Origin: Dipteris shenzhenensis | Taxonomy: Eukaryota | DNA: 64,000 nucleotides | Direction: 5' to 3' (one strand) | Assembly (NCBI GenBank): GCA_047967505.1 | Contig: CM106538.1 | Shown: positions 1-64,000 of the stretch, one piece after another | Layout of the letters: every line of letters starts with the position of its first letter | How positions within the stretch are numbered: position 1 is the first letter of the stretch | Position numbers and translations under genes: made by a program | The notes under the pieces: generated by a model | Told to the model about the DNA's origin: nothing | The model's input: the letters and a program-made list of their open reading frames with translations, nothing else | Database searches by the model: none

Positions 1-1063
1 AACGAAATTCTTCGTTTTTCCCTATGAACAAAAATCAACTTTTGCAAGTCACATACGTGCGTCGCTTAGTGTAGCCTAGCACTGGTACCTGCAATTTGAT
101 CTGGAGAATCGTCGCTTGTAAGGATGGCAATAGGCATGTGGTACGAATGCTTCCGTGTAATCCAAAATGATTGAAGTGGCTGGGAGAAGTAGAACATGGG
201 AAAGCACGCGGTTGTCCACTAGGTCCGATGCTAGTGCAGCGCAGTAGGTGTTGCATCACTGTGCCTTCCAACACTTCATTTCAACATGCCAAATCAGATC
301 ACCCGGCCATTAAAGCATCACGAGGAGGGTAAGCAAGCCTTCCTCTTCTTGTTGACTAAAAGGTGTGCAATAGTTATCCCAGGCATTGATAATAATTATC
401 TTCCACTTGTGGTCGAGTGTCCACAACCATAAGCTGTTGCTGCATCTCTCCAAGATGGTTTGGCACAAGTTAGCAAATCGGCTATCACTGAAAGCGTTGA
501 GGAATGGGCTATTTTGTTGGTAGGAGTCCTCGAGGTCCGATCAGGCGAAGGGACACAAGGGAAGCTAGCTGCTGATTCATGGATGGTACCAAAGCTCGCT
601 TCTTTCTTTCTTTCGGCCAGAAGAAATCGTCTACGGAGCTATCAATGTGCTTTCATAATAGAAACGGACACCGGTGGGCAAGCAACCTCAACAACCCTGC
701 GAAGCCGATTTTGCTGTAATAAGTAGTCTACGTAGAACCCGAGGTGATCAAGATAAGCCCGAACAAGATAATGTAGGAAGCTTGACAATGTGAACTGGAA
801 TGTCTTTGTAGTTTTCACGTCGAGTTTGCTGTAATAACTGCAATTGGCTTTCTGCTTTTGCGGTTTTCATTTGTGCTTTTGTGCTTCCATTAATTTGTGT
901 GCGCACTTTCGTGCTTTCATTTTGTGTGTGCTTTTGTGCTTTTTAGCCCCTTATCTTATGGAAGGGAAAAAGGGAGGCTATTTTAGATGTTTTTCCCTAA
1001 AAAGAGCTGCATATTTTGGACGCCTTTCCCACGGTGCATGTATAACAATCCCGACTAAAAATG
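1..1063 (-). repeat. Inverted copy of the unclassified ~1-kb segment at 10681-11680 (may extend past the window start)
   Basis: 1-1063 is the reverse complement of 10681-11680 with scattered substitutions and one ~50-bp indel. Matching ORFs: 35..274(-) vs 11373..11648(+), and 460..726(+) vs 10981..11223(-). Confidence 0.9.
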
Positions 1064-1609
1064 AGAGAGGGCTATAAAGAAATATCACATCAACCATATC
1101 TAGAAGTGTCACATTCTAAATTTATCATCTTTAGCCAAGCATGGGCATAGTGCATGCCATCACAAAGAATCTCGGCGTGAACATTTGTTAGAGAAACTAG
1201 AATGCTTGGCTAGCTCCTAAGTATATGGTCCATCTGCTAACTATATGGGCTATTGTAAGTAGCTAATAATAGGTCAGTTGATTTAACAGCTTCGAATGTG
1301 CCACATGGCTTCGTAGGATTTTAACTTTCATAAAATGCTCTAGTGCTAGCCAAGTAAAGATGAAGTGACATTAGAGACTTGTGGGAGATAATTCTAGTTC
1401 CTTAGGTTTCCTAGTCTTAGCTTTGAACCTGAGAATTATCAATTTGTCTTTCAAGTTTCTTGTAAATACCTACCCACTGACATTGCCTATATAATAGCAT
1501 GATGAATCTAATCTATGAATAGGACTGCACAACATTGTAAAAAATAGGATTAGTGAACACTTAGGGGAGGGGATGGGTAGTGGGGAGGTTTAATTAGATT
1601 AATTCGGTG

Positions 1610-2383
1610 TGTTAGGGACACGTGTCCCCCTCATGCAAGATAATTAACACATAGGTTATAGGAGCTTTAGATGTTGTGAATCATTAGTTGAACCCCCCAC
1701 ATCGTAGCAGAGTGGGATAGTGAGGGAGAAGCACATACATGCTATTGGTGTGGGATGGCGAGGGAGAAGCGGCGGCTCCATGAAGCTCAAGTGACTATAG
1801 CACGTGCTTTGCGATGGTAGAGATGAAGGCAAATGTAGGAAGTAGACTTATGGTTCAATGGACACATTGCAGGAAGTTTCGTGCATGGTTGCAGAGGAGG
1901 GAAAGGGGTAAGAAGTGGTTCCATGCACACTGTTTTAGATGTGCATGAGTGTTTGTGATGATGCGTGTGCGTTGTTGTAGCTTGCAAGTGGTGGGAGAGG
2001 TAGAGGGAGGCCTCCGGGTTCAAGCGCAAAGAAAATCACTAGTGCATCAAAGTTGATGGAGCTTAACATCACTCGATTGGGATTGGAGGTAGGGACATCG
2101 ATGTTGGCCTTATCGAATGATTGCAACCCCAAAAAGTTGACAAGCTACTTTGATTAAGGTTTCCAGCATCATCCCCCAGTACTCTAAGACTTGCTGTGAT
2201 TTATCCTAGGAGGCTAGGGCCCTGCTTCTGCAAAATTGATCAAGTAGCCCAGAATCTGTTGCAATATGACCCTTGGGTTCAGATTTGATTGTGATCAACC
2301 TACTAGGGCTTCTAGTTTTGTTGCAATTTTACACCAGGCTTGCTTTTACAGTTCCTGGAATTTATTTTCAATGGTATCAGAGC
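1610..2383 (+). mobile_element. LTR remnant followed by a tRNA-Met PBS; internal region lost
   Basis: ...TTTTCA (2370), then A, then TGGTATCAGAGC (2372-2383). The LTR start TGTTAGGG at 1610 is a guess, and no partner LTR was seen. Confidence 0.5.
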
Positions 2384-2624
2384 ATGGTCCTACCACTTTT
2401 CTTGATGGAACCGATTTGAAGAATTCTCCATTTCAGCTAGGATAGCATAAATTCTGATGAGCTCATAACAATTTAGTGCTGGTTACCATATACTTGCTAA
2501 GCTACTACAATTAACACCTATTTCATTAATTTTGGATTGGTGCACTGTCCAAATTCATTTTGTGAGATAATTTTGGATAAAACATTTTAAAAAAAGAGGC
2601 TCTTATAAAACAAAACATTGAGTC

Positions 2625-3160
2625 AAAAAGGAAGATTTTAAAAAATCAAATTAGAAAAAATGACGTGAGATGTTATTAAAACTACAGTACATTAAAAATA
2701 GAGGACATCACATTGTTAAAAGAGACAAAAAGTAAGATTTTTAAAAATCAAATTAGAAAAAATGGTGTGACATGTTATTAAAACTAGAGTACATTTAAAA
2801 AAGAGCATATCACATTTGTACAAGAAGTAGATCATATAACTCAAAGCCATATGGTGTCAAAAAACACCTTACATTAGCTCACAGCCCTAGAAGTCTTTCT
2901 CATCTTGGTCTCTCTTATCTTCTCAATAACCCAAACTCTAGAAGATCTCATCATTGGTCTCTCAAAACTAGAGTACATTTAAAAGAGAGCACATCACATT
3001 TGTACAAGAAGTAGATCATATAACTTAAAGCCATATGGTGTCAAAAAACACCTTACATTATCTCCTAGAAGATCTCATCTTAGTCTCTCTTATCTTCTTA
3101 ATCACCCAAAGTCTAGAAGATCTGATCATTGGTCTCTCTCATCTTCTCAATAACCCAATC
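2625..3160. repeat. Local tandem duplications (~100-bp and ~185-bp units)
   Basis: AAAAATCAAATTAGAAAAAATG occurs twice; AAACTAGAGTACATTTAAAA...CACCTTACATTA occurs twice. Confidence 0.75.
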
Positions 3161-3579
3161 TTTCACTGCCTCCACATCTGTATCCTCAACATAATTACAT
3201 GCAAAGAAGTAATTTAAGCAGTCACAAATTGTTTCTTTATAATTTCTCTGTGAGGCTCTTATTGTTCTCTCAGCATCCGCATCAAATCGCCCATGACGAG
3301 AGCTATGATAACAAAGGTTACTTAAGAAGTCTAAGAGATCTTGTCATGCTTTTATAGTATGTATTAAAAGTCTTTCACTGTCTGCTATCTTGAGAGTCTC
3401 CTCCCTCTCTGCATGCCTTTGTGCATCAAATTCCTCGCTCTCCATCTATGTCAAAGGAGAACCTTGTCGTGGCCTCTCTCTGCTCCTTTGTCAGCAATCC
3501 ATTCTTTGAGACTGTTAATTCCGAACTCCACATCTTTGACAATGCCAAGGACATCCATGGGTGGGGAGATAATAAAGAA

Positions 3580-4455
3580 AGGGAGATGGACTAGGATGGA
3601 AGAAAGAAGAGAGTGTTTGTGGAAGGACTAGGATGGAAGAATACAAGTTAATGAGAAGCACTAGGATGGAAGAAAGAACAGAGTGTTTATGGAAGAACTA
3701 GGATAGAAGAATATAAGTTACTAGGATGGATGAAAGAAGAGAGTGTTTGTGAAAGGACTAGGATAGAAGAATACAAGTTACTGGAAAGGACTAGGATGTA
3801 AGAAATAAGAGAGTGTTTGTGGAAGGACTAGGATGGAAGAATACAAGTGCACTAAGACACGATGGGTTCACTATGATAAGGATAAGGGCTGGAATAAAGT
3901 GAGAGAAGCATTGGGAGTGCTCTACTTTAAGTGAGTGGAGATTGTCCAACTGAATAAAATTTTACAGAGCATTGGGAATGCTATACTTTAAGTGAGTGGA
4001 GCATTGGGAATTGATACTTTGGAGTGAAATATATTACAAGTGAGAGAGAGAGAGAGAGCGATAGAAAGTGAGGAAAGACGTAAAGTGAAAGACGAATACC
4101 AATTAATCAGAAGGACTAGGATGTAAGAAATAAGAGAGTGTCTTGATGGGATAGAAAGTGAGGGAAGACGTAAAGTGAAAGACGAATACAAGTTGATCAG
4201 AAGGACTAGGATGTAAGAAATAAGAGAGTATTTGTGGAAGGACTAAGATGGAAGAATACAAGTGCACTAAGGCACGATGTGTTTGCTATGATAAGGATAA
4301 GGGTTGGAATAAAGTGAGAGAAGCATTGGGAATGCTCTACTTTAAGTGAGTGGAGACTGTCCAACTGAATAAAATTTTGTAGAGCATTGGGAATGCTGTA
4401 CTTTAAGTGCGTGGAGCATTGGGAATTGTTACTTTGGAGTGAAATATATTACAAA
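3580..4455. repeat. Purine-rich degenerate tandem repeat plus a ~250-bp duplication
   Basis: Many copies of GGAAGGACTAGGATGGAAGAATACAAGT; 3785-4040 is duplicated at 4200-4455. Confidence 0.8.
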
Positions 4456-4757
4456 TATTACATCATCACATATTCATATCAAAATTCTCATCACACAAGG
4501 TTATATTTCCAAATAATCACATCATCACAAATTCATATCATAAAATTGTGCATGAAATAAATATATAAATATCATGACTAAATGCCACTTAAGTAATAAG
4601 TCACAAATTGGTGTATAATCAACAAAAACTACATCATGATTCATACATTGCAACAAATAAATGTCAACCATAATATTCATGGAATAAATAACATCATGAG
4701 AATATGCTCCTCATGCATATATACAAAGACAACATCATACATGCATCACAACTCTTC

Positions 4758-7700
4758 TTATGCTTCTAGTGGAGACTGTGGCAACTCTCTTAATGCTTCT
4801 AATGGAGGCTGTGGTGCTCTAGATGTACACTTAGTCTCTACTTCTTCTGTAATATGTAGTGCTTTCGGAGTAGACTCAGTATCCTCTTCCTTAAATGCAA
4901 GCGTAGGCTGTGGCAACTCTTCTGATGCTTCCAGTGGAGGCTGTGGTGTTGTTGGTGTACACTGAGTCTCTACTTCTTCTGTAGTGTGCAGTGCTTTCAT
5001 AGTAGACTCAGTCTCCTCTTCCTTAAATGCAAGCTCTGATATTGCTTCAGTTGCACGTTGTATTCTAATGGTAGCAATTAGGTCTCGAATGATTTCAGCC
5101 CTAAACAATTATATATCCTTCTTTGAATATTTGAGCTCCAAAGAGTCTTCCGATGAGACCTGTGGCTTAAGTGAGAAAATTTCTTTGAAAATCAACATGC
5201 AGTTATAGGCAACTCTCCACCCACAACTATGCCCATCTTCCTGCTCTACTACTAAATGCTTTTGGAAGTCTAGCGAGTCTTTGTACTATCCTATTTCTCT
5301 GATAGCAGATACCAACTTCTCAACTGACCTGCTCATCATGAATATTAAAAAAACTTAGTGTGTCTATTACATAAGGTACATAATATAGAAGTAACAACAG
5401 ATTAATAGAATACTTACATTTGCACTCAGCCATGAAAGCCTGGAATCAAGTTAACAAACCAACAATAGTTGTCTTCAAGGTCCCAAACCACCAAACTCCA
5501 ATGTTCCCTACACGAATAATTAAGAACCATTATTATTTAACACAATGTTGCCAGTATAAAATGAAAATAAAGGTTGCCATGATACTTACATCTCGTGATA
5601 TGCCATAAATAGGACTCGCATGCCATGTGAATGTAAAGGCTGTAACCATTTACAAACATCGGCTATCATCTTTCTGCTATCGCTAAGTATAGGAGAAAGG
5701 AGAGAATCCAACATATACATACAGTTTTGTACGGCTCTACAAAATCGTGAGATAACTATACTACACCAATAAATAAATGAATATTAGCTTATTAGATTTA
5801 ATCAAAATATTGAATTATCAAGCAGAGAAAAAGTTTGTATCAAACCTGAGAATGGCCATCATAATGTTGTTGTTGTCCTCATTTGAAGCTCTAGAGAGGA
5901 TTGAAATCTCCTCTCCACCAAATTCAAGATACTGAGGTCTATGTTGAATCATAACCCTAACATTAAAAGAGCTTCTTAATTCTTCCAATGAAGCCATGTT
6001 TGTAGAGTTGAGGTCTTCTATCCCCTTTGACTCTTTGACGACATTCATTTTGCACTCCTCTAAGCCATTATCTATTTGACTTATGGGAGGGTCCATAATG
6101 TTGCCCTTAATGATTGCTTGAATGGTACATGTTATAAATGCATAGAGATGCAAGTCCATATATGTTGACAGTGTGGTGTTATTTTGTATCTCAAAAATTT
6201 GACCAAGTACCAAAAAGCAATTGTAGCCCACCCTCCATCCACAATTATAGATGTGGCTATCCTCTTGATGTGATACCTGACATGTTATATACTCTATTTG
6301 TTATGCCAAGTCACATTGTTGCATTACTGATGTGCATTGCATATCAATCTACATGTCAAGAAGTGACAACAAGTGTAGTCTATACTTACTCTTACACAAT
6401 GCCATGGATGGATGTCATTGAGTTGGCAAAGAAGCACTTCTTAGCAAAGATGTCCACGACCACCAAACTCCAATGTGAGCTACATTATCAATAAAGAATA
6501 ATTACTATGTTTGAGACAATTCTAGCAATGCAATAGAAAAAACAAGTAGGGTTTGATGCTTACTTCTCATAATATGCTATAAAGATAACTCGTGCCTCAT
6601 TCATAGGAACGTGCTTCAACCACTTGCAAGCATCCTCTATGGTTTCTTTTTTGTTGCTAAGCACTTTCGAAATAAGAGGATCAAGCATATATGAAACTCT
6701 TTGTATATTTTGAGGAAAATCTGCTATAACATTACTATATTTTAAAAAAAAGTATTAGCTTCTTGGGTTTAATCAAAATAAGCAAAGTATAAAGCCAAGG
6801 TGGTTGTAATGACTTTGACATTAACCTCTTTCTTAGGATTCAAGAGGATTAAAATCTCTTCTTCACCAAATTCAAAAAAATGAGGTTGTTGTCGAATTAA
6901 CAACATAGCAGTGAATGAACTTCCAATCTGCTACAATAGAGTCATATTTTCATGACTCATCTTATTGAGAGAGTAGTCTACATCGTATTCTTCTTCACTT
7001 GCTATGTCTTCTACATCCTCCTTCTGCTATAAAAATATAAAAAAGTTATGAGATGTACACATCCCAAATAAAGGCTTAAACAAGCATAGAAATATAAAGA
7101 TAAGATTTCATACATGCTACAATGTAGTCATATTTCTAGGTTGTTCCCCAACATTAATAATGGTTTTTTCATTAGACTGCATAGAATTATACAGATAAAG
7201 TTTCATACATGCTTTCATTAGAGTGAGTCTCTCCTCCTCTTGGAGCAAAAATTTAAAAAGTAAGGTTTCATACATGCTTTCATTAGAGTGAGTCTCTCCT
7301 CCTCTTAGAGGAAAATTTTAAAAAGTTATGATATTTACACATCCCAAATAAAAATAAAGGTTTAAATAATCATAGAAGTATAAAGATAGCATGCTTTCAT
7401 TTGACTCAGTCTCTTCTCCTCTTGGAGGAAAATATAAAAAAGTTATGAGATTTACACATCCCAATTAAAGGCTTGAACAAGCATACAAGTATAAAGATAA
7501 GGTTTTATACACGCTGCAATGTAGTCATATTTTCAGGTTGTTTCCCAATGGTAGCAATTAGACGCTGAATACTCTCAGCCCAAAACACTAGTAGATCGGC
7601 TTCTGTATATGATTCCATTTTGACTGGTAACTCCAAATCAAAAATCTCTCTAAGAAACAACATGCAGTTGTAGGCAACTCTCCACCCACAGCTGTGCCCA

Positions 7701-8480
7701 TCTTTTTACTCCACTGGTAGACGTCATTTGAATTCTACTTGGTCTTGTTGCTCCGTGGTTGTTCTGACAGCAGATACTAGCCGATCTATCCATCATGACA
7801 TATTAAATATATTAATATGTCATGATCATAAGATACAAAATAAGAAAGATACAAACAACATGCAGTTGTAGGCAACTCTCCACCCACAGCTGTGCCCATC
7901 TTTTTACTCCACTGGTAGACGTCATTTGAATTCTACTTGGTCTTGTTGCTCCGTGGTTGTTTTGACAGCAGATACTAGCCGATATGCAACACTGTCCATC
8001 ATGACATATTAAATATATTAATATGTCATGATCATAAGATACGAGTGCATAATCTCTTTCACCAATCGAGCAAATGAAGCTCTTGGGATTAGAAGGTTCA
8101 CGCTAACAAAAATATCAAGAGAATAATTACCTTGGGGACTTGGCATGATAGCCTTCCATTGAATTCACAAACCACAAACGGTTGACTTCAAGGTCCCAAG
8201 CGATCAGACTCCAATGTGAGCTACACGACCAGATTAAAAATGATTATTGTTTTACACAAACTTACCAAAGAAATAGTAAAAATAAGTTTGGAGTTGATAC
8301 TTACTCCTCATGATAAGGCATAAAGATGACTCGCACCCCATCTAAATTCAAAGGGCTTAACTAGGTACAAACATCTTCTATAGTCTTTTGAGGAGAGCTA
8401 AGAATAGAAGAAAGGAGAGCATCGAGCATGTAGACATGATTCTACATTGCACTAGGAAGCTGAGAAATAACTACACTACA
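4758..8480 (-). pseudogene. Spliced pseudogene with three tandem Ulp1/SENP-like (peptidase C48) domains, probably transposon-borne
   Basis: Minus-strand translation gives three VIF-x-x-Y-[HY]-E-x-x-HWSL exon pairs split by the same GT-AG intron (HW at ~8215, ~6475, ~5500). Each is followed by an (S/N)CGWRV(A/G)YN exon (~7690, duplicated at ~7885; ~6240; ~5225). Several in-frame stops. C-terminal ~132-bp E/T/P-rich duplication at 4758-5040. Confidence 0.75.
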
Positions 8481-8585
8481 CCAAGAAATAAACAAACGTT
8501 AGCTCATAGAATTGATTTGCATTCTGCACTAAGAAACTGAGATATAACTACACTATAAACAAATAAATAAATGTTAGATCATTGA

Positions 8586-10680
8586 TTCTCTTAATATATA
8601 ATAATCATAATAATATAATAGGTTGGTTCGGAAGAAGTCTTTCATTTTTTCATTGTCCTCTCTCTTTCTCACTCACACACAGGTAATACTCGGAGCTAGG
8701 TGGTAGTAAGGATGAAGGAGTGTGAAGAGGGTGGGAAAGGGGGTCAGGGGAGTGTGAATGGGAGACAAAGATGGTGGACTTGGGAGGTGATCACGATGAG
8801 GATGTACCTAATCGAGTTGTGTGAACAGAGAATATAGTAAATTATAGGCAACGGAAGTCAAAGGAAAGGAGATTCACACATAGAGCATAGAGGCACTCAA
8901 AGACAGATGGACAAGTAAGATACACATTAAGAGAGATGGACAAGTCACAATTGCTTGATCTCATCTCACATTCCCCATGAATTTAAGCAAATCCACACGA
9001 TCCATTCCCAAGCATCTCTTCGACTCATGCTTGCATCATTTCTAGATATAACAAGAGCATTTGCTTCTAAATTATAGCTCAATGCCTTCCCCTTGGTTGT
9101 TTCAAGGAAGTATAATAGTTGCTCCATCTTTCCACTGTACAATACATTACAATATGGCTTCCCGGCCTTGTCTTCCTCTCCTAGTGCTTGCTTTCCTCTT
9201 CAGCGGTGCCACTCCCTCCGCCCTTGCTTGGGGCATTGATGGGCACTTCCTCAGCTGCTCCATAGCCTAGTCTTCTTCTTTAGTTATCTAGACATATTTC
9301 CTGTAACAACGTTTTCATTGAGCTCCGATTTGCTTCATCATCGTAGATATCTTTCCTGCGATGTTTTCATTGATCTCCGATTTGCACTCTATCACCCAAT
9401 TCTCATCCTAATTTTGTCGCTACGAGAATGCCTCGAGAATGCTCTCCACCTCCTCATTTCTGCATTTCACATCGCACATGATGCCTTTATTAGTGTGAAC
9501 AACTTAGCGTAAAATCAAGACCCAGGCATTCACTGACAAGTTGTAGCATGATGCAGATGATGTTCACCCAAGCCACTGTAGATGCAGTACAAAGTCTTCT
9601 CCCAGAGTACGTAGGAGGCAACCTTCCTAGCTTATGCTTGTGGGCTGATGATGTAAAGTTCAAGTATCGTTGGAGTAGTCCACTTCACTACATTGACACT
9701 CCTGACGAATTATGTAACTACAATTATAAAAGTGAGTGTCAATGCATTTTGTGGAGTGGTATTTGAAATAATGTTAGGCTACAGTCGAAATCGAATATTG
9801 TTAGCCATCCATTTTCATTACTTTGTAAAGAGGAAGCCCTGCGACTTTTGATGCTTTTTGAAAATTTAAGGTTCAACGAAGTTCAAACTTCTGATATGGC
9901 TACTTCTTTCCTCGGGCTGAGAATAGGATATTGCTACAATGCTGCGGGAGTGTAGGATATGTGTGCAGTTGGTGCTATCTACAACTATACTTCATAGCTT
10001 ACTAGTTACAACTCATCCGAATCACAATGTTGGGTGCTATCCGTCAAACAAAACCATATTTCAGTTTGTTCAATCTCTGAGTGAGATCTGGCAATCTCTG
10101 AAAAATAGTTCATTCTATCTTTGCAGATAATTTTACGGAAGCACTCCTCTTTTTGGCGCACATTGCTGGAGACATCCATCAGGTTTCACTCTTTGACTGT
10201 CTGGTCAGGCAGCTGAATTTGATATTTTGGACTGGTCTTGGGCGTGATGGCTTATCTCATATATTTTCATCCGCAAAAAATAGATATTGATGTTGGAACA
10301 TTCTCATTTTACTTCACAATTTATAATCCATAATTCCTTGGAAGTAGCCACTTCATGTAGGATTCACAAGTCACAAAGGAGGGAACACCATTGCCATCCA
10401 TTAGTAAAATTGATAGGACAATTTGCATTACATAATCCTTTGTCTCTCTTTAATCTGTTTCACACTTGCAAACGCTCTATAAAACCATGAGAATCTAGAG
10501 CTGGGAGAGTTTTATTCATGGAATGCCTTACAGGTGTGGGATGATGACATTATCTGCTATAGCTCGTTTGTTCAAATTAGCTGGAAGATATGCCATTTGT
10601 ATGCTGGTATATTGTAGATATGGCGTGTGCACTATAGGAGAACGAGATTTCGCAGTGGGGAAACTGTACAGATGACTACA
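8586..10680 (+). mobile_element. Helitron-like unit 1 carrying an S1/P1 nuclease gene fragment
   Basis: Begins ATTCTCTTAATATATAATAAT exactly where homology with unit 2 (11892) begins. This resembles the TCTCTTGTATAT 5' end of the Helitron at 37749. No 3' hairpin/CTRR end was identified. Confidence 0.45.
9154..10680 (+). pseudogene. S1/P1 nuclease (plant BFN/ENDO family) pseudogene, copy 1, intron-containing, 3'-truncated
   Basis: Exons: signal peptide+WGIDGH (9154-9270), LCLWADDVK..WSSPLHYIDTPD (9557-9731), C..GAIYNYT (9927-10028), NFTEALLFLAHIAGDIHQ (10127-10182), PLHVGF..GGN (~10348-10430), VWDDDII (10534-). Multiple premature stops. Confidence 0.9.
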
Positions 10681-11680
10681 CATTTTTAGTCGGGATTGTT
10701 ATACACGCAATAGCCTCCCTTTTTCCCTTCCATAAGATAAGGGGCTAAAAAGCACAAAAGCACACACAAAATGAAAGCACGAAAGTGCACACACAAATTA
10801 ATGGAAGCACAAATGAAAACCGCAAAAGCAAAAAGCCAATTGCAGTTATTACAGCAAACTCGACGTGAAAACTGCAAAGACATTCCAATTCACATTGTCG
10901 AGCTTCCTACATTATCTTGTTCGCGCTTATCTTGATCACCTCGGGTTCTACATAGACTACTTATTACAGCAGAATCGACTTCACAGGGTTGTTGAGGTTG
11001 TTTGCCCGCTGGTGTCCGTTTCTATTATGAAAGCACATTGATAGCTCCGTAGATGGTTGCTTGTGGCCGAAAGAAAGAAAGAAGCGAGCTTTGGTACCGT
11101 GCATGAATCAGCAGCCAGCTTCCCTTGCGTCCCTTTGCCCGATCGGTCCTCGAGGACTCCTGTCAACAAAATAGCCCATTCCTCAATGCTTTCAACGACA
11201 GCCGATTTGCTGACTTGCGCCAAACCATCTTGGAGAGATGCAGCAACAACTTATGGTTGTGGACACTCGACCACAAGCGGAACGTAATTATTATCAATGC
11301 CTGGGATAACTATTGCACACCTTTTAGTCAACAAGAAGAGGAAGGCTTGCTTACCCTCCTGGTGATGCTTTAATGGCCGGGCGATCTAATTTGGCATGTC
11401 GAAGTGAACTATTGGAAGGCACAGCGATGCAACACCTACTGCGCTGCACTAGCATCGGACCTGGTGGACAACCACGTGCTTTCCCATGTTCTACTTCTCC
11501 TAGCCACTTCAATCATTTTGGATTACATGGAAGCATTCGTACCACATGCCTATTGCCATCCTTACAAGCGACGATTCTCCAGATCAAATTGCAGGTACCA
11601 GCACTAGGCTACACTAAGCGACGCACGTATGTGACTTGCAAAAGTTGATTTTTGTTCACAGGGAAAAACGAAGAATTAAA
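10681..11680 (+). repeat. Unclassified ~1-kb segment interrupting the nuclease exon; inverted copy at 1-1063
   Basis: Direct sequence comparison; degenerate reading frame of unknown family on +. Confidence 0.8.
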
Positions 11681-11891
11681 GTTTGTTTTAAGTTGCTTTA
11701 CGCAGTCAGCACACGGTGACCCATGAATGATCAATGATGGATCATCTACTTCTACCTTTTCTGTCCTTCATGGATACTCGTTGCAAATGGCTACTACACA
11801 TACATCTTTCTCGTGAAGGGCTACTACATAATTATCTTCCTTGCCATATGTTTGCATGACATGCGTTAGTATAGCCACATGTCCACACATT

Positions 11892-13886
11892 ATTCTCTTA
11901 ATATATAATAATAATAATATAATAGGTTGGTTCGGAAGAATTCTTTCATTTTTTCATTGTCCTCTCTCTTTCTCACTCACACACAGGTAATACTCGGAGC
12001 TAGGTGGTAGTAAGGATGGAGTGTGAAGAGGGTGGGCAAGGGGGTCAGGGGAGTGTGAATGGGAGACAAAGATGGTGGACTTGGGAGGTGATCACGATGA
12101 GGATGTACCTACTCGAGTTGTGTGAACAGAGAATATAGAAAATTATAGGCAACAGAAGTCAAAGGAAAGGAGATTCACACATAGAGCATAGAGGCACTCA
12201 AAGACAGATGGACAAGTAAGATACACATTAACAATTGCTCGATCTCATCTCACATTTCCCATGAATTTAAGCGAATCCACAAGATCCATTCCCAAGCATC
12301 TCTTCGACTCATGCTTGCATCATTTCTAGATAAAACAAGAGCATTTGCTTCTAAATTATAGCTCAATGCCTTCCCCTTGGTTGTTTCAAGGAAGCATAAT
12401 AGTTGCTCCATCTTTCCACTGTACAATACATTACAATATGGCTCCCTGGCCTTGTCTTCCTCTCCTAGTGCTTGCTTTCCTCTTCAGCGGTGCCACTCCC
12501 TCCGCCCTTGCTTGGGGCGTTGATGGGCACTTCCTCAGCTGCTCCATAGCCCAGGTCTTCTTCTTCAGTTATCTAGACATATTTCCTGTAACAACGTTTT
12601 CATTGAGCTCCGATTTGCTTCATCATCATACATATCTTTCCTGCAACATTTTCATTGATCTCCGATTTGCACTCTATCACCCAATTCTCATCCTAACTTC
12701 GTCGCTACGAGAATGCCTCGAGAATGCTCTTCACCTCATCATTTCTGTGTTTCACATCGCACATGATGCCTTTATTAGTGTGAACAACTTAGCGTAAAAT
12801 CAAGACCCAGGCATTCGCTAACAAGCTGTAGCGTGATGCAGACGATGTTCACCCAAGCCACTGTAGATGCAGTACAAAGTCTTCTCCCAGAGTATGCAGG
12901 AGGCAACCTTTCCAGCTTATGCTCGTGGGCTGATGATGTAAAGTTCAAGTATCGTTGGAGCAATCCACTTCACTACATTGACACTCCTGACGAATTACGT
13001 AACTACCATTATAAGAGTGAGTGTCAATGCAGTCTGTAGAGCAGTATTTGAAATAATGTTAGGCTATAGTTGAAATCGAATATTGTCAGCTATCCATTTT
13101 CATTACTTTGTAAAGAGGAAGCCCTGCGCCTTTTGATGCTTTTCAAAAATTTAAGGTTCAACGGAGTTCAAATTTCTGATACGGCTACTTCTTTCCTCGG
13201 GCTAAGAACAGGAGATTGCTACAATGCTGCGAGAGTGTAGGATATGTGTGTGGCTGGTGCTATCTACAACTATACTTCACAGCTTACTAGTTACAACTCA
13301 TCCAAATCGCAATGTTGGGTGCTATCCATCAAACAAAACCATATTTCAGTTTGTTCAATCTCTGAGCAGGATCTGGGGATCTCTAAAAAATAGTTCATTC
13401 TATCTTTGCAAATAATTTGACGGAAGCACATTGCTGGAGACATCCATCAAGTTTCACTCTTTGACTGTCTGGTCACGCAGCTGAATTTGATATTTTGGAC
13501 TGGTCTTGGGCGTGATGGCTTATCTCATATATTTTCATCCGCAAAAAATAGGTATTGATGTTGGAACATCCTCATTTTACTTCACAATTTCTAATCCATA
13601 ATTCCTCGGAAGTAGCCACTTCATGTAGGATTCACAAGTGACAAAGGAGGGAACACCATTGCCATCCATTGGTAAAATTGACAAGACAATTTGCATTACG
13701 TAATCCTTTGTCTCTCTTTAATCTGCTTCACACTTGCAAACGCTCTATAAAACCATGAGAATCTAGAGCTGAGAGAGTTTTATTCATGGAATGCCTTACA
13801 GGCGTAGGATGATGACATTATCTACTATAGCTCGATTGTTCAAATTAGCTGGAAGATACACCATTTGTATGCTAGTATATTGTAGA
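11892..13886 (+). repeat. Direct duplicate of 8585-10618 (Helitron-like unit 2)
   Basis: Collinear high identity from ATTCTCTTAATATATA to ...ATATTGTAGA. Confidence 0.9.
12438..13886 (+). pseudogene. S1/P1 nuclease pseudogene, copy 2
   Basis: WGVDGH, LCSWADDVK, PLHYIDTPD, PLHVGFTSDKGGN motifs. Shares the GTG TAG GAT stop with copy 1 and has an additional deletion in exon 4. Confidence 0.9.
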
Positions 13887-14559
13887 GGAATTCAAGTAAA
13901 TAGATCATTGGGTGAAGCAAGGAAATTCAATGAGAAATGCATGATGCATCCCAAGCTTTAGCCTAGGGGGTTGCACATTGGGTCTCGTGCCAAAGTCTTG
14001 GAATCTTAGTGGCATCAAGCAAGAGCCTATGGATGGGTTTGGACTAGCTAGGGGGAGTAAAACCTCCCATGCTAGCTATTTAGAGAGGTATGATTGCCCT
14101 AGCTTGGGGGACCTATTTGAATGTGTGGGAATTGAGCAAGCCATGTAGGTGAGCTTTTTAAAAAATGCAATATGTTTGCAATATAGAATTATTTGCATCC
14201 TTGTTGTACTCTAAAGAGTGTGCTCTAATCACGTCACAGTGCTGATTCTATTAGAATTCATAAAGGAGAACTACTCGATATATGGACCAATTGTGAAAAA
14301 GCACTCTCTACACAATTTAGGTCATATGTGAAGGGTTGCAGTTGTGAATGAATTGAAAATGAAATAAAAAACAAGGGAAGGAGGATTTTGGGACTTGGAG
14401 GGTTGAAATGAAACCTTGTCTCTTAAGATCTACGCAGGCCAAAATTGGATGAATAAGAGGATGATTTGAACACGGTAAGGAAAACTCAAAGAGTGTCGGT
14501 TCTATTTGCAAATGTGTGAGCACGAGACGCAACTAGCACTTACGTATCTGGGCAGGCGA

Positions 14560-15560
14560 TGTAGTTACCTGTACAGTTTTCCCATTGCAAAATCTCGTTC
14601 TCCTATAGCACACACGCCAAGTGAGTCTAGGTCAATTAGAGATGAATGTGATGATATGAAAGAAAAGATAATGTAACCAACATTATGAAAGAAAGACTTA
14701 GATGACTTTTGAACTATAGAGCAAGCTCTTTTTATATCTAGATGAGCAAAATGACAAAAGGCCCTCCAATGCACAAAAATAAAGCCTGAGATGTGGAATT
14801 TAGTCCACTACACAGTGTTGGGTACTCTTTCATCCAAAGTGGTGGAACATGACTCCCAAAGAGGTTCAAGAATATTATGCATAGGATGTTACATTTACTA
14901 AGTGTTGTGATGAGCTAGCTAAATATCAAACAATGCAAGAAGGGTTTATTTGCATCCAGTAATGTATAAGAACTATCCAAAAATATACGTACATGGAAAT
15001 CATGGATGTTGGATGGTGCTAGTTGTGAACTCATATGTCCACTTTCCATGAGGGTTTTGGCACAATCATGATCCAGCTCAAGATTTGGAGCACTTTGAGG
15101 AATAGACCCCTAGAAGGTTGAGGTGAGTAGCTTGTCTATATTTATTGAAATCATGAAATGGGATATGATGAGCAAGCTCCAAAATAAACATATGTTGTTG
15201 TTCCTCATTCCACCCTTTTCAAAGAGGTTGCTTCCATCATTGAAACTGACACTACAATCCAAACAAATGAGGAGGAGAAAGAGGTAGAAAGTGATACTAC
15301 CAAAGTGGATGATGAGGAAGGTCTTATTGGACTTCCAAACCATAGTGATGATGAGCAAGATGATGATGAATCCGATGATCAGAGCCTTGATGATGAAGAC
15401 ATTATTGGACTTGCAAACCATAGTGATAATGAGCAAGATGATGGTTAGAGCCTTGACGATGACTCTGATGGCCAGGGCCTTGATGATTTGTGAAAGTAGA
15501 GTTAGATTTTGGACTCTTTTGAAGAACGAGATAGATGTTTTGAAAGTTGAAATTGCTTTT
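14560..15560 (+). mobile_element. Decayed hAT transposase C-terminal remnant
   Basis: SPLHSVGY/LHPKWW (~14800, frameshifted) and ELAKY..G/LF..WKSWMLDGASCEL..LSMRVLAQ (14910-15070) resemble the hAT dimerisation region; an acidic D-rich tail follows. Confidence 0.6.
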
Positions 15561-15999
15561 GGGATTTGTTGGCTCATTTGTTTTGAAAGTTAAACTTTAG
15601 AATTTACTTTTCAAAAAGTACTTTTTTGTCGTATTTAATAGGTACAAAGATAGATGTTTTAACGTACTTTTTTTTTGTATTCAATAGGTACAAAGATAGA
15701 TGATTTAACATAGCATGCTGTCCTATACCAAATTGGTCATAGTATACACATAATTACCAGAGCCAACCTTATGACTTGCAAATAGTATTTTAAAGATTCA
15801 AGTGGTAGTCCCAGAGCTGATATTTCAAGGTACAAGGGTTGCTCTAGTGATGATATACACTAGGTCAGTGTTATCATTATGTGCATTGGTTTAATGTTAG
15901 TATGTATGTGTTAATAGTTTTCTTCAATGTCTACATGTTTGCGTTAATGGGTTGCTTTAATAGGTTTGCTTTAATGGGTTGCTCAAAATTTCAATGTGC

Positions 16000-16900
16000 A
16001 TGCAATTGCTGTCCGCAATGCAAATGATTTGAATGATGATTCACATGCAAGAAAAGATCGTGCTGCACAAAGAGAAAAGCAAGGAAGAAAGCATACTGTT
16101 AAACACGCTTGGGATACAAACAATGATGAAGGGTAACCTTATGAGAAAGGGCCTTTCCAGGTTAACAAGGAACAAGAAGGGTCTGTTGATTATGTGGAAA
16201 CTTTAAGAAAGGTTAACAAGGCATATGTAGGGTAGTTTGATGAGGCACAAGCAAGGCAAGCTAATGGCAAACATGCAGAGAAGGTTGACAAAGCAAGAGC
16301 AAGACAAGATAGTAAAGTTGAAGAAGCACAAGATGAGAAGGCAGACTTAGGGCTTGTTGCAAATTGGGATGCAAAATTAGCAAAGATCTTATGTGATATA
16401 AAAGCATTCAATATTGATTTTCAGAAGGATGCACAGGCTAATGCAAAAGCATTTGATTCTATTGTTGTTAAGGATGCACAAGCTGATGCATCAACATACA
16501 AGACTAATGTTGAGAAGGATGCAGCATGTAGGGGCTAATGCATCACCATACAATGCTCATGTTGAGGACAATGCAGATGATGATGGAGAAGCTAAGGGAG
16601 ATGTTCAAAAGGATGTGCATCTTGACACAAAAGTATCCAATGTTGATGTTTATAAGGATACACAAGCTAATGCAGAATCACACAATGCTAAAATTGATTG
16701 AATGTAGATGATGATGGAGAAGCTAAGGAAGATGTTCAAAAGGATGCACATGTTGACGCAAAAGCATCCAATGCTTATGTTTATAAGGATGCACAAGCTG
16801 ATGTAGAAGCACACAATGCTGAAGTTGACAACAATATTGAACAGAAGCACACAATGTTAAAAGATACAGGATTTATAGAGGGAGATGCTACCCCAATATT
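16000..16900 (+). pseudogene. Degenerate D/A/K-rich repetitive reading frame, likely TE-associated
   Basis: DDDGEAK.DVQKD.H.D.K.SN..VYKD.QA unit (~130 bp) occurs twice at 16575-16835; stops and frameshifts present. Confidence 0.35.
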
Positions 16901-18460
16901 GAGCATTCTTAGAATTTCAAATCATTGTAGGATAAGAAAATGAGGTTTTTGAAGTGTGAAAGGATGCTAAATGCTTCCTTAAGGCATGTTTAAATATGCT
17001 TGCGTTAATTCTTTGGAGCAGTTACACCTACCGCAATATGGAAAATACAATGTGATAGGTGTTCCTAACTTGTGGAGGAGAAAGAGTTTCTTCTTGGCAA
17101 AGCTGGGCCAAGATGATTGCACAAAGGCACCATTTCAGTTTGTGAATGTGCTTGGGGTTCCTATAAGCTTTGGGCAAAAACCCATTTTCTTCAAGAATAT
17201 TCAAATGTGCTAGGAATAGTAGGCGAGGGCCTCTACTCAACCAAACGAGGGTGGGCGGGCGGATAGAGTGGCGGATATGGGAACTGATGGACCAGTAGGG
17301 GTTGTTGAGGTCAAAGGCTTGGATTGGGGTGGTAGTTGAGGCTCCAAGATGATGTTCTGACTCGGAGGGGCATGGAGATTCTTCCTTGGTCAGCGTGTGC
17401 TACTTGACAACAGCCCTCTTCTTATGAAGCTTTCTCGAGTTAATGTTGAGCAATGTGCTCATCGTAGATTGCCTTGGTTTTTGCTTCAACCCGAGCCTTG
17501 GCCATGATCTTGTCCTCTGTGAGCTGAGCCTTTCCCTTTCCCACCTTGGGCGACGTCTTGTTGGATCCCTACTATGAGGTAGGTGCGATATCGTCGATGA
17601 GGGCTTTGGCGAGACAAGGCCGAAGCGGTCTCAAACAAGCACCCACAGGCTTGCTCCATCCTCCCACAGAGTTGTAGCAGTAGTAGACTCCAAGCTCCAA
17701 GCACCCATATGAGCTCAGCTAGACCACCCACAAGTGTGGACTTGAGCTAGTTGTTAAGATACTAGAGGTGCTCGAGCTCAAGTGTTTGCTCAACCTCAAC
17801 TACACAAGGAGGCAGCCCTTGGGGACTCACTTTGGGTTTCTATAAGAAGTGCTAACTTAGAGTTGGAGTCCAAGAGAATAATTGGTTTTGGCCAATCGTA
17901 CACCATGAATGTTAGCCCAATGTCAGTAAGGCTAATGGGGCCTTACTCTTGGTGCCTGTTGAAGCTAACTCAGCTTCTAAGGGGTGGGTGCATCAAAAGA
18001 CTATGATGATGTTAATGGTACTAGAATGGGGTCCTTGTGATCGTATGGCATTGACGGGGACATTTGGGTCTTGGTGGTGAGGGAACTTGGGTGGATACTT
18101 GTTGAGTAGGTAGCGTGTGGCTCATAAGATCATGATTTTTGGAAGCTGCCTTGTATGTTTGGCTCCCTTAGCTTGGATCTGCTCTAGTTGTGTCACAATT
18201 TTCATCTCACTCATGGTTCAAGTCTGTTATGTTTGTGGGTGTTGGTCTTTCCATTGCCTTGACCTCGATATGCTAGACCTTCTTGTTGTGTAAGTGCATG
18301 ATCTTAGCCTTTAGATTTTGCCTTTGGGTCTTAGTTGTGAATATTGAACAAATTGCCTTTGAGTCATGCATTCAAAATGTTGGGCTTAGACTTTTGCTTG
18401 TTGATCCTGATATGCATCAAGCTCGTCCTATAGGGTGTGATTATTTTTCCAAGTCAATCA

Positions 18461-21400
18461 TGTAAAGAATAAGGGAGAGAGATAGGAGACTCAAGTTCAG
18501 CTTTCTTCACAACACACAAAAGAGAGAGGACACAAGGTTGGAGGGTGAAGCCTTTCTTCACTTTTGCACACAACAATAATACAATAGAAGAGGGAAATAC
18601 CCTATATGTCAAACCCTAGAATACGTGGTTCATATGTGAACCCAAACCAAAAACATACGTGGTAGTCTAACTACACCACAAGTACAACTAACATAGGCGG
18701 TGACATAAATGATAGTCATCCAGGAGATATATCGGGGGTAGAGCTTGATATCTCAACACTCCCCCTCAAGCTCAAATCCATCTCACGTACACCAAGCAAG
18801 CTCCTAAATCTGCGAAGCTTCTCGGTACCCAATGCCTTCGTAAAAATATCAGCCACCTACTCCTCAGTGCTGACATAGACAAGATCAATCTCACCAGCTA
18901 GAACCTTCTCTCTCACAAAGTGATAATGCACCTCAATGTGCTTCGTTCTAGCATGATAAACTGGGTTATTAGCAAGCATGATGCTGCTAATGTTGTCACA
19001 ATGAATGACAACTGCTGCATGAACTGACTGTCCCATATCTGCAAGTAGCTTCCGTATCCAAGCTACCTCACATGCAGCCATTGCTGCACCCCTGTACTCA
19101 GCCTCTGTGCTCGACAAGGCAACTGTTGGCTGCTTCTTGCTGCTCCAACTGATGGCACCACTCCCAAGGGAAAACATAAACCCACTAGTAGATCTCCTGT
19201 CTGAGACACTACCATCCCAATCAGCATCTGTGTATCCATGTACCTGTAATGCACACCCAGCTTCATAAAACAGTCCATAATGCAATGTGGACTTCACATA
19301 CCGCAGTATGCGCCTAGCCGCATCCAAATGTGGCTTCCTCGGTGCCTGCATAAACTGACTCACCAGCCCCACAGCATAGCTCAAATCTGGTCTGGTTATA
19401 GTCATGTAAATCAAGCTACCTACTATGCGCCTGTACATAGTAATATCTTCAAGAAGCTCACCTGTCTCTGCATTGAGCTTCACATTCTGCTCCAATGGAA
19501 CAGAGATAGGCTTACAGCCTGTCATCCCATATTTGGACAGCATGTCCAAACCGTATTGCCTTTGCAACAGCCATATCCCACTTGGGGATCTAATAACCTC
19601 AATGCCCAAGAAGTAACGCAGCTCTCCCAAATCCTTCATCTCAAATTTTTGCTTCAACAGCAGCTTCACTTCATTAATGTCTGCATCACTATCACCTGTA
19701 ATAATCAAGTCATCAACATAGATGACTACAAGCACAATCCCTCTGTTTGTCCTTTTCACATAAAGTGAAAAATCTGAATTGGAAATCTGAAATCCAATAG
19801 TGACAAGATATTGCCCTATCTTGTCTGACCATGCCCTCGGCGCCTGTTTTAAGCCATACAAGGCTTTGCGCAATCTGCATACAAAATCGGGGTGTGAATT
19901 ATCCTCATAACCTTCTGGCTGCATCATATAAACCTCTTCCTGCAAATCACCATGCAAGAAGGCATTTTTCACATCCATCTGATGCAAAGACCATCCCTTT
20001 GCAGCAGCCATAGCAATTACTGCTCTCACGGTTGCCATCCTTGCAACTGGGCTGAAAGTTTCCTCATAGTTAATTCCATATGTCTGTGCAAAACCTTTGG
20101 CAACCAATCTTGCCTTGTACCTGCTAACAGACCCATCAGCATTGTGCTTTACTTTGTAAACCCACTTGCAGCCAATAGCCTTCTTATCATGAGGCAAAGG
20201 CATCAAATCCCAAGTGTGGTTTGCATCCAAGGCAGCCATCTCTTCATCCATAGCTGCTTCCCAATTTTTATGCCCTGCTGCATCCTCAAAACATGTGGGC
20301 TCTGGCTCCTCTAAAACCTTGACCATATAAGCATAGTGATGTGCTGTATACCCATCATATCTCAGCCTGTCAATTGGATACTTAATACGAGTGGACCGCC
20401 GTACAACTGGATCAGTTGCAGGAGTCTTTAAATCATGCCTGCTTTTCCTTGCACCAGGTGTAACAACAGAAGGAATCCCAAGTTCCTCATCAAGGCTCAT
20501 TTTAGAGCCACTTGACTCTCCATCAACATGAGAGCTACAGCAGACACATCAAACACTGGAGCATGGTCCACTTTTTCTTTTCCCTTATGTGATACCTGCA
20601 CAACACTATCAGGACTGCCATGTGACGATTCACTAGATCTCAATCTCCCTGTCCATGCATTAGATCCACTAGTAGAGGACTCTTTGGGTCCACTCAAGGC
20701 TTGAGATTGCTGCTCTGCATTTATTGCAGCATTCCCATTTCCTGCATCTGCATCTCCTACCATAACAGTTGGTGCATACCAACTGCTCATTTCATCAAAA
20801 ACAACATCTCTACTCACTTGCATTTTGCAGGTGGAAGGGTTATAACAGCGATACCCTTTCTGGTGCAGAGCATCCAATAAAGATGCATTTTTCTGCCTTT
20901 GGATCTAGCTTTGTTCTCTTCTCATCAGGAACATGAACATAAGCTATGCAACCAAATACTTTCAAGTGAGAAATATCTAGTTTTTGGCCTGTATACATTT
21001 CTTCAGGTGTCATGCCATGGACAGCTGCAGTGGGGGTTCTGTTCATAATATAAACAGCAGTTGCTACTGCTTCAGCCCAAAAATAATCAGGCATGTTTTT
21101 CTCATTTAGGATCGCCCGTCCTACTTCTGCAATATGCCTGTTCTTCCTTTCTGCAACCCCATTCTGCTGAGGGGTAGACCTGCATGAGTACTTCCTTTGA
21201 ATTCCCTGTTCTTTCAGATATTCACAAAATTCTTCTGAAAAGTACTCTCCCCCTCCATCAGATCTTAGCACTTTAATATGCACACCTTTCTCTTTTTCAA
21301 CCATTGCCTTAAAAGCCTTGAAATGGCTGAACACTTCACTTTTGTGCTTCATAAAATAAATCCACACCTTCCTAGTGTAGTCATCAATAAACGTCACATA

Positions 21401-23934
21401 ATAATGGCATCCACCAATAGAAGCAGCTTTGGTTGTCCAAACATCTGAATGGATCACTTCCAAAGGTCTTCTGCTCACCTTAGCATTTTTGGGAAATGCA
21501 TGTCTGGCCTGCTTACCCATTTGGCATGCTTCACATACCTTTTGCATTCCCTCAACTCTGAATTTAGGCAAACCTGCAACAATGTTTTTCGTTTGCATAG
21601 ATTTCAGCCTTTGTATATTCACGTGCCCAATGCGCTTGTGCCATATCTCAATATCTGCAATGACACCACTCCCATGCGCAAACATAGCGGCTTTCACCTC
21701 AGGCATATCAACATCCAAGGTGAACATTCTGCCATTTTTGTTGCCTTTTGCAACCAAGCGGCACTTATTTTTCAAGTCCTCAACAAAGCATCCATCAGGA
21801 TTAAATCTAACCTGCAAACCTTGCTCAACCATCTGGCCAACTGAAACCAGGTTCTTAGTGATTTTTGGAACATGAAGTACATCTGCCAAGTACTTCGTTT
21901 TGCCATCCTGCATAGCCAATGGCACTTTACCAACCTGTGTAATTGGGTGCGCAGTATCATCACCTGTTTCAACATAACCTGGCTTATCCAAATTTCTAAC
22001 ATCATGAAACCACTCACCATGACTGGTCATGTGGTTAGAGGCACCTGAATCAACATACCAAACATCATTGCAAGCTGCAGCATCTCCTGACATGGAGTTA
22101 ACCATATGCTGCATCACAAAAAGGTGCTCATTTCTGTCGTCACCATGCCCACTTGATGATGCATAGTTGCTTTGCTGCAACTTCCCACTTTTGATGTCAT
22201 TCTGCTTTTTATAGCATGTATTCTCCAGGCTTTCCACAATAATAGCATTCTGTGCTGCTATTTACTTGCTGGTTCCTTTGCCATGAACCACGGCCTCTTT
22301 GGCTCCCCCTGCCTCTAGAACTACCACATCCTCCTCCATAGGATTGGTTTTCCTGTTGTTGCTGTTGGTTCTGATTTCCTGCATGGCCACCAAAACGGCC
22401 TCTTCCTCTACCCCTGCCTCTACCTGTATTCGAGTAGAAAGCAGTCTCTTGAGAAGTTGAGGTGGCTGAACCACCATTCCTTTGCTCTTCACTCAGCAAG
22501 AGAGCAATAAGTTCCTGAAAATCAGGAAATGTTTCACGGACTCCAATGGATGTCCGAAACTGTGCATAATCTTTCCCAAGACCATTCAAGGTCACGGACA
22601 CTAAGTCCTCATCATCAACAGGTGCTCCAATGGAGGCAAGAGAATCTGCAAGGCCTTTCACCTTCAAGGAATACTCATTTATATTCATATTTTTCCTTTG
22701 CACATTGTGCAACTCCTGCTTTAGCTGCATCTTTCGTGCTTTGGTATTTGTGCTATACAGCTTCACCAATGTATCCCATGCCTCCTTAGGTGTCTCTACA
22801 TCTTGTATATGCACAATCATAGAATCTGAAATGCTAACAGACAGCCAATACAAGCATTTTCTGGCTTTTTCATGCCATTCTTTAAAGGCCTTCAATTCAG
22901 CAGGAGTGGGAGCAGCACCCAAAACTAGTTCTGCAGTTTCACCACTGATGTAATCCCAAACTCCCTTTCCCATAAGGAAGTTTATCATCCTGAACTTCCA
23001 TGCTTGGAAGTTGTTCTTGTCAAGCTTCTCACTGACAATGGTAGACAGATTCTCAGACATTTTACAAATCATGAATTGCAACAGCAACTTGTAAACACAG
23101 CAAATGCCTCACAAGGGCAAATAGCAAAACTTCTGCAAAAAACCTCACAGGGGCAGATCTGCAACACGGACAAAAGTGGTATTTCACCACACAGTCACTT
23201 CCTAGTGACGATTTTGCATCAACAGGCAATAGGCATGAATCTACAATCCCAATATCTCTGCACACAGGCATATGATGCAATTTCTATGGCACTTTCCACC
23301 GACTAGCCGCGCAGTGGTCGCACAGCGAAAAACAGGGCCTTTTTCTGAGTGCCTACAAAGAACTTGCGCCTTCAAAACGGGCCCCGAAACGGCCTCAAAT
23401 CAAAAAAATAAAGTCATCAAGGGCTTCGCCCTAACCCGCAGCATATACTGCGCTCTCGCCACACCGCGAAGGGCCTCTCAATCTGAAACAGTGCACTCCT
23501 GCACTTCTGGCTGTGCTACCTGCAGAGATTTGCTCCCAAACTCGAAATAGGAAAGCAACACTGGTCCTCTTACCAAGACACCACAAACTTGGCTTGCTTT
23601 CTTGAGCTCCTTACCACGAACAAAGCTCTGATACCATGTAAAGAATAAGGGAGAGAGATAGGAGACTCAAGTTCAGCTTTCTTCACAACACACAAAAGAG
23701 AGAGGACACAAGGTTGGAGGGTGAAGCCTTTCTTCACTTTTGCACACAACAATAATACAATAGAAGAGGGAAATACCCTATATGTCAAACCCTAGAATAC
23801 GTGGTTCATATGTGAACCCAAACCAAAAACATACGTGGTAGTCTAACTACACCACGAGTACAACTAACATAGGCGGTGACATAAATGATAGTCATCCAGG
23901 AGATATATCGGGGGTAGAGCTTGATATCTCAACA
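18461..23934 (-). mobile_element. Complete Ty1/copia LTR retrotransposon, very young
   Basis: 298-bp LTRs at 18461-18758 and 23637-23934 (TG..CA, one mismatch seen). TSD AATCA at 18456-18460 and 23935-23939. tRNA-Met PBS 23625-23636; PPT from 18759. Confidence 0.97.
18770..23060 (-). pseudogene. copia gag-pol (gag, zinc knuckle, protease, integrase, RT, RNase H), broken by ~3 frameshifts and a stop
   Basis: ORFs 22209..23087 (gag), 20840..22237 (WYVDSGASNH, integrase), 20497..20877 and 18857..20500 (YVDDL, RNase H). Confidence 0.93.
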
Positions 23935-24940
23935 AATCAACCAAAGCTTTAGCTTTTCTTCTCATTGCTTGACTTTTACCTCATTAAAGTGGGTGACCTA
24001 TAGGGGCATCCAATGTTGAGAGATGTGTGTGAACACCTTGTTGCATGGTTGGCCTTGTAGGTAAGTTTGTTCTAGGTTCTTATACAAGACCACATGTAAA
24101 GCCTCTAGTGAAAAGTAAAAAATAATCATTGGGTTGGGATGGAATAATGCTTATGGCATAGCCCAAGGAATCGATATTCGAGGTTGGCATAGGATGGGCA
24201 TGGCCACAACTCCTCACTCAAGGGTACTTTGGGAATCTTGCCTTGGAGATTACCTTCATACTCTATCATAGGAACTTTAACAGCAAGCAAATCAACATCG
24301 GTGCAAACTCCATGTTTTCTAAAAAAACACTATACTCCCACATGGGACTTCCCTAGCTTGTGGACAATTTGTAAGTTAAATTCCTACAACAACAGCATAC
24401 AACACTCTAGTAGCCCTTGGATGACTATTTTATTGGATGAATATTTTGTAAGTTAATTTCCTACAACAATAGCATCCAACACTTCAGTAGCCCTTGAATG
24501 ACTATTTTATTAATTAAATAGAACAAGTCTTGGTTGTTGACATAAAATATGAATGGATTGACAAGTGGAGAATGACTAAAATTTTGGATATTATACGAGT
24601 GCTTCTCACTCACTGGTATTATAGTTGCACTTTGAGGTTGTCATCATATCACTTACATAGTAAACTGGGTAGTCTAGCTGCCATGGAGCTAAGCTAAGAT
24701 AATTCCTATGGCAAAGCCCAAGAGTTGACATGAACATGGAATATCACATCCCATCAAGGTTGGCATAGGATGGGAGTGGTCACAACTCCTTGCTCAGGTG
24801 GTACTGTAGTTGCACTCTTGAGGTGTCATCATGCCATTTACATAACAAACTAGCTAGTCTAGTTAGCCATCAAGTTGAGCTATGATAATGCCTATGGCAT
24901 ACCTCAAGGCATCGACATGAATGTGGAATATCACATCCCA

Positions 24941-25520
24941 TCAACGTTGGGGTAGGATGGGTGTGATCATGGCTTGGTCGTTTAATGCCTTGAATTCCCC
25001 TAGTAAGTTACCATTCCACTGCAACTTCACCTCTTTTTGGGCGAGTTCATATAATGGGGTTGCAAGTTGAAAAAAACCTTTAATGAATCGATGGTAGAAG
25101 CTAATAAAGTTGATGAATGAATGTAATTGTGTTAGTATATTCGGTTCCATCATTCTCTCTCTGACGTATATCTTTAAGTGCTCAATTTTGATTCCTTCCT
25201 TAGAAATGACATGTTCGAGTAGGATGCCAATCCTTACACAATATACATATGTAGCCAGAGATTCAAGATATTCCTCCTCCTCAATACTTCTAAAGACCTT
25301 GAGATGACCTACCTCAACTATGTACACAGCATCTATATAGATAGTGAGAAAGTCAACCAGTTAATCCTTAAATATATCCACCATAAATTGTTGAAGTGTT
25401 GTCGGTGCATTCCTTAGACAAATAGCACCACCTTCATGCATGAGCCCCCCACTCAATGATGAATTCCATCTTTTGTTGGTCCTCATATATGAAGATCTAG
25501 TTGTATCCACTAGACCCATC
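24941..25520 (-). mobile_element. Decayed Ty3/gypsy RT fragment
   Basis: FINFISFYHRFIKGFFQLATPLYEL matches the gypsy RT-RNaseH connection; NAPTT and TIYID-like remnants lie upstream. Confidence 0.7.
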
Positions 25521-25786
25521 CATCCACTAGACGATCAAGCCATATAGCCTCCTTGCAACCCTCTGTGGCTGCAACATACTCAGCCCATCAATTTCAAGAT
25601 GTCCTTGGGAACCCCTCTTTCACCCTTGATATGTTTAGCAGGTAGAAAAGGGCGAAGCATGCTGATCATCTAGAGTCATTATTGAATTGATGGACAAGTC
25701 ATCATTTTAATGACAAGGGGATGTAATACCATGCAAGGGTATTTGGAAAGGTAAAGCTCTTGTAAGCTTCATATGTTATTTTGTGG

Positions 25787-25956
<170 letters not shown>

Positions 25957-27075
25957 CCCGCCAATAATAGATGGAACAGCTGTGTGCAACGGAGACTTGA
26001 TGCAGGATGGGCAAAATACTTCCAATTTGAAAATGAGTGCAACAATAGCAATACGAGAAGGTGGCAAGTACGAAATATGATCTTTGGGGCATATGTGATA
26101 CAGACAGTACTCTACGGAGTAGAGGTATGGGGTGGGAGTATATCTCCATCAACGTGGAATGAGATAGAGAAAATGCAAAAGTCTTTCATTAGGAGGCACC
26201 TGGGCATCAAGGCTACTACACCATACTCTTTGTTACTCCTAGAGACAGGATGTATACCCATAGAGCTACATGCTCTGAAGAGAGTACTCAGATACATCAC
26301 AAAGGTCAAGTGCATGGATAATGAAAGGCTACCAAAGAGAGCATGGAATGAAAGTCAGAAGCTTCAAAAGACAAACAAGGGCAAGATTTTGACATCCGGA
26401 TGGGCACAGGACCTAAAAAAATGGTTCAAGAAGTGGAAAGTAGAAGAGTATTTAAACTACTCTTCAGAGGAGATTGATGAAGAGGCTTTTCATTATGACC
26501 TGCTGAATGCACTACACAGGAAATGGCAAACAGCAGAAAACAAAGATAAATTTGAGTACTATCGCACATATATCAACCCCGAATATTGGTCAATTTATAC
26601 AGGAAGGGAGACAACAACGCAGAAGTACATATGTACACCTATAGCAGTGCATAAACGGAGGGCTTTAGCCTCACTTCGCACCCGATCACACCAGCTGCAA
26701 ATAGAAACAGGGGGATGGAAAAAGATGCCAAGGGAGAGTAGAATATGCCAACTATGTGATCAAGGTATGGTTGAAACAGAAGAACACATGGTAATGATAT
26801 GCCCTCACTATGCACACATTAGGGAAGAGTTCAATCACCTCCTTGAGGGACATAACAAACTGGCTGATTTGCTGCATAAAGGGTCACCTTCAGCTTTAGG
26901 AACATTTGTGTATAAGCTCTTCAAGCATAGGAATCCACCTGAATCCTAGAAGGTGGTTTCTTTTTCCACCCTCCCATCTTCGGGAGGAGCTTTCATGTAC
27001 TTGTGATATTGTATTGCCCAGGTCCCATAGGCCGGTTTTGGTCTTCAGAGGACGATAATATATTCTTCTTCTTCT

Positions 27076-27080
<5 letters not shown>
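25957..27080 (+). mobile_element. 5'-truncated non-LTR retrotransposon (LINE; RTE-X/L2-like ORF2 C-terminus) with (TTC)6 tail
   Basis: Open frame to the stop at 26949 with LYGVEVWG, LLLETG and LRTRSHQLQIETGGW..CQLC..ETEEH..CPHY. Tail at 27063-27080; flanks duplicated. Confidence 0.88.
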
Positions 27081-27136
<56 letters not shown>

Positions 27137-27191
27137 CCTCCCTCCCTCCCTCCCTCTCTCTCTCCCTCCCTCCCTCCCTCTCTCTCTCGCT

Positions 27192-27229
<38 letters not shown>

Positions 27230-27230
27230 C
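27081..27230. repeat. Compound microsatellite, right copy, ending in (CTAT)n
   Basis: 27081-27196 is identical to 25841-25956. Confidence 0.95.
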
Positions 27231-28692
27231 ATTGGGTCCATGATTTCGTGTACTTACAAGTGTAGTAAGCATCGTTGCCATTTTTTATATTACTACCATT
27301 TAGTTTGCTATGGCGTAAAGCCAAGATTGTGAAATCAATTTGGATGCTTTATAAGTTTATTGTCCTAGGGTATTAGAATAAATAATTATCTATGTTTACG
27401 AATATTGGATAATTAGTTGGGTCATTGGACCAACCATAATAAAACTAATCCAAATTAGAAAGATTGGCTTGGCTATCTAGCCATGTTAAGAAGTCTTTCA
27501 CAAAGAGTTCATTCAATAAGGCAATGACTTTGATCAATCAATAAATCAACAAGCTTGCAAATGAGTTTTCATGGTTAGGAGCACTCTATCCAATAGTTTC
27601 AAGACTTGAGTGTTCAAGTACCTAATATGGATGTTCTTTTGATTTGTAACATGTTTATAAGAACACTTCAACAGGAACATTAGAATGAAGTTCAAAGGAA
27701 CAAGATTTATCTCCAAAAGATGGAACATGGTTTGCAAAGGCCTATGACAACATGATTGAAGCCACCTGTAAGTCTACTTATCTCCCAATAAAAAACCTAA
27801 AGGGGTTTCAAAGAAGAAATGGAAAATTTTCTCTACTAATAGAAAAGATAATTTGAACCCTAATAATTCAAAGAAAATAACCAATCTCACAAAATTGGCC
27901 AAGGCACACAAATAAGGTGTATGGCTTTATTGTATGAAATGTGGCCACTTGAGTAAGGATTGCTCCATGAAGGCCCATATGACCATCCAAATGATGAAGG
28001 TCACATGTGAGTCAAGGATTTTCTCTATTAAAAATTTTCTTTTGGAATCTTTCTAGTGTTGTGTATGTAGACTTAGTTTATTTTTAGAATTAATGATTTA
28101 ATTAAATTGAATATATCAATCTTAGGTCATGAAGTACTTTGTGCATCCTATTTGACCTTACATCTACTCATAATTTCATCAACCATAAACTAGTGATAAG
28201 ACTCGAAATTCCCATGCCTAGCAATCACTTATGTTTCGTGCAGATATTGTCAAGAGAATGACAATTTTGGGATTGAAATATTCTAAATCTTCCTTTACAT
28301 ACTTAGGAATAGATGAAGGGCTACCATTCCTAGAGATGAATCTAATAGAGCAGATCTTATGTTGGGAATAGAATGTTTTTATAACAAGAGGATACTTTGA
28401 AGATTGATTGGAAAAGGGATGTCATTCATTTTTTTCAAAACGCCTGTGATTTATATTTTTAAAAGATATTTGTTAAACCATCTTTGAACCTTAGAAATGA
28501 TTTGGAAATTTTTAATGCATCACATGATGATGATTTTGAAAATTCTCAATGTATAGCGATTTATTTTAAATTTTTTGAGTGCTCCACTATATGTCATCCA
28601 TAAATAATTTAGACTTGTTTGAGGAATGGTTAGTTAAAAATGGTTACATGGATGTATTTCCAACGAAATTGCCTTATGGGCTACCATCTACT

Positions 28693-31600
28693 TGTGGGGG
28701 TTAAAGGTCACTGTGCCTTAACCCCGGTTATGTACAATACTCAAACACATATATAAATGAATGAAAAAGAAGATTAGGGTGGTTCTGCACCCACCAAACT
28801 TGTGTGGCTCTCTGTCTCTCTCTCTCGCTCCCTCTCCCTCTTCCGTTCTTACTTCCGTTGAGAGCACTCTCAATTGGTATCAGAGCCCGGGTGATCTAGC
28901 TGAGCGTGCGTGAATGCTTGAAGCTCAGCAGCTCTGTGGGAGGAAGGAGAAGCTATGTGGGAAGCTTTGTGGGTGACTTTACTTACATCCGAGTGTGCAG
29001 AGACCTTGGAGAAACCTTTGGAAAAGTCACTTTGGCTTTGCGAAGTGGTTTTGAGAGCCTGTTAAGAGCTTTCAAAGAAAAAGTCATTTTTTGAGCTTTT
29101 CCCTGTTTCGTTCGATGACAGAGACTCCATATTGACTTGTAGAGGCAACTATTGCTTGCTTTTGGTATCCACATTACTTCAGGAGCCTGGAAACACCTTC
29201 ATTCCTGAATCTGGGATCATTTCATTGGATTTCTGACTCACTATGTCAGTTCCTGCGTTTTTTGCCCGGGTGTTGGAACTCAAGTTTGGAGCAACCATTT
29301 GCAGATCTGTCAGTTCCGGTGGACTCAGGAGGTCCTAAAACTTCTATGTTGCTCATCATTTGTACTCCGGTGGAGTTTACAAACAGCTCTGTTTCCAAAA
29401 ACGTTTTTCAGTCCGTGTGTTGGACCCAGTGATTGAGACAACGGTTTCCAAAACCGTCTGTCCCATTGCATTCCGGACGCCCAAAAACCCCTACCTATCA
29501 ATTCTTGCGCGATTCGGTGGAGGATTTTCAGAGTTATAAATCTCTGTGTATTCGATTTCGTCTCTCTGTTATGCATTTTTCATACTAAGGTTTTGAAACC
29601 TTAGATTTATGCCACATGGCAGTGGATAAGTGTTGACTCCCATTTCTCACTCATCGGTTGGGATTTTGGAGTTCTGGCAGAAGAAAAATATTTGCATATT
29701 TTCTTGCTGATTCCGATTATGCAATGGCACCCATGTTTTGAGGCATCTCAGGTTCTATTTTCAGTAGCGCTCATTACCGTGGGACTATGATTTCTTGAGC
29801 ATACCTTATGCAGATCACTCTGGTTGCAGTTTGAGCAGTGTGCACTCATTCGTGGTATGCATTGGGTTGCAATGGATGATTTATAGGCCATTTGGATGCA
29901 TTGCGGTCCTTGTTGGATGCGCTGATAGGCCCAAATTGCCTTGTGGGATGCTATTTTTTATGGACGCTTTGCACATGGATGCTATTTTATGCTGAGGGGG
30001 GACAGCTTTGAAACATTGCAGGTGATGCACTGATAGTGCTATGCTCTCTTGGATGAGACATTATTGATGCATATGCCAGTGGACAGTGTTTATGCTTGAG
30101 TCATTTAGCACTTATTGGCATTTTCTTTTGGGCCAGATTTACTCATATGGATGCATAGTATATGCACATGAGTCAGATGCTTTGAGCTTTGAGTTTTGGT
30201 GACATTTCACTCTATTGTGGCATACACATTTGGGTGCACCTAGTATTTGGTGTGATTCTCTCTTGCAGGCACTAGCATTTGGGATTTTTGCTTTATTTGC
30301 ATCATGGCATCCTCTTCCATGTCTGAAAAGGAGTTTTTCAGCATTAAAAAGTTTGATGGGACAAACTTTTCTTTGTGGAAAGAACAAATAAGGGATGTGC
30401 TTATTCAAAAGAAGCAGATTAAACCCTTGGCAGGTATTGAAGCTAAGCCTGTGGATATGTCTGAGGATGATTGGAATGAGTTGGATGCATTACCAAAGTC
30501 TACAATTAGACTTCATCTTGCAGAGTCAGTTTATTTCACAGTAGTAAATGAGCAGACTACGAAAGATTTTTGTGGAAGAAACTGTGTGCCACTTATGAGA
30601 AGGAAACTGCCTCTAATAAAGTTTACCTCATGAAGAGGTTGTTTGAGCTGCAGATGAAGGAAGGGGTCTCCATTGCTTCTCACTTGAATGAATTCAATAT
30701 TATTTTCAGCCAGCTTCAGGCTCAGAAAATGAATTTTGATGCGGAGACTAAGGCAATATTTCTCTTATGTTCATTGCCATCCTCATGGGATACCTTCCGT
30801 ACAGCTGTCAGTAACTCTGCACCTGGTGGAGTACTGAAATTTGATGATGTTGTGGGTAGCTTGTTGGTCGAGGAGATTAGACGGAAGTCTATGGATGGCA
30901 ACAAGCAGGATGCAGCCTTAAATGTGCAAAGGGGCAGATCACAGTTCAGGGGGAAGTCCCAAGAAAGAGTGAAGTCACGTAGCAAATCCAGGGCACAGAA
31001 CATTGAGTGTTACCATTGTGGCAAGAAAGGCCATATGAAAAAGGATTGCTACAAGCTGAAAAGAGAGCAAAAGGATAAGAAAAATAATGCAAATTGGGGT
31101 GCAAATCAAAAGGAAGAGAGTCCAAGGGAGGACAAAGGAAAAGTGAAGATCGAGGAGATCAATGCAGTCACACATGATAGTGACAATGATGTTCTCTTCA
31201 TGTCTACTTTATCTGCAGAGTTGCTTACCACTTCAGATGATGCATATTCCCAGGATTGGATTTTGGATTCTAGTGCTTCATTCCATGTTACTCCCCATAG
31301 GGAATGGTTCTCCACTTATGATAGTGGAAAGACAGATTGTGTGCATCTTGGAAATGACTATGCATGTGACATAGTGGGAGCAGGTGACATAAAGTTTTCT
31401 TTTGCAAATGGGTCTGCATTTGTTTTGAAACATGTGAGACATGTGCCTAAGCTGACCAAGAGTCTTATTTCAGTGGGTCAGCTAGATGATGCTAGTTTTC
31501 ACACCACTTTTGGCTTTCAAAGTTGGAAAATTCAGAAGGGCTCTATGCTTTTGGCCAGGGGTGCCAAGTGTGGGACTTTGTATCCCTTACATGTATCAGG

Positions 31601-34478
31601 GGTATTTGATCATGTTGTTGCAATAACCGAGCAGCCAAGCACTTCTTTGTGGCATTGCAGGTTGGGGCACATGAGCCAGAATGGAATGAAACTCTTATGC
31701 CGTTTGGGTTATGTACCGCATTTGAGTTTCTCTGATTTTGAATTTTGTGAGCATTGTCTCTATGGGAAGCAGACTAAATCAGCCCATAAAAGAAGGGGAA
31801 AGAAAGAGTTTGAAAAGCTTGATTTGGTGCATTCAGACGTATGTGGTCCCATGCCTACACGGTCATTAGGCGGGGCTGAATACTATGTGACATTCATTGA
31901 TGATGCAACTAGGAAAGTGTGGGCTTATGCTATAGCTCGGAAGAGTGATGTGTTCCAGGTATTTCAAAAATGGCTGGCCTTGGTTGAGAATCAGTCAGGT
32001 AGAACGCTTAAATGCCTACGGACTGACAATGGTGGAGAGTATCTCTCTCATGACTTTCAGCATTTCTGTGATACACGTGGGATTAAGAGGGAGCTCACAT
32101 CCCCTCGTATTCCAGAGCAAAATCCAGTTGCAAAAAAGATGAACCATACCATTCAAGAAAGGTTGCAATGCATGCTTTCCAATGCAAGTCTTTCTGGTGG
32201 TTTTTGGGCTGAGGCAATGAAGACTGCAGTGCATGTGATCAATAGATCACCTAGTAAGAGTTTGGATGGTGGTATTCCTGAAGAGGCATGGAGTGGCAAG
32301 AAGCCCTCTTACTCTCATTTGCGTATATTTGGGTGTGAGGCATATGCACACGTGCCAAAAGAGCTTCGAAAGAAGCTAGATCCTAAGTCTAGGAAATGCA
32401 TCTTTCTGGGTTATGGTGAAAGTGGAGAGATGGGCTATCATCTCTGGGATCCAGAAGCAAAGAAGATCATACGCAGCCATGATGTGGTCTTCAATGAGAA
32501 GAAGATGCATAAGGCACCCATGAGGGATGTGGAAATGAGGAGAATCACTTTCCAGGATGTGAATCCACCTGCATATATTGATAGACAGCAAGCTGTCCAT
32601 GCACCAAATGTGCAAGAAATGGTGCCACCAAGTACTCCCACATGTATACAATCAAGGGTAGATGATGGATCATCTATTGGTGGAAATGATGAGCCAAATG
32701 TGGCTGATATGCAGGTGGGACAGCAAGCTGAAATGCCATTGAGAAGATCATCTAGAGTGTCTAGACCACCTGATAGGTTTGTTCCAGGGGTAGACTATGT
32801 GATGCTTACTGATTGCGGGGAGCCTTCTTGCTACAAAGAGGCTATGATGCGTGAGGATCAACGCAAGTGGGAGTATGCTATGCAATCAGAGATGAGTTCA
32901 CTTATGAAGAATAAGACTTGGGACTTGGTTTCTTTGCCACATGGAAAGAAAGCATTGCCATGTAAATGGGTCTACAAAATGAAGGTCACAGGTGATGATG
33001 TGCCTAGGTACAAGGCCCGTTTGGTTGCTAAAGGGTTCAAGCAAGAGAAGGGTGTGGACTTTGATGAGATATTCTCTCCGGTTGTGAAGATGACCACACT
33101 TAGATGCATGCTTGGACTAGTGGCAGTAGAGGATATGGAGCTTATGCAAATGGATGTCAAGACAGCTTTCTTGCATGGGGATTTGCATGAGGAAATTTAC
33201 ATGGTGCAGCCGGAAGGCTTTGAAGAAAAGGGAAAAGAGCATTTAGTTTGCAAGTTGAAGAAGAGTCTCTATGGTCTTAAGCAAGCACCTAGAGAATGGT
33301 ATCAGAAGTTTGATGCTTTCATTCGGTCCCAGGGTTTTAGAAGGAGTGAAATTGATCACTGCCTCTACACTAAAAGGGCTAAGGATAGTAGCCTGATAAT
33401 CCTGGCACTATATGTGGATGATATGCTATTGGCTAGCAAGAATACTTATGAGCTAGATGCATTAAAGGCCAAGTTGCATGAGGCCTTTGATATGAAGGAT
33501 TTGGGATTTGCAGGTCATATTCTTGGTATGCTCATCACGCGTGATCGGAGTATCCTTTGGCTTTCACAAAAGGAGTATGTTACAAAAGTATTGCAGCGTT
33601 TCAATATGGAGGGGGGGAAGGCAGTGAGTACTCCATTGCCTCCATATGTGAAACTGAGTCATACAGATAGTCCCAAATCAGATGAGGAAAGGGCCATGAT
33701 GGCCAAGGTTCCTTATGCATCAGCAGTTGGGAGTCTTATGTATGCTATGATAGCTACTAGACCAGACATTGCATTTGCAGTGGGAGTTGTTAGCCGGTAT
33801 ATGGCTAATCCAGGAAAGAGGCATTGGGAGGCAGTTAAGTGCATCATGAGGTACATGAAGGGTACCAAGGAGATGTGCATCTGCTTTGGTAAAGGAGACA
33901 TGCGTGTACTTGGGTACACAGATTCAGACTATGCAGGGCATGTGGATAGTAGGAGATCCACTTCTGGTTATGTGTTCACCTTTGCAGGTGGTGCAGTGTC
34001 GTGGATGTCTCGCGCACAGAAGTGCGTTGCTTTGTCTACCACAGAGGCTGAGTATGTTGCAGCCACAGAGGGTTGCAAGGAGGCTATATGGCTTGATCGG
34101 CTAGTGGGAGATTTGGGGATTCATACAGGTGTACCGACATTGCATAGTGATTCCATGAGTGCTATTCAGCTAGCATGGAATCCGGTCTTTCATGCAAAGA
34201 CCAAACACATTGAGGTCAGGTACCATTTCATCAGGGAGGTACTTGAGGACAAGCGCATAGAGCTTGTCAAGGTTCATACAGATGATAACCCTGCAGATAT
34301 GCTGACGAAGAGTCTACCTAGTCAGCGGTTTGAGTATTGTCGTGTATTGATGGGCATTGGATAGTATGCTCACTAGTTGTTCTCTCTTAAAGGCACATTG
34401 TCCTTTAAGTGGGAGGTTGTGGGGGTTAAAGGTCACTGTGCCTTAACCCCGGTTATGTACAATACTCAAACACATATA
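28693..34478 (+). mobile_element. Ty1/copia (Tnt1/Tork-like) element with truncated 3' LTR
   Basis: 5' LTR 28693-28872; PBS TGGTATCAGAGC 28875-28886; ~1.4-kb leader; PPT ~34407-34416; 3' LTR only 34418-34478. Confidence 0.93.
30304..34364 (+). CDS. copia gag-pol polyprotein with one frameshift near 30570
   Basis: KKFDGTNF gag, CYHCGKKGHMKKDC, WILDSSASFH (protease DSG changed to DSS), integrase, YVDDML RT, ADMLTK RNase H. Confidence 0.9.
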
Positions 34479-34479
34479 C

Positions 34480-35000
34480 CGAATAATATCATAGATTATA
34501 GTAAAACATACCCATTTTAGAATTGTTCTTGATATTTTAAGGCTGGATGAGTTATATGCCAAAGAATCTAAATGTGAACTTTTTGAAGTATCATATCTTC
34601 TATCCAAAGAATCTAAATGTGACCTTTTTGAAGTATCACATCTTCTATCTTGGTGATAGTCTTTGTTGATGGGATTTTGATGGTACAACGTTTAGAAAGG
34701 TATTGGAAGGGCCTATCCCTCACACAGTTAGACAACTTTGGTCTTTCCTAGGATTTATAGTAATTTTTCCAAAATCATATTTGAAATTCTACTCAGATAG
34801 CTCTCCATTGACGAAAATTTTTAAGGGGTGACAAAGAAGAGCAACAATCTATAAGTTGGAATAAAGATTTGAATAATAGTTGAGACTTTGAAACATCAAT
34901 TTACCACTATATCTATGCTAGCCATTGTCAACCCTAACAATCCTTTTGTTATTGAAATGGGAGCAATCATTTTGCAATAGGTACCAACACTAATTTAGCC
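34480..35000 (+). mobile_element. Decayed gypsy RT/RNaseH fragment; its 5' part probably lies at ~28130-28690
   Basis: SFLG..., SPLTKIFKG and PMLAIVNPNNPFVIE remnants. Confidence 0.5.
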
Positions 35001-35049
35001 TATCCAACAACAAATATATAATTCTTATGCTAACACTCCTTGGTGATTG

Positions 35050-36450
35050 CATGGTCTATATGTCAATGGTGTAAAGAAGGCTTATAGAATACTTTAATGG
35101 GGAATCCCTTGGATGCATACGTCCAATTGACAAAAAAAATATGAATTTATGGTATAAAGTAGTCCATCAAAATGTTTAAAAGGTTTTGCCAATGACAGAG
35201 AATAGGGGCATCCTTTCATAACAAATTTTTCATTTACAAAGATAGGCTATTAACAGAGGTAACAAAGTTCTAAAGGTACTACCAGCAATGAAATAGTTTG
35301 CAATCTATCTAGTTTTGGTAATCTAGTCCTTGTATCAATCAACAATTCAATTTGATCTTTGGATACTTCCTTGTCCTTAAAGTTTTAGAATCTTCTAGAA
35401 TTCTAAGATACACCCACATGCCATTCTTATTTGCATAAAGCTTTTCCCTCTCTTGAGCACTTTTTATGGTATCTTTAGGTTGTGCTAATATCTCTTGCAT
35501 ATCCATAAATAAATATTTAGCTATCTGAACCTTCATATTCTAGAGGCCTAGCACAATTGGCAATCTGGGCATGTATCCAGTTTCCATACATACGTGTAAA
35601 GAGACTAAAACAGTAGATGAATGCTTAGCACTAAGATAGGCAAATTTCATATTTGGAAGGTACCTCTCTCACGTATGCTCGAAGCATATCCTTGATAACA
35701 ATTTACCCTATTTATTTGCCCATTATATTGAGGATGATCAACTAAGCTCATGCCTAAAAAATTTTCCACTTTCTCAAAAACTACTAGCTATGTAACCATA
35801 AAGTGTAAATAAAGAGTTGTTCTATAAACTATTGTGCTAATTTTGGTGCCTTTACATTTGTCCTAACAGGTATAAATTGCACAAGTTTGGTGAGCTGATT
35901 AACTACACTCTCAAATGCATCATGTCTTGTAATTTATCCGAGGTAAACCTATGACAAGATCCATAGATAGATTTTCCCATTTAGTATCAAGAATCTGTAG
36001 AGGATGCAACATGCCTCCAGTTAAAAGCGTTATGTCTTATTAATTTGGTATGTATGACATCTAACCACATAGTCCCAGAATACACTTCTCAATTTCATCT
36101 TATAAAAAGTTTTGCTAGACCAAGTCATAGGTCCTTTGTATACCTGGATGACTTGTACTAGGGAGGTCATGACATTCATATTAAATATTTTTATTTATGT
36201 GATTCCCATCATCTGTGCACAGTTTTCCTTTGTAGAATAGCAATCCATTTTGGATTGTATTTGGTTTCTAATGTCATTATCAAAGGTAACACTCTACTAC
36301 TCTACAGGCATCCTATGAGATTTGGCAAAGACACTTATTAGTTCTTATTTCAACAAAGCCTAGCACATTCAATTCTTTAGCCTTGCTCAAAGTATCCACT
36401 AGTTGATTTCTTTCAAATGTCACATGATCCAGCCTACATCCATGCAATCT
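35050..36450 (-). mobile_element. Decayed gypsy integrase fragment
   Basis: GMLHPLQILDTKWENLSMDLVIGLP at ~35945-36018 and HDLPSTSHPGIQRTY at ~36130-36175; ORF 35339..35536 resembles the integrase C-terminus. Confidence 0.75.
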
Positions 36451-36594
36451 TAGTTATACAATGCAATGAAAATTTTTGATGTTCAAATTTGCCCCTAAAA
36501 AGGAGAGGCTACCTTTAACTAACAACTACCCCTTTGCTTTATAATGTGTATGCAAGCTTGGATTCAACACACATATGTCACAATTTTAATGTTA

Positions 36595-36791
36595 AGATTA
36601 TGACGCACTCAATGGTTGGTGTGTACTCAATGATTATGACGCACTCAATGAATAAATAGCTCAATGATTATGACGTACTCAATGATTATGACGTACTCAA
36701 TGGTTGGTGTGTACTCAATGATTATGACGTACTCAATGATTATGTCACAATTTTAATGTCAAGATTATGACGCACTCAATGAATAAATAGC
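36595..36791. repeat. Mosaic ~18-bp minisatellite (GATTATGACGYACTCAAT / GGTTGGTGTGTACTCAAT / GAATAAATAGCTCAAT)
   Basis: About 10 units seen directly. Confidence 0.85.
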
Positions 36792-37244
36792 TTCCAAACA
36801 GTGGAATCCTAGGGGCTATGGATGATGTGTTTCCCCCCACCTTTCTTTTGGAAAATAATAATGGAAGTTTAGCCCTTTTTCATAGGTTTGCACTAGGTGG
36901 ATTACTTTTTTCTTTTTTTCTTTTTTTTTGTCTTTTCATAAGTTTGCAGTTGGTGGATTACTTTATGGAAAGGCTATGCTTTATCTTGTTTCGTAGCTGA
37001 TGATCCATGGTGATCCAATTATGTATTATAGGCAAATTTGCTTAAAAGTTATTAAAAATTACAATTATCCCCAAAGCTCACACATCCTATGTGTGTTGAT
37101 CCAAAAATTGCAAGCTTGTATGCTAACTGCCATAATACCAATATTGTCAATCATCCAAAGTTGTAGTGCTTCTCGTTTACATAACGATAATGATTTATAG
37201 TTTTATAGCATTCAACTTCTTACTTTGTACCACTTTTGGATAAA

Positions 37245-37749
37245 CGAGTAGTGAACCTGTGCTTTGTACGGGCAAAGATGCATGACCATCCTCAACCACT
37301 CCTCATCTGAAGGTGGATCTTTGATTCTTAAATTTTGGCTAAGTCTTAACCCTGCACGGCTAAAGATGCATGACCATCCTCAACCACTTCCCATTTGAAG
37401 GTGAATCTTTGATTCTTTAAATTTGGCCAAGTCTTAACCCGTGGCTCTGAGACCTTCCATCTCCTCCTTTCATTCCATTAACCTTCCATCTCCTTCTTCC
37501 TCCCAAAGGTGACCTTCCATCTCCTCCATTCCATTGACCTTCTATCTCCTCCTTGCCCCTAAAGCTGGCTCTTGTCTTTCCACCTCCTCCCCAAAGCCTC
37601 CCTCTTGTCTTTCCACCTCCTCCCCCCTCCAAGAGCTCCTTCTATGTGACACGTGGCGGGCTCTTCTCCTCCAAGTTGCCACCTATCCTCTCCTTTTTTT
37701 TTTTTGTCTATGGTTAATAGGTTAAAGATTTAATTCCATATACAAGAGA
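37245..37749 (-). mobile_element. Non-autonomous Helitron (~505 bp)
   Basis: On the minus strand it starts TCTCTTGTATAT after an A, has a subterminal hairpin CCCGTACAAAGCACAGG (37256-37272), ends CTCG before a T, and has no TSD. Confidence 0.65.
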
Positions 37750-38804
37750 TCACTTTGATTACCCCTTAATTATTATCCCTTGATCCTCCAAATCTAGCTA
37801 TTTTCCCATAAAATATGTATATGTTCAGCCTCAACTTAAATGGTTTCTTGTAAGCTTTATTTTGTTGTCTTTGTTTCCATTATAAATTATTACGCACCCC
37901 TTTCTATGAGAAATGATCATCAATGATACCCAAGTTTATTAAAATTGATAACGGAAAGGCCATATACAAGTTTATTAAAAGTGAGAAGGGAAAGGCCAAA
38001 TACAAGAGTAAACAAGAGATTCTTGGAGAATGGTGGAATGCACATGTAAAATATAAAATATATAATAAAGGTAAGAGCCAAGATGTTCTTAGGTGTGCTC
38101 TTGCGTACTTTTAGGTGTGCCTGAGCATTTTTTACATGTATGGTATTCTAGGATAAAACCTTTAAAGTACACTACAAGGCAAGATGAAAAAGGAATTTGT
38201 AGGGTGGAAGGCAGGATAGATCTCAAAGTTGGTAAGGGGAGAGGAAAGTAGGCTTCACATTCAAATAAAAATCATGCATAAAATATGTCATAAAGTCTGA
38301 TTGCCAAGATGTGCTTAGGTTTGCTTATTCAGACTTTTCCATATGCATGGTCATTTTCCTTGAGAACTTTATTATACATAGAAAGTAGTAGAATTTGGTT
38401 TAAGAAAGACGAGGGTAGTTGGTTCACATGTTGTATGCCTTTATGCACATGAAAGCATAATTTTGGAAGGATGAGTCATAAAAGTCCTTCAAATAGAAAG
38501 GGATCTGAAGGGGGATATGAAGGAAAAGCTATTGTTATCATGGTGGTTGCATAAGTTGTAGAGCTAAGGAAGGTAGGGTTGGGAAATCTCCGAATGGGAT
38601 TGGAGGCAAACACCTCTTTAGAGAGGTGCAATCAATACCAAATGGCACGATTCTGTGTGGGCTTAAAGGGTAAGCATAATTTTGTCCGTGTGCCTATGTG
38701 CAACCTCTCTTGACACGATAACACTTATGAAACCATCCATAGCCTTTCTCATTTGTTAAGAATTCTTGTTCGGCATCAAAGCAATCGGCTTTTTATCTAG
38801 ATTT

Positions 38805-39078
38805 GTGGTGTTTGTGGTGGCCCCTTAGCCCAAAGTCTTCATTAGCAGAAGGGATCATTACATGTAGTGGGTGGTTAGGTAGTTGGCATGGGAACATAAT
38901 GGGTTAGGCCAAGGCAATGTTGAAGCACGTAATCATCGGCTTTTAATGGTGTTTGTGGTGGCCCCTTAGCCCAAAGTCTTCATTAGTAGAAAGGATCATA
39001 ACATGTAGTGGGTGGTTAGGTAGTTGGCATGGGAACGTAATGGGTTAGGGCAAGGCAATGTTGAAGCACCTAATCATT
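38805..39078. repeat. ~140-bp tandem duplication
   Basis: TGGTGTTTGTGGTGGCCCCTTAGCCC...GAAGCAC.TAATCAT occurs twice. Confidence 0.85.
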
Positions 39079-41034
39079 GATCTCTTTGTTGGAGAAACCA
39101 TGACGAAGGGGATCATAACATGGAGTGATGGCTAGGGCAAGCTTGTATTAAGTTGTGATGGAGCTCTTGAGGCTTGGACAAATTCCACCTAGTGGCACTA
39201 TAGCATATGGGCAACTTGTGACATCTTACACAATAGGTGAGCTACGCACCATGGGTTCTCAACCACTTGAGGTTTTTGGGAGCTGACTTCATGTAAGTAG
39301 GTTGTCTCATGAACAATGCTAAACTTTTGGAACTTTTTGAAGGCCCATGCTAAAATTCCCTCCACAAAACTACAAACCAATTTGTAGTTGGTTGCTCTCA
39401 ACCTTACTGGAAGTTATGAGTGCTTAGGTGGGACTTGTGGAGTTGGATGCCCCCTAAGGTGGGTGCTTAGGTGGAAAAACAAGGGGTTCACTTTGGAATG
39501 ATGGAAGAATCTCCACCTTTAGTTATTTCGATAGGTGTTTCAAGAATGTGGTTATTAGCACTATCGATGAGGTACGGGTAATGGACATGTTTTGCGTTTT
39601 CATGAGACCATTCTTAAGGACTGGGGTTCTACTACCATTTTTTGTGTTGTAGCACATGCCTTTACTTTTCTATGAATAGTTTATTCATAGCTTTTGAGTG
39701 GAACCTTCATACTTTATTCATGCCTTTTGTATGAATAATTTATTCATAGCTTTTGAGTGTAACCTTCTCTATGAGCAAGGGTAGTGCTCTCACCACCTTA
39801 TACAAGTTGCACTACAAGACATATGGGGTGACACGGGGTACATGCAACCTCCCTCTCAATTTCAAGATGGCTTTTGCATGGGATGCAAGTTAATTGATTT
39901 TGAAATGAGGGAGGAAGCATCATCCCAACTCGGTTCTCAAGTGAGGGTCAACAAAGTGACTTTATGGTTAAGTTAAGGAGTCGAGGTCAAGAAACTTATG
40001 ATCAAGTCTGTCCAAAGGTTGAGAAGTCAAGGCCAAAGTGACTTATAGTTAAGTGTTTGCAAAAGTACACCTTGTGAATACATGCTCATGTTCTTCCTTC
40101 CTTGAGAGGCTCCTCTTGCAAAGCTTCCTCTTCTTCCTTCTCATGTTTCTCTCCACATTAAGTGCTGAGGTCGGCTCATATTAATTTCATAGAAGGAATA
40201 GCCTCCCTCTGCTTAACTTGCCCAGCTAACGTAACTCCATTAAAGTCCACTCCCATTGTTCAAAATTTAACCCATGATTAGTCCTTGAACCGTCCCTTTG
40301 GTGCTCCACATGAGGGAAAGGACCTCGAGCTACTTGCCATATTCTGAGGAGTTTCCTCTCGGGAATGTTCTCCTCTGGCTGTTTCCCCTATATAACTCAA
40401 CCTCTGTAGAGACTTACGAGACGTCAAGGTTAGAGTGTTTGCAAATGTCGAGGAGTCAAGGTCAGAGTGTTAAAGAGTGTGCAAAAGTACACTCTTTGCA
40501 AAAATTCAAGCTCATCTTTGGCCTCTCTTTGAGAATCTCTCCCCTATTTGCAGAGCTTCATCTTAGTCCTTCTCTCCACAAACTCACCGTTTGCAAAAGA
40601 CTTATGAGTAAGTCTATGCAAAAGGTGGAGGAGTGAAGATGAAAGCGACTCAAAAGTGAAGTGTGTCAAAAAAAAGTACTCTTTGAATACAAAGCTCATG
40701 TGCTCAGTCTATTCAAACGTTGAGCACTCAAGGTCAAAGTGAGAGTACACTCTTTCAAGCACATGTTCTTGCTCTGTGTCTGAGAGTTTACTCTTGTGCA
40801 AGCTTCATCTTTTTTCATTCAAAGAGCACACACACTCTTTGAATACAAGCACATGTTCTTCATCCAAAGAGCACACAAACTTTGAATACAAGCACTTCAT
40901 CTTCTTCTTCCTTCTTATTTTGAGAGTCTCCTCTTTTGCAAGCTTCATCTTCTTCCTTCTCATTTTCCTCTTCACAGAACTCAATCCGCATTTTCATCGA
41001 TCTCTCTCCCTTCTCTGCCTTCCATTTTTCTGCC

Positions 41035-41271
41035 ATGGAAGACCACCATGGCTTGCCTGATGGCTCTGCTCCCAACTCCATCCTCATGGTCACCGCCAGA
41101 GCTCCCACCAACATTGCCGTGATCAAATACTGGGGCAAGCGCGACGAGAAACTCATCCTTCCTATCAATTCCAGCATTAGCATCACTCTCAACCCTGACG
41201 ATCTCTCCGCCACCACCACTGTCGCTGCCAGCCCTTCTTTCCAATCGGATCGTCTCTGGCTCAACGGCAAG
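41035..41271 (+). CDS. MVD: MVD exon 1
   Basis: ATG at 41035; MEDHH...[13 protein letters not shown]...WLNGK, followed by GT. Confidence 0.95.
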
Positions 41272-41914
41272 GTCGATCTAACGCTCTTGGCCTTGCTGTT
41301 GAAACGTCCATTCTGCGAGTAGTCGTCTTATAATTTGGGCTCCGATGAATTCCTGAGCGGAACTTTGTTATCGCTGCTTAGGTTCATTGCTACGTCGAGA
41401 AGCTTGGATTGCATGTTCACAATGCTGCACAGGCTAGCTGCCAATTTCATCGAACCACTACTCTTTTCTCAAATTTTTGACAGTTCCAATGTGGCCCAAT
41501 GTGGCAGGAAGTCTCGATGTCAGGTGAGAGGTACAGAAATTGTCTTCGGGAGATCAGGTCTAGAGCGGCAGACGTTGTTGATAAAAATACTGGCGCCATT
41601 ATTAGAAAAGAAGATTGGGCAAATCTGCACGTACATATTGCATCAGAAAATAATTTCCCGACAGCTGCTGGGCTGGCGTCATCAGCTGCAGGATTTGCAT
41701 GCTTAGGTAATCCTGCTCCTTTCGGCTTCTACAAGACAAAAAGGAAAGTCTTTAAAGTGGTCAACCAAATGAGTGTACGTCGAACGAAATCTTGTCTGAG
41801 TGATGCGCAACAAAGGGAGTTTCAAGTGATACGTTTATGGATTTTCGAAGTGTTTTTTGTTTTTGCAAAAATTTCGTTAGCTAAATTTACTCCCTTCAGA
41901 ATGACTTTTAAAGT

Positions 41915-41952
<38 letters not shown>

Positions 41953-44900
41953 TGTTTTCTCAATCGTTACTCGCTACATTTTTCCTGCGCTCAATAGACC
42001 AAAAGGTAAAGCCCATGAGCATGCACTCGCTCTTCTTAATTTTGTTGAGCACGGGAAACATTGTCGCATACTTGAATTGCATTTTGAAATCTCCTTGAGA
42101 AAAATGTGGAATTGTGCTCCAAGACCTCTCAGAGTTCAGTTTCATGGTGAGGTTTGTTAGACATGTTTTTTTAAAATGTAATTATTACAAAAGCACAAGG
42201 AAAATCATAATTTTCATGTCGCTCGGAGTATTTCCATGAAAAATTTAGGTAGGCCTAATTGTAGCCTTCTCCTTTAGTGCTAGCCTTTGTCATGGCTGAG
42301 TCTGCCCTTCACGCTGACACAGACTCAGTACGAAGGCCTTTGTATAAGTGGATGCTCAAGTATATGTGGGTGTGGATTTGTATGTGTGAGAGCATATCTT
42401 TATACTATGGTATACACCCACCCTTGGGCGCTGATGATGTCTGTGGGGATGCCATATGAGTGACTATCATGAGATTGAAACTGCACTGTGTGTTGTATTT
42501 TTAAAGGATGAGTTTGGGCATGTTCCTGGATTCATCTAGATATAGGCCTAATTGTAGCGAAGGGCTGACCCAAAGAGGTGGTGGGAACATAGGCTACACA
42601 GATGGCGACCCAACTATTGGGCCATGCGGCTGACTTGGGCCTTTGTAGGGTAGATTATCTTTGGGTCTCTCTCTATCTCTACACATGGTGTTGCAGTCCT
42701 GGGTATCAAGGATCAACAGCCTTGTGCCTCCTTGTCCATGGTTTATACTCTGTTTTGAGGACATCTGTGTAATGAAGTCTGAGAGTGTCTCTCGTGCGAC
42801 TTACTGACGTTCCAAGCTTCTCATTCATGATTATTCTGCATCATTTGCAGTGTCTACATTATCACCATCTGCAACATTGGTACCTAGGTGATGTCACGGT
42901 AAGGGAAGGTGGCTGAATGGTCTCCGGATCCTTTGCTGAACCAACTCACTGATCATGCTTACCTTGCATGGGTGAATTGGGCACTAAAGAGGCCATGGGG
43001 TCTGTCTGGCATCTGGATCTGGTCTCAGAATAACATACAACCAACCAAAGTTGCAATCTGTGAATTGGAAAGTACGGGCCTTTTTGGCTGCAATCTCTGC
43101 TCATAGAGCCTCCTAGGGTGCCCAAACACTGAACTTACATGCTGTCCTGAAACGTGTTGCAAAAAGGCCCTCAATTTCACCTTCTGACTGTGTGGAATGG
43201 GCGGGAGTGTTGTAACTGGAGAAATTGGATCAATGCCCAGCCCCCAAATGAGGAGAGCTCAGGGGGCGACACCTCTGATAGGTAGATAGACCTGTAGGGA
43301 GTAGGGGTGAGGCTGCATGCATGGCTGCCACACGGGCAGAACGTAAATCTGCTGACAGGGCTGGTACATCGGGTACAGCAGGTACATAGGAGCTGGAACA
43401 GTGCGCAGCAGTAGCCAGTGGAAGACTGACAGCAGCAGGTTGGTTTAGACAGCAGCTGGTCGGAACTACAGCAGGCTGCACAGGAGCAGCAGAGGTCCAG
43501 GCCCAGCAAAGAGGCTTGCAAACAGGCCTATTTATAGGCAGGGGCTGTTCTTAGCGGCGACACCATGTCCCACTGAGATAGAGTTTGCAGACCCAGGAGA
43601 GGAGCTGTTCTTAGCGGCGACACCATGTCCCACTGAGATAGAGTTTGCAGACCCAGGAGTGAAGTGTGACTTTGTGGTGGAGGATGGAAGGTGCTGCTCA
43701 GCTATGCGTTGTGGATCAGTCTAGTACCAATGGCAACGATGAAGTGTCTCACTCAGAGATGGAGATTGAAGTCACCGAGGGGAGCATATGTTGAGTCTTG
43801 CACAAAGGCGGGGATTAAGATGGTACTTTTGGGAGATTTTCCTTGAGATTAGCGACAAAGACTTCGACAAGTTCGAGTTGCTGATTGACGGAGGTGATCA
43901 GGAGGTCTTTCCAGACAGGCCCAATTGCATGATGCTGGAGGGACCAGATGATGATCTTGTCAAATCCTTAATGCCAAGATCAGTGGGTGATAGACTCACT
44001 CCAGCGTTGGCTGGAGGGATTCCAACCAGTGGGGATCTACGTGGACCAACCACTAGGACCTCACTGTTTTCTAGGGGGACACCTGGAGAGTGTTGTCAGT
44101 GTGTTGGGTTACTGAAGAGACCGGAGTGCTCTTGACTTGGACTGGAGAATGTATTCGTGTTCCAGACTAGACCTGGTTGTTTGAGAGCGGTGCGGGGAAG
44201 GGAAGTTCCTGGGGATACTGGAGGTGCGGGATTCAGGACCAGAGAAACAAGACATCCTTATGTGTTTGAGTGCTTCTGCAAAGGAGCTGATGGAGCAGTA
44301 CTTTGCAAGAGTTGCTGTTGAGCCACAGTGTGTCATTGAGAGGGGTTTTGGAGAAATTTGGTCAATGCCCCACCTACGAGCTGCCAAAGGAAGAGAGATT
44401 AGGGGGTTGACACCTTAGCACATATATGGGTACATAATCCTAGGGTGAGGCTGCCATGTGGGCAGCAACATGGCTGCCACATGGGCAGCACCTAGATGTA
44501 CTGATAGGTCAAGAGGCTGAAGGTACGTGGGCTGGTACAGTAAGTACAGCTGGTACACAGGAGCTGGAACGGTGCACAGCAGTAGCCAGTGTAAGATTGA
44601 CAGCAGCAGGTTGGTTCAGAAGCAGACTGACAGCAGCACGTTGGAACTCCAGGAGGCTCCGCAGGAGCAGCAGAGGTCCAATCCAGCAAAGAGGCCTGCA
44701 AACAGGCCTATTTATAGGCAGGGACAGTCGGCTATGGAGCAGACCAAGTCTGCAAAGGAAGGCTGACAGACTGGTTGGCCAGTCTGTCAGATCGGGGTTG
44801 GCCAGTTGTCCAGACTGGGTCGGCCAGATCAGGGGCTATGTAACAGCCCCTGGTCAGGGCCACCTGTCCAGACTGGGTCGGCCAGATTAGGGGCTATGTA

Positions 44901-47900
44901 ACAGCCCACATTTGGAGTCTTTTGCAGTCCTGAGCATACCTCCTGCACACTCCAGCCTGAAGACCAGTACTCATTGTGGGGCAGAAATGCAGCAGCAAGC
45001 CTAAAGGATCTACATCGGCATGGAGTATTTTTGCAAAGCTGAAGTCCAGAACATCTGCAGCATACGTAAGTGCACACCTACACATGTAGGAGAGCTCGAG
45101 GGTGCAGCAAAGGGGGCTTTGTCTGCAGTACAACTTCAAAGTAGAACTTTGCAAGAGTGCTCAGCCTTCAAGCAGCTACTGAAGCCTACACAGAAGGGCG
45201 TGGCAGAGAGGAAGAGTTTCCAACAGAGGGTGCAGCAAAACATTTTGGTGCCTTATGTCAGATATTACATCTGAATACTCTTTCAGGTCTGGATTGTCCC
45301 CTTAGTTTCAAGTAAAGCACACGTGTCGTGTTCCACGCATTAGTATCTTGCGATCTTGGGGTTCATCTTCCGCTGCGGAGCAGTGTTGGCCCGAAGCAAA
45401 CAACCTGCCTCTACTTTTTCTAACACGGAGGGCACTTAGGACCTTGACAATTTGGTTGAAAATGCGTCCCAAACTTTATGCACAATTCCTTTTGAATGGT
45501 GCTGGAATAAGGCCATATTGGATAAATCACAAACTTGTCATGCTGTCTACTGAAAAAAGGCATCAGCGAGTGTGTAGACGTGTGCCTGAGATGACTTCCA
45601 TGATGCTCCTTTGCTTTTTGAACTCGGGAAAGATGTGGAAACTAGAGAAAGAAGGGGGAAATGAGGGAGAATGACAGGTTGGCTTGTCTTGCTTCCAACT
45701 GTTTGGAACCTCCTGTGTTAGCTGCCCAAAATCACAAAGTAAGATTTGGGCCTACTCTATCTCAGAAGATGAGACTACTTCTGATTTTACATATTTGCAT
45801 GTGCAGCTTCTAATGAAGTCTGCAAGTGTAAATGAACACAATCTGAAGCAAATACTCCGTGGGTCTTTAGAAACCCAATATAGCTGCTTATGTTTGGGCA
45901 CTGATGACGACATACGTGTTGCTTTGCTTGCTAAGTATGTCTTCCTTTTGTTTTTCAAAAAGTTTTTGTTACCTCTTTTTTCTTCTCTTTTATTTTCAGT
46001 GTAGATTTTTGGACTTTAGAACAACAAAAAAATCTAAATTTATATGAATGGATATATTCTAGTCTTACAAAGGTATACAAATATCAATGAAACATGACAG
46101 TTAAACAGAACATAAGCATTGGGTACAAACTCCCCCACCCTTCTTCCCTCTCTAAAGAGTGTAGTTTTCTACTTCCAAGTTGTCCAATTGCTGGAAGGCT
46201 CATGGCTCCAAGAGCTAGCTGCTTCCTTTGGGTTGCAAGAAGATGAAGGCCTCTCTCCTTATATCCATCCCCATGTTGTGTGGAAGCTCTGACAAGCTGA
46301 TATCTCAGTCTGGTAGAAGATTGGATGAAGAGGCCGCAATGGCATCCTACTAGTCAACTTGGGTAGATAATATGTGTTTTGAGTTTATCTAGTTAACTTT
46401 CATTCTGCTCTACATGTTTTCTTCCTTTGATCCCGTTTTACAGTTTTGTACAAGGTGATGCTTTCACGTGCATTATGTAACGTTTGATGCTTTAGTAAAT
46501 GCAATGCTGTAACTGAAGGAGGAGTGACTCTTCATGAAATAAGTAATGTCTGGTTGGAACTAATGGTGTTTGGTGTAATGCTCACAGTTTATGCCCTTGC
46601 ACAGCTAATGGGAGTCCGTGAAAGCTATGAAGGAGAGCTGTCTTCCATTGCCAGGTTTGTGTCATTGGCCTGGTGAATTACTGTTTTTAAGGTTAACTTT
46701 GATAGAAGTGTAACATCTTGTAGACTATGATTTCACAAGAGTTAGTTTGGCTGTTATATGGATGTAATATGCACAAGCCTGACCCATGTATATGGTGGCT
46801 AGAAAGCTATAGAAAAGTGGAAGAGTTGCATAAACTGAAAGTGAATAGGAGAGGGTGCAGGAGAAAAGAAGATTATTTATGTCTTTAGAAGATCCAAAGA
46901 AGAGGCTTATGAGACAAAGTGTAGATAATATTAAAATGGGTGAGCCTGAGTGCTTCTCCCAAATCACGTCATAAGTGAAGCGTGCTTCCCAATCAAAAGC
47001 ATGCGGAAATTATTTTTAAAATTTCAGCTAAAATCTTACTACTACTAACATTCACGTAGCATTAAACAATGTAAAAAAAAACCCGACAGCAGATTGCTTG
47101 TGAATAAGGCCTCTCCTGGTTAGAATTGGTTACGGGATCTATTTACAGTTTATCATTAAAATCGTAGAACATAACTTCTATAATTATAAAAGTTACAAAA
47201 CATCCATTATTCCAATTATGATAGCCCCAAACCTGGTAGATCCAGAGATCCAAAGAGTGTCCCATGTTGGAATCTAGCCATGCACTGAACTTAGATCTGG
47301 AACCATGCTAGATCAATGAAGGGGATTGCTGCTTTAGCCAAGCCCCAATGCAGCGGAAGATTATGAGATTCTATTCCACGTATGCACACAAGTACTCCTT
47401 TTAGATCTGTAGGTGTAGACAGCCAGATAGTGCAGTAAGGCACACAGGGGGGGCTCTTTCAGTTGAATCAGCTTATGCAGGTACTCTTCTTGATGAGGAG
47501 GAGCCTGAGACATTTGAAGAAGCAAAGGATAATGTGCATTGGATGAATGCCATGCAGGATGAATTGTAGTCCATTCATAAAAATCAGACTTGGGATGTCG
47601 TGGATTTGCCACCAGGCAAGAATGCCATGGGTACACGTTGGGTTTTCAAAGTCAAAAGAAAGCCAGATGGGTCCATTGATCGGTACAAGGCAAGGCTGGT
47701 TGCAAAAGGATATGTTGAGAAAAGGGCATAGATTATGAGGAGACTTTTGCTCCTACATCCAGATGACCATCATCAGGTCAGTTATAGCAATGGCTGCAAT
47801 GGAATGTTCATCAGTTGGACATTAAAATAGCTTTCCTTAATGGAGACTTGTTGGAAGAGGTTTATGTCAAACAACCTTCGGGCTTTGAAATTTCAGGAAA

Positions 47901-50900
47901 TGCACACAGGTATGCAAGCTGAATAAGGCTTTGTATGGCCTGAAACAAGCCCCACGTGCATGGTATGCAAAAATTGATGCCTTTCTAACCAGCAAGGGGC
48001 TGCACAATAGTCCAATTGAGAGCACCCTCTACATCAAGAAGGATGGGTCATCATTCTTTATGTAGATGACAGGCTGTAAAACGCATCTTCCGTTTCTTGC
48101 AAGGGTTATGCATTGGCAAGCTGTAAAACGCATCTTCCGTTACTTGCAAGGTACAAAGTCTTTTGGCTTGATGTTTCCTAGGGCGGGTGACTTGCAGATG
48201 CATGCTTACAGTGACTTAGATTGGGCTGGGGACTATGATACTAGGTAGTCCACCAGTGGGAATTGTTTCTTTCTAGGACATGCTTGCATTTCTTGGTTGA
48301 GCAAGAAACAATCTACAGTGGCTACCTCCTCATGTGAAGCTGAGTACAGGGCAGCTTTCACAGCGACAGTTGAATGTGTTTGGCTACGTCGTTTGTTTGT
48401 TGATCTTCGTTTTCATTGGAGGGTCCTTCTCCGATTCTCACTGATAGTTAGAGTGCTATAGTAGTGGCAAAGAATCCTGTGTTTCATGCTCGCATGAAGC
48501 ACATTGAGGTTCACTATCACTATGTCAGAGAGAAGTTGCATGCAGGAGAGATCAGTATGATTTATGTGTCAACACATGACAATGTTGCAGACATCTTCAC
48601 CAAAGCACTTCCACGTGAGAAGTTTGAGGCCTTTCGTAGTGCCCTGAACTTCTCTCCTTTTGGTGATTGATCATTTCCTTGTACATGACATTGGCACTGT
48701 AGGGGGGTGTTAGAATTACTATTATATTCTAACAGTGACCGATGTAATGTAATAAGTAGGTTAGGGCACTTTTCCCTCCTTAGAGGTTTTTCCCCCTAAC
48801 CCCAGTTAGTTCACTAACTACGGTTAGTGAAGGATAAGGTTTTGTCGCTTAGACAAAATCTTTCCCCGGTTTTGTATTTTCACACTTTATCTATTGCAAC
48901 TTACGTTTAGCACTCTGTCTCTCCTAGTCTCACTCTCTCCATCAATTACCAGGGGTTTCCATGTTTTAAAGAAAGGGCTTTCATTTGCTGTAATTTGATC
49001 AAGAGCAGCAAATATCAATATGAAAGATAATCCTTTGAAAAAGAGTATGGAAGGAATCCACCTAGCATAGGTGCAGCGCTACCAATTAGTTGCATAGCAA
49101 GGTCTGAGAATCTTTTTTTCGGAGGTCCATCGATTGATTGTGCAAATCCACGTTGAATGGTGAACCAGAAGGAGGCGCCGGACAAGACTTTCAAGGCTGT
49201 TTTAGGTGTGGCAGAGGCGATTTGCAGAAGAGGGCAGGTTGCGTGGAACCTGGCGCTATCTCCTGCGTTGAAATCTGTGCTGTGTGCTGCGTACTGTTGG
49301 AGAGCAGGGCTGGCCTGCCTGAGAGTGATCGGAAAAGCAGCAACAGTGGCTGTTCATGGCCAAAGGTAGTGCGAGAAAATCAGCTAGAGCCAGGCTGGTT
49401 TGGTCATGGGAAGATAGGCAGGCAAGGTTGCTGATTTCAGGCAGGTATGGCGGGATGAGCAGGAGAGAACTGGCATTGCAAACTGCTCCAAAAGATGCAG
49501 TCAAAGTCCACAGCCTGCTTGCAAGAGAAAAGGTGAAATTTGTACGGCCGTTTTTGGAGCGGAAGAAAAGACGTGAAAGTGCGATTCGTTTTCGCCCCTT
49601 TTTTTTCTCTTGCTGGTTGGTGGTTGCCAAAAATCAAAACGTGGGTTCAAGGAACCCTTGGGTAGTCTAGGGTTAGGCCTTGGGTGTAGGGCTGGTTGCC
49701 CTTTTTAGGCCCTCTAGGTACCCTTTTGTAGGTTGGTGCTTGGTGCCAAAGGGTGTGTCTATTCTAAGGGTTAGGACCCTTGGAATAGGTGTACCTTTTC
49801 ATGAAGGGGTGTAACCCTGTTTTAAAGAGGGGTGTCCCCACACGAAAAGATGTGTCTTTTTCACGATGGGGTGTGTCCCTTGGGTGAGGAGTAAAAAACT
49901 CTTCATCAAAAGGTGCGTCCGATGGTGAAAAAGGTGCGTCCCTTGGTTTTGGGACAGCCCAAGCACATCAAAAGACATGATTTTTGTCGTGTTCATTCAC
50001 ATCAACTCGTGATGTGAGGAAGATGGAGAGGCCACTAATGACTTAGGTAGGGTTGACGCTAAAAATTTTTATGCTCATTCTCTTCATCTCTTCCATGCAC
50101 AAAGTGCGTGGATATCCTTCTAGCGGAAGTAGACGTATTAGATAGGCGCTAGAAGGTGGGAGGTATTTCCTACAGGCAGGAGCAAAATTTGCTCTGATAC
50201 CACTGTAAGAAATCTTAGATTTACTATATTTAGAAATGTGCTAAGGAACAAAAAGGAGACTGAAATAAAATAGAACAAGGAATATTTGTATTGCTTGAGT
50301 GTCTGAGTGTCATCCATACAGTTGGGCCTCTATAGAGAGTGAAGAGTCACACATGAAAAGGTGTGTACTCCAAAGTGTATGTGCATGAAGAGGTGTGTAC
50401 CCCTTGTGAAGGGTGTGACCCTTAATGAGCGGGTACATTATAATGGTAGTGTCTCTTCAATAGAATGTCTCTTGTGAAGGGTTGTGCCTCATAGGAAGTG
50501 TCCCGTCGAAAGGGTATACCCTTTCACAATTGTCCATTCATCAAACTTGTAGGCCATCTTCTGGTGGTTCTAGTGATGCCCTATAGGCCAAGGTATGTGC
50601 CTTGTAGGCATAAATGTAGGCACTTGTAGTGTTAGTGCCTTTTAGGCCACATAGGACACTTAGTCCTATGTGACACCTAGGACACTTAGTCCTAGGTCTA
50701 GGTACAAGTACCTTGTACTTAGATTTTTCATTATCTAAGATTTGACGTGACGGCTAACTCCTCTTTGCTACTTGCACTCTCTCTCTCTTTCATTCGATCC
50801 TACAGTGGTATCAGAGCTGAGGTAGACTCGTCTCCTGCTCATCGGATTTGTACCAGTTGTACAGCCGTACCTCCGTACGTATTTGCGCCACCGTATGTTG

Positions 50901-53900
50901 GATCCTGTACATAGTACTTGTTATGTACCTGCGTTGTACGCCCGTACTGTGTCGTACTGTGCTCCATTGCGCTGCACTTTTCGTACAGCCGTACGTTGTG
51001 TTCCGCACTTCGTCGTACTGCATTCCGTACTTGCGTCGACGTACAGACGTACACTCAGCTCTGTACCTGAACTACCGCATGTCTACGTACATGCGTTTCG
51101 ACGCCGTACAACCGTACAATGTACTATGCATCCGTACATTCGTACACTGTAATTGCATCTGTACATTGTACAAGATCCGTATGATTGTACGCACACCGTA
51201 CAATGGACTTGCTCCGTACATCCGTACAACTACACCGTACATGTTCCGTACAGCTCGTACTTGTCCGGAGAGTTCCGTACAGGTTTGGCACGTGTGAAGT
51301 CTCTTGCATGACATTGGCAAATTTGGGGCTTTCAATACCTTTCATCTCCTCTAGTTGCAACTTCTTGCAAGAACACTAGAGATTCGGGATTTGGTCTGCA
51401 ATTTCTTTTTGATTGCTATACATTTGAGTCACATTTGCAGGACATTGAGTCATTTTACATGACATTGAGTCACTTTTGCAGGACATTGAGTCAGATTTGC
51501 ATACATTGGGTCACATTTGCAAAAATTTCAGCAAAATTTGGGGCTTTTTAGCATTTGCCCTCTTTGTGGCCTATTTGCCCTCAATAAATTTGGGGCTTTT
51601 GCCAGATTTGCTATTTTTTGCAGTGAACATTGCCTGTCACAGTCACATTTGGGTCAGCATTTGCCCTTTGATTTGGGTCAGAAATTTGCAGATATTTGCT
51701 GTCATTTTTGGACAGCCAGCTTTTTGCAGTGATAGCCTTGAGGCTTTTGGGTTTTCAGGTCTTTTCTAGGGTATCACATTTGCTATGGTTGGGAACAATC
51801 AAGATTTATTTGGAGTTCTTCGTGAAGATGATAAGTTGGATGGCACCAACTATCCGATGTGGTCTTATCTCATGAAACATATTCTTGTTGCAAAGCATTT
51901 GTGGAATATTGTTTCTGGGGCTGATCTGAGGCCAGCCAATGCAACAGTGGTTACCTCTACTGCTGGTCCTTCTGCAGGGGGTACTCCTCCTGATGCCTCT
52001 AGCACTCCTGCTGCTGCTCTTCCAACTCAAGAACAGTCAAGATGGGATGCAAGAGATGCAAATGCACATTCATGCATTGCTTTATCATGCAAGAGAATCA
52101 TTATTCCACACATCCAGTCTTGCAGGACAGCAAAGGATGCTTGGGATAAATTGGCTTCTCTCTATCAGATTCGCAATGAAGCTCGTGTTGCATATTTGAG
52201 AAGGCAATTACAGGAAGTCAGTATGAATGAAGGTGACTCTATGGATGCATACCTAACAAAGGTCAAGGACCTCATGGAACAGCTTGCCAACATTGATGAG
52301 GTGGTGCCAAATTCACAGCTTGTCAGTACCACATTGAATGGACTGCCAGATACATATCAAGGGTTTCCTACAACCCTTCGATTAGTGGCCATGGGTAATC
52401 CAGAGTACTATTCTTTTGATCAGCTAGTTACTTTGCTTTTGCAGGAAGAGCAAAGTAGAGCTAATAGACAAGCCATTATTCCTGGTCGTGCATTTGCTTC
52501 ACAGCAGACAGGAAGAGGCAAGGCTTCCAAGCCTATGGGCAAGCCAAAATCTGTGCATAGCAGCTGCAATTCCTCCCATGCATCTAAAAATACAGCAGAT
52601 AAGTCAAAGAAGAAAAGATGCAACTTTTGTCGCAAGCTTGGACATGACATTTCAGAATGCAGGAAGCGCATTGCTTCGGAGAAAAAGAAAGCAGGATTGA
52701 CAGGTAATGCCTCACATGCTATTGAATCCCATGAGCCAGAAGATGCTTCACATGCACATGCTCTTCAAGATGATTGGGCATGGGCTGTCCGTTGCTCATT
52801 TGATCCCTCCAAAGCTGATGCATTCTTTACTGCTAATGACGCTCAGTCCTGGTACTTTGATAGTGGTGCTTCCAAGCATGTTACATCTTGCAGACAGTTG
52901 TTTCATTCTTTAGCTGATGCACCTCGAGGGGGGACTGTTACATGTGCTAATAATGCTTCATATGCTGTAAAAGGAGTTGGAGATGTGCAGCTCACATCCA
53001 TTTCAAGCCATCCTGTCACTTTGACAAATGTTCTTTTTGTGCCTGGCATTGAAGTCAACTTGATTTTAATTTCAGCAATTGCTACTTCAGGTTTCAGAGT
53101 AATTTTTGATGGCTACAGATGTCTAGTTTATGATCTTCGTGATGACAATGCCATAGTTCTCATTGGCACTTTGCAAAAAGGGCTTATCACCTTGATCATC
53201 ATTCAGCTGCACTTTCTATTAAAGCATTGACTATTTCAGATTCACAGCTTGCTGAAACTCATCTTTGGCATGAGAGAATGGGCCATCTCAATTATAGAGC
53301 TCTTGCAAAGCTACATTCACAGTAGATGGCAAATGATGTACCTCAGACTCACACAGTTTCCAAACATGTGTGTGAGGGTTGTCTTTTGGGTAAGATGCAT
53401 CGATTTCCTTTTCAAAAGAATTGTCCAAAGCTCTCACAAAGGAAATTGCAGCTAGTACACAGTGATGACTGTGGCCCAATGAGGACAAATGCCATTAGGG
53501 GGTATAAGTATTTCATGACTCTCATTGATGATTTCACAAGATATTGCTGGGTATATCCTTTAAAGGCCAAATCTGAAGTTTTCTTATGCTTTCAGAGATG
53601 GCTGAATATGGTTGAGAATGAATCAGGAAGCAAGCTTGTCACCCTCAACACAGATAGGGGGGGTGAGTATATGTCAAAGGAGTCTGATGCCCCATGGGCT
53701 GTCCTAAAATCTAATCTAACAAGGAGATGTGTATTCTGCCCATGTAGCAGCCAATCTGCTACCCACACGGCAGGCCCCTTTATCCCTTCCTATGCTGTGC
53801 GTCATCATCCCCCATCTCCTCCTCATATTGGGCTCACAAATCCCGTGAACTTAATATTCCAGCAAAACTTTGCTGAGACACATAAGGCTGGCAGCAGGAA

Positions 53901-56127
53901 AGATGCCAATGTAGGAAATCACGAAATCACAACAAATAGACGATTTTGAATTTGCAAAGAAAGAGAGCCTTTAGTATGTTTTTGAGCTTTTACAAGAGAG
54001 AACTCCCAAGTGGGGAGAGAACACGTCCAATTTGGAAGAACTCCACCAGCCCCTTGCTCTATGTCCTCCGGCATCTCAGTCATAATCATAGATGCCAGTA
54101 TATGAAATTCACAATCTAAATCCACGCGAAAATCCTTCGTGTAAATCTGTTACAAATTTCATCTTTAAATGTTTCCCTTGGGAAATGTGTTTGGCATAGA
54201 ACTTGTACAATCACCTCGCCTTGAAGTGTGTGCCTTAACAATAAGCCTTATCTTGAAATCCGCATCCTGGCTCCTCAATAAAATCACAATCCGTCTCAAA
54301 TTCGATCTTTCCGACTTCCCTGAAGTGCTTTTCTTTGAAACTTGCATTTCCCAAATGCAGGCCCCTTTCGAGACAAACATTGGAAGAAATTTCTCCACTA
54401 CAAAAGGTCTTAAGTCTAGAAGTAGTTGAATTTGGAGGATTGGACTTATTCTAAATTTGTATGATTGGACTTATTCTAGTCTTACAAAGGTATATATAGA
54501 ATTTGGAGGAATTCAAGAAGGTAGCCTCTGACCGTCTTTTTCAGAGTATGCTATAGCGGAAGTGTGTGTCCAATGATCTAGTTAATTGATACTAAGAAGG
54601 ACTGAAAAAAATAAAATAAAACTTTCATAACACAATTTAGAGCTCATGAACATGAAATAGAAATTGAAACACACAAACAATGACACCGTATGTGGTGCAA
54701 CAAACGGGGATTACTTCCATTAGAGCTAAGCCCTTGACATATTTTTATATTAGAATCTAGCTATATGTATATGCTGAAACTCAGTTCAGTGTTTGGTTCA
54801 CATGCTTTATATGTCTTATGGTCTCATAGGTTGTTTGGCTGCTTACAGAAATCAATAAATCTCTCTTTTCGTTTTTTCTTTTTTTCTTCTCTCTCTCTAG
54901 TAGATGTATTATAGTATACAGATATCTTTGTTTAAATTAATAATGGAACTTCTAGTGGGAAGTATGTTTGTTTTCACTTCTTTATCTAGAATGCGCCTGC
55001 CATTGGGAGGATGCATTTGTAATGTGCCATCAGTTTGATATGAAGGTTTGAAGGCAAGCAGGTTTAATCTATCAAGCACAAATAATACATTACTTGTTTG
55101 TAAGCACTTTGATGGATGTTGTAGAAAGAGTTATTGAGGCTTGCCTGTCCTCTAGTTCAAAATTTAACTTACAGGTAGGCCCTTTGTGCCTATATTCCGA
55201 TCAGAAAGAAGTTAGGTTGTTGACAGGAAAACACTTGCATATGGGTTCTTGCAGGGTTGGCTCTGGAAGTGCATGCCGCAGTCTTTATGGTGGATTTGTA
55301 AAGTGGATAATGGGAAAGGTAATTCCTCGTTTTAAGTTGTCCCAAAGTTTGTTTGTTTGGACTTGTGGGATTTTGACTTACACTAGTAAGTTGCCATAAG
55401 TACTGACTCTTCTTGTTGTTATTGGGAAAGCAGGACGATGAAGGCAAGGACAGCATTGCAGTTCAGCTTGCTGATGAGAAGCATTGGGAAGATCTTGTGG
55501 TCATTATTGCAGTGGTGTGTAAACTGACAAACATGGTGTGCGTGGGTGCCTTCGATAGGCTATTAACTCTGAGAAGCATGGTGTGCTTGGGTGCCTCTGA
55601 TAGATAATTAACAAGACGCTTTGATATTTGTATACTGCTGAAATCTAAGAGAATTGCTGCTTCATTTCAGGGTTGTCCCCTGATAGACAGGGTTGTAGTA
55701 GTTGTATGAAGTACTGACATGGCTGGATCTTTTTTTTGTGTGCTTAAACAGGTAAGTTCTCGTCAGAAAGAAACCAGCAGTACAGCTGGCATGCAAGAAA
55801 GCGTTTGCACTAGTAAGCTTTTACATCACAGGGCTAAGGTAGGCCTTCTCTTTATCTATGTGTAAGTGTCATATCCTGGTCTCACAAGTAAATTTCTAAG
55901 GGTTTGTACAAAGCCTTAGATGATAACAAAACTGAGCTCGAGGCTGATTTCTAGAAGAAAATTATCCAGGAGCTGGTCCCCAAACTTATTGTGGACATGG
56001 AAGATGCAATCAAACATCATGATTTTGCAGCATTTGCTCGCATCTGCTGTGCAGACAGCAATCAATTTCATGCCACATGCTTGGACACTTCTCCTCCAAT
56101 ATTCTATATGAATGACACTTCTCGAAG
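41035..56127 (+). CDS. MVD: Diphosphomevalonate (mevalonate-5-diphosphate) decarboxylase, exons 1-7; 3' exons outside the window
   Basis: Exons 41035-41271, 41508-41706, 46588-46654, 55255-55318, 55434-55514, 55752-55838 and 55970-56127 are all GT-AG and phase-compatible. Motifs: [75 protein letters not shown]. Confidence 0.96.
41508..41706 (+). CDS. MVD: MVD exon 2
   Basis: [12 protein letters not shown]...[15 protein letters not shown]. Confidence 0.95.
41917..41948. repeat. (CT)n microsatellite in MVD intron 2
   Basis: Seen directly. Confidence 0.9.
42266..42542 (+). mobile_element. Structured non-coding repeat, copy A, with ~16-bp TSD
   Basis: TAGGCCTAATTGTAGC at 42250-42265 and 42543-42558; homologous to 62547-62883. 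Confidence 0.85.
42560..45330. mobile_element. Decayed LTR-retrotransposon-derived sequence with internal duplications
   Basis: ...GCAACA T TGGTACCTAGG (possible LTR end and PBS at 42876-42888). 43290-43545 resembles 44440-44725; 60-bp tandem at 43544-43659; ~58-bp tandem at 44807-44908. Confidence 0.45.
46588..46654 (+). CDS. MVD: MVD exon 3
   Basis: [28 protein letters not shown]. Confidence 0.9.
47300..48944 (+). mobile_element. Decayed copia 3' half (RT/RNase H with internal deletion) and 3' LTR 48708-48944
   Basis: [17 protein letters not shown] and [32 protein letters not shown] then TGTTAG. Confidence 0.85.
49000..50203 (-). mobile_element. Leader region of an LTR element on the minus strand with tRNA-Met PBS
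   Basis: GCTCTGATACCA at 50191-50202 lies next to TGTAAG at 50204. Confidence 0.55.
50204..50804. repeat. LTR-derived TG...CA segment between two divergent PBSs
   Basis: TGTAAG at 50204, CCTACA at 50804; PBS on - at 50191-50202 and on + at 50806-50817. Confidence 0.7.
50850..51281. repeat. Dense GTAC/CCGTAC motif array in the copia leader
   Basis: About 33 GTAC counted by eye in ~430 bp. Confidence 0.9.
51420..51521. repeat. ~20-bp tandem repeat (GACATTGAGTCACATTTGCAG), about 5 units
   Basis: Seen directly. Confidence 0.8.
55255..56127 (+). CDS. MVD: MVD exons 4-7 cluster
   Basis: [66 protein letters not shown]. Confidence 0.95.
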
Positions 56128-56447
56128 GTAAGTTTCCTGAGTCCATTCTTGGTTGAATTAGTCACACAGCCCCTATCTTCTTGAATCATTGTTGGAATGA
56201 TTTTCTTCCACCTTCCGTACCCCTCAATTGTTTAGATCATTCCATGTTGCTTTGGGAAGGGTCAGTGTTTTGAGTACAAAGGTTGCAACAATGGTGGATG
56301 TTAGGTTTTCTTCCAAATGTGTGCATATTGAAATCGAAGCTTTTTTATTTCTTATTTTTGCTGGTGCTGTGGTGGGAGTGGAAGGATCAGATTGATGCCT
56401 GTCTCGATGGCAAAGGGTTCAAAATGAGGCTGCAATGAAGAACAAGT

Positions 56448-59400
56448 TGTTAGAAAGTGAAATCCCACCAGAGGGTATACCACAGCGGAAGACTGATAGA
56501 TTAACCCAGGAATTACAGGCGGAAGTGTTTCACTACGGAATCAAGTCTCATCAACATGTGTATACTTCACAACCATTCATGTGTGTGCAGACTAGCGAAT
56601 AGATTGTGCTCAAAGACAATACAGAAGCAACTCTATGTATTTACGTCCGTCCACAAACTGTACAAGATACAATACCAAAAGGTTCTCCTACTATATGCTT
56701 GGCAGCTTTAGATCTCTGAGCTTGCATGCTCCACTGAGCGTATGTAGATTCTCTGTCCAAAGGATCTCTTCCACCTTTGTGTGTGGAAACTCAGCTTACG
56801 TGGGCAGCACCTTGAGCTAAGTCCGCAGCCCTCTGTGTATACGCCCAGGGATGGTCCTCTTGCTGCTCCTTCCTGCTCTGGTTTGCTGCTCCAAGTGATG
56901 AGGTACTGAGGCCCTAGGGCCACCTTTTATAGGGCTGGAGCCCCTGCCAAAAAACCGACCTACTTGGCCGACTTTTACTGCTCCTACCAGCCGACTGGAG
57001 GGGGAGGGTGTAAATAGCCCTCCTGGAGCTCAGTTGCTTGCTTTGATTGGCCCTACCTGGCCACATGGCTTCCATCCATTGGTCTAGGCAGTCCCACCCT
57101 CCAAACCTGCCCATAGGGTCCAAAACCTTTGCTGAACCTGTTTTCCCTGTGCATTTCTGGCCTCTTCATGTATGGACAGCATCTGGATCTAGATCTACCC
57201 TCCATGGTGGATCTCCTCTGCTAGGTACTTCCACATTCTCTCTGCTGCCCACATGACAGCTCATGTGCTGCCCATGTGGCAGCCCCATGCCAAAATTCTG
57301 AATTCTATCAACCTATAGTCCACCCCCCCGATGCACTCCTCATATGGGGGCTCACAAGTGGGGAGGTGACCTATCTATTCCAACACCCCCTCTCCCCGAC
57401 CCATTTTGGCCCAATCCCAATCCGTCGATGAAGATGCTCCGGGAGCTCTCATATCGTAGTTCTCTGGAACACTTTGGGGTGGTCATAGTCTTCTCTTGGG
57501 TTTTCAACTAGTGGCTCTTGCTCCGCCAGGTCGGGTCCTGTTTTTGCACAGCAGTCTGGTATGCAGGTCCATACTTGGCAGCACCTAATGGCACCATCAC
57601 CTTCAGTCACAAACCTGCCTCTGAACTTGCGCTCTGTAGAATCCAGATTACCTGGACCATCAAGCTCTAGCTGTAGTTTTGTATCGTTGTCCCCCTCTAA
57701 GTCACAACCACCGTCTGACCTCGAGTCTTCATGTCCTATCGAATAACACGAGCCAAGCAGCAAGGTGACTCTAGGCACTTGTCATTGTTTATCACCTTCA
57801 CAATTGATCTTGACTCCTCTTTTGACCAATCCTCAATGTCTGACATTGTGACAGTCACATAGGGGTCTACATATTTGATCTCAGCAGCACACGGAGTGGC
57901 CACCAGGAAAAGTTCTCCCCGCCACTTGAGTTGACTTCTCTGACTCTGGGTTGGCACCCTTCTTCTTTCTGCAATCTTTCACAAAATGTCATGGCTCATC
58001 ATAGTAGAAGCACTTCCTCTCCTTTCTCTTCTTCTTGTTCTCTTCATCTGAAGAGTCCGCTTTGTCGTCATATTTGGGGTTGCCTTTACCAGGGTTGCCC
58101 TTACTCTTGCTTGTGCTCCTATCCTGAGCTATCAGGGCCTTGTCATCCTTATCCGTACCATCGTAATTCTTTTCCCAAGCTTCTTGCTGCAGCAGTAATG
58201 GAACTTGTTCCTCAAAAGTCACTAGCGTCGCCATATGCGTGCAGTCATCGTAGTCACAAAACTACTAGTACTTGTATAAATGGATGCTCAAGTATGTGTG
58301 GGTGTGTGGATTTGTATGTGTGAGAGCATATTTTTATACTATGGTCTCCACTCACTGTTGGGTGCTGATGACGTCAGTGAGGATGTCATAGTAGCTAGTC
58401 CTTGCTATGCATGATGGAGTTTATGGTTTTCAACCTTGTGAGTGACTATTATGAGATTGAAACTGCACTATGTTGTGTTTTTAGAGGATGAGTTTGGGAA
58501 TGTTCCTGGATTCATCTAGGTATATATAGTACCATAGCTCCGGGGGAGCATTCCCAACAAGAGCCTTGCCATCCTAGTCGAGCTCGTCCTTTGACCAATT
58601 GCCGCCAGTTGATCCCGCACCACCTTCATCTTGGTATGTGTTCCTGCGTCCTTCATCCATCCTCGTGCCGTACAACCTTGTCTTGAGGTCCAAGATTCTT
58701 GCCTCATTGTCGAGTTCATACATATCCCTCAATGTCGTGCAGGCCTCGAAAGAAATGCTCGCCATCGAAATATGTGGCAGCACCATGTTAGCCATCGTAC
58801 CCACAATGATAGCCAAGGCTTTCACATCTCGGATATGCCATGCCCTTACTAATACAGGGTTTGTTGGCGTTGTCACCACTGCCAAGGATGATGTGGCTAG
58901 AGTAGTTACGGTGGCGTGAGGTATCATCCCGTTAGAATCCCCAACGACTCCCTCTACTCTAAGTGGCTCCGAATCTTCATTTTCTACAAGGGGTAGTTGG
59001 TCTCGTTGAGCTTGCCTGACTCTCTAAAATTTGGGATCTGGTATCTATTGGCCATGTTAATGAACTGAAAGAGGTAAAGAGTGTTGTACCCTTGTTTGAA
59101 CCTCAGTGTCCCACTTGGGTGCAATCCTTCAGATGTCTGCTTGAACCTGAGGCCCCCTCCTGGGTACAATCCTTCAGACACTAAAGCTAATTCCTTCGAG
59201 CAGTGAATCAAGGTAGTCTTTAAGAAAGGTCCTTGCCTTCAAGCTCCACTTCTCGAGAACTTCTGTTAGGACTTTAATACCATGTTAGAAAATGAAATCC
59301 CACCAGAGGGTATCCCGTAGCGGAAGACTGATAGATTAGCTTAGGAATTACATGCGGAAGTGTTTCACTATGGAATCAGTGTCACAACAAATGTTTCTTG

Positions 59401-60246
59401 ATTTTGCTAGGCGTTTCAAAACCATTCATGTGTGTGCAAACTAGCAAATAGATTGTGCTCATAGACAATATAGACGCAACTCTTATATATTTCCGTCCAT
59501 CCACAAGTTGGACAAGATACAATACCGAAAAGATGCCCGGATTATATGCCTGGCACCTCTAGATCTTTGAGCCCTTGTGCTCCACTGAGCGTATGTAGAC
59601 TCTCCGTTCAAAGGATCTCCTCCACCTTGCTATTTGGTAACTCAGCCTAGGTGGGCAGCACCTTGAGCGAAGTCTATAGCTCTCTATAGGTCTCTTTCAC
59701 CTCCTGTGTATAGGCCCAAGGATGTTCCTCCTTCTTGCTCTTGGTTTGCTGCTCCAGGTAATGAGGCCCATTGGGCCACCTTTTATAGGGCTGGAGCCCC
59801 TGCCCAAAAGCCGACCTGCTTGGCCGACTTTTACTGCCCCTACCAGCCGATCAGAGGGAGAGGGCTATAAATAGCCCCCAAGTGCTCAGTTGCTTTCTTT
59901 GATTGGGCCTGCCTGGCCACATGGTTTCCATCCATTGGCCCAGTCAGTCCCACCCTTTATCCTTTGCCCCAAACCTACATATAGGGTCCAAAATCTTTGC
60001 TGAACCCCTTTTCCCGGTGCATTTCTATCCTCTCCATGTATGCACAACATCTGGATCTAGATCTGCCCTCCATGGTGGATCTCCTCTGTTAGGTACTTCC
60101 ACATTCTCTCTGCTGCCCACATGACAGCTCATGTGCTGCCTATGTGGCAGCCCCATGCCTAATCCTATCAAACTATGCTCCATCCCCCTGATGCACTCCT
60201 TATATGGGGGCTCACAAGTGGGGAGGTGACCTATTCTATTCCAACA
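56448..60246 (-). mobile_element. Non-autonomous copia-derived element: long LTRs plus decayed gag only (TR-GAG-like)
   Basis: LTRs at 56448-57385 and 59283-60246; TSD CAAGT at 56443-56447 and 60247-60251. Degenerate PBS TGGTATTAAAG; PPT at 57386-57397; gag remnant GKLNETNYPL..LPRSY..CFYYDEP. Confidence 0.9.
58272..58526 (+). mobile_element. Structured non-coding repeat, copy B, inserted in gag
   Basis: Flanked by TAGTAC (58266-58271 and 58527-58532); same right end as copy A. Confidence 0.85.
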
Positions 60247-60374
60247 CAAGTTTGCGATGCCTCTTTCAAGGAGCCAAGTTTTGTGTTAAAGTTAATCCCA
60301 AATCTTTGGGATTAAACCACAGGATGTGCCTAACATTGTATTCTTAACTTGTTATCATCACTACAAGTTCAAAG

Positions 60375-61630
60375 TGTTGGAAATAGAGGATAGAATCACT
60401 CACACCTCACTTCCTATCTAGCTCATACAACACTCAGAAAAACTGAAAGAGAGATAGGACAAAACTCAGATATATTCCTCCACAATCGTGGGCAACAAAA
60501 GCTCAAGGATGAGCATGTACAAACAGCCCGAGATGTTGTCAATGATGCTGAGCCTATTCCTCTCCGTGTCCGCTTGCTTGTGTGCAAGGCTGTAAGTGCA
60601 GGTGATGAGGAATGAGGCGGGAAGGGGGGCTTTTATAGGAGGGGCTAGGCCCCCTCAATCTTGCCGACCAGGGAGTTGGCTTCCTGCCCAATGCACCGAC
60701 TGACCAGACTGGTTGGCCTTTGCTGGCCAATCAGGTCGGCTTGGGCCAGGCCTATTGAAGGGCCCATAAGCCCCGCTTATGGGCTGCTGTTGCAGCTCCC
60801 AACCCGCTTGTGTGTAGGTCAGGAGGCGCCTAGGATGCCGCACCACCTTGCTACTGCAGTGCGGGTTCCCTGCCAGGTAGGTTTGTCCCCTCAAATCGGG
60901 GGCTCACAGGTGGGGTAGTGACCTTCTAACACCCCCTCTCAATGTCACAGCTGTGGGCCGATCCCCATGCGTCGAATGAGGTGTTCCAATTGCTCCCTGG
61001 GAAGCGTCTGCGTGAAGACATCTGAGATGTTGGTGGTTGGGTAGTATATCAACTCTACGACTTCTTCGTCGATGAGTTCTCGAACAAAGTGGTAGTGGAC
61101 CTCGATGTGTTTCGTCCGTGTGTGAAACACGGGGTTGTTGGTGATCGCTATGCAACTTTGGTTGTTGCACATAATTGCAGTCACATCTTCTTGGGCCACA
61201 TTCATGTCCTCCAAGATCCACCTGAGCCACAATGCTTCATATGCCGCTGTACAGGCAACCTTGTACTCTATCTCTGTAGATGAAAGGGCGACATTAGGTT
61301 TTTTCTTACTCAGCCATGACATGGCTCGTGATGAAAGTAAGAAATAATATCCAGAGGTCGATCTCTGGGTATCAATGTCACCTGCCCAATCACTATCACA
61401 GAAACCTCCCAATTCAATGCCTCTTGTATGAGTGATGCTGTAGGTGCAGGTACCCTTCAAGTACCTTAGCACCCTCATACTTACGTCCCAATGAGCCTTC
61501 TTAGGTGTGGCGGAGAACTGACAGAGCAATCCAACTGCGAAGGAAATGTCTGGTTGAGTATTGGTGAGGTAAAGCAAACTCCCCACCAAGCATCGATATA
61601 GTGATGAAACAACTGGTTGAGATGGATCAG
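60375..61630 (-). mobile_element. copia 3' end: RT C-terminus/RNase H (60945-61630), PPT and 3' LTR 60375-60931
   Basis: [37 protein letters not shown]...CTAACA. Confidence 0.88.
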
Positions 61631-62158
61631 CTGATAGGGCAACACACCATTAAAGATAGAAAGAATTATCACAATACCAACAGGCCGCAACTTGGACGAA
61701 AACTTCACAAGGTGAAATTTGCATGTCTGCTAATACGGCAGAAGCATATACCTAGATGAATCCAGGAACATTTCCAAACTTATCCTCTAAAAACACAACA
61801 TAGTGCAGTTTCAATCTCATGATAGTCACTGGTTATCACCTCCATCATGCATAGCAGGGACTAGCTACTATGACATCCCCACTGACGTCATTAGCGCCCA
61901 ACAGTGGGTGTAGACCATAGTATAAAAATATGCTCTCACACATACAAATCGATACACCCACACATACTTGAGCATCCATTTATACAAAGTCTTCATACTG
62001 AGTTTCTGTCGACACTCCGGAGGTGAAGGGCAGACTCAACCATGACGAAGGCTAGCACTAAAGGAGAAGGCTAATCAAAAGGTAGTCCGAAATCTCTTCA
62101 TTGAAGCTACAACTGCTTGTGAAGTCTAAACATTTTCATTTTAGTCTCTTCCCAACGA
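61626..62158 (-). mobile_element. Structured non-coding repeat, copy C (inverted)
   Basis: Reverse complement of 62458-63003. Confidence 0.88.
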
Positions 62159-62447
62159 CAGAGAGGCAAATCTCTATCTCGACACAGAGGGGGATTTGTG
62201 GCTGGTATTGATTCTATATGTGGATGACCTCATCATTACTGGGGATCGTACGAAGAAGATTGCTCAGGTCAAGAGACTTCTTATGGAGGACTTCGAGATG
62301 ATTGACTTAGGCATACTTCACTACTTTCTTGGGATTGAGGTGAAGCAGGGAAAGAGCAGTATCTTTATTTCACAAGAGAGGTATTGCAGGGAACTGCTCA
62401 AATGCTTTGAGATGGAAAATTGTAAAGTAGCTGTGACTCCCATGGAT
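62159..62447 (+). mobile_element. Inverted copia RT fragment
   Basis: LILYVDDLIITGD...DLGILHYFLGIEV...VTPMD. Confidence 0.85.
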
Positions 62448-63340
62448 TTAGATATGCTCGTTGGGGAGAGACTAAAATGAAAATGTTTAGACTTGACAAA
62501 GCAGTTGTAGCTTGAATGAAGAGATTTCAGACTACCTTTTGATTAGCCTTCTCCTTTAGTGCTAGCCTTCGTCATGGCTGAGTCTGCCCTTCACCTCCGG
62601 AGTGCCGACAGAAACTTAGTACAAAGACTTTGTATAAATGGATGCTCAAGTATGTGTGGGTGTGTGGATTTGTATGTGTGAGAGCATATTTTTATACTAT
62701 GGTCTACACCCACTGTTGGGTGCTGATGACATCAGTGGGGATGTCATAGTAGCTAGTCCCTGCTATGCATGATGGAGTTTATGGGTTTCAACCTTGTGAG
62801 TGACTATCATGAGATTGAAACTGCACTATGTTGTGTTTTTAGAGAATGAGTTTGGGAATGTTCCTTGATTCATCTAGGTATATGCTTTTGCCGTATTAGC
62901 GGACATGCAAATTTCACCTTGTGAAGTTTTCGTCCAAGTTGCGGCCTGTTGGTATTGTGATAATTCTTTCATTTATCTTAAATGGTGCGTTGCCCTATCA
63001 GCTAGATTTAGATTTAGATATGCTCGTTGGGGAGAGATTAAAATGAAAATGTTTAGACTTCACAAGCAGTTGTAGCTTGAATGAAGAGATTTTGGACTAC
63101 CTTTTGATTAGCCTTCTCCTTTAGTGCTAGCCTTCTTGAGTCTGCGCTTCACCTCCGGAGTGCCAACAGAAACTCAGTACGAAGACTTAGTATACATGGA
63201 TGCTCAAGTATGTGTGGGTGTGTGGATTTGTATGTGTGAGAGCATATTTTTATACTATGGTCTACACCCACTGTTGGGCGCTGATGATGTCAGTGGGGAT
63301 GTCATAGTAGCTAGTCCCTGCTATGCATGATGGAGTTTAT
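62448..63340 (+). mobile_element. Structured non-coding repeat, copies D (full, ~556 bp) and E (partial), head-to-tail
   Basis: AGATATGCTCGTTGGGGAGAGA starts both units (~62450 and ~63016), joined by (AGATTT)2. Confidence 0.9.
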
Positions 63341-63711
63341 GGTGGAGTGGACATAAGCTTGCAATCATGCATGTTGAATCTGTCCAAGAGCTTTTGAACA
63401 TACTTGGACTGAGACATAACAATGCCACATTTCTCTTGAATAAAGTGGATCCCCAAAAAGAAATGTAACAAGCCCAAGTCTGACATATCAAATGTAGCTT
63501 TCAATTGGACTTTGAAATCTGCAATTACTTCCTCATTTGATCTAGTGAGCAGCATGTCATCTACATAAAGAATGATGACTAAAATATCCCCCCCATCCTT
63601 CTTGATGTAGAGGGTGCTCTCAGTTGGACTATTGTGCAGCCCCTTGTTGGTTAGAAAGGCATCAATTTTTGCATACCATGCTTGTGGGGCTTGTTTCAGC
63701 CCATACAAAGC
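63341..63711 (-). mobile_element. copia RT fragment, same family as 47300-48944
   Basis: [25 protein letters not shown]; nucleotide match to 47930-48047. Confidence 0.88.
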
Positions 63712-64000
63712 TGTTACAAAGAGAGAGAGTGTGAGAGCAAGAGAGCTGAATGAAGTGCTTGCAATAGAAGAAGTGACTAATACAAGAAGTGGGATGGGTT
63801 TTGTCTAAGTGACAAAACCTTATCCTTCACTAACCGTAGTTAGTGAACTAACTGTGGTTACGGGAAAAAACCTCTAAATGAGGGAAAAGTGCCCCTAACC
63901 TACTCATTACATTACATTGGTCACTGCTGAATTATAATAATAATTCTAACACCCCCCTGCAGTGCCAATGTCATGTACAAGGAAATGATCAATCACCAAA
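63712..64000 (-). mobile_element. 3' LTR (63712-63951), PPT and pol end of a copia element continuing beyond the window
   Basis: The reverse complement matches 48660-48940. Confidence 0.88.

Follow-up and report, generated by a model that had tools for sequence, protein, structure and literature searches.

The locus and its repeat copies

The window, that is the whole stretch of 64,000 nucleotides of Dipteris shenzhenensis DNA analysed here, carries exons of an MVD gene, which tblastn with two MVD homologues covers up to about residue 301 of about 414, together with Ty1/copia sequences and five copies (A to E) of a repeat that the original prediction described as a unit of ~560 bp (Table 1). 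Searching the window by blastn with copy D (62445-63003) as query recovered all five places, D itself included; for copy C the repeat is confirmed and the start first given for it, 61626, was 3 nt too generous. Because of the tblastn exon map copy A is assigned to an intron (MVD intron 2), so that the proposed location of all copies in MVD introns holds for A and would extend to B-E only if the gene continues past the window end. The best matches to the MVD exons are 79-84% identical, and those that carry a name include Sphagnum, Taxus and Ceratopteris.

Copy A is old, with ~75-90% identity to the other copies, and C, D and E are mutually equidistant (94.4-95.6% identity). As had been claimed, the copies have no coding capacity (no Pfam match in any frame), contain no poly(A) and have no TG...CA at the real element ends.

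Table 1. Repeat copies, their parts and the neighbouring coding sequences in the window
Feature	Position	Strand	Remarks
MVD exons (tblastn)	41059-41271, 41499-41705, 46572-46664, 55250-55318, 55422-55520, 55740-55838, 55967-56152
Copy A	42266..42542 (blastn 42262-42547)	+	unit 100-441, 74.5% identity to D
Copy B	58272..58526 (blastn end 58525)	+	unit 186-439, 96.5% identity to D
Outer Ty1/copia pol, RNase H part	60945..61649	-	resumes (WCVALSA)DPSQPVVSSLYRCLVG...
Copy C	61629..62158	-	unit 14-559, 92.7% identity to D
Copy C, 21 nt	61629-61649	-
Copy C, X 3' part	~61651-61742	-
Copy C, M	61746-62158	-	full length
Inner copia RT fragment	62159..62445	+	289 bp; RVT_2 profile 147-242; ends ...VTPM at CCATGG
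Copy D	62446..63003	+
Copy D, X 5' part	62446-62458	+
Copy D, M	62459-62883	+
Copy D, X 3' part	to 62981	+
Copy D, copia-type 21 nt	62983-63003	+
AGATTTA filler at the D-E joint	63004..63010	+	part of (AGATTT)2.8
Copy E	63011..63342	+	unit 1-340, 93.5% identity to D
Copy E, G + X 5' part	63011-63024	+
Copy E, M	from 63025	+	cut at ~unit position 340
Outer Ty1/copia pol, RT part	63340..64000	-	RVT_2 profile to 241, ...STPP; runs past the window end

Host context of the copies

The notion of a single ~560-bp repeat did not survive closer dissection: the unit is a composite of a mobile core, here called M, and host context. Copies C, D and E form a cluster within the linker between the reverse transcriptase (RT) and RNase H parts of a minus-strand copia element, and in copies C and D the core lies inside X, an insert of ~108 bp at a CCATGG site in the RT/RNase H linker of Ty1/copia pol. 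X is described here as non-mobile and as the host context of these two copies. In copy D it is bracketed by ATGG at 62442-62445 and 62982-62985, and its ends, ATTTAGATA... and ...TATCTTAAAT, which adjoin these ATGG, match each other weakly, with gaps, in inverted orientation. On this match, made out by eye in few copies, X or the whole unit may or may not be a TIR transposon or MITE, a class with terminal inverted repeats and a target-site duplication whose length is specific to the family.

The boundary between repeat and host can be followed at the outermost 21 nucleotides of copy C, which encode WCVALSA in frame with the outer copia. When these are retained, the outer copia aligns with nine relatives with only two gaps of one residue, and when they are removed a gap of nine residues appears; moreover, A-L-S stands in the window at the position where 9/9 of the copia relatives have K-L-S. 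On the strength of these seven codons the last 21 nt of both C and D read as host Ty1/copia pol coding sequence. At the other end, the start of copy D, GATTTAGAT (D-L-D), may belong either to copia or to X. An uninterrupted copy of the outer copia was sought in the window, where the related piece at 47928-48936 does not span the insertion site.

The spacer between C and D is a fragment of a second Ty1/copia family; along 96 aa, 44% of its residues are identical to those of the RT of the outer copia. Its best protein relatives are only 48-53% identical, TPMDLNVKL occurs in 3 of 33, and there is no nucleotide relative of it within the window. By blastx of the units against the copia polyproteins of the window, matches are confined to the flanks and to this 289-bp spacer, with none in the units. 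Entries from Adiantum, Ginkgo and Pinus are among the relatives of the copia sequences. Two copia families in the window carry X/M at the same codon.

The mobile core

M is ~425 bp long, taking copy D as reference, and occurs in three insertions flanked by direct repeats, on which the pattern described here rests. They have one common 3' end, ...CATCTAGGTATAT, all three stopping at ...CTAGGTATAT (+/-2 nt), and their 5' ends vary, lying at M positions 1, ~90 (copy A, which also lacks ~48 bp internally) and ~172 (the 5'-truncated copy B). Copy C shares its M 5' end, at 62158, with the copy in D. The direct repeats reported earlier for A and B were both found, a perfect 16-bp TAGGCCTAATTGTAGC at 42250-42265 and 42543-42558 around copy A and a 6-bp TAGTAC at 58266-58271 and 58527-58532 around copy B. 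Likewise, M in copy D is bracketed by the 7-bp ATATGCT (62452-62458 and 62880-62886), a sharing that is moderately improbable by chance (327 of 20000 shuffles had a common 7-mer at the two spots, p ~0.016), the target part of which is put at 3-7 bp because ATAT may be the tail of the element. Target-site duplications thus vary in length (16, 6 and 3-7 bp), and the microhomology that had been noticed at junctions is present at the 5' junctions, as TAGC in copy A and AC(T)T in copy B.

Copy B splits a minus-strand copia gag and represents a true insertion. When this gag is aligned with two other gag proteins found in the window, the alignment continues past the junction only after removal of the insert together with one copy of the repeat, reaching amino acid 203 rather than 196 in one case and 191 rather than 186 in the other.

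A common 3' end combined with variable 5' ends, variable direct repeats and a strand-specific stem-loop near the 3' end (see below) is the signature of target-primed reverse transcription by an enzyme of LINE type that acts in trans. The reading we favour, at a probability of somewhat over one half (about 0.55), is that M is a non-coding, non-autonomous non-LTR retroposon mobilised in this way and that the C-D-E cluster, treated below, is a later rearrangement of its host segment. The earlier idea of a non-autonomous element moved via RNA is upheld in this respect by the common 3' end, the 5' truncation, the variable repeats and the microhomology, and is given up as regards a retrozyme or circular route.

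The same ends bear on the reading of the unit as a solo LTR or LTR fragment on the minus strand, in which a U3 region would carry TGACGTCA, followed 30 nt downstream by TATAAAA. This promoter-like pair, already reported for the opposite strand, does exist on the minus strand of the unit (61883-61890 and 61921-61927, on the plus strand of C), and the surroundings are rich in LTR elements; against it, TG...CA termini are missing where the element really ends, an integrase would not be expected to leave direct repeats of 16 and 6 bp, truncation is one-sided with the opposite end fixed, the window holds no similar LTR element elsewhere, and no primer-binding site (PBS) adjoins any copy. We regard an LTR origin as very improbable; a solo LTR in particular would have TG...CA ends and a duplication of fixed length, 4-6 bp, neither of which is found here.

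RNA structure and the retrozyme reading

The sense RNA of M contains a 14-bp stem-loop, 9 nt from the 3' end and followed by ...UAGGUAUAU, whose predicted fold is strong and strand-specific in the two clean retrocopies: -16.8 kcal/mol (z = -3.96) in copy B and -14.6 kcal/mol (z = -3.29) in copy A, against -6.4 and -5.0 kcal/mol (z = -1.6 and -1.1) for the opposite strand. In copy B, 5 of the 14 pairs are G.U, as read by hand off the dot-bracket notation, and in C and D the stem-loop is degraded (z = -0.25 and -1.79). For the unit as a whole the picture differs. The hairpin richness described earlier is modestly present on both strands alike (plus strand z = -2.5, minus strand z = -3.7), so that a strand-specific RNA fold of the entire unit is not upheld; an excess of folding that lacks strand specificity is no evidence for an RNA. 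Similarly, the covariation of stems that had been proposed as a check did not materialise, none of the 83 pairs predicted by RNAalifold from the five copies, an alignment of low power, showing a compensatory change (covariation term +4.66).

These results weigh directly on the proposal that the family is a retrozyme, a hammerhead-bearing non-autonomous retroelement spreading via self-cleaved circular RNA. Plant LTR retrozymes carry a hammerhead in each terminal repeat, LTRs of 300-400 bp, a PBS for tRNA-Met and a polypurine tract (PPT). A length of ~560 nt with no open reading frame, the tandem D-E pair and some predicted secondary structure speak for the proposal. A search with Rfam ribozymes between 61000 and 64000 (E <= 10) returned seven weak hits, none of them a ribozyme, and the whole window gave no hit at the gathering score; the hammerhead core CUGANGA...GAAA occurs five times in the window, where 7.6 are expected, and in none of the copies, and of 12 window matches to the tRNA-Met PBS motif (at most two mismatches) none lies at a copy. 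There are thus neither ribozymes nor PBS at the copies, and no LTRs in the sense of direct terminal repeats around a core; the direct repeats measure 16 and 6 bp rather than the 4 bp of the retrozymes described in the extract of PMC4918200. With no hammerhead or other Rfam ribozyme, no compensatory pair and no strand-specific fold of the unit, the retrozyme reading was rejected for want of its defining ribozyme and keeps a probability close to nil. The animal-type, non-LTR retrozyme was also considered and set aside, there being no hammerhead per monomer and the D-E period containing host flank.

Architecture of the C-D-E cluster

Copy C is inverted and stands head-to-head with D, and D and E are in tandem. 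Their head-to-tail joint contains the (AGATTT)n array that had been seen there (TRF, 2.8 copies of the 6-bp unit at 63003-63019). ATGG/CCAT recurs at several junctions, between copia and the X 5' part (CCCATGG followed by ATTTAG), between the X 3' part and copia (TTAAATGG followed by TG) and between E and the outer copia (TTTATGG followed by TGGAG, with a TGG/CCAT overlap at 63340-63342). With copia flank inside the D-E period, the cluster is a rearranged segment of the genome and not a concatemer of free elements. The circular or concatemeric intermediate once proposed accordingly finds no footing, as both the D-E period and the C/D arms carry the 21 nt of copia and the ~108-bp insert.

We infer that the block would have arisen by a later compound rearrangement of a copia-X-M segment, in which one copy was inverted, one placed in tandem and a 289-bp RT piece captured from a different copia family, with the pieces probably joined by template switches or end joining at microhomologies of 3-4 nt.

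One competing account would treat the whole 536-559 bp as one retroposon with two alternative 3' ends or a 3' transduction of ~100 nt, and would derive C-D-E from a single target-primed event in copia, with twin priming and template jumps onto copia RNA. The topology fits two cDNAs primed from two target ends, with the 3' end of C at the left flank and the inner RT fragment, D and E opposite, joined to the right flank by a 3-nt overlap; the equidistance of C, D and E agrees with it, and 5' inversions and microhomology joins are documented for L1 (PMC4245944, in extract). The account nonetheless requires that the two cDNAs overlap by 327 nt and that the template be switched at least three times, and it is opposed by the ends of A and B, both at ~unit position 440 and not 559, by the ATATGCT repeat that brackets M within D, and by the fit of the final 21 nt to the copia reading frame and K-L-S motif. 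We consider it unlikely as a whole, and note that the extension at unit 441-559 could alternatively be a 3' transduction or mark a longer subfamily.

A second account, to which we would likewise give only a small share of the probability, holds that the RT/GIY-YIG enzyme of a Penelope-like element (PLE) mobilises M and that the inverted-plus-tandem arrangement is the usual architecture of PLE insertions. According to the extract of PMC8557442, such insertions lack part of their 5' end and come as partial tandems, frequently with a second copy, inverted and likewise 5'-truncated, beside the 5' end, PLEs show a bias for insertion at microsatellites and are present in conifers and spike mosses, and non-autonomous Chlamys elements make head-to-tail multicopy insertions. 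The layout of C, D and E with its (AGATTT)n joint and the variable length of the direct repeats of A and B are in keeping with this, and the lack of a hammerhead in the copies, which counts against it, is tempered by the hammerhead-less clades of the same source (Naiad and most Chlamys PLEs). No PLE RT or GIY-YIG domain was found among the 245 window ORFs scanned, however, and C and D, and with them the D-E period, contain X and 21 nt that read as copia, which would be foreign to a pLTR consisting of element sequence; a 289-bp foreign copia fragment separates C from D, E is truncated at its 3' and not its 5' end, and A and B are simple single insertions. Of the Penelope-type behaviour first suggested, the inverted and tandem layout and the variable repeats remain, and nothing specific to PLEs in the way of domains or hammerheads accompanies them.

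More speculative still, and in our estimation a long shot, is a pair of further possibilities: either M, as a structured RNA that lacks a hammerhead, rides on a retroelement of Penelope-like or otherwise unusual type in a land plant that does not flower, and its integration intermediates would give rise to inverted/tandem arrays with target flank dragged along, or copia elements of different lineages are preferentially entered by X/M at the CCATGG of their RT/RNase H linker.

The non-LTR retroposon reading of M, with rearrangement of its host segment, makes the locus a worked example of how nested insertion (M in X in copia) followed by microhomology-mediated rearrangement can mimic Penelope or retrozyme architecture. 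The inverted C/D arms, ~530 bp each with the 289-bp spacer between them and 95% complementary over the longest stretch of 284 nt, lie in a probable MVD intron and might fold into a long hairpin should they be transcribed as part of the pre-mRNA. The family itself adds one more unclassified non-autonomous retroposon to those by which the introns of a large plant genome have grown.

Proposed mobilisation of M

How M would move can be outlined by analogy with 'stringent' LINEs, which bind a 3' stem-loop (PMC4176376, in extract); plant L1 and RTE LINEs have structured 3' ends in common with SINEs (PMC3472496 and PMC6007223, both in extract). We infer that a LINE-type endonuclease/reverse transcriptase encoded elsewhere in the genome would recognise the 3' end of M in this manner, nick the target and copy the RNA starting from its 3' end, and that copying would often halt early, the 5' end then being joined at a microhomology. 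One fixed 3' end, variable 5' ends and variable direct repeats match this course of events. A partner LINE was sought in the window itself by Pfam, and neither RVT_1, AP-endonuclease nor GIY-YIG was found in 104 ORFs of at least 85 aa from the whole window or in 141 ORFs of 55-84 aa from 34-64 kb.

By consensus motif, the B box has two matches in the window and none in the copies, and the A box has 16, one of which (63340-63350) touches a copy by straddling the last 3 nt of E and otherwise lies in copia; ARAGORN reports no tRNA gene that could provide a tRNA-like head. Since its copies lack Pol III A and B boxes as well as a tRNA-like head, M is not a canonical SINE.

Comparison with known systems

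Plant LTR retrozymes, as described in the extract of PMC4918200, resemble the present family in being small, non-coding, non-autonomous and predicted to be structured, and differ from it by their hammerheads, LTRs, PBS/PPT and 4-bp target-site duplications. PLEs and their non-autonomous derivatives (MRC1/Chlamys; PMC8557442, in extract) share the inverted copy abutting a tandem pair, the 5' truncation, the variable direct repeats and the microsatellite at the joint; in contrast to PLEs and to the animal non-LTR retrozymes (bioRxiv 10.64898/2026.07.22.740005, in extract), there is here no hammerhead and no PLE protein nearby, the repeated block includes flanking host sequence (copia + X) as well as a piece of foreign copia, and the downstream tandem copy is truncated at its 3' end. 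L1 twin priming and microhomology-mediated rearrangements likewise produce inverted juxtaposition, joint overlaps of 2-4 nt and small losses of target, whereas the pieces of C-D-E overlap by hundreds of nucleotides and include a tandem repeat and a fragment of another element.

The closest likeness of M is to LINE-dependent retroposons with a structured 3' tail. 'Stringent' pairs in plants comprise ZmSINE2/3 with LINE1-1_ZM and TS or Au-like SINEs with RTE (PMC3472496, PMC6007223 and PMC4176376, in extract). Compared with those SINEs, M has no head of tRNA, 7SL or 5S type and no Pol III boxes, and at ~425 nt it is long; the duplication pattern of RTE SINEs, with a T ~10 nt after a T-run, is not evident at the three M sites. 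What M shares with LINE-dependent retroposons is the absence of an ORF, the fixed 3' end with truncation at the 5' end, direct repeats that vary in length, a 5' junction with microhomology and a stem-loop placed directly before a short tail that is not poly(A).

Nature and setting of the repeat family

The five repeat copies of the window share a mobile core of ~425 bp, here called M, which defines an ordinary family of non-autonomous non-LTR retroposons. The family is nested in copia elements and includes one cluster that has been rearranged locally. When copy D, the reference unit of ~559 bp, was used as blastn query against the window, five places were returned, D included, and the copies of the original prediction were thus recovered; a repeat search gave the same five-copy layout together with the inverted arms of C and D. 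The variable target-site duplications and the microsatellite joint between D and E could likewise be located, the former as a perfect 16-bp direct repeat around A (42250-42265 and 42543-42558) and as TAGTAC around B (58266-58271 and 58527-58532), the latter as (TAGATT)2.8 at 63003-63019. A short motif followed by TATAAAA had also been noticed on the opposite strand of the unit, and both are present on the plus strand of C, TGACGTCA at 61883-61890 and TATAAAA at 61921-61927; the pair may act as an antisense promoter or have no function at all. TGACGTCA is palindromic and precedes TATAAAA by 30 nt on the strand antisense to M (C, 61883-61927); it recurs in B (58371-58378), and has lost its CpG by decay in D, E and A.

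Repeat copies and copia parts, with the plus-strand order of the components in the C-D-E cluster (identities to D by blastn)
Feature	Coordinates	Strand	Cluster order	Remarks
Copy A	42262-42547	plus		unit 100-441, 74.5%
Copy B	58272-58525	plus		unit 186-439, 96.5%
Outer copia, RNase H part	from 61649/61628 down to 60945	minus (antisense)	1	pol resumes here
Copy C	61629-62158	minus (antisense)	2	unit 14-559, 92.7%
Inner RT	62159-62445	plus (sense)	3	289 bp between C and D; RVT_2 147-242
Copy D	62445-63003	plus	4	query; CCATGG-X-M-X-21 nt
X in D	62446-62458 + 62887-62981	plus		also in C
AGATTTA	between D and E		5	
Copy E	63011-63342	plus	6	unit 1-340, 93.5%; X-M up to position ~340
Outer copia, RT part	63804 down to 63340	minus (antisense)	7	from TPP; last residues ...STPP, RVT_2 profile position 241

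Exons of MVD were mapped by tblastn with two homologues to 41059-41271, 41499-41705, 46572-46664, 55250-55318, 55422-55520, 55740-55838 and 55967-56152, covering the protein up to about residue 301 of ~414. By its position relative to these exons A is intronic, and B to E are intronic if the gene runs on beyond the window end. Intron 2 also holds direct repeats (43358-43659 and 44529-44907, ~1.17 kb apart, 87-93% identity), which contain 58-60-bp tandem duplications (43540-43659, 44800-44907).

Pfam domains in the 104 ORFs of at least 85 aa mark numerous Ty1/copia genes, besides MVD and an S1/P1 nuclease. The nuclease exon (Pfam profile 10-74; 9494-9763 and 12779-13036) is present in each copy of a ~2.0-kb tandem segmental duplication (8580-10618 and 11888-13886, 93% identity). 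On the plus strand, 30552-34361 is an unbroken 1270-aa Ty1/copia gag-pol frame with gag, zinc knuckle, protease-like barrel, integrase and RVT_2. It may be an intact element, and a 12-mer resembling a tRNA-Met PBS is present at 28875.

The C-D-E block sits within the minus-strand pol of a further copia, the outer copia. The inner RT, which shares 44% identity with the outer copia RT across 96 aa, is a piece of another copia family. B interrupts a minus-strand copia gag, and the insert together with one copy of its repeat has to be removed before alignments with two other gag proteins span the B junction. LTR-like direct repeats (56448-57386 and 59283-60247, 81% identity, ~2.85 kb apart) enclose only the gag-like region that B entered, which follows immediately after the outer copia pol, and suggest a shared-LTR or recombined copia pair. 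Scrambled plus-strand fragments of an outer-copia relative occur, inverted, ~15 kb off (47928-48936 versus 63592-64000, 85-96% identity).

Composite structure of the unit

On our own reading, the ~560-bp unit is a composite of M, an insert X around it and a copia coding end. A and B both end 3' in ...CATCTAGGTATAT, ~120 bp short of the 'end' of C and D. At the corresponding point of D, ATATGCT comes next (62880-62886), and the identical 7-mer at 62452-62458 directly precedes CGTTGGGG; a 7-mer common to these two spots arose by chance in 327 of 20,000 shuffles. Since, in addition, C starts (62158) at the same point as M in D, the mobile core can be placed at ~62459-62883. It is complete in C and D; A starts at core position ~90 and B at ~172. 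Its insertions are flanked by repeats of 3-7 bp (D), 16 bp (A) and 6 bp (B).

The terminal 21 nt of C and D (TGGTGYGTTGCCCTATCAGCT) encode WCVALSA in frame with the outer copia DPSQPVVSSLYRCLVG. When these 21 nt are included, MAFFT alignment with nine relatives leaves the outer copia just two one-residue gaps, and its A-L-S faces K-L-S in 9/9 relatives; when they are omitted, a nine-residue gap appears. The in-frame peptide and this fit indicate that the 21 nt are copia coding sequence, at the 3' end of D too.

X comprises ~13 nt 5' and ~95 nt 3' of M (~108 bp without M) and is bounded by ATGG (62442-62445 and 62982-62985), at CCATGG of copia pol. X is found only in copia-embedded copies, and its ends are weakly inverted and AT-rich (ATTTAGATA.../...TATCTTAAAT). 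ATGG/CCAT is common to three junctions (copia/X, X/copia and E/outer copia), and a single shared site with microhomology accounts for both copia RT pieces ending at one codon.

Origin of the C-D-E cluster

C, D and E are equidistant (94.4-95.6% identity), and each has few private changes, mostly transitions, relative to the five-copy consensus, so that one event could have made all three. Two models are offered, both with low confidence: a microhomology-mediated multi-switch, either replicative or by reverse transcriptase in a copia particle, and a twin-priming-type event. The arms of C and D (61629-63003) form an inverted repeat of ~530 bp, 95-97% complementary in the reported stretches, with a 289-bp spacer, which, in a probable MVD intron, could form a putative long pre-mRNA hairpin.

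The 566-bp D-E period includes host flank and is therefore not an element concatemer, and the concatemeric intermediate originally considered possible is not supported. Mobilisation of M by a Penelope-like element (PLE) is a less likely rival reading. The cluster layout does resemble PLE architecture, for which PMC8557442 describes partial tandems, a 5'-truncated copy in inverted orientation, a bias towards microsatellites, clades that lack the HHR, and non-autonomous forms; the host flank that the repeats contain, like the foreign spacer, nevertheless speaks for rearrangement.

The proposed retrozyme-like nature of the family was not borne out. Rfam at E <= 10 gave seven weak matches in 61000-64000, none to a ribozyme, and at gathering score no match in the whole window; the hammerhead core pattern has five matches in the window, against 7.6 expected, and none of them falls in a copy; and the suggested stem covariation yielded compensatory changes in 0/83 predicted pairs, a comparison of five sequences with low power. 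When the whole unit is folded, excess structure appears on the plus strand (z = -2.5) and on the minus strand (z = -3.7) alike. Plant retrozymes, according to PMC4918200, require HHR-bearing LTRs, PBS/PPT and 4-bp TSDs, all of which the copies lack, and the retrozyme reading was rejected.

Mobilisation of the core

The insertions of M, the retroposon core, have a single fixed 3' end, differing 5' ends and direct repeats of unequal length, with 5'-junction microhomology of TAGC at A and AC(T)T at B. Nine nt before the 3' end lies a 14-bp stem-loop. It is strong in the two clean retrocopies, at -16.8 kcal/mol in B (z = -3.96) and -14.6 kcal/mol in A (z = -3.29), and decayed in D (z = -1.79) and C (z = -0.25). 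The complementary strand of this stretch folds weakly in the clean copies (-6.4 and -5.0 kcal/mol, respectively); in B, G.U makes up 5/14 pairs by our own pairing from the predicted dot-bracket. Pol III boxes, a tRNA-like head and a poly(A) tail are absent from the copies. As to a partner element, a LINE/PLE domain was found in none of the 104 long ORFs of the whole window and in none of the 141 short ORFs (55-84 aa) of 34-64 kb, out of 291 short ORFs in the window. A LINE-type enzyme would recognise the 3' stem-loop of M and initiate target-primed reverse transcription. Such a mechanism has parallels in the stringent LINEs, which recognise a 3' stem-loop (PMC4176376), and in plant L1/RTE-SINE pairs (PMC3472496, PMC6007223).
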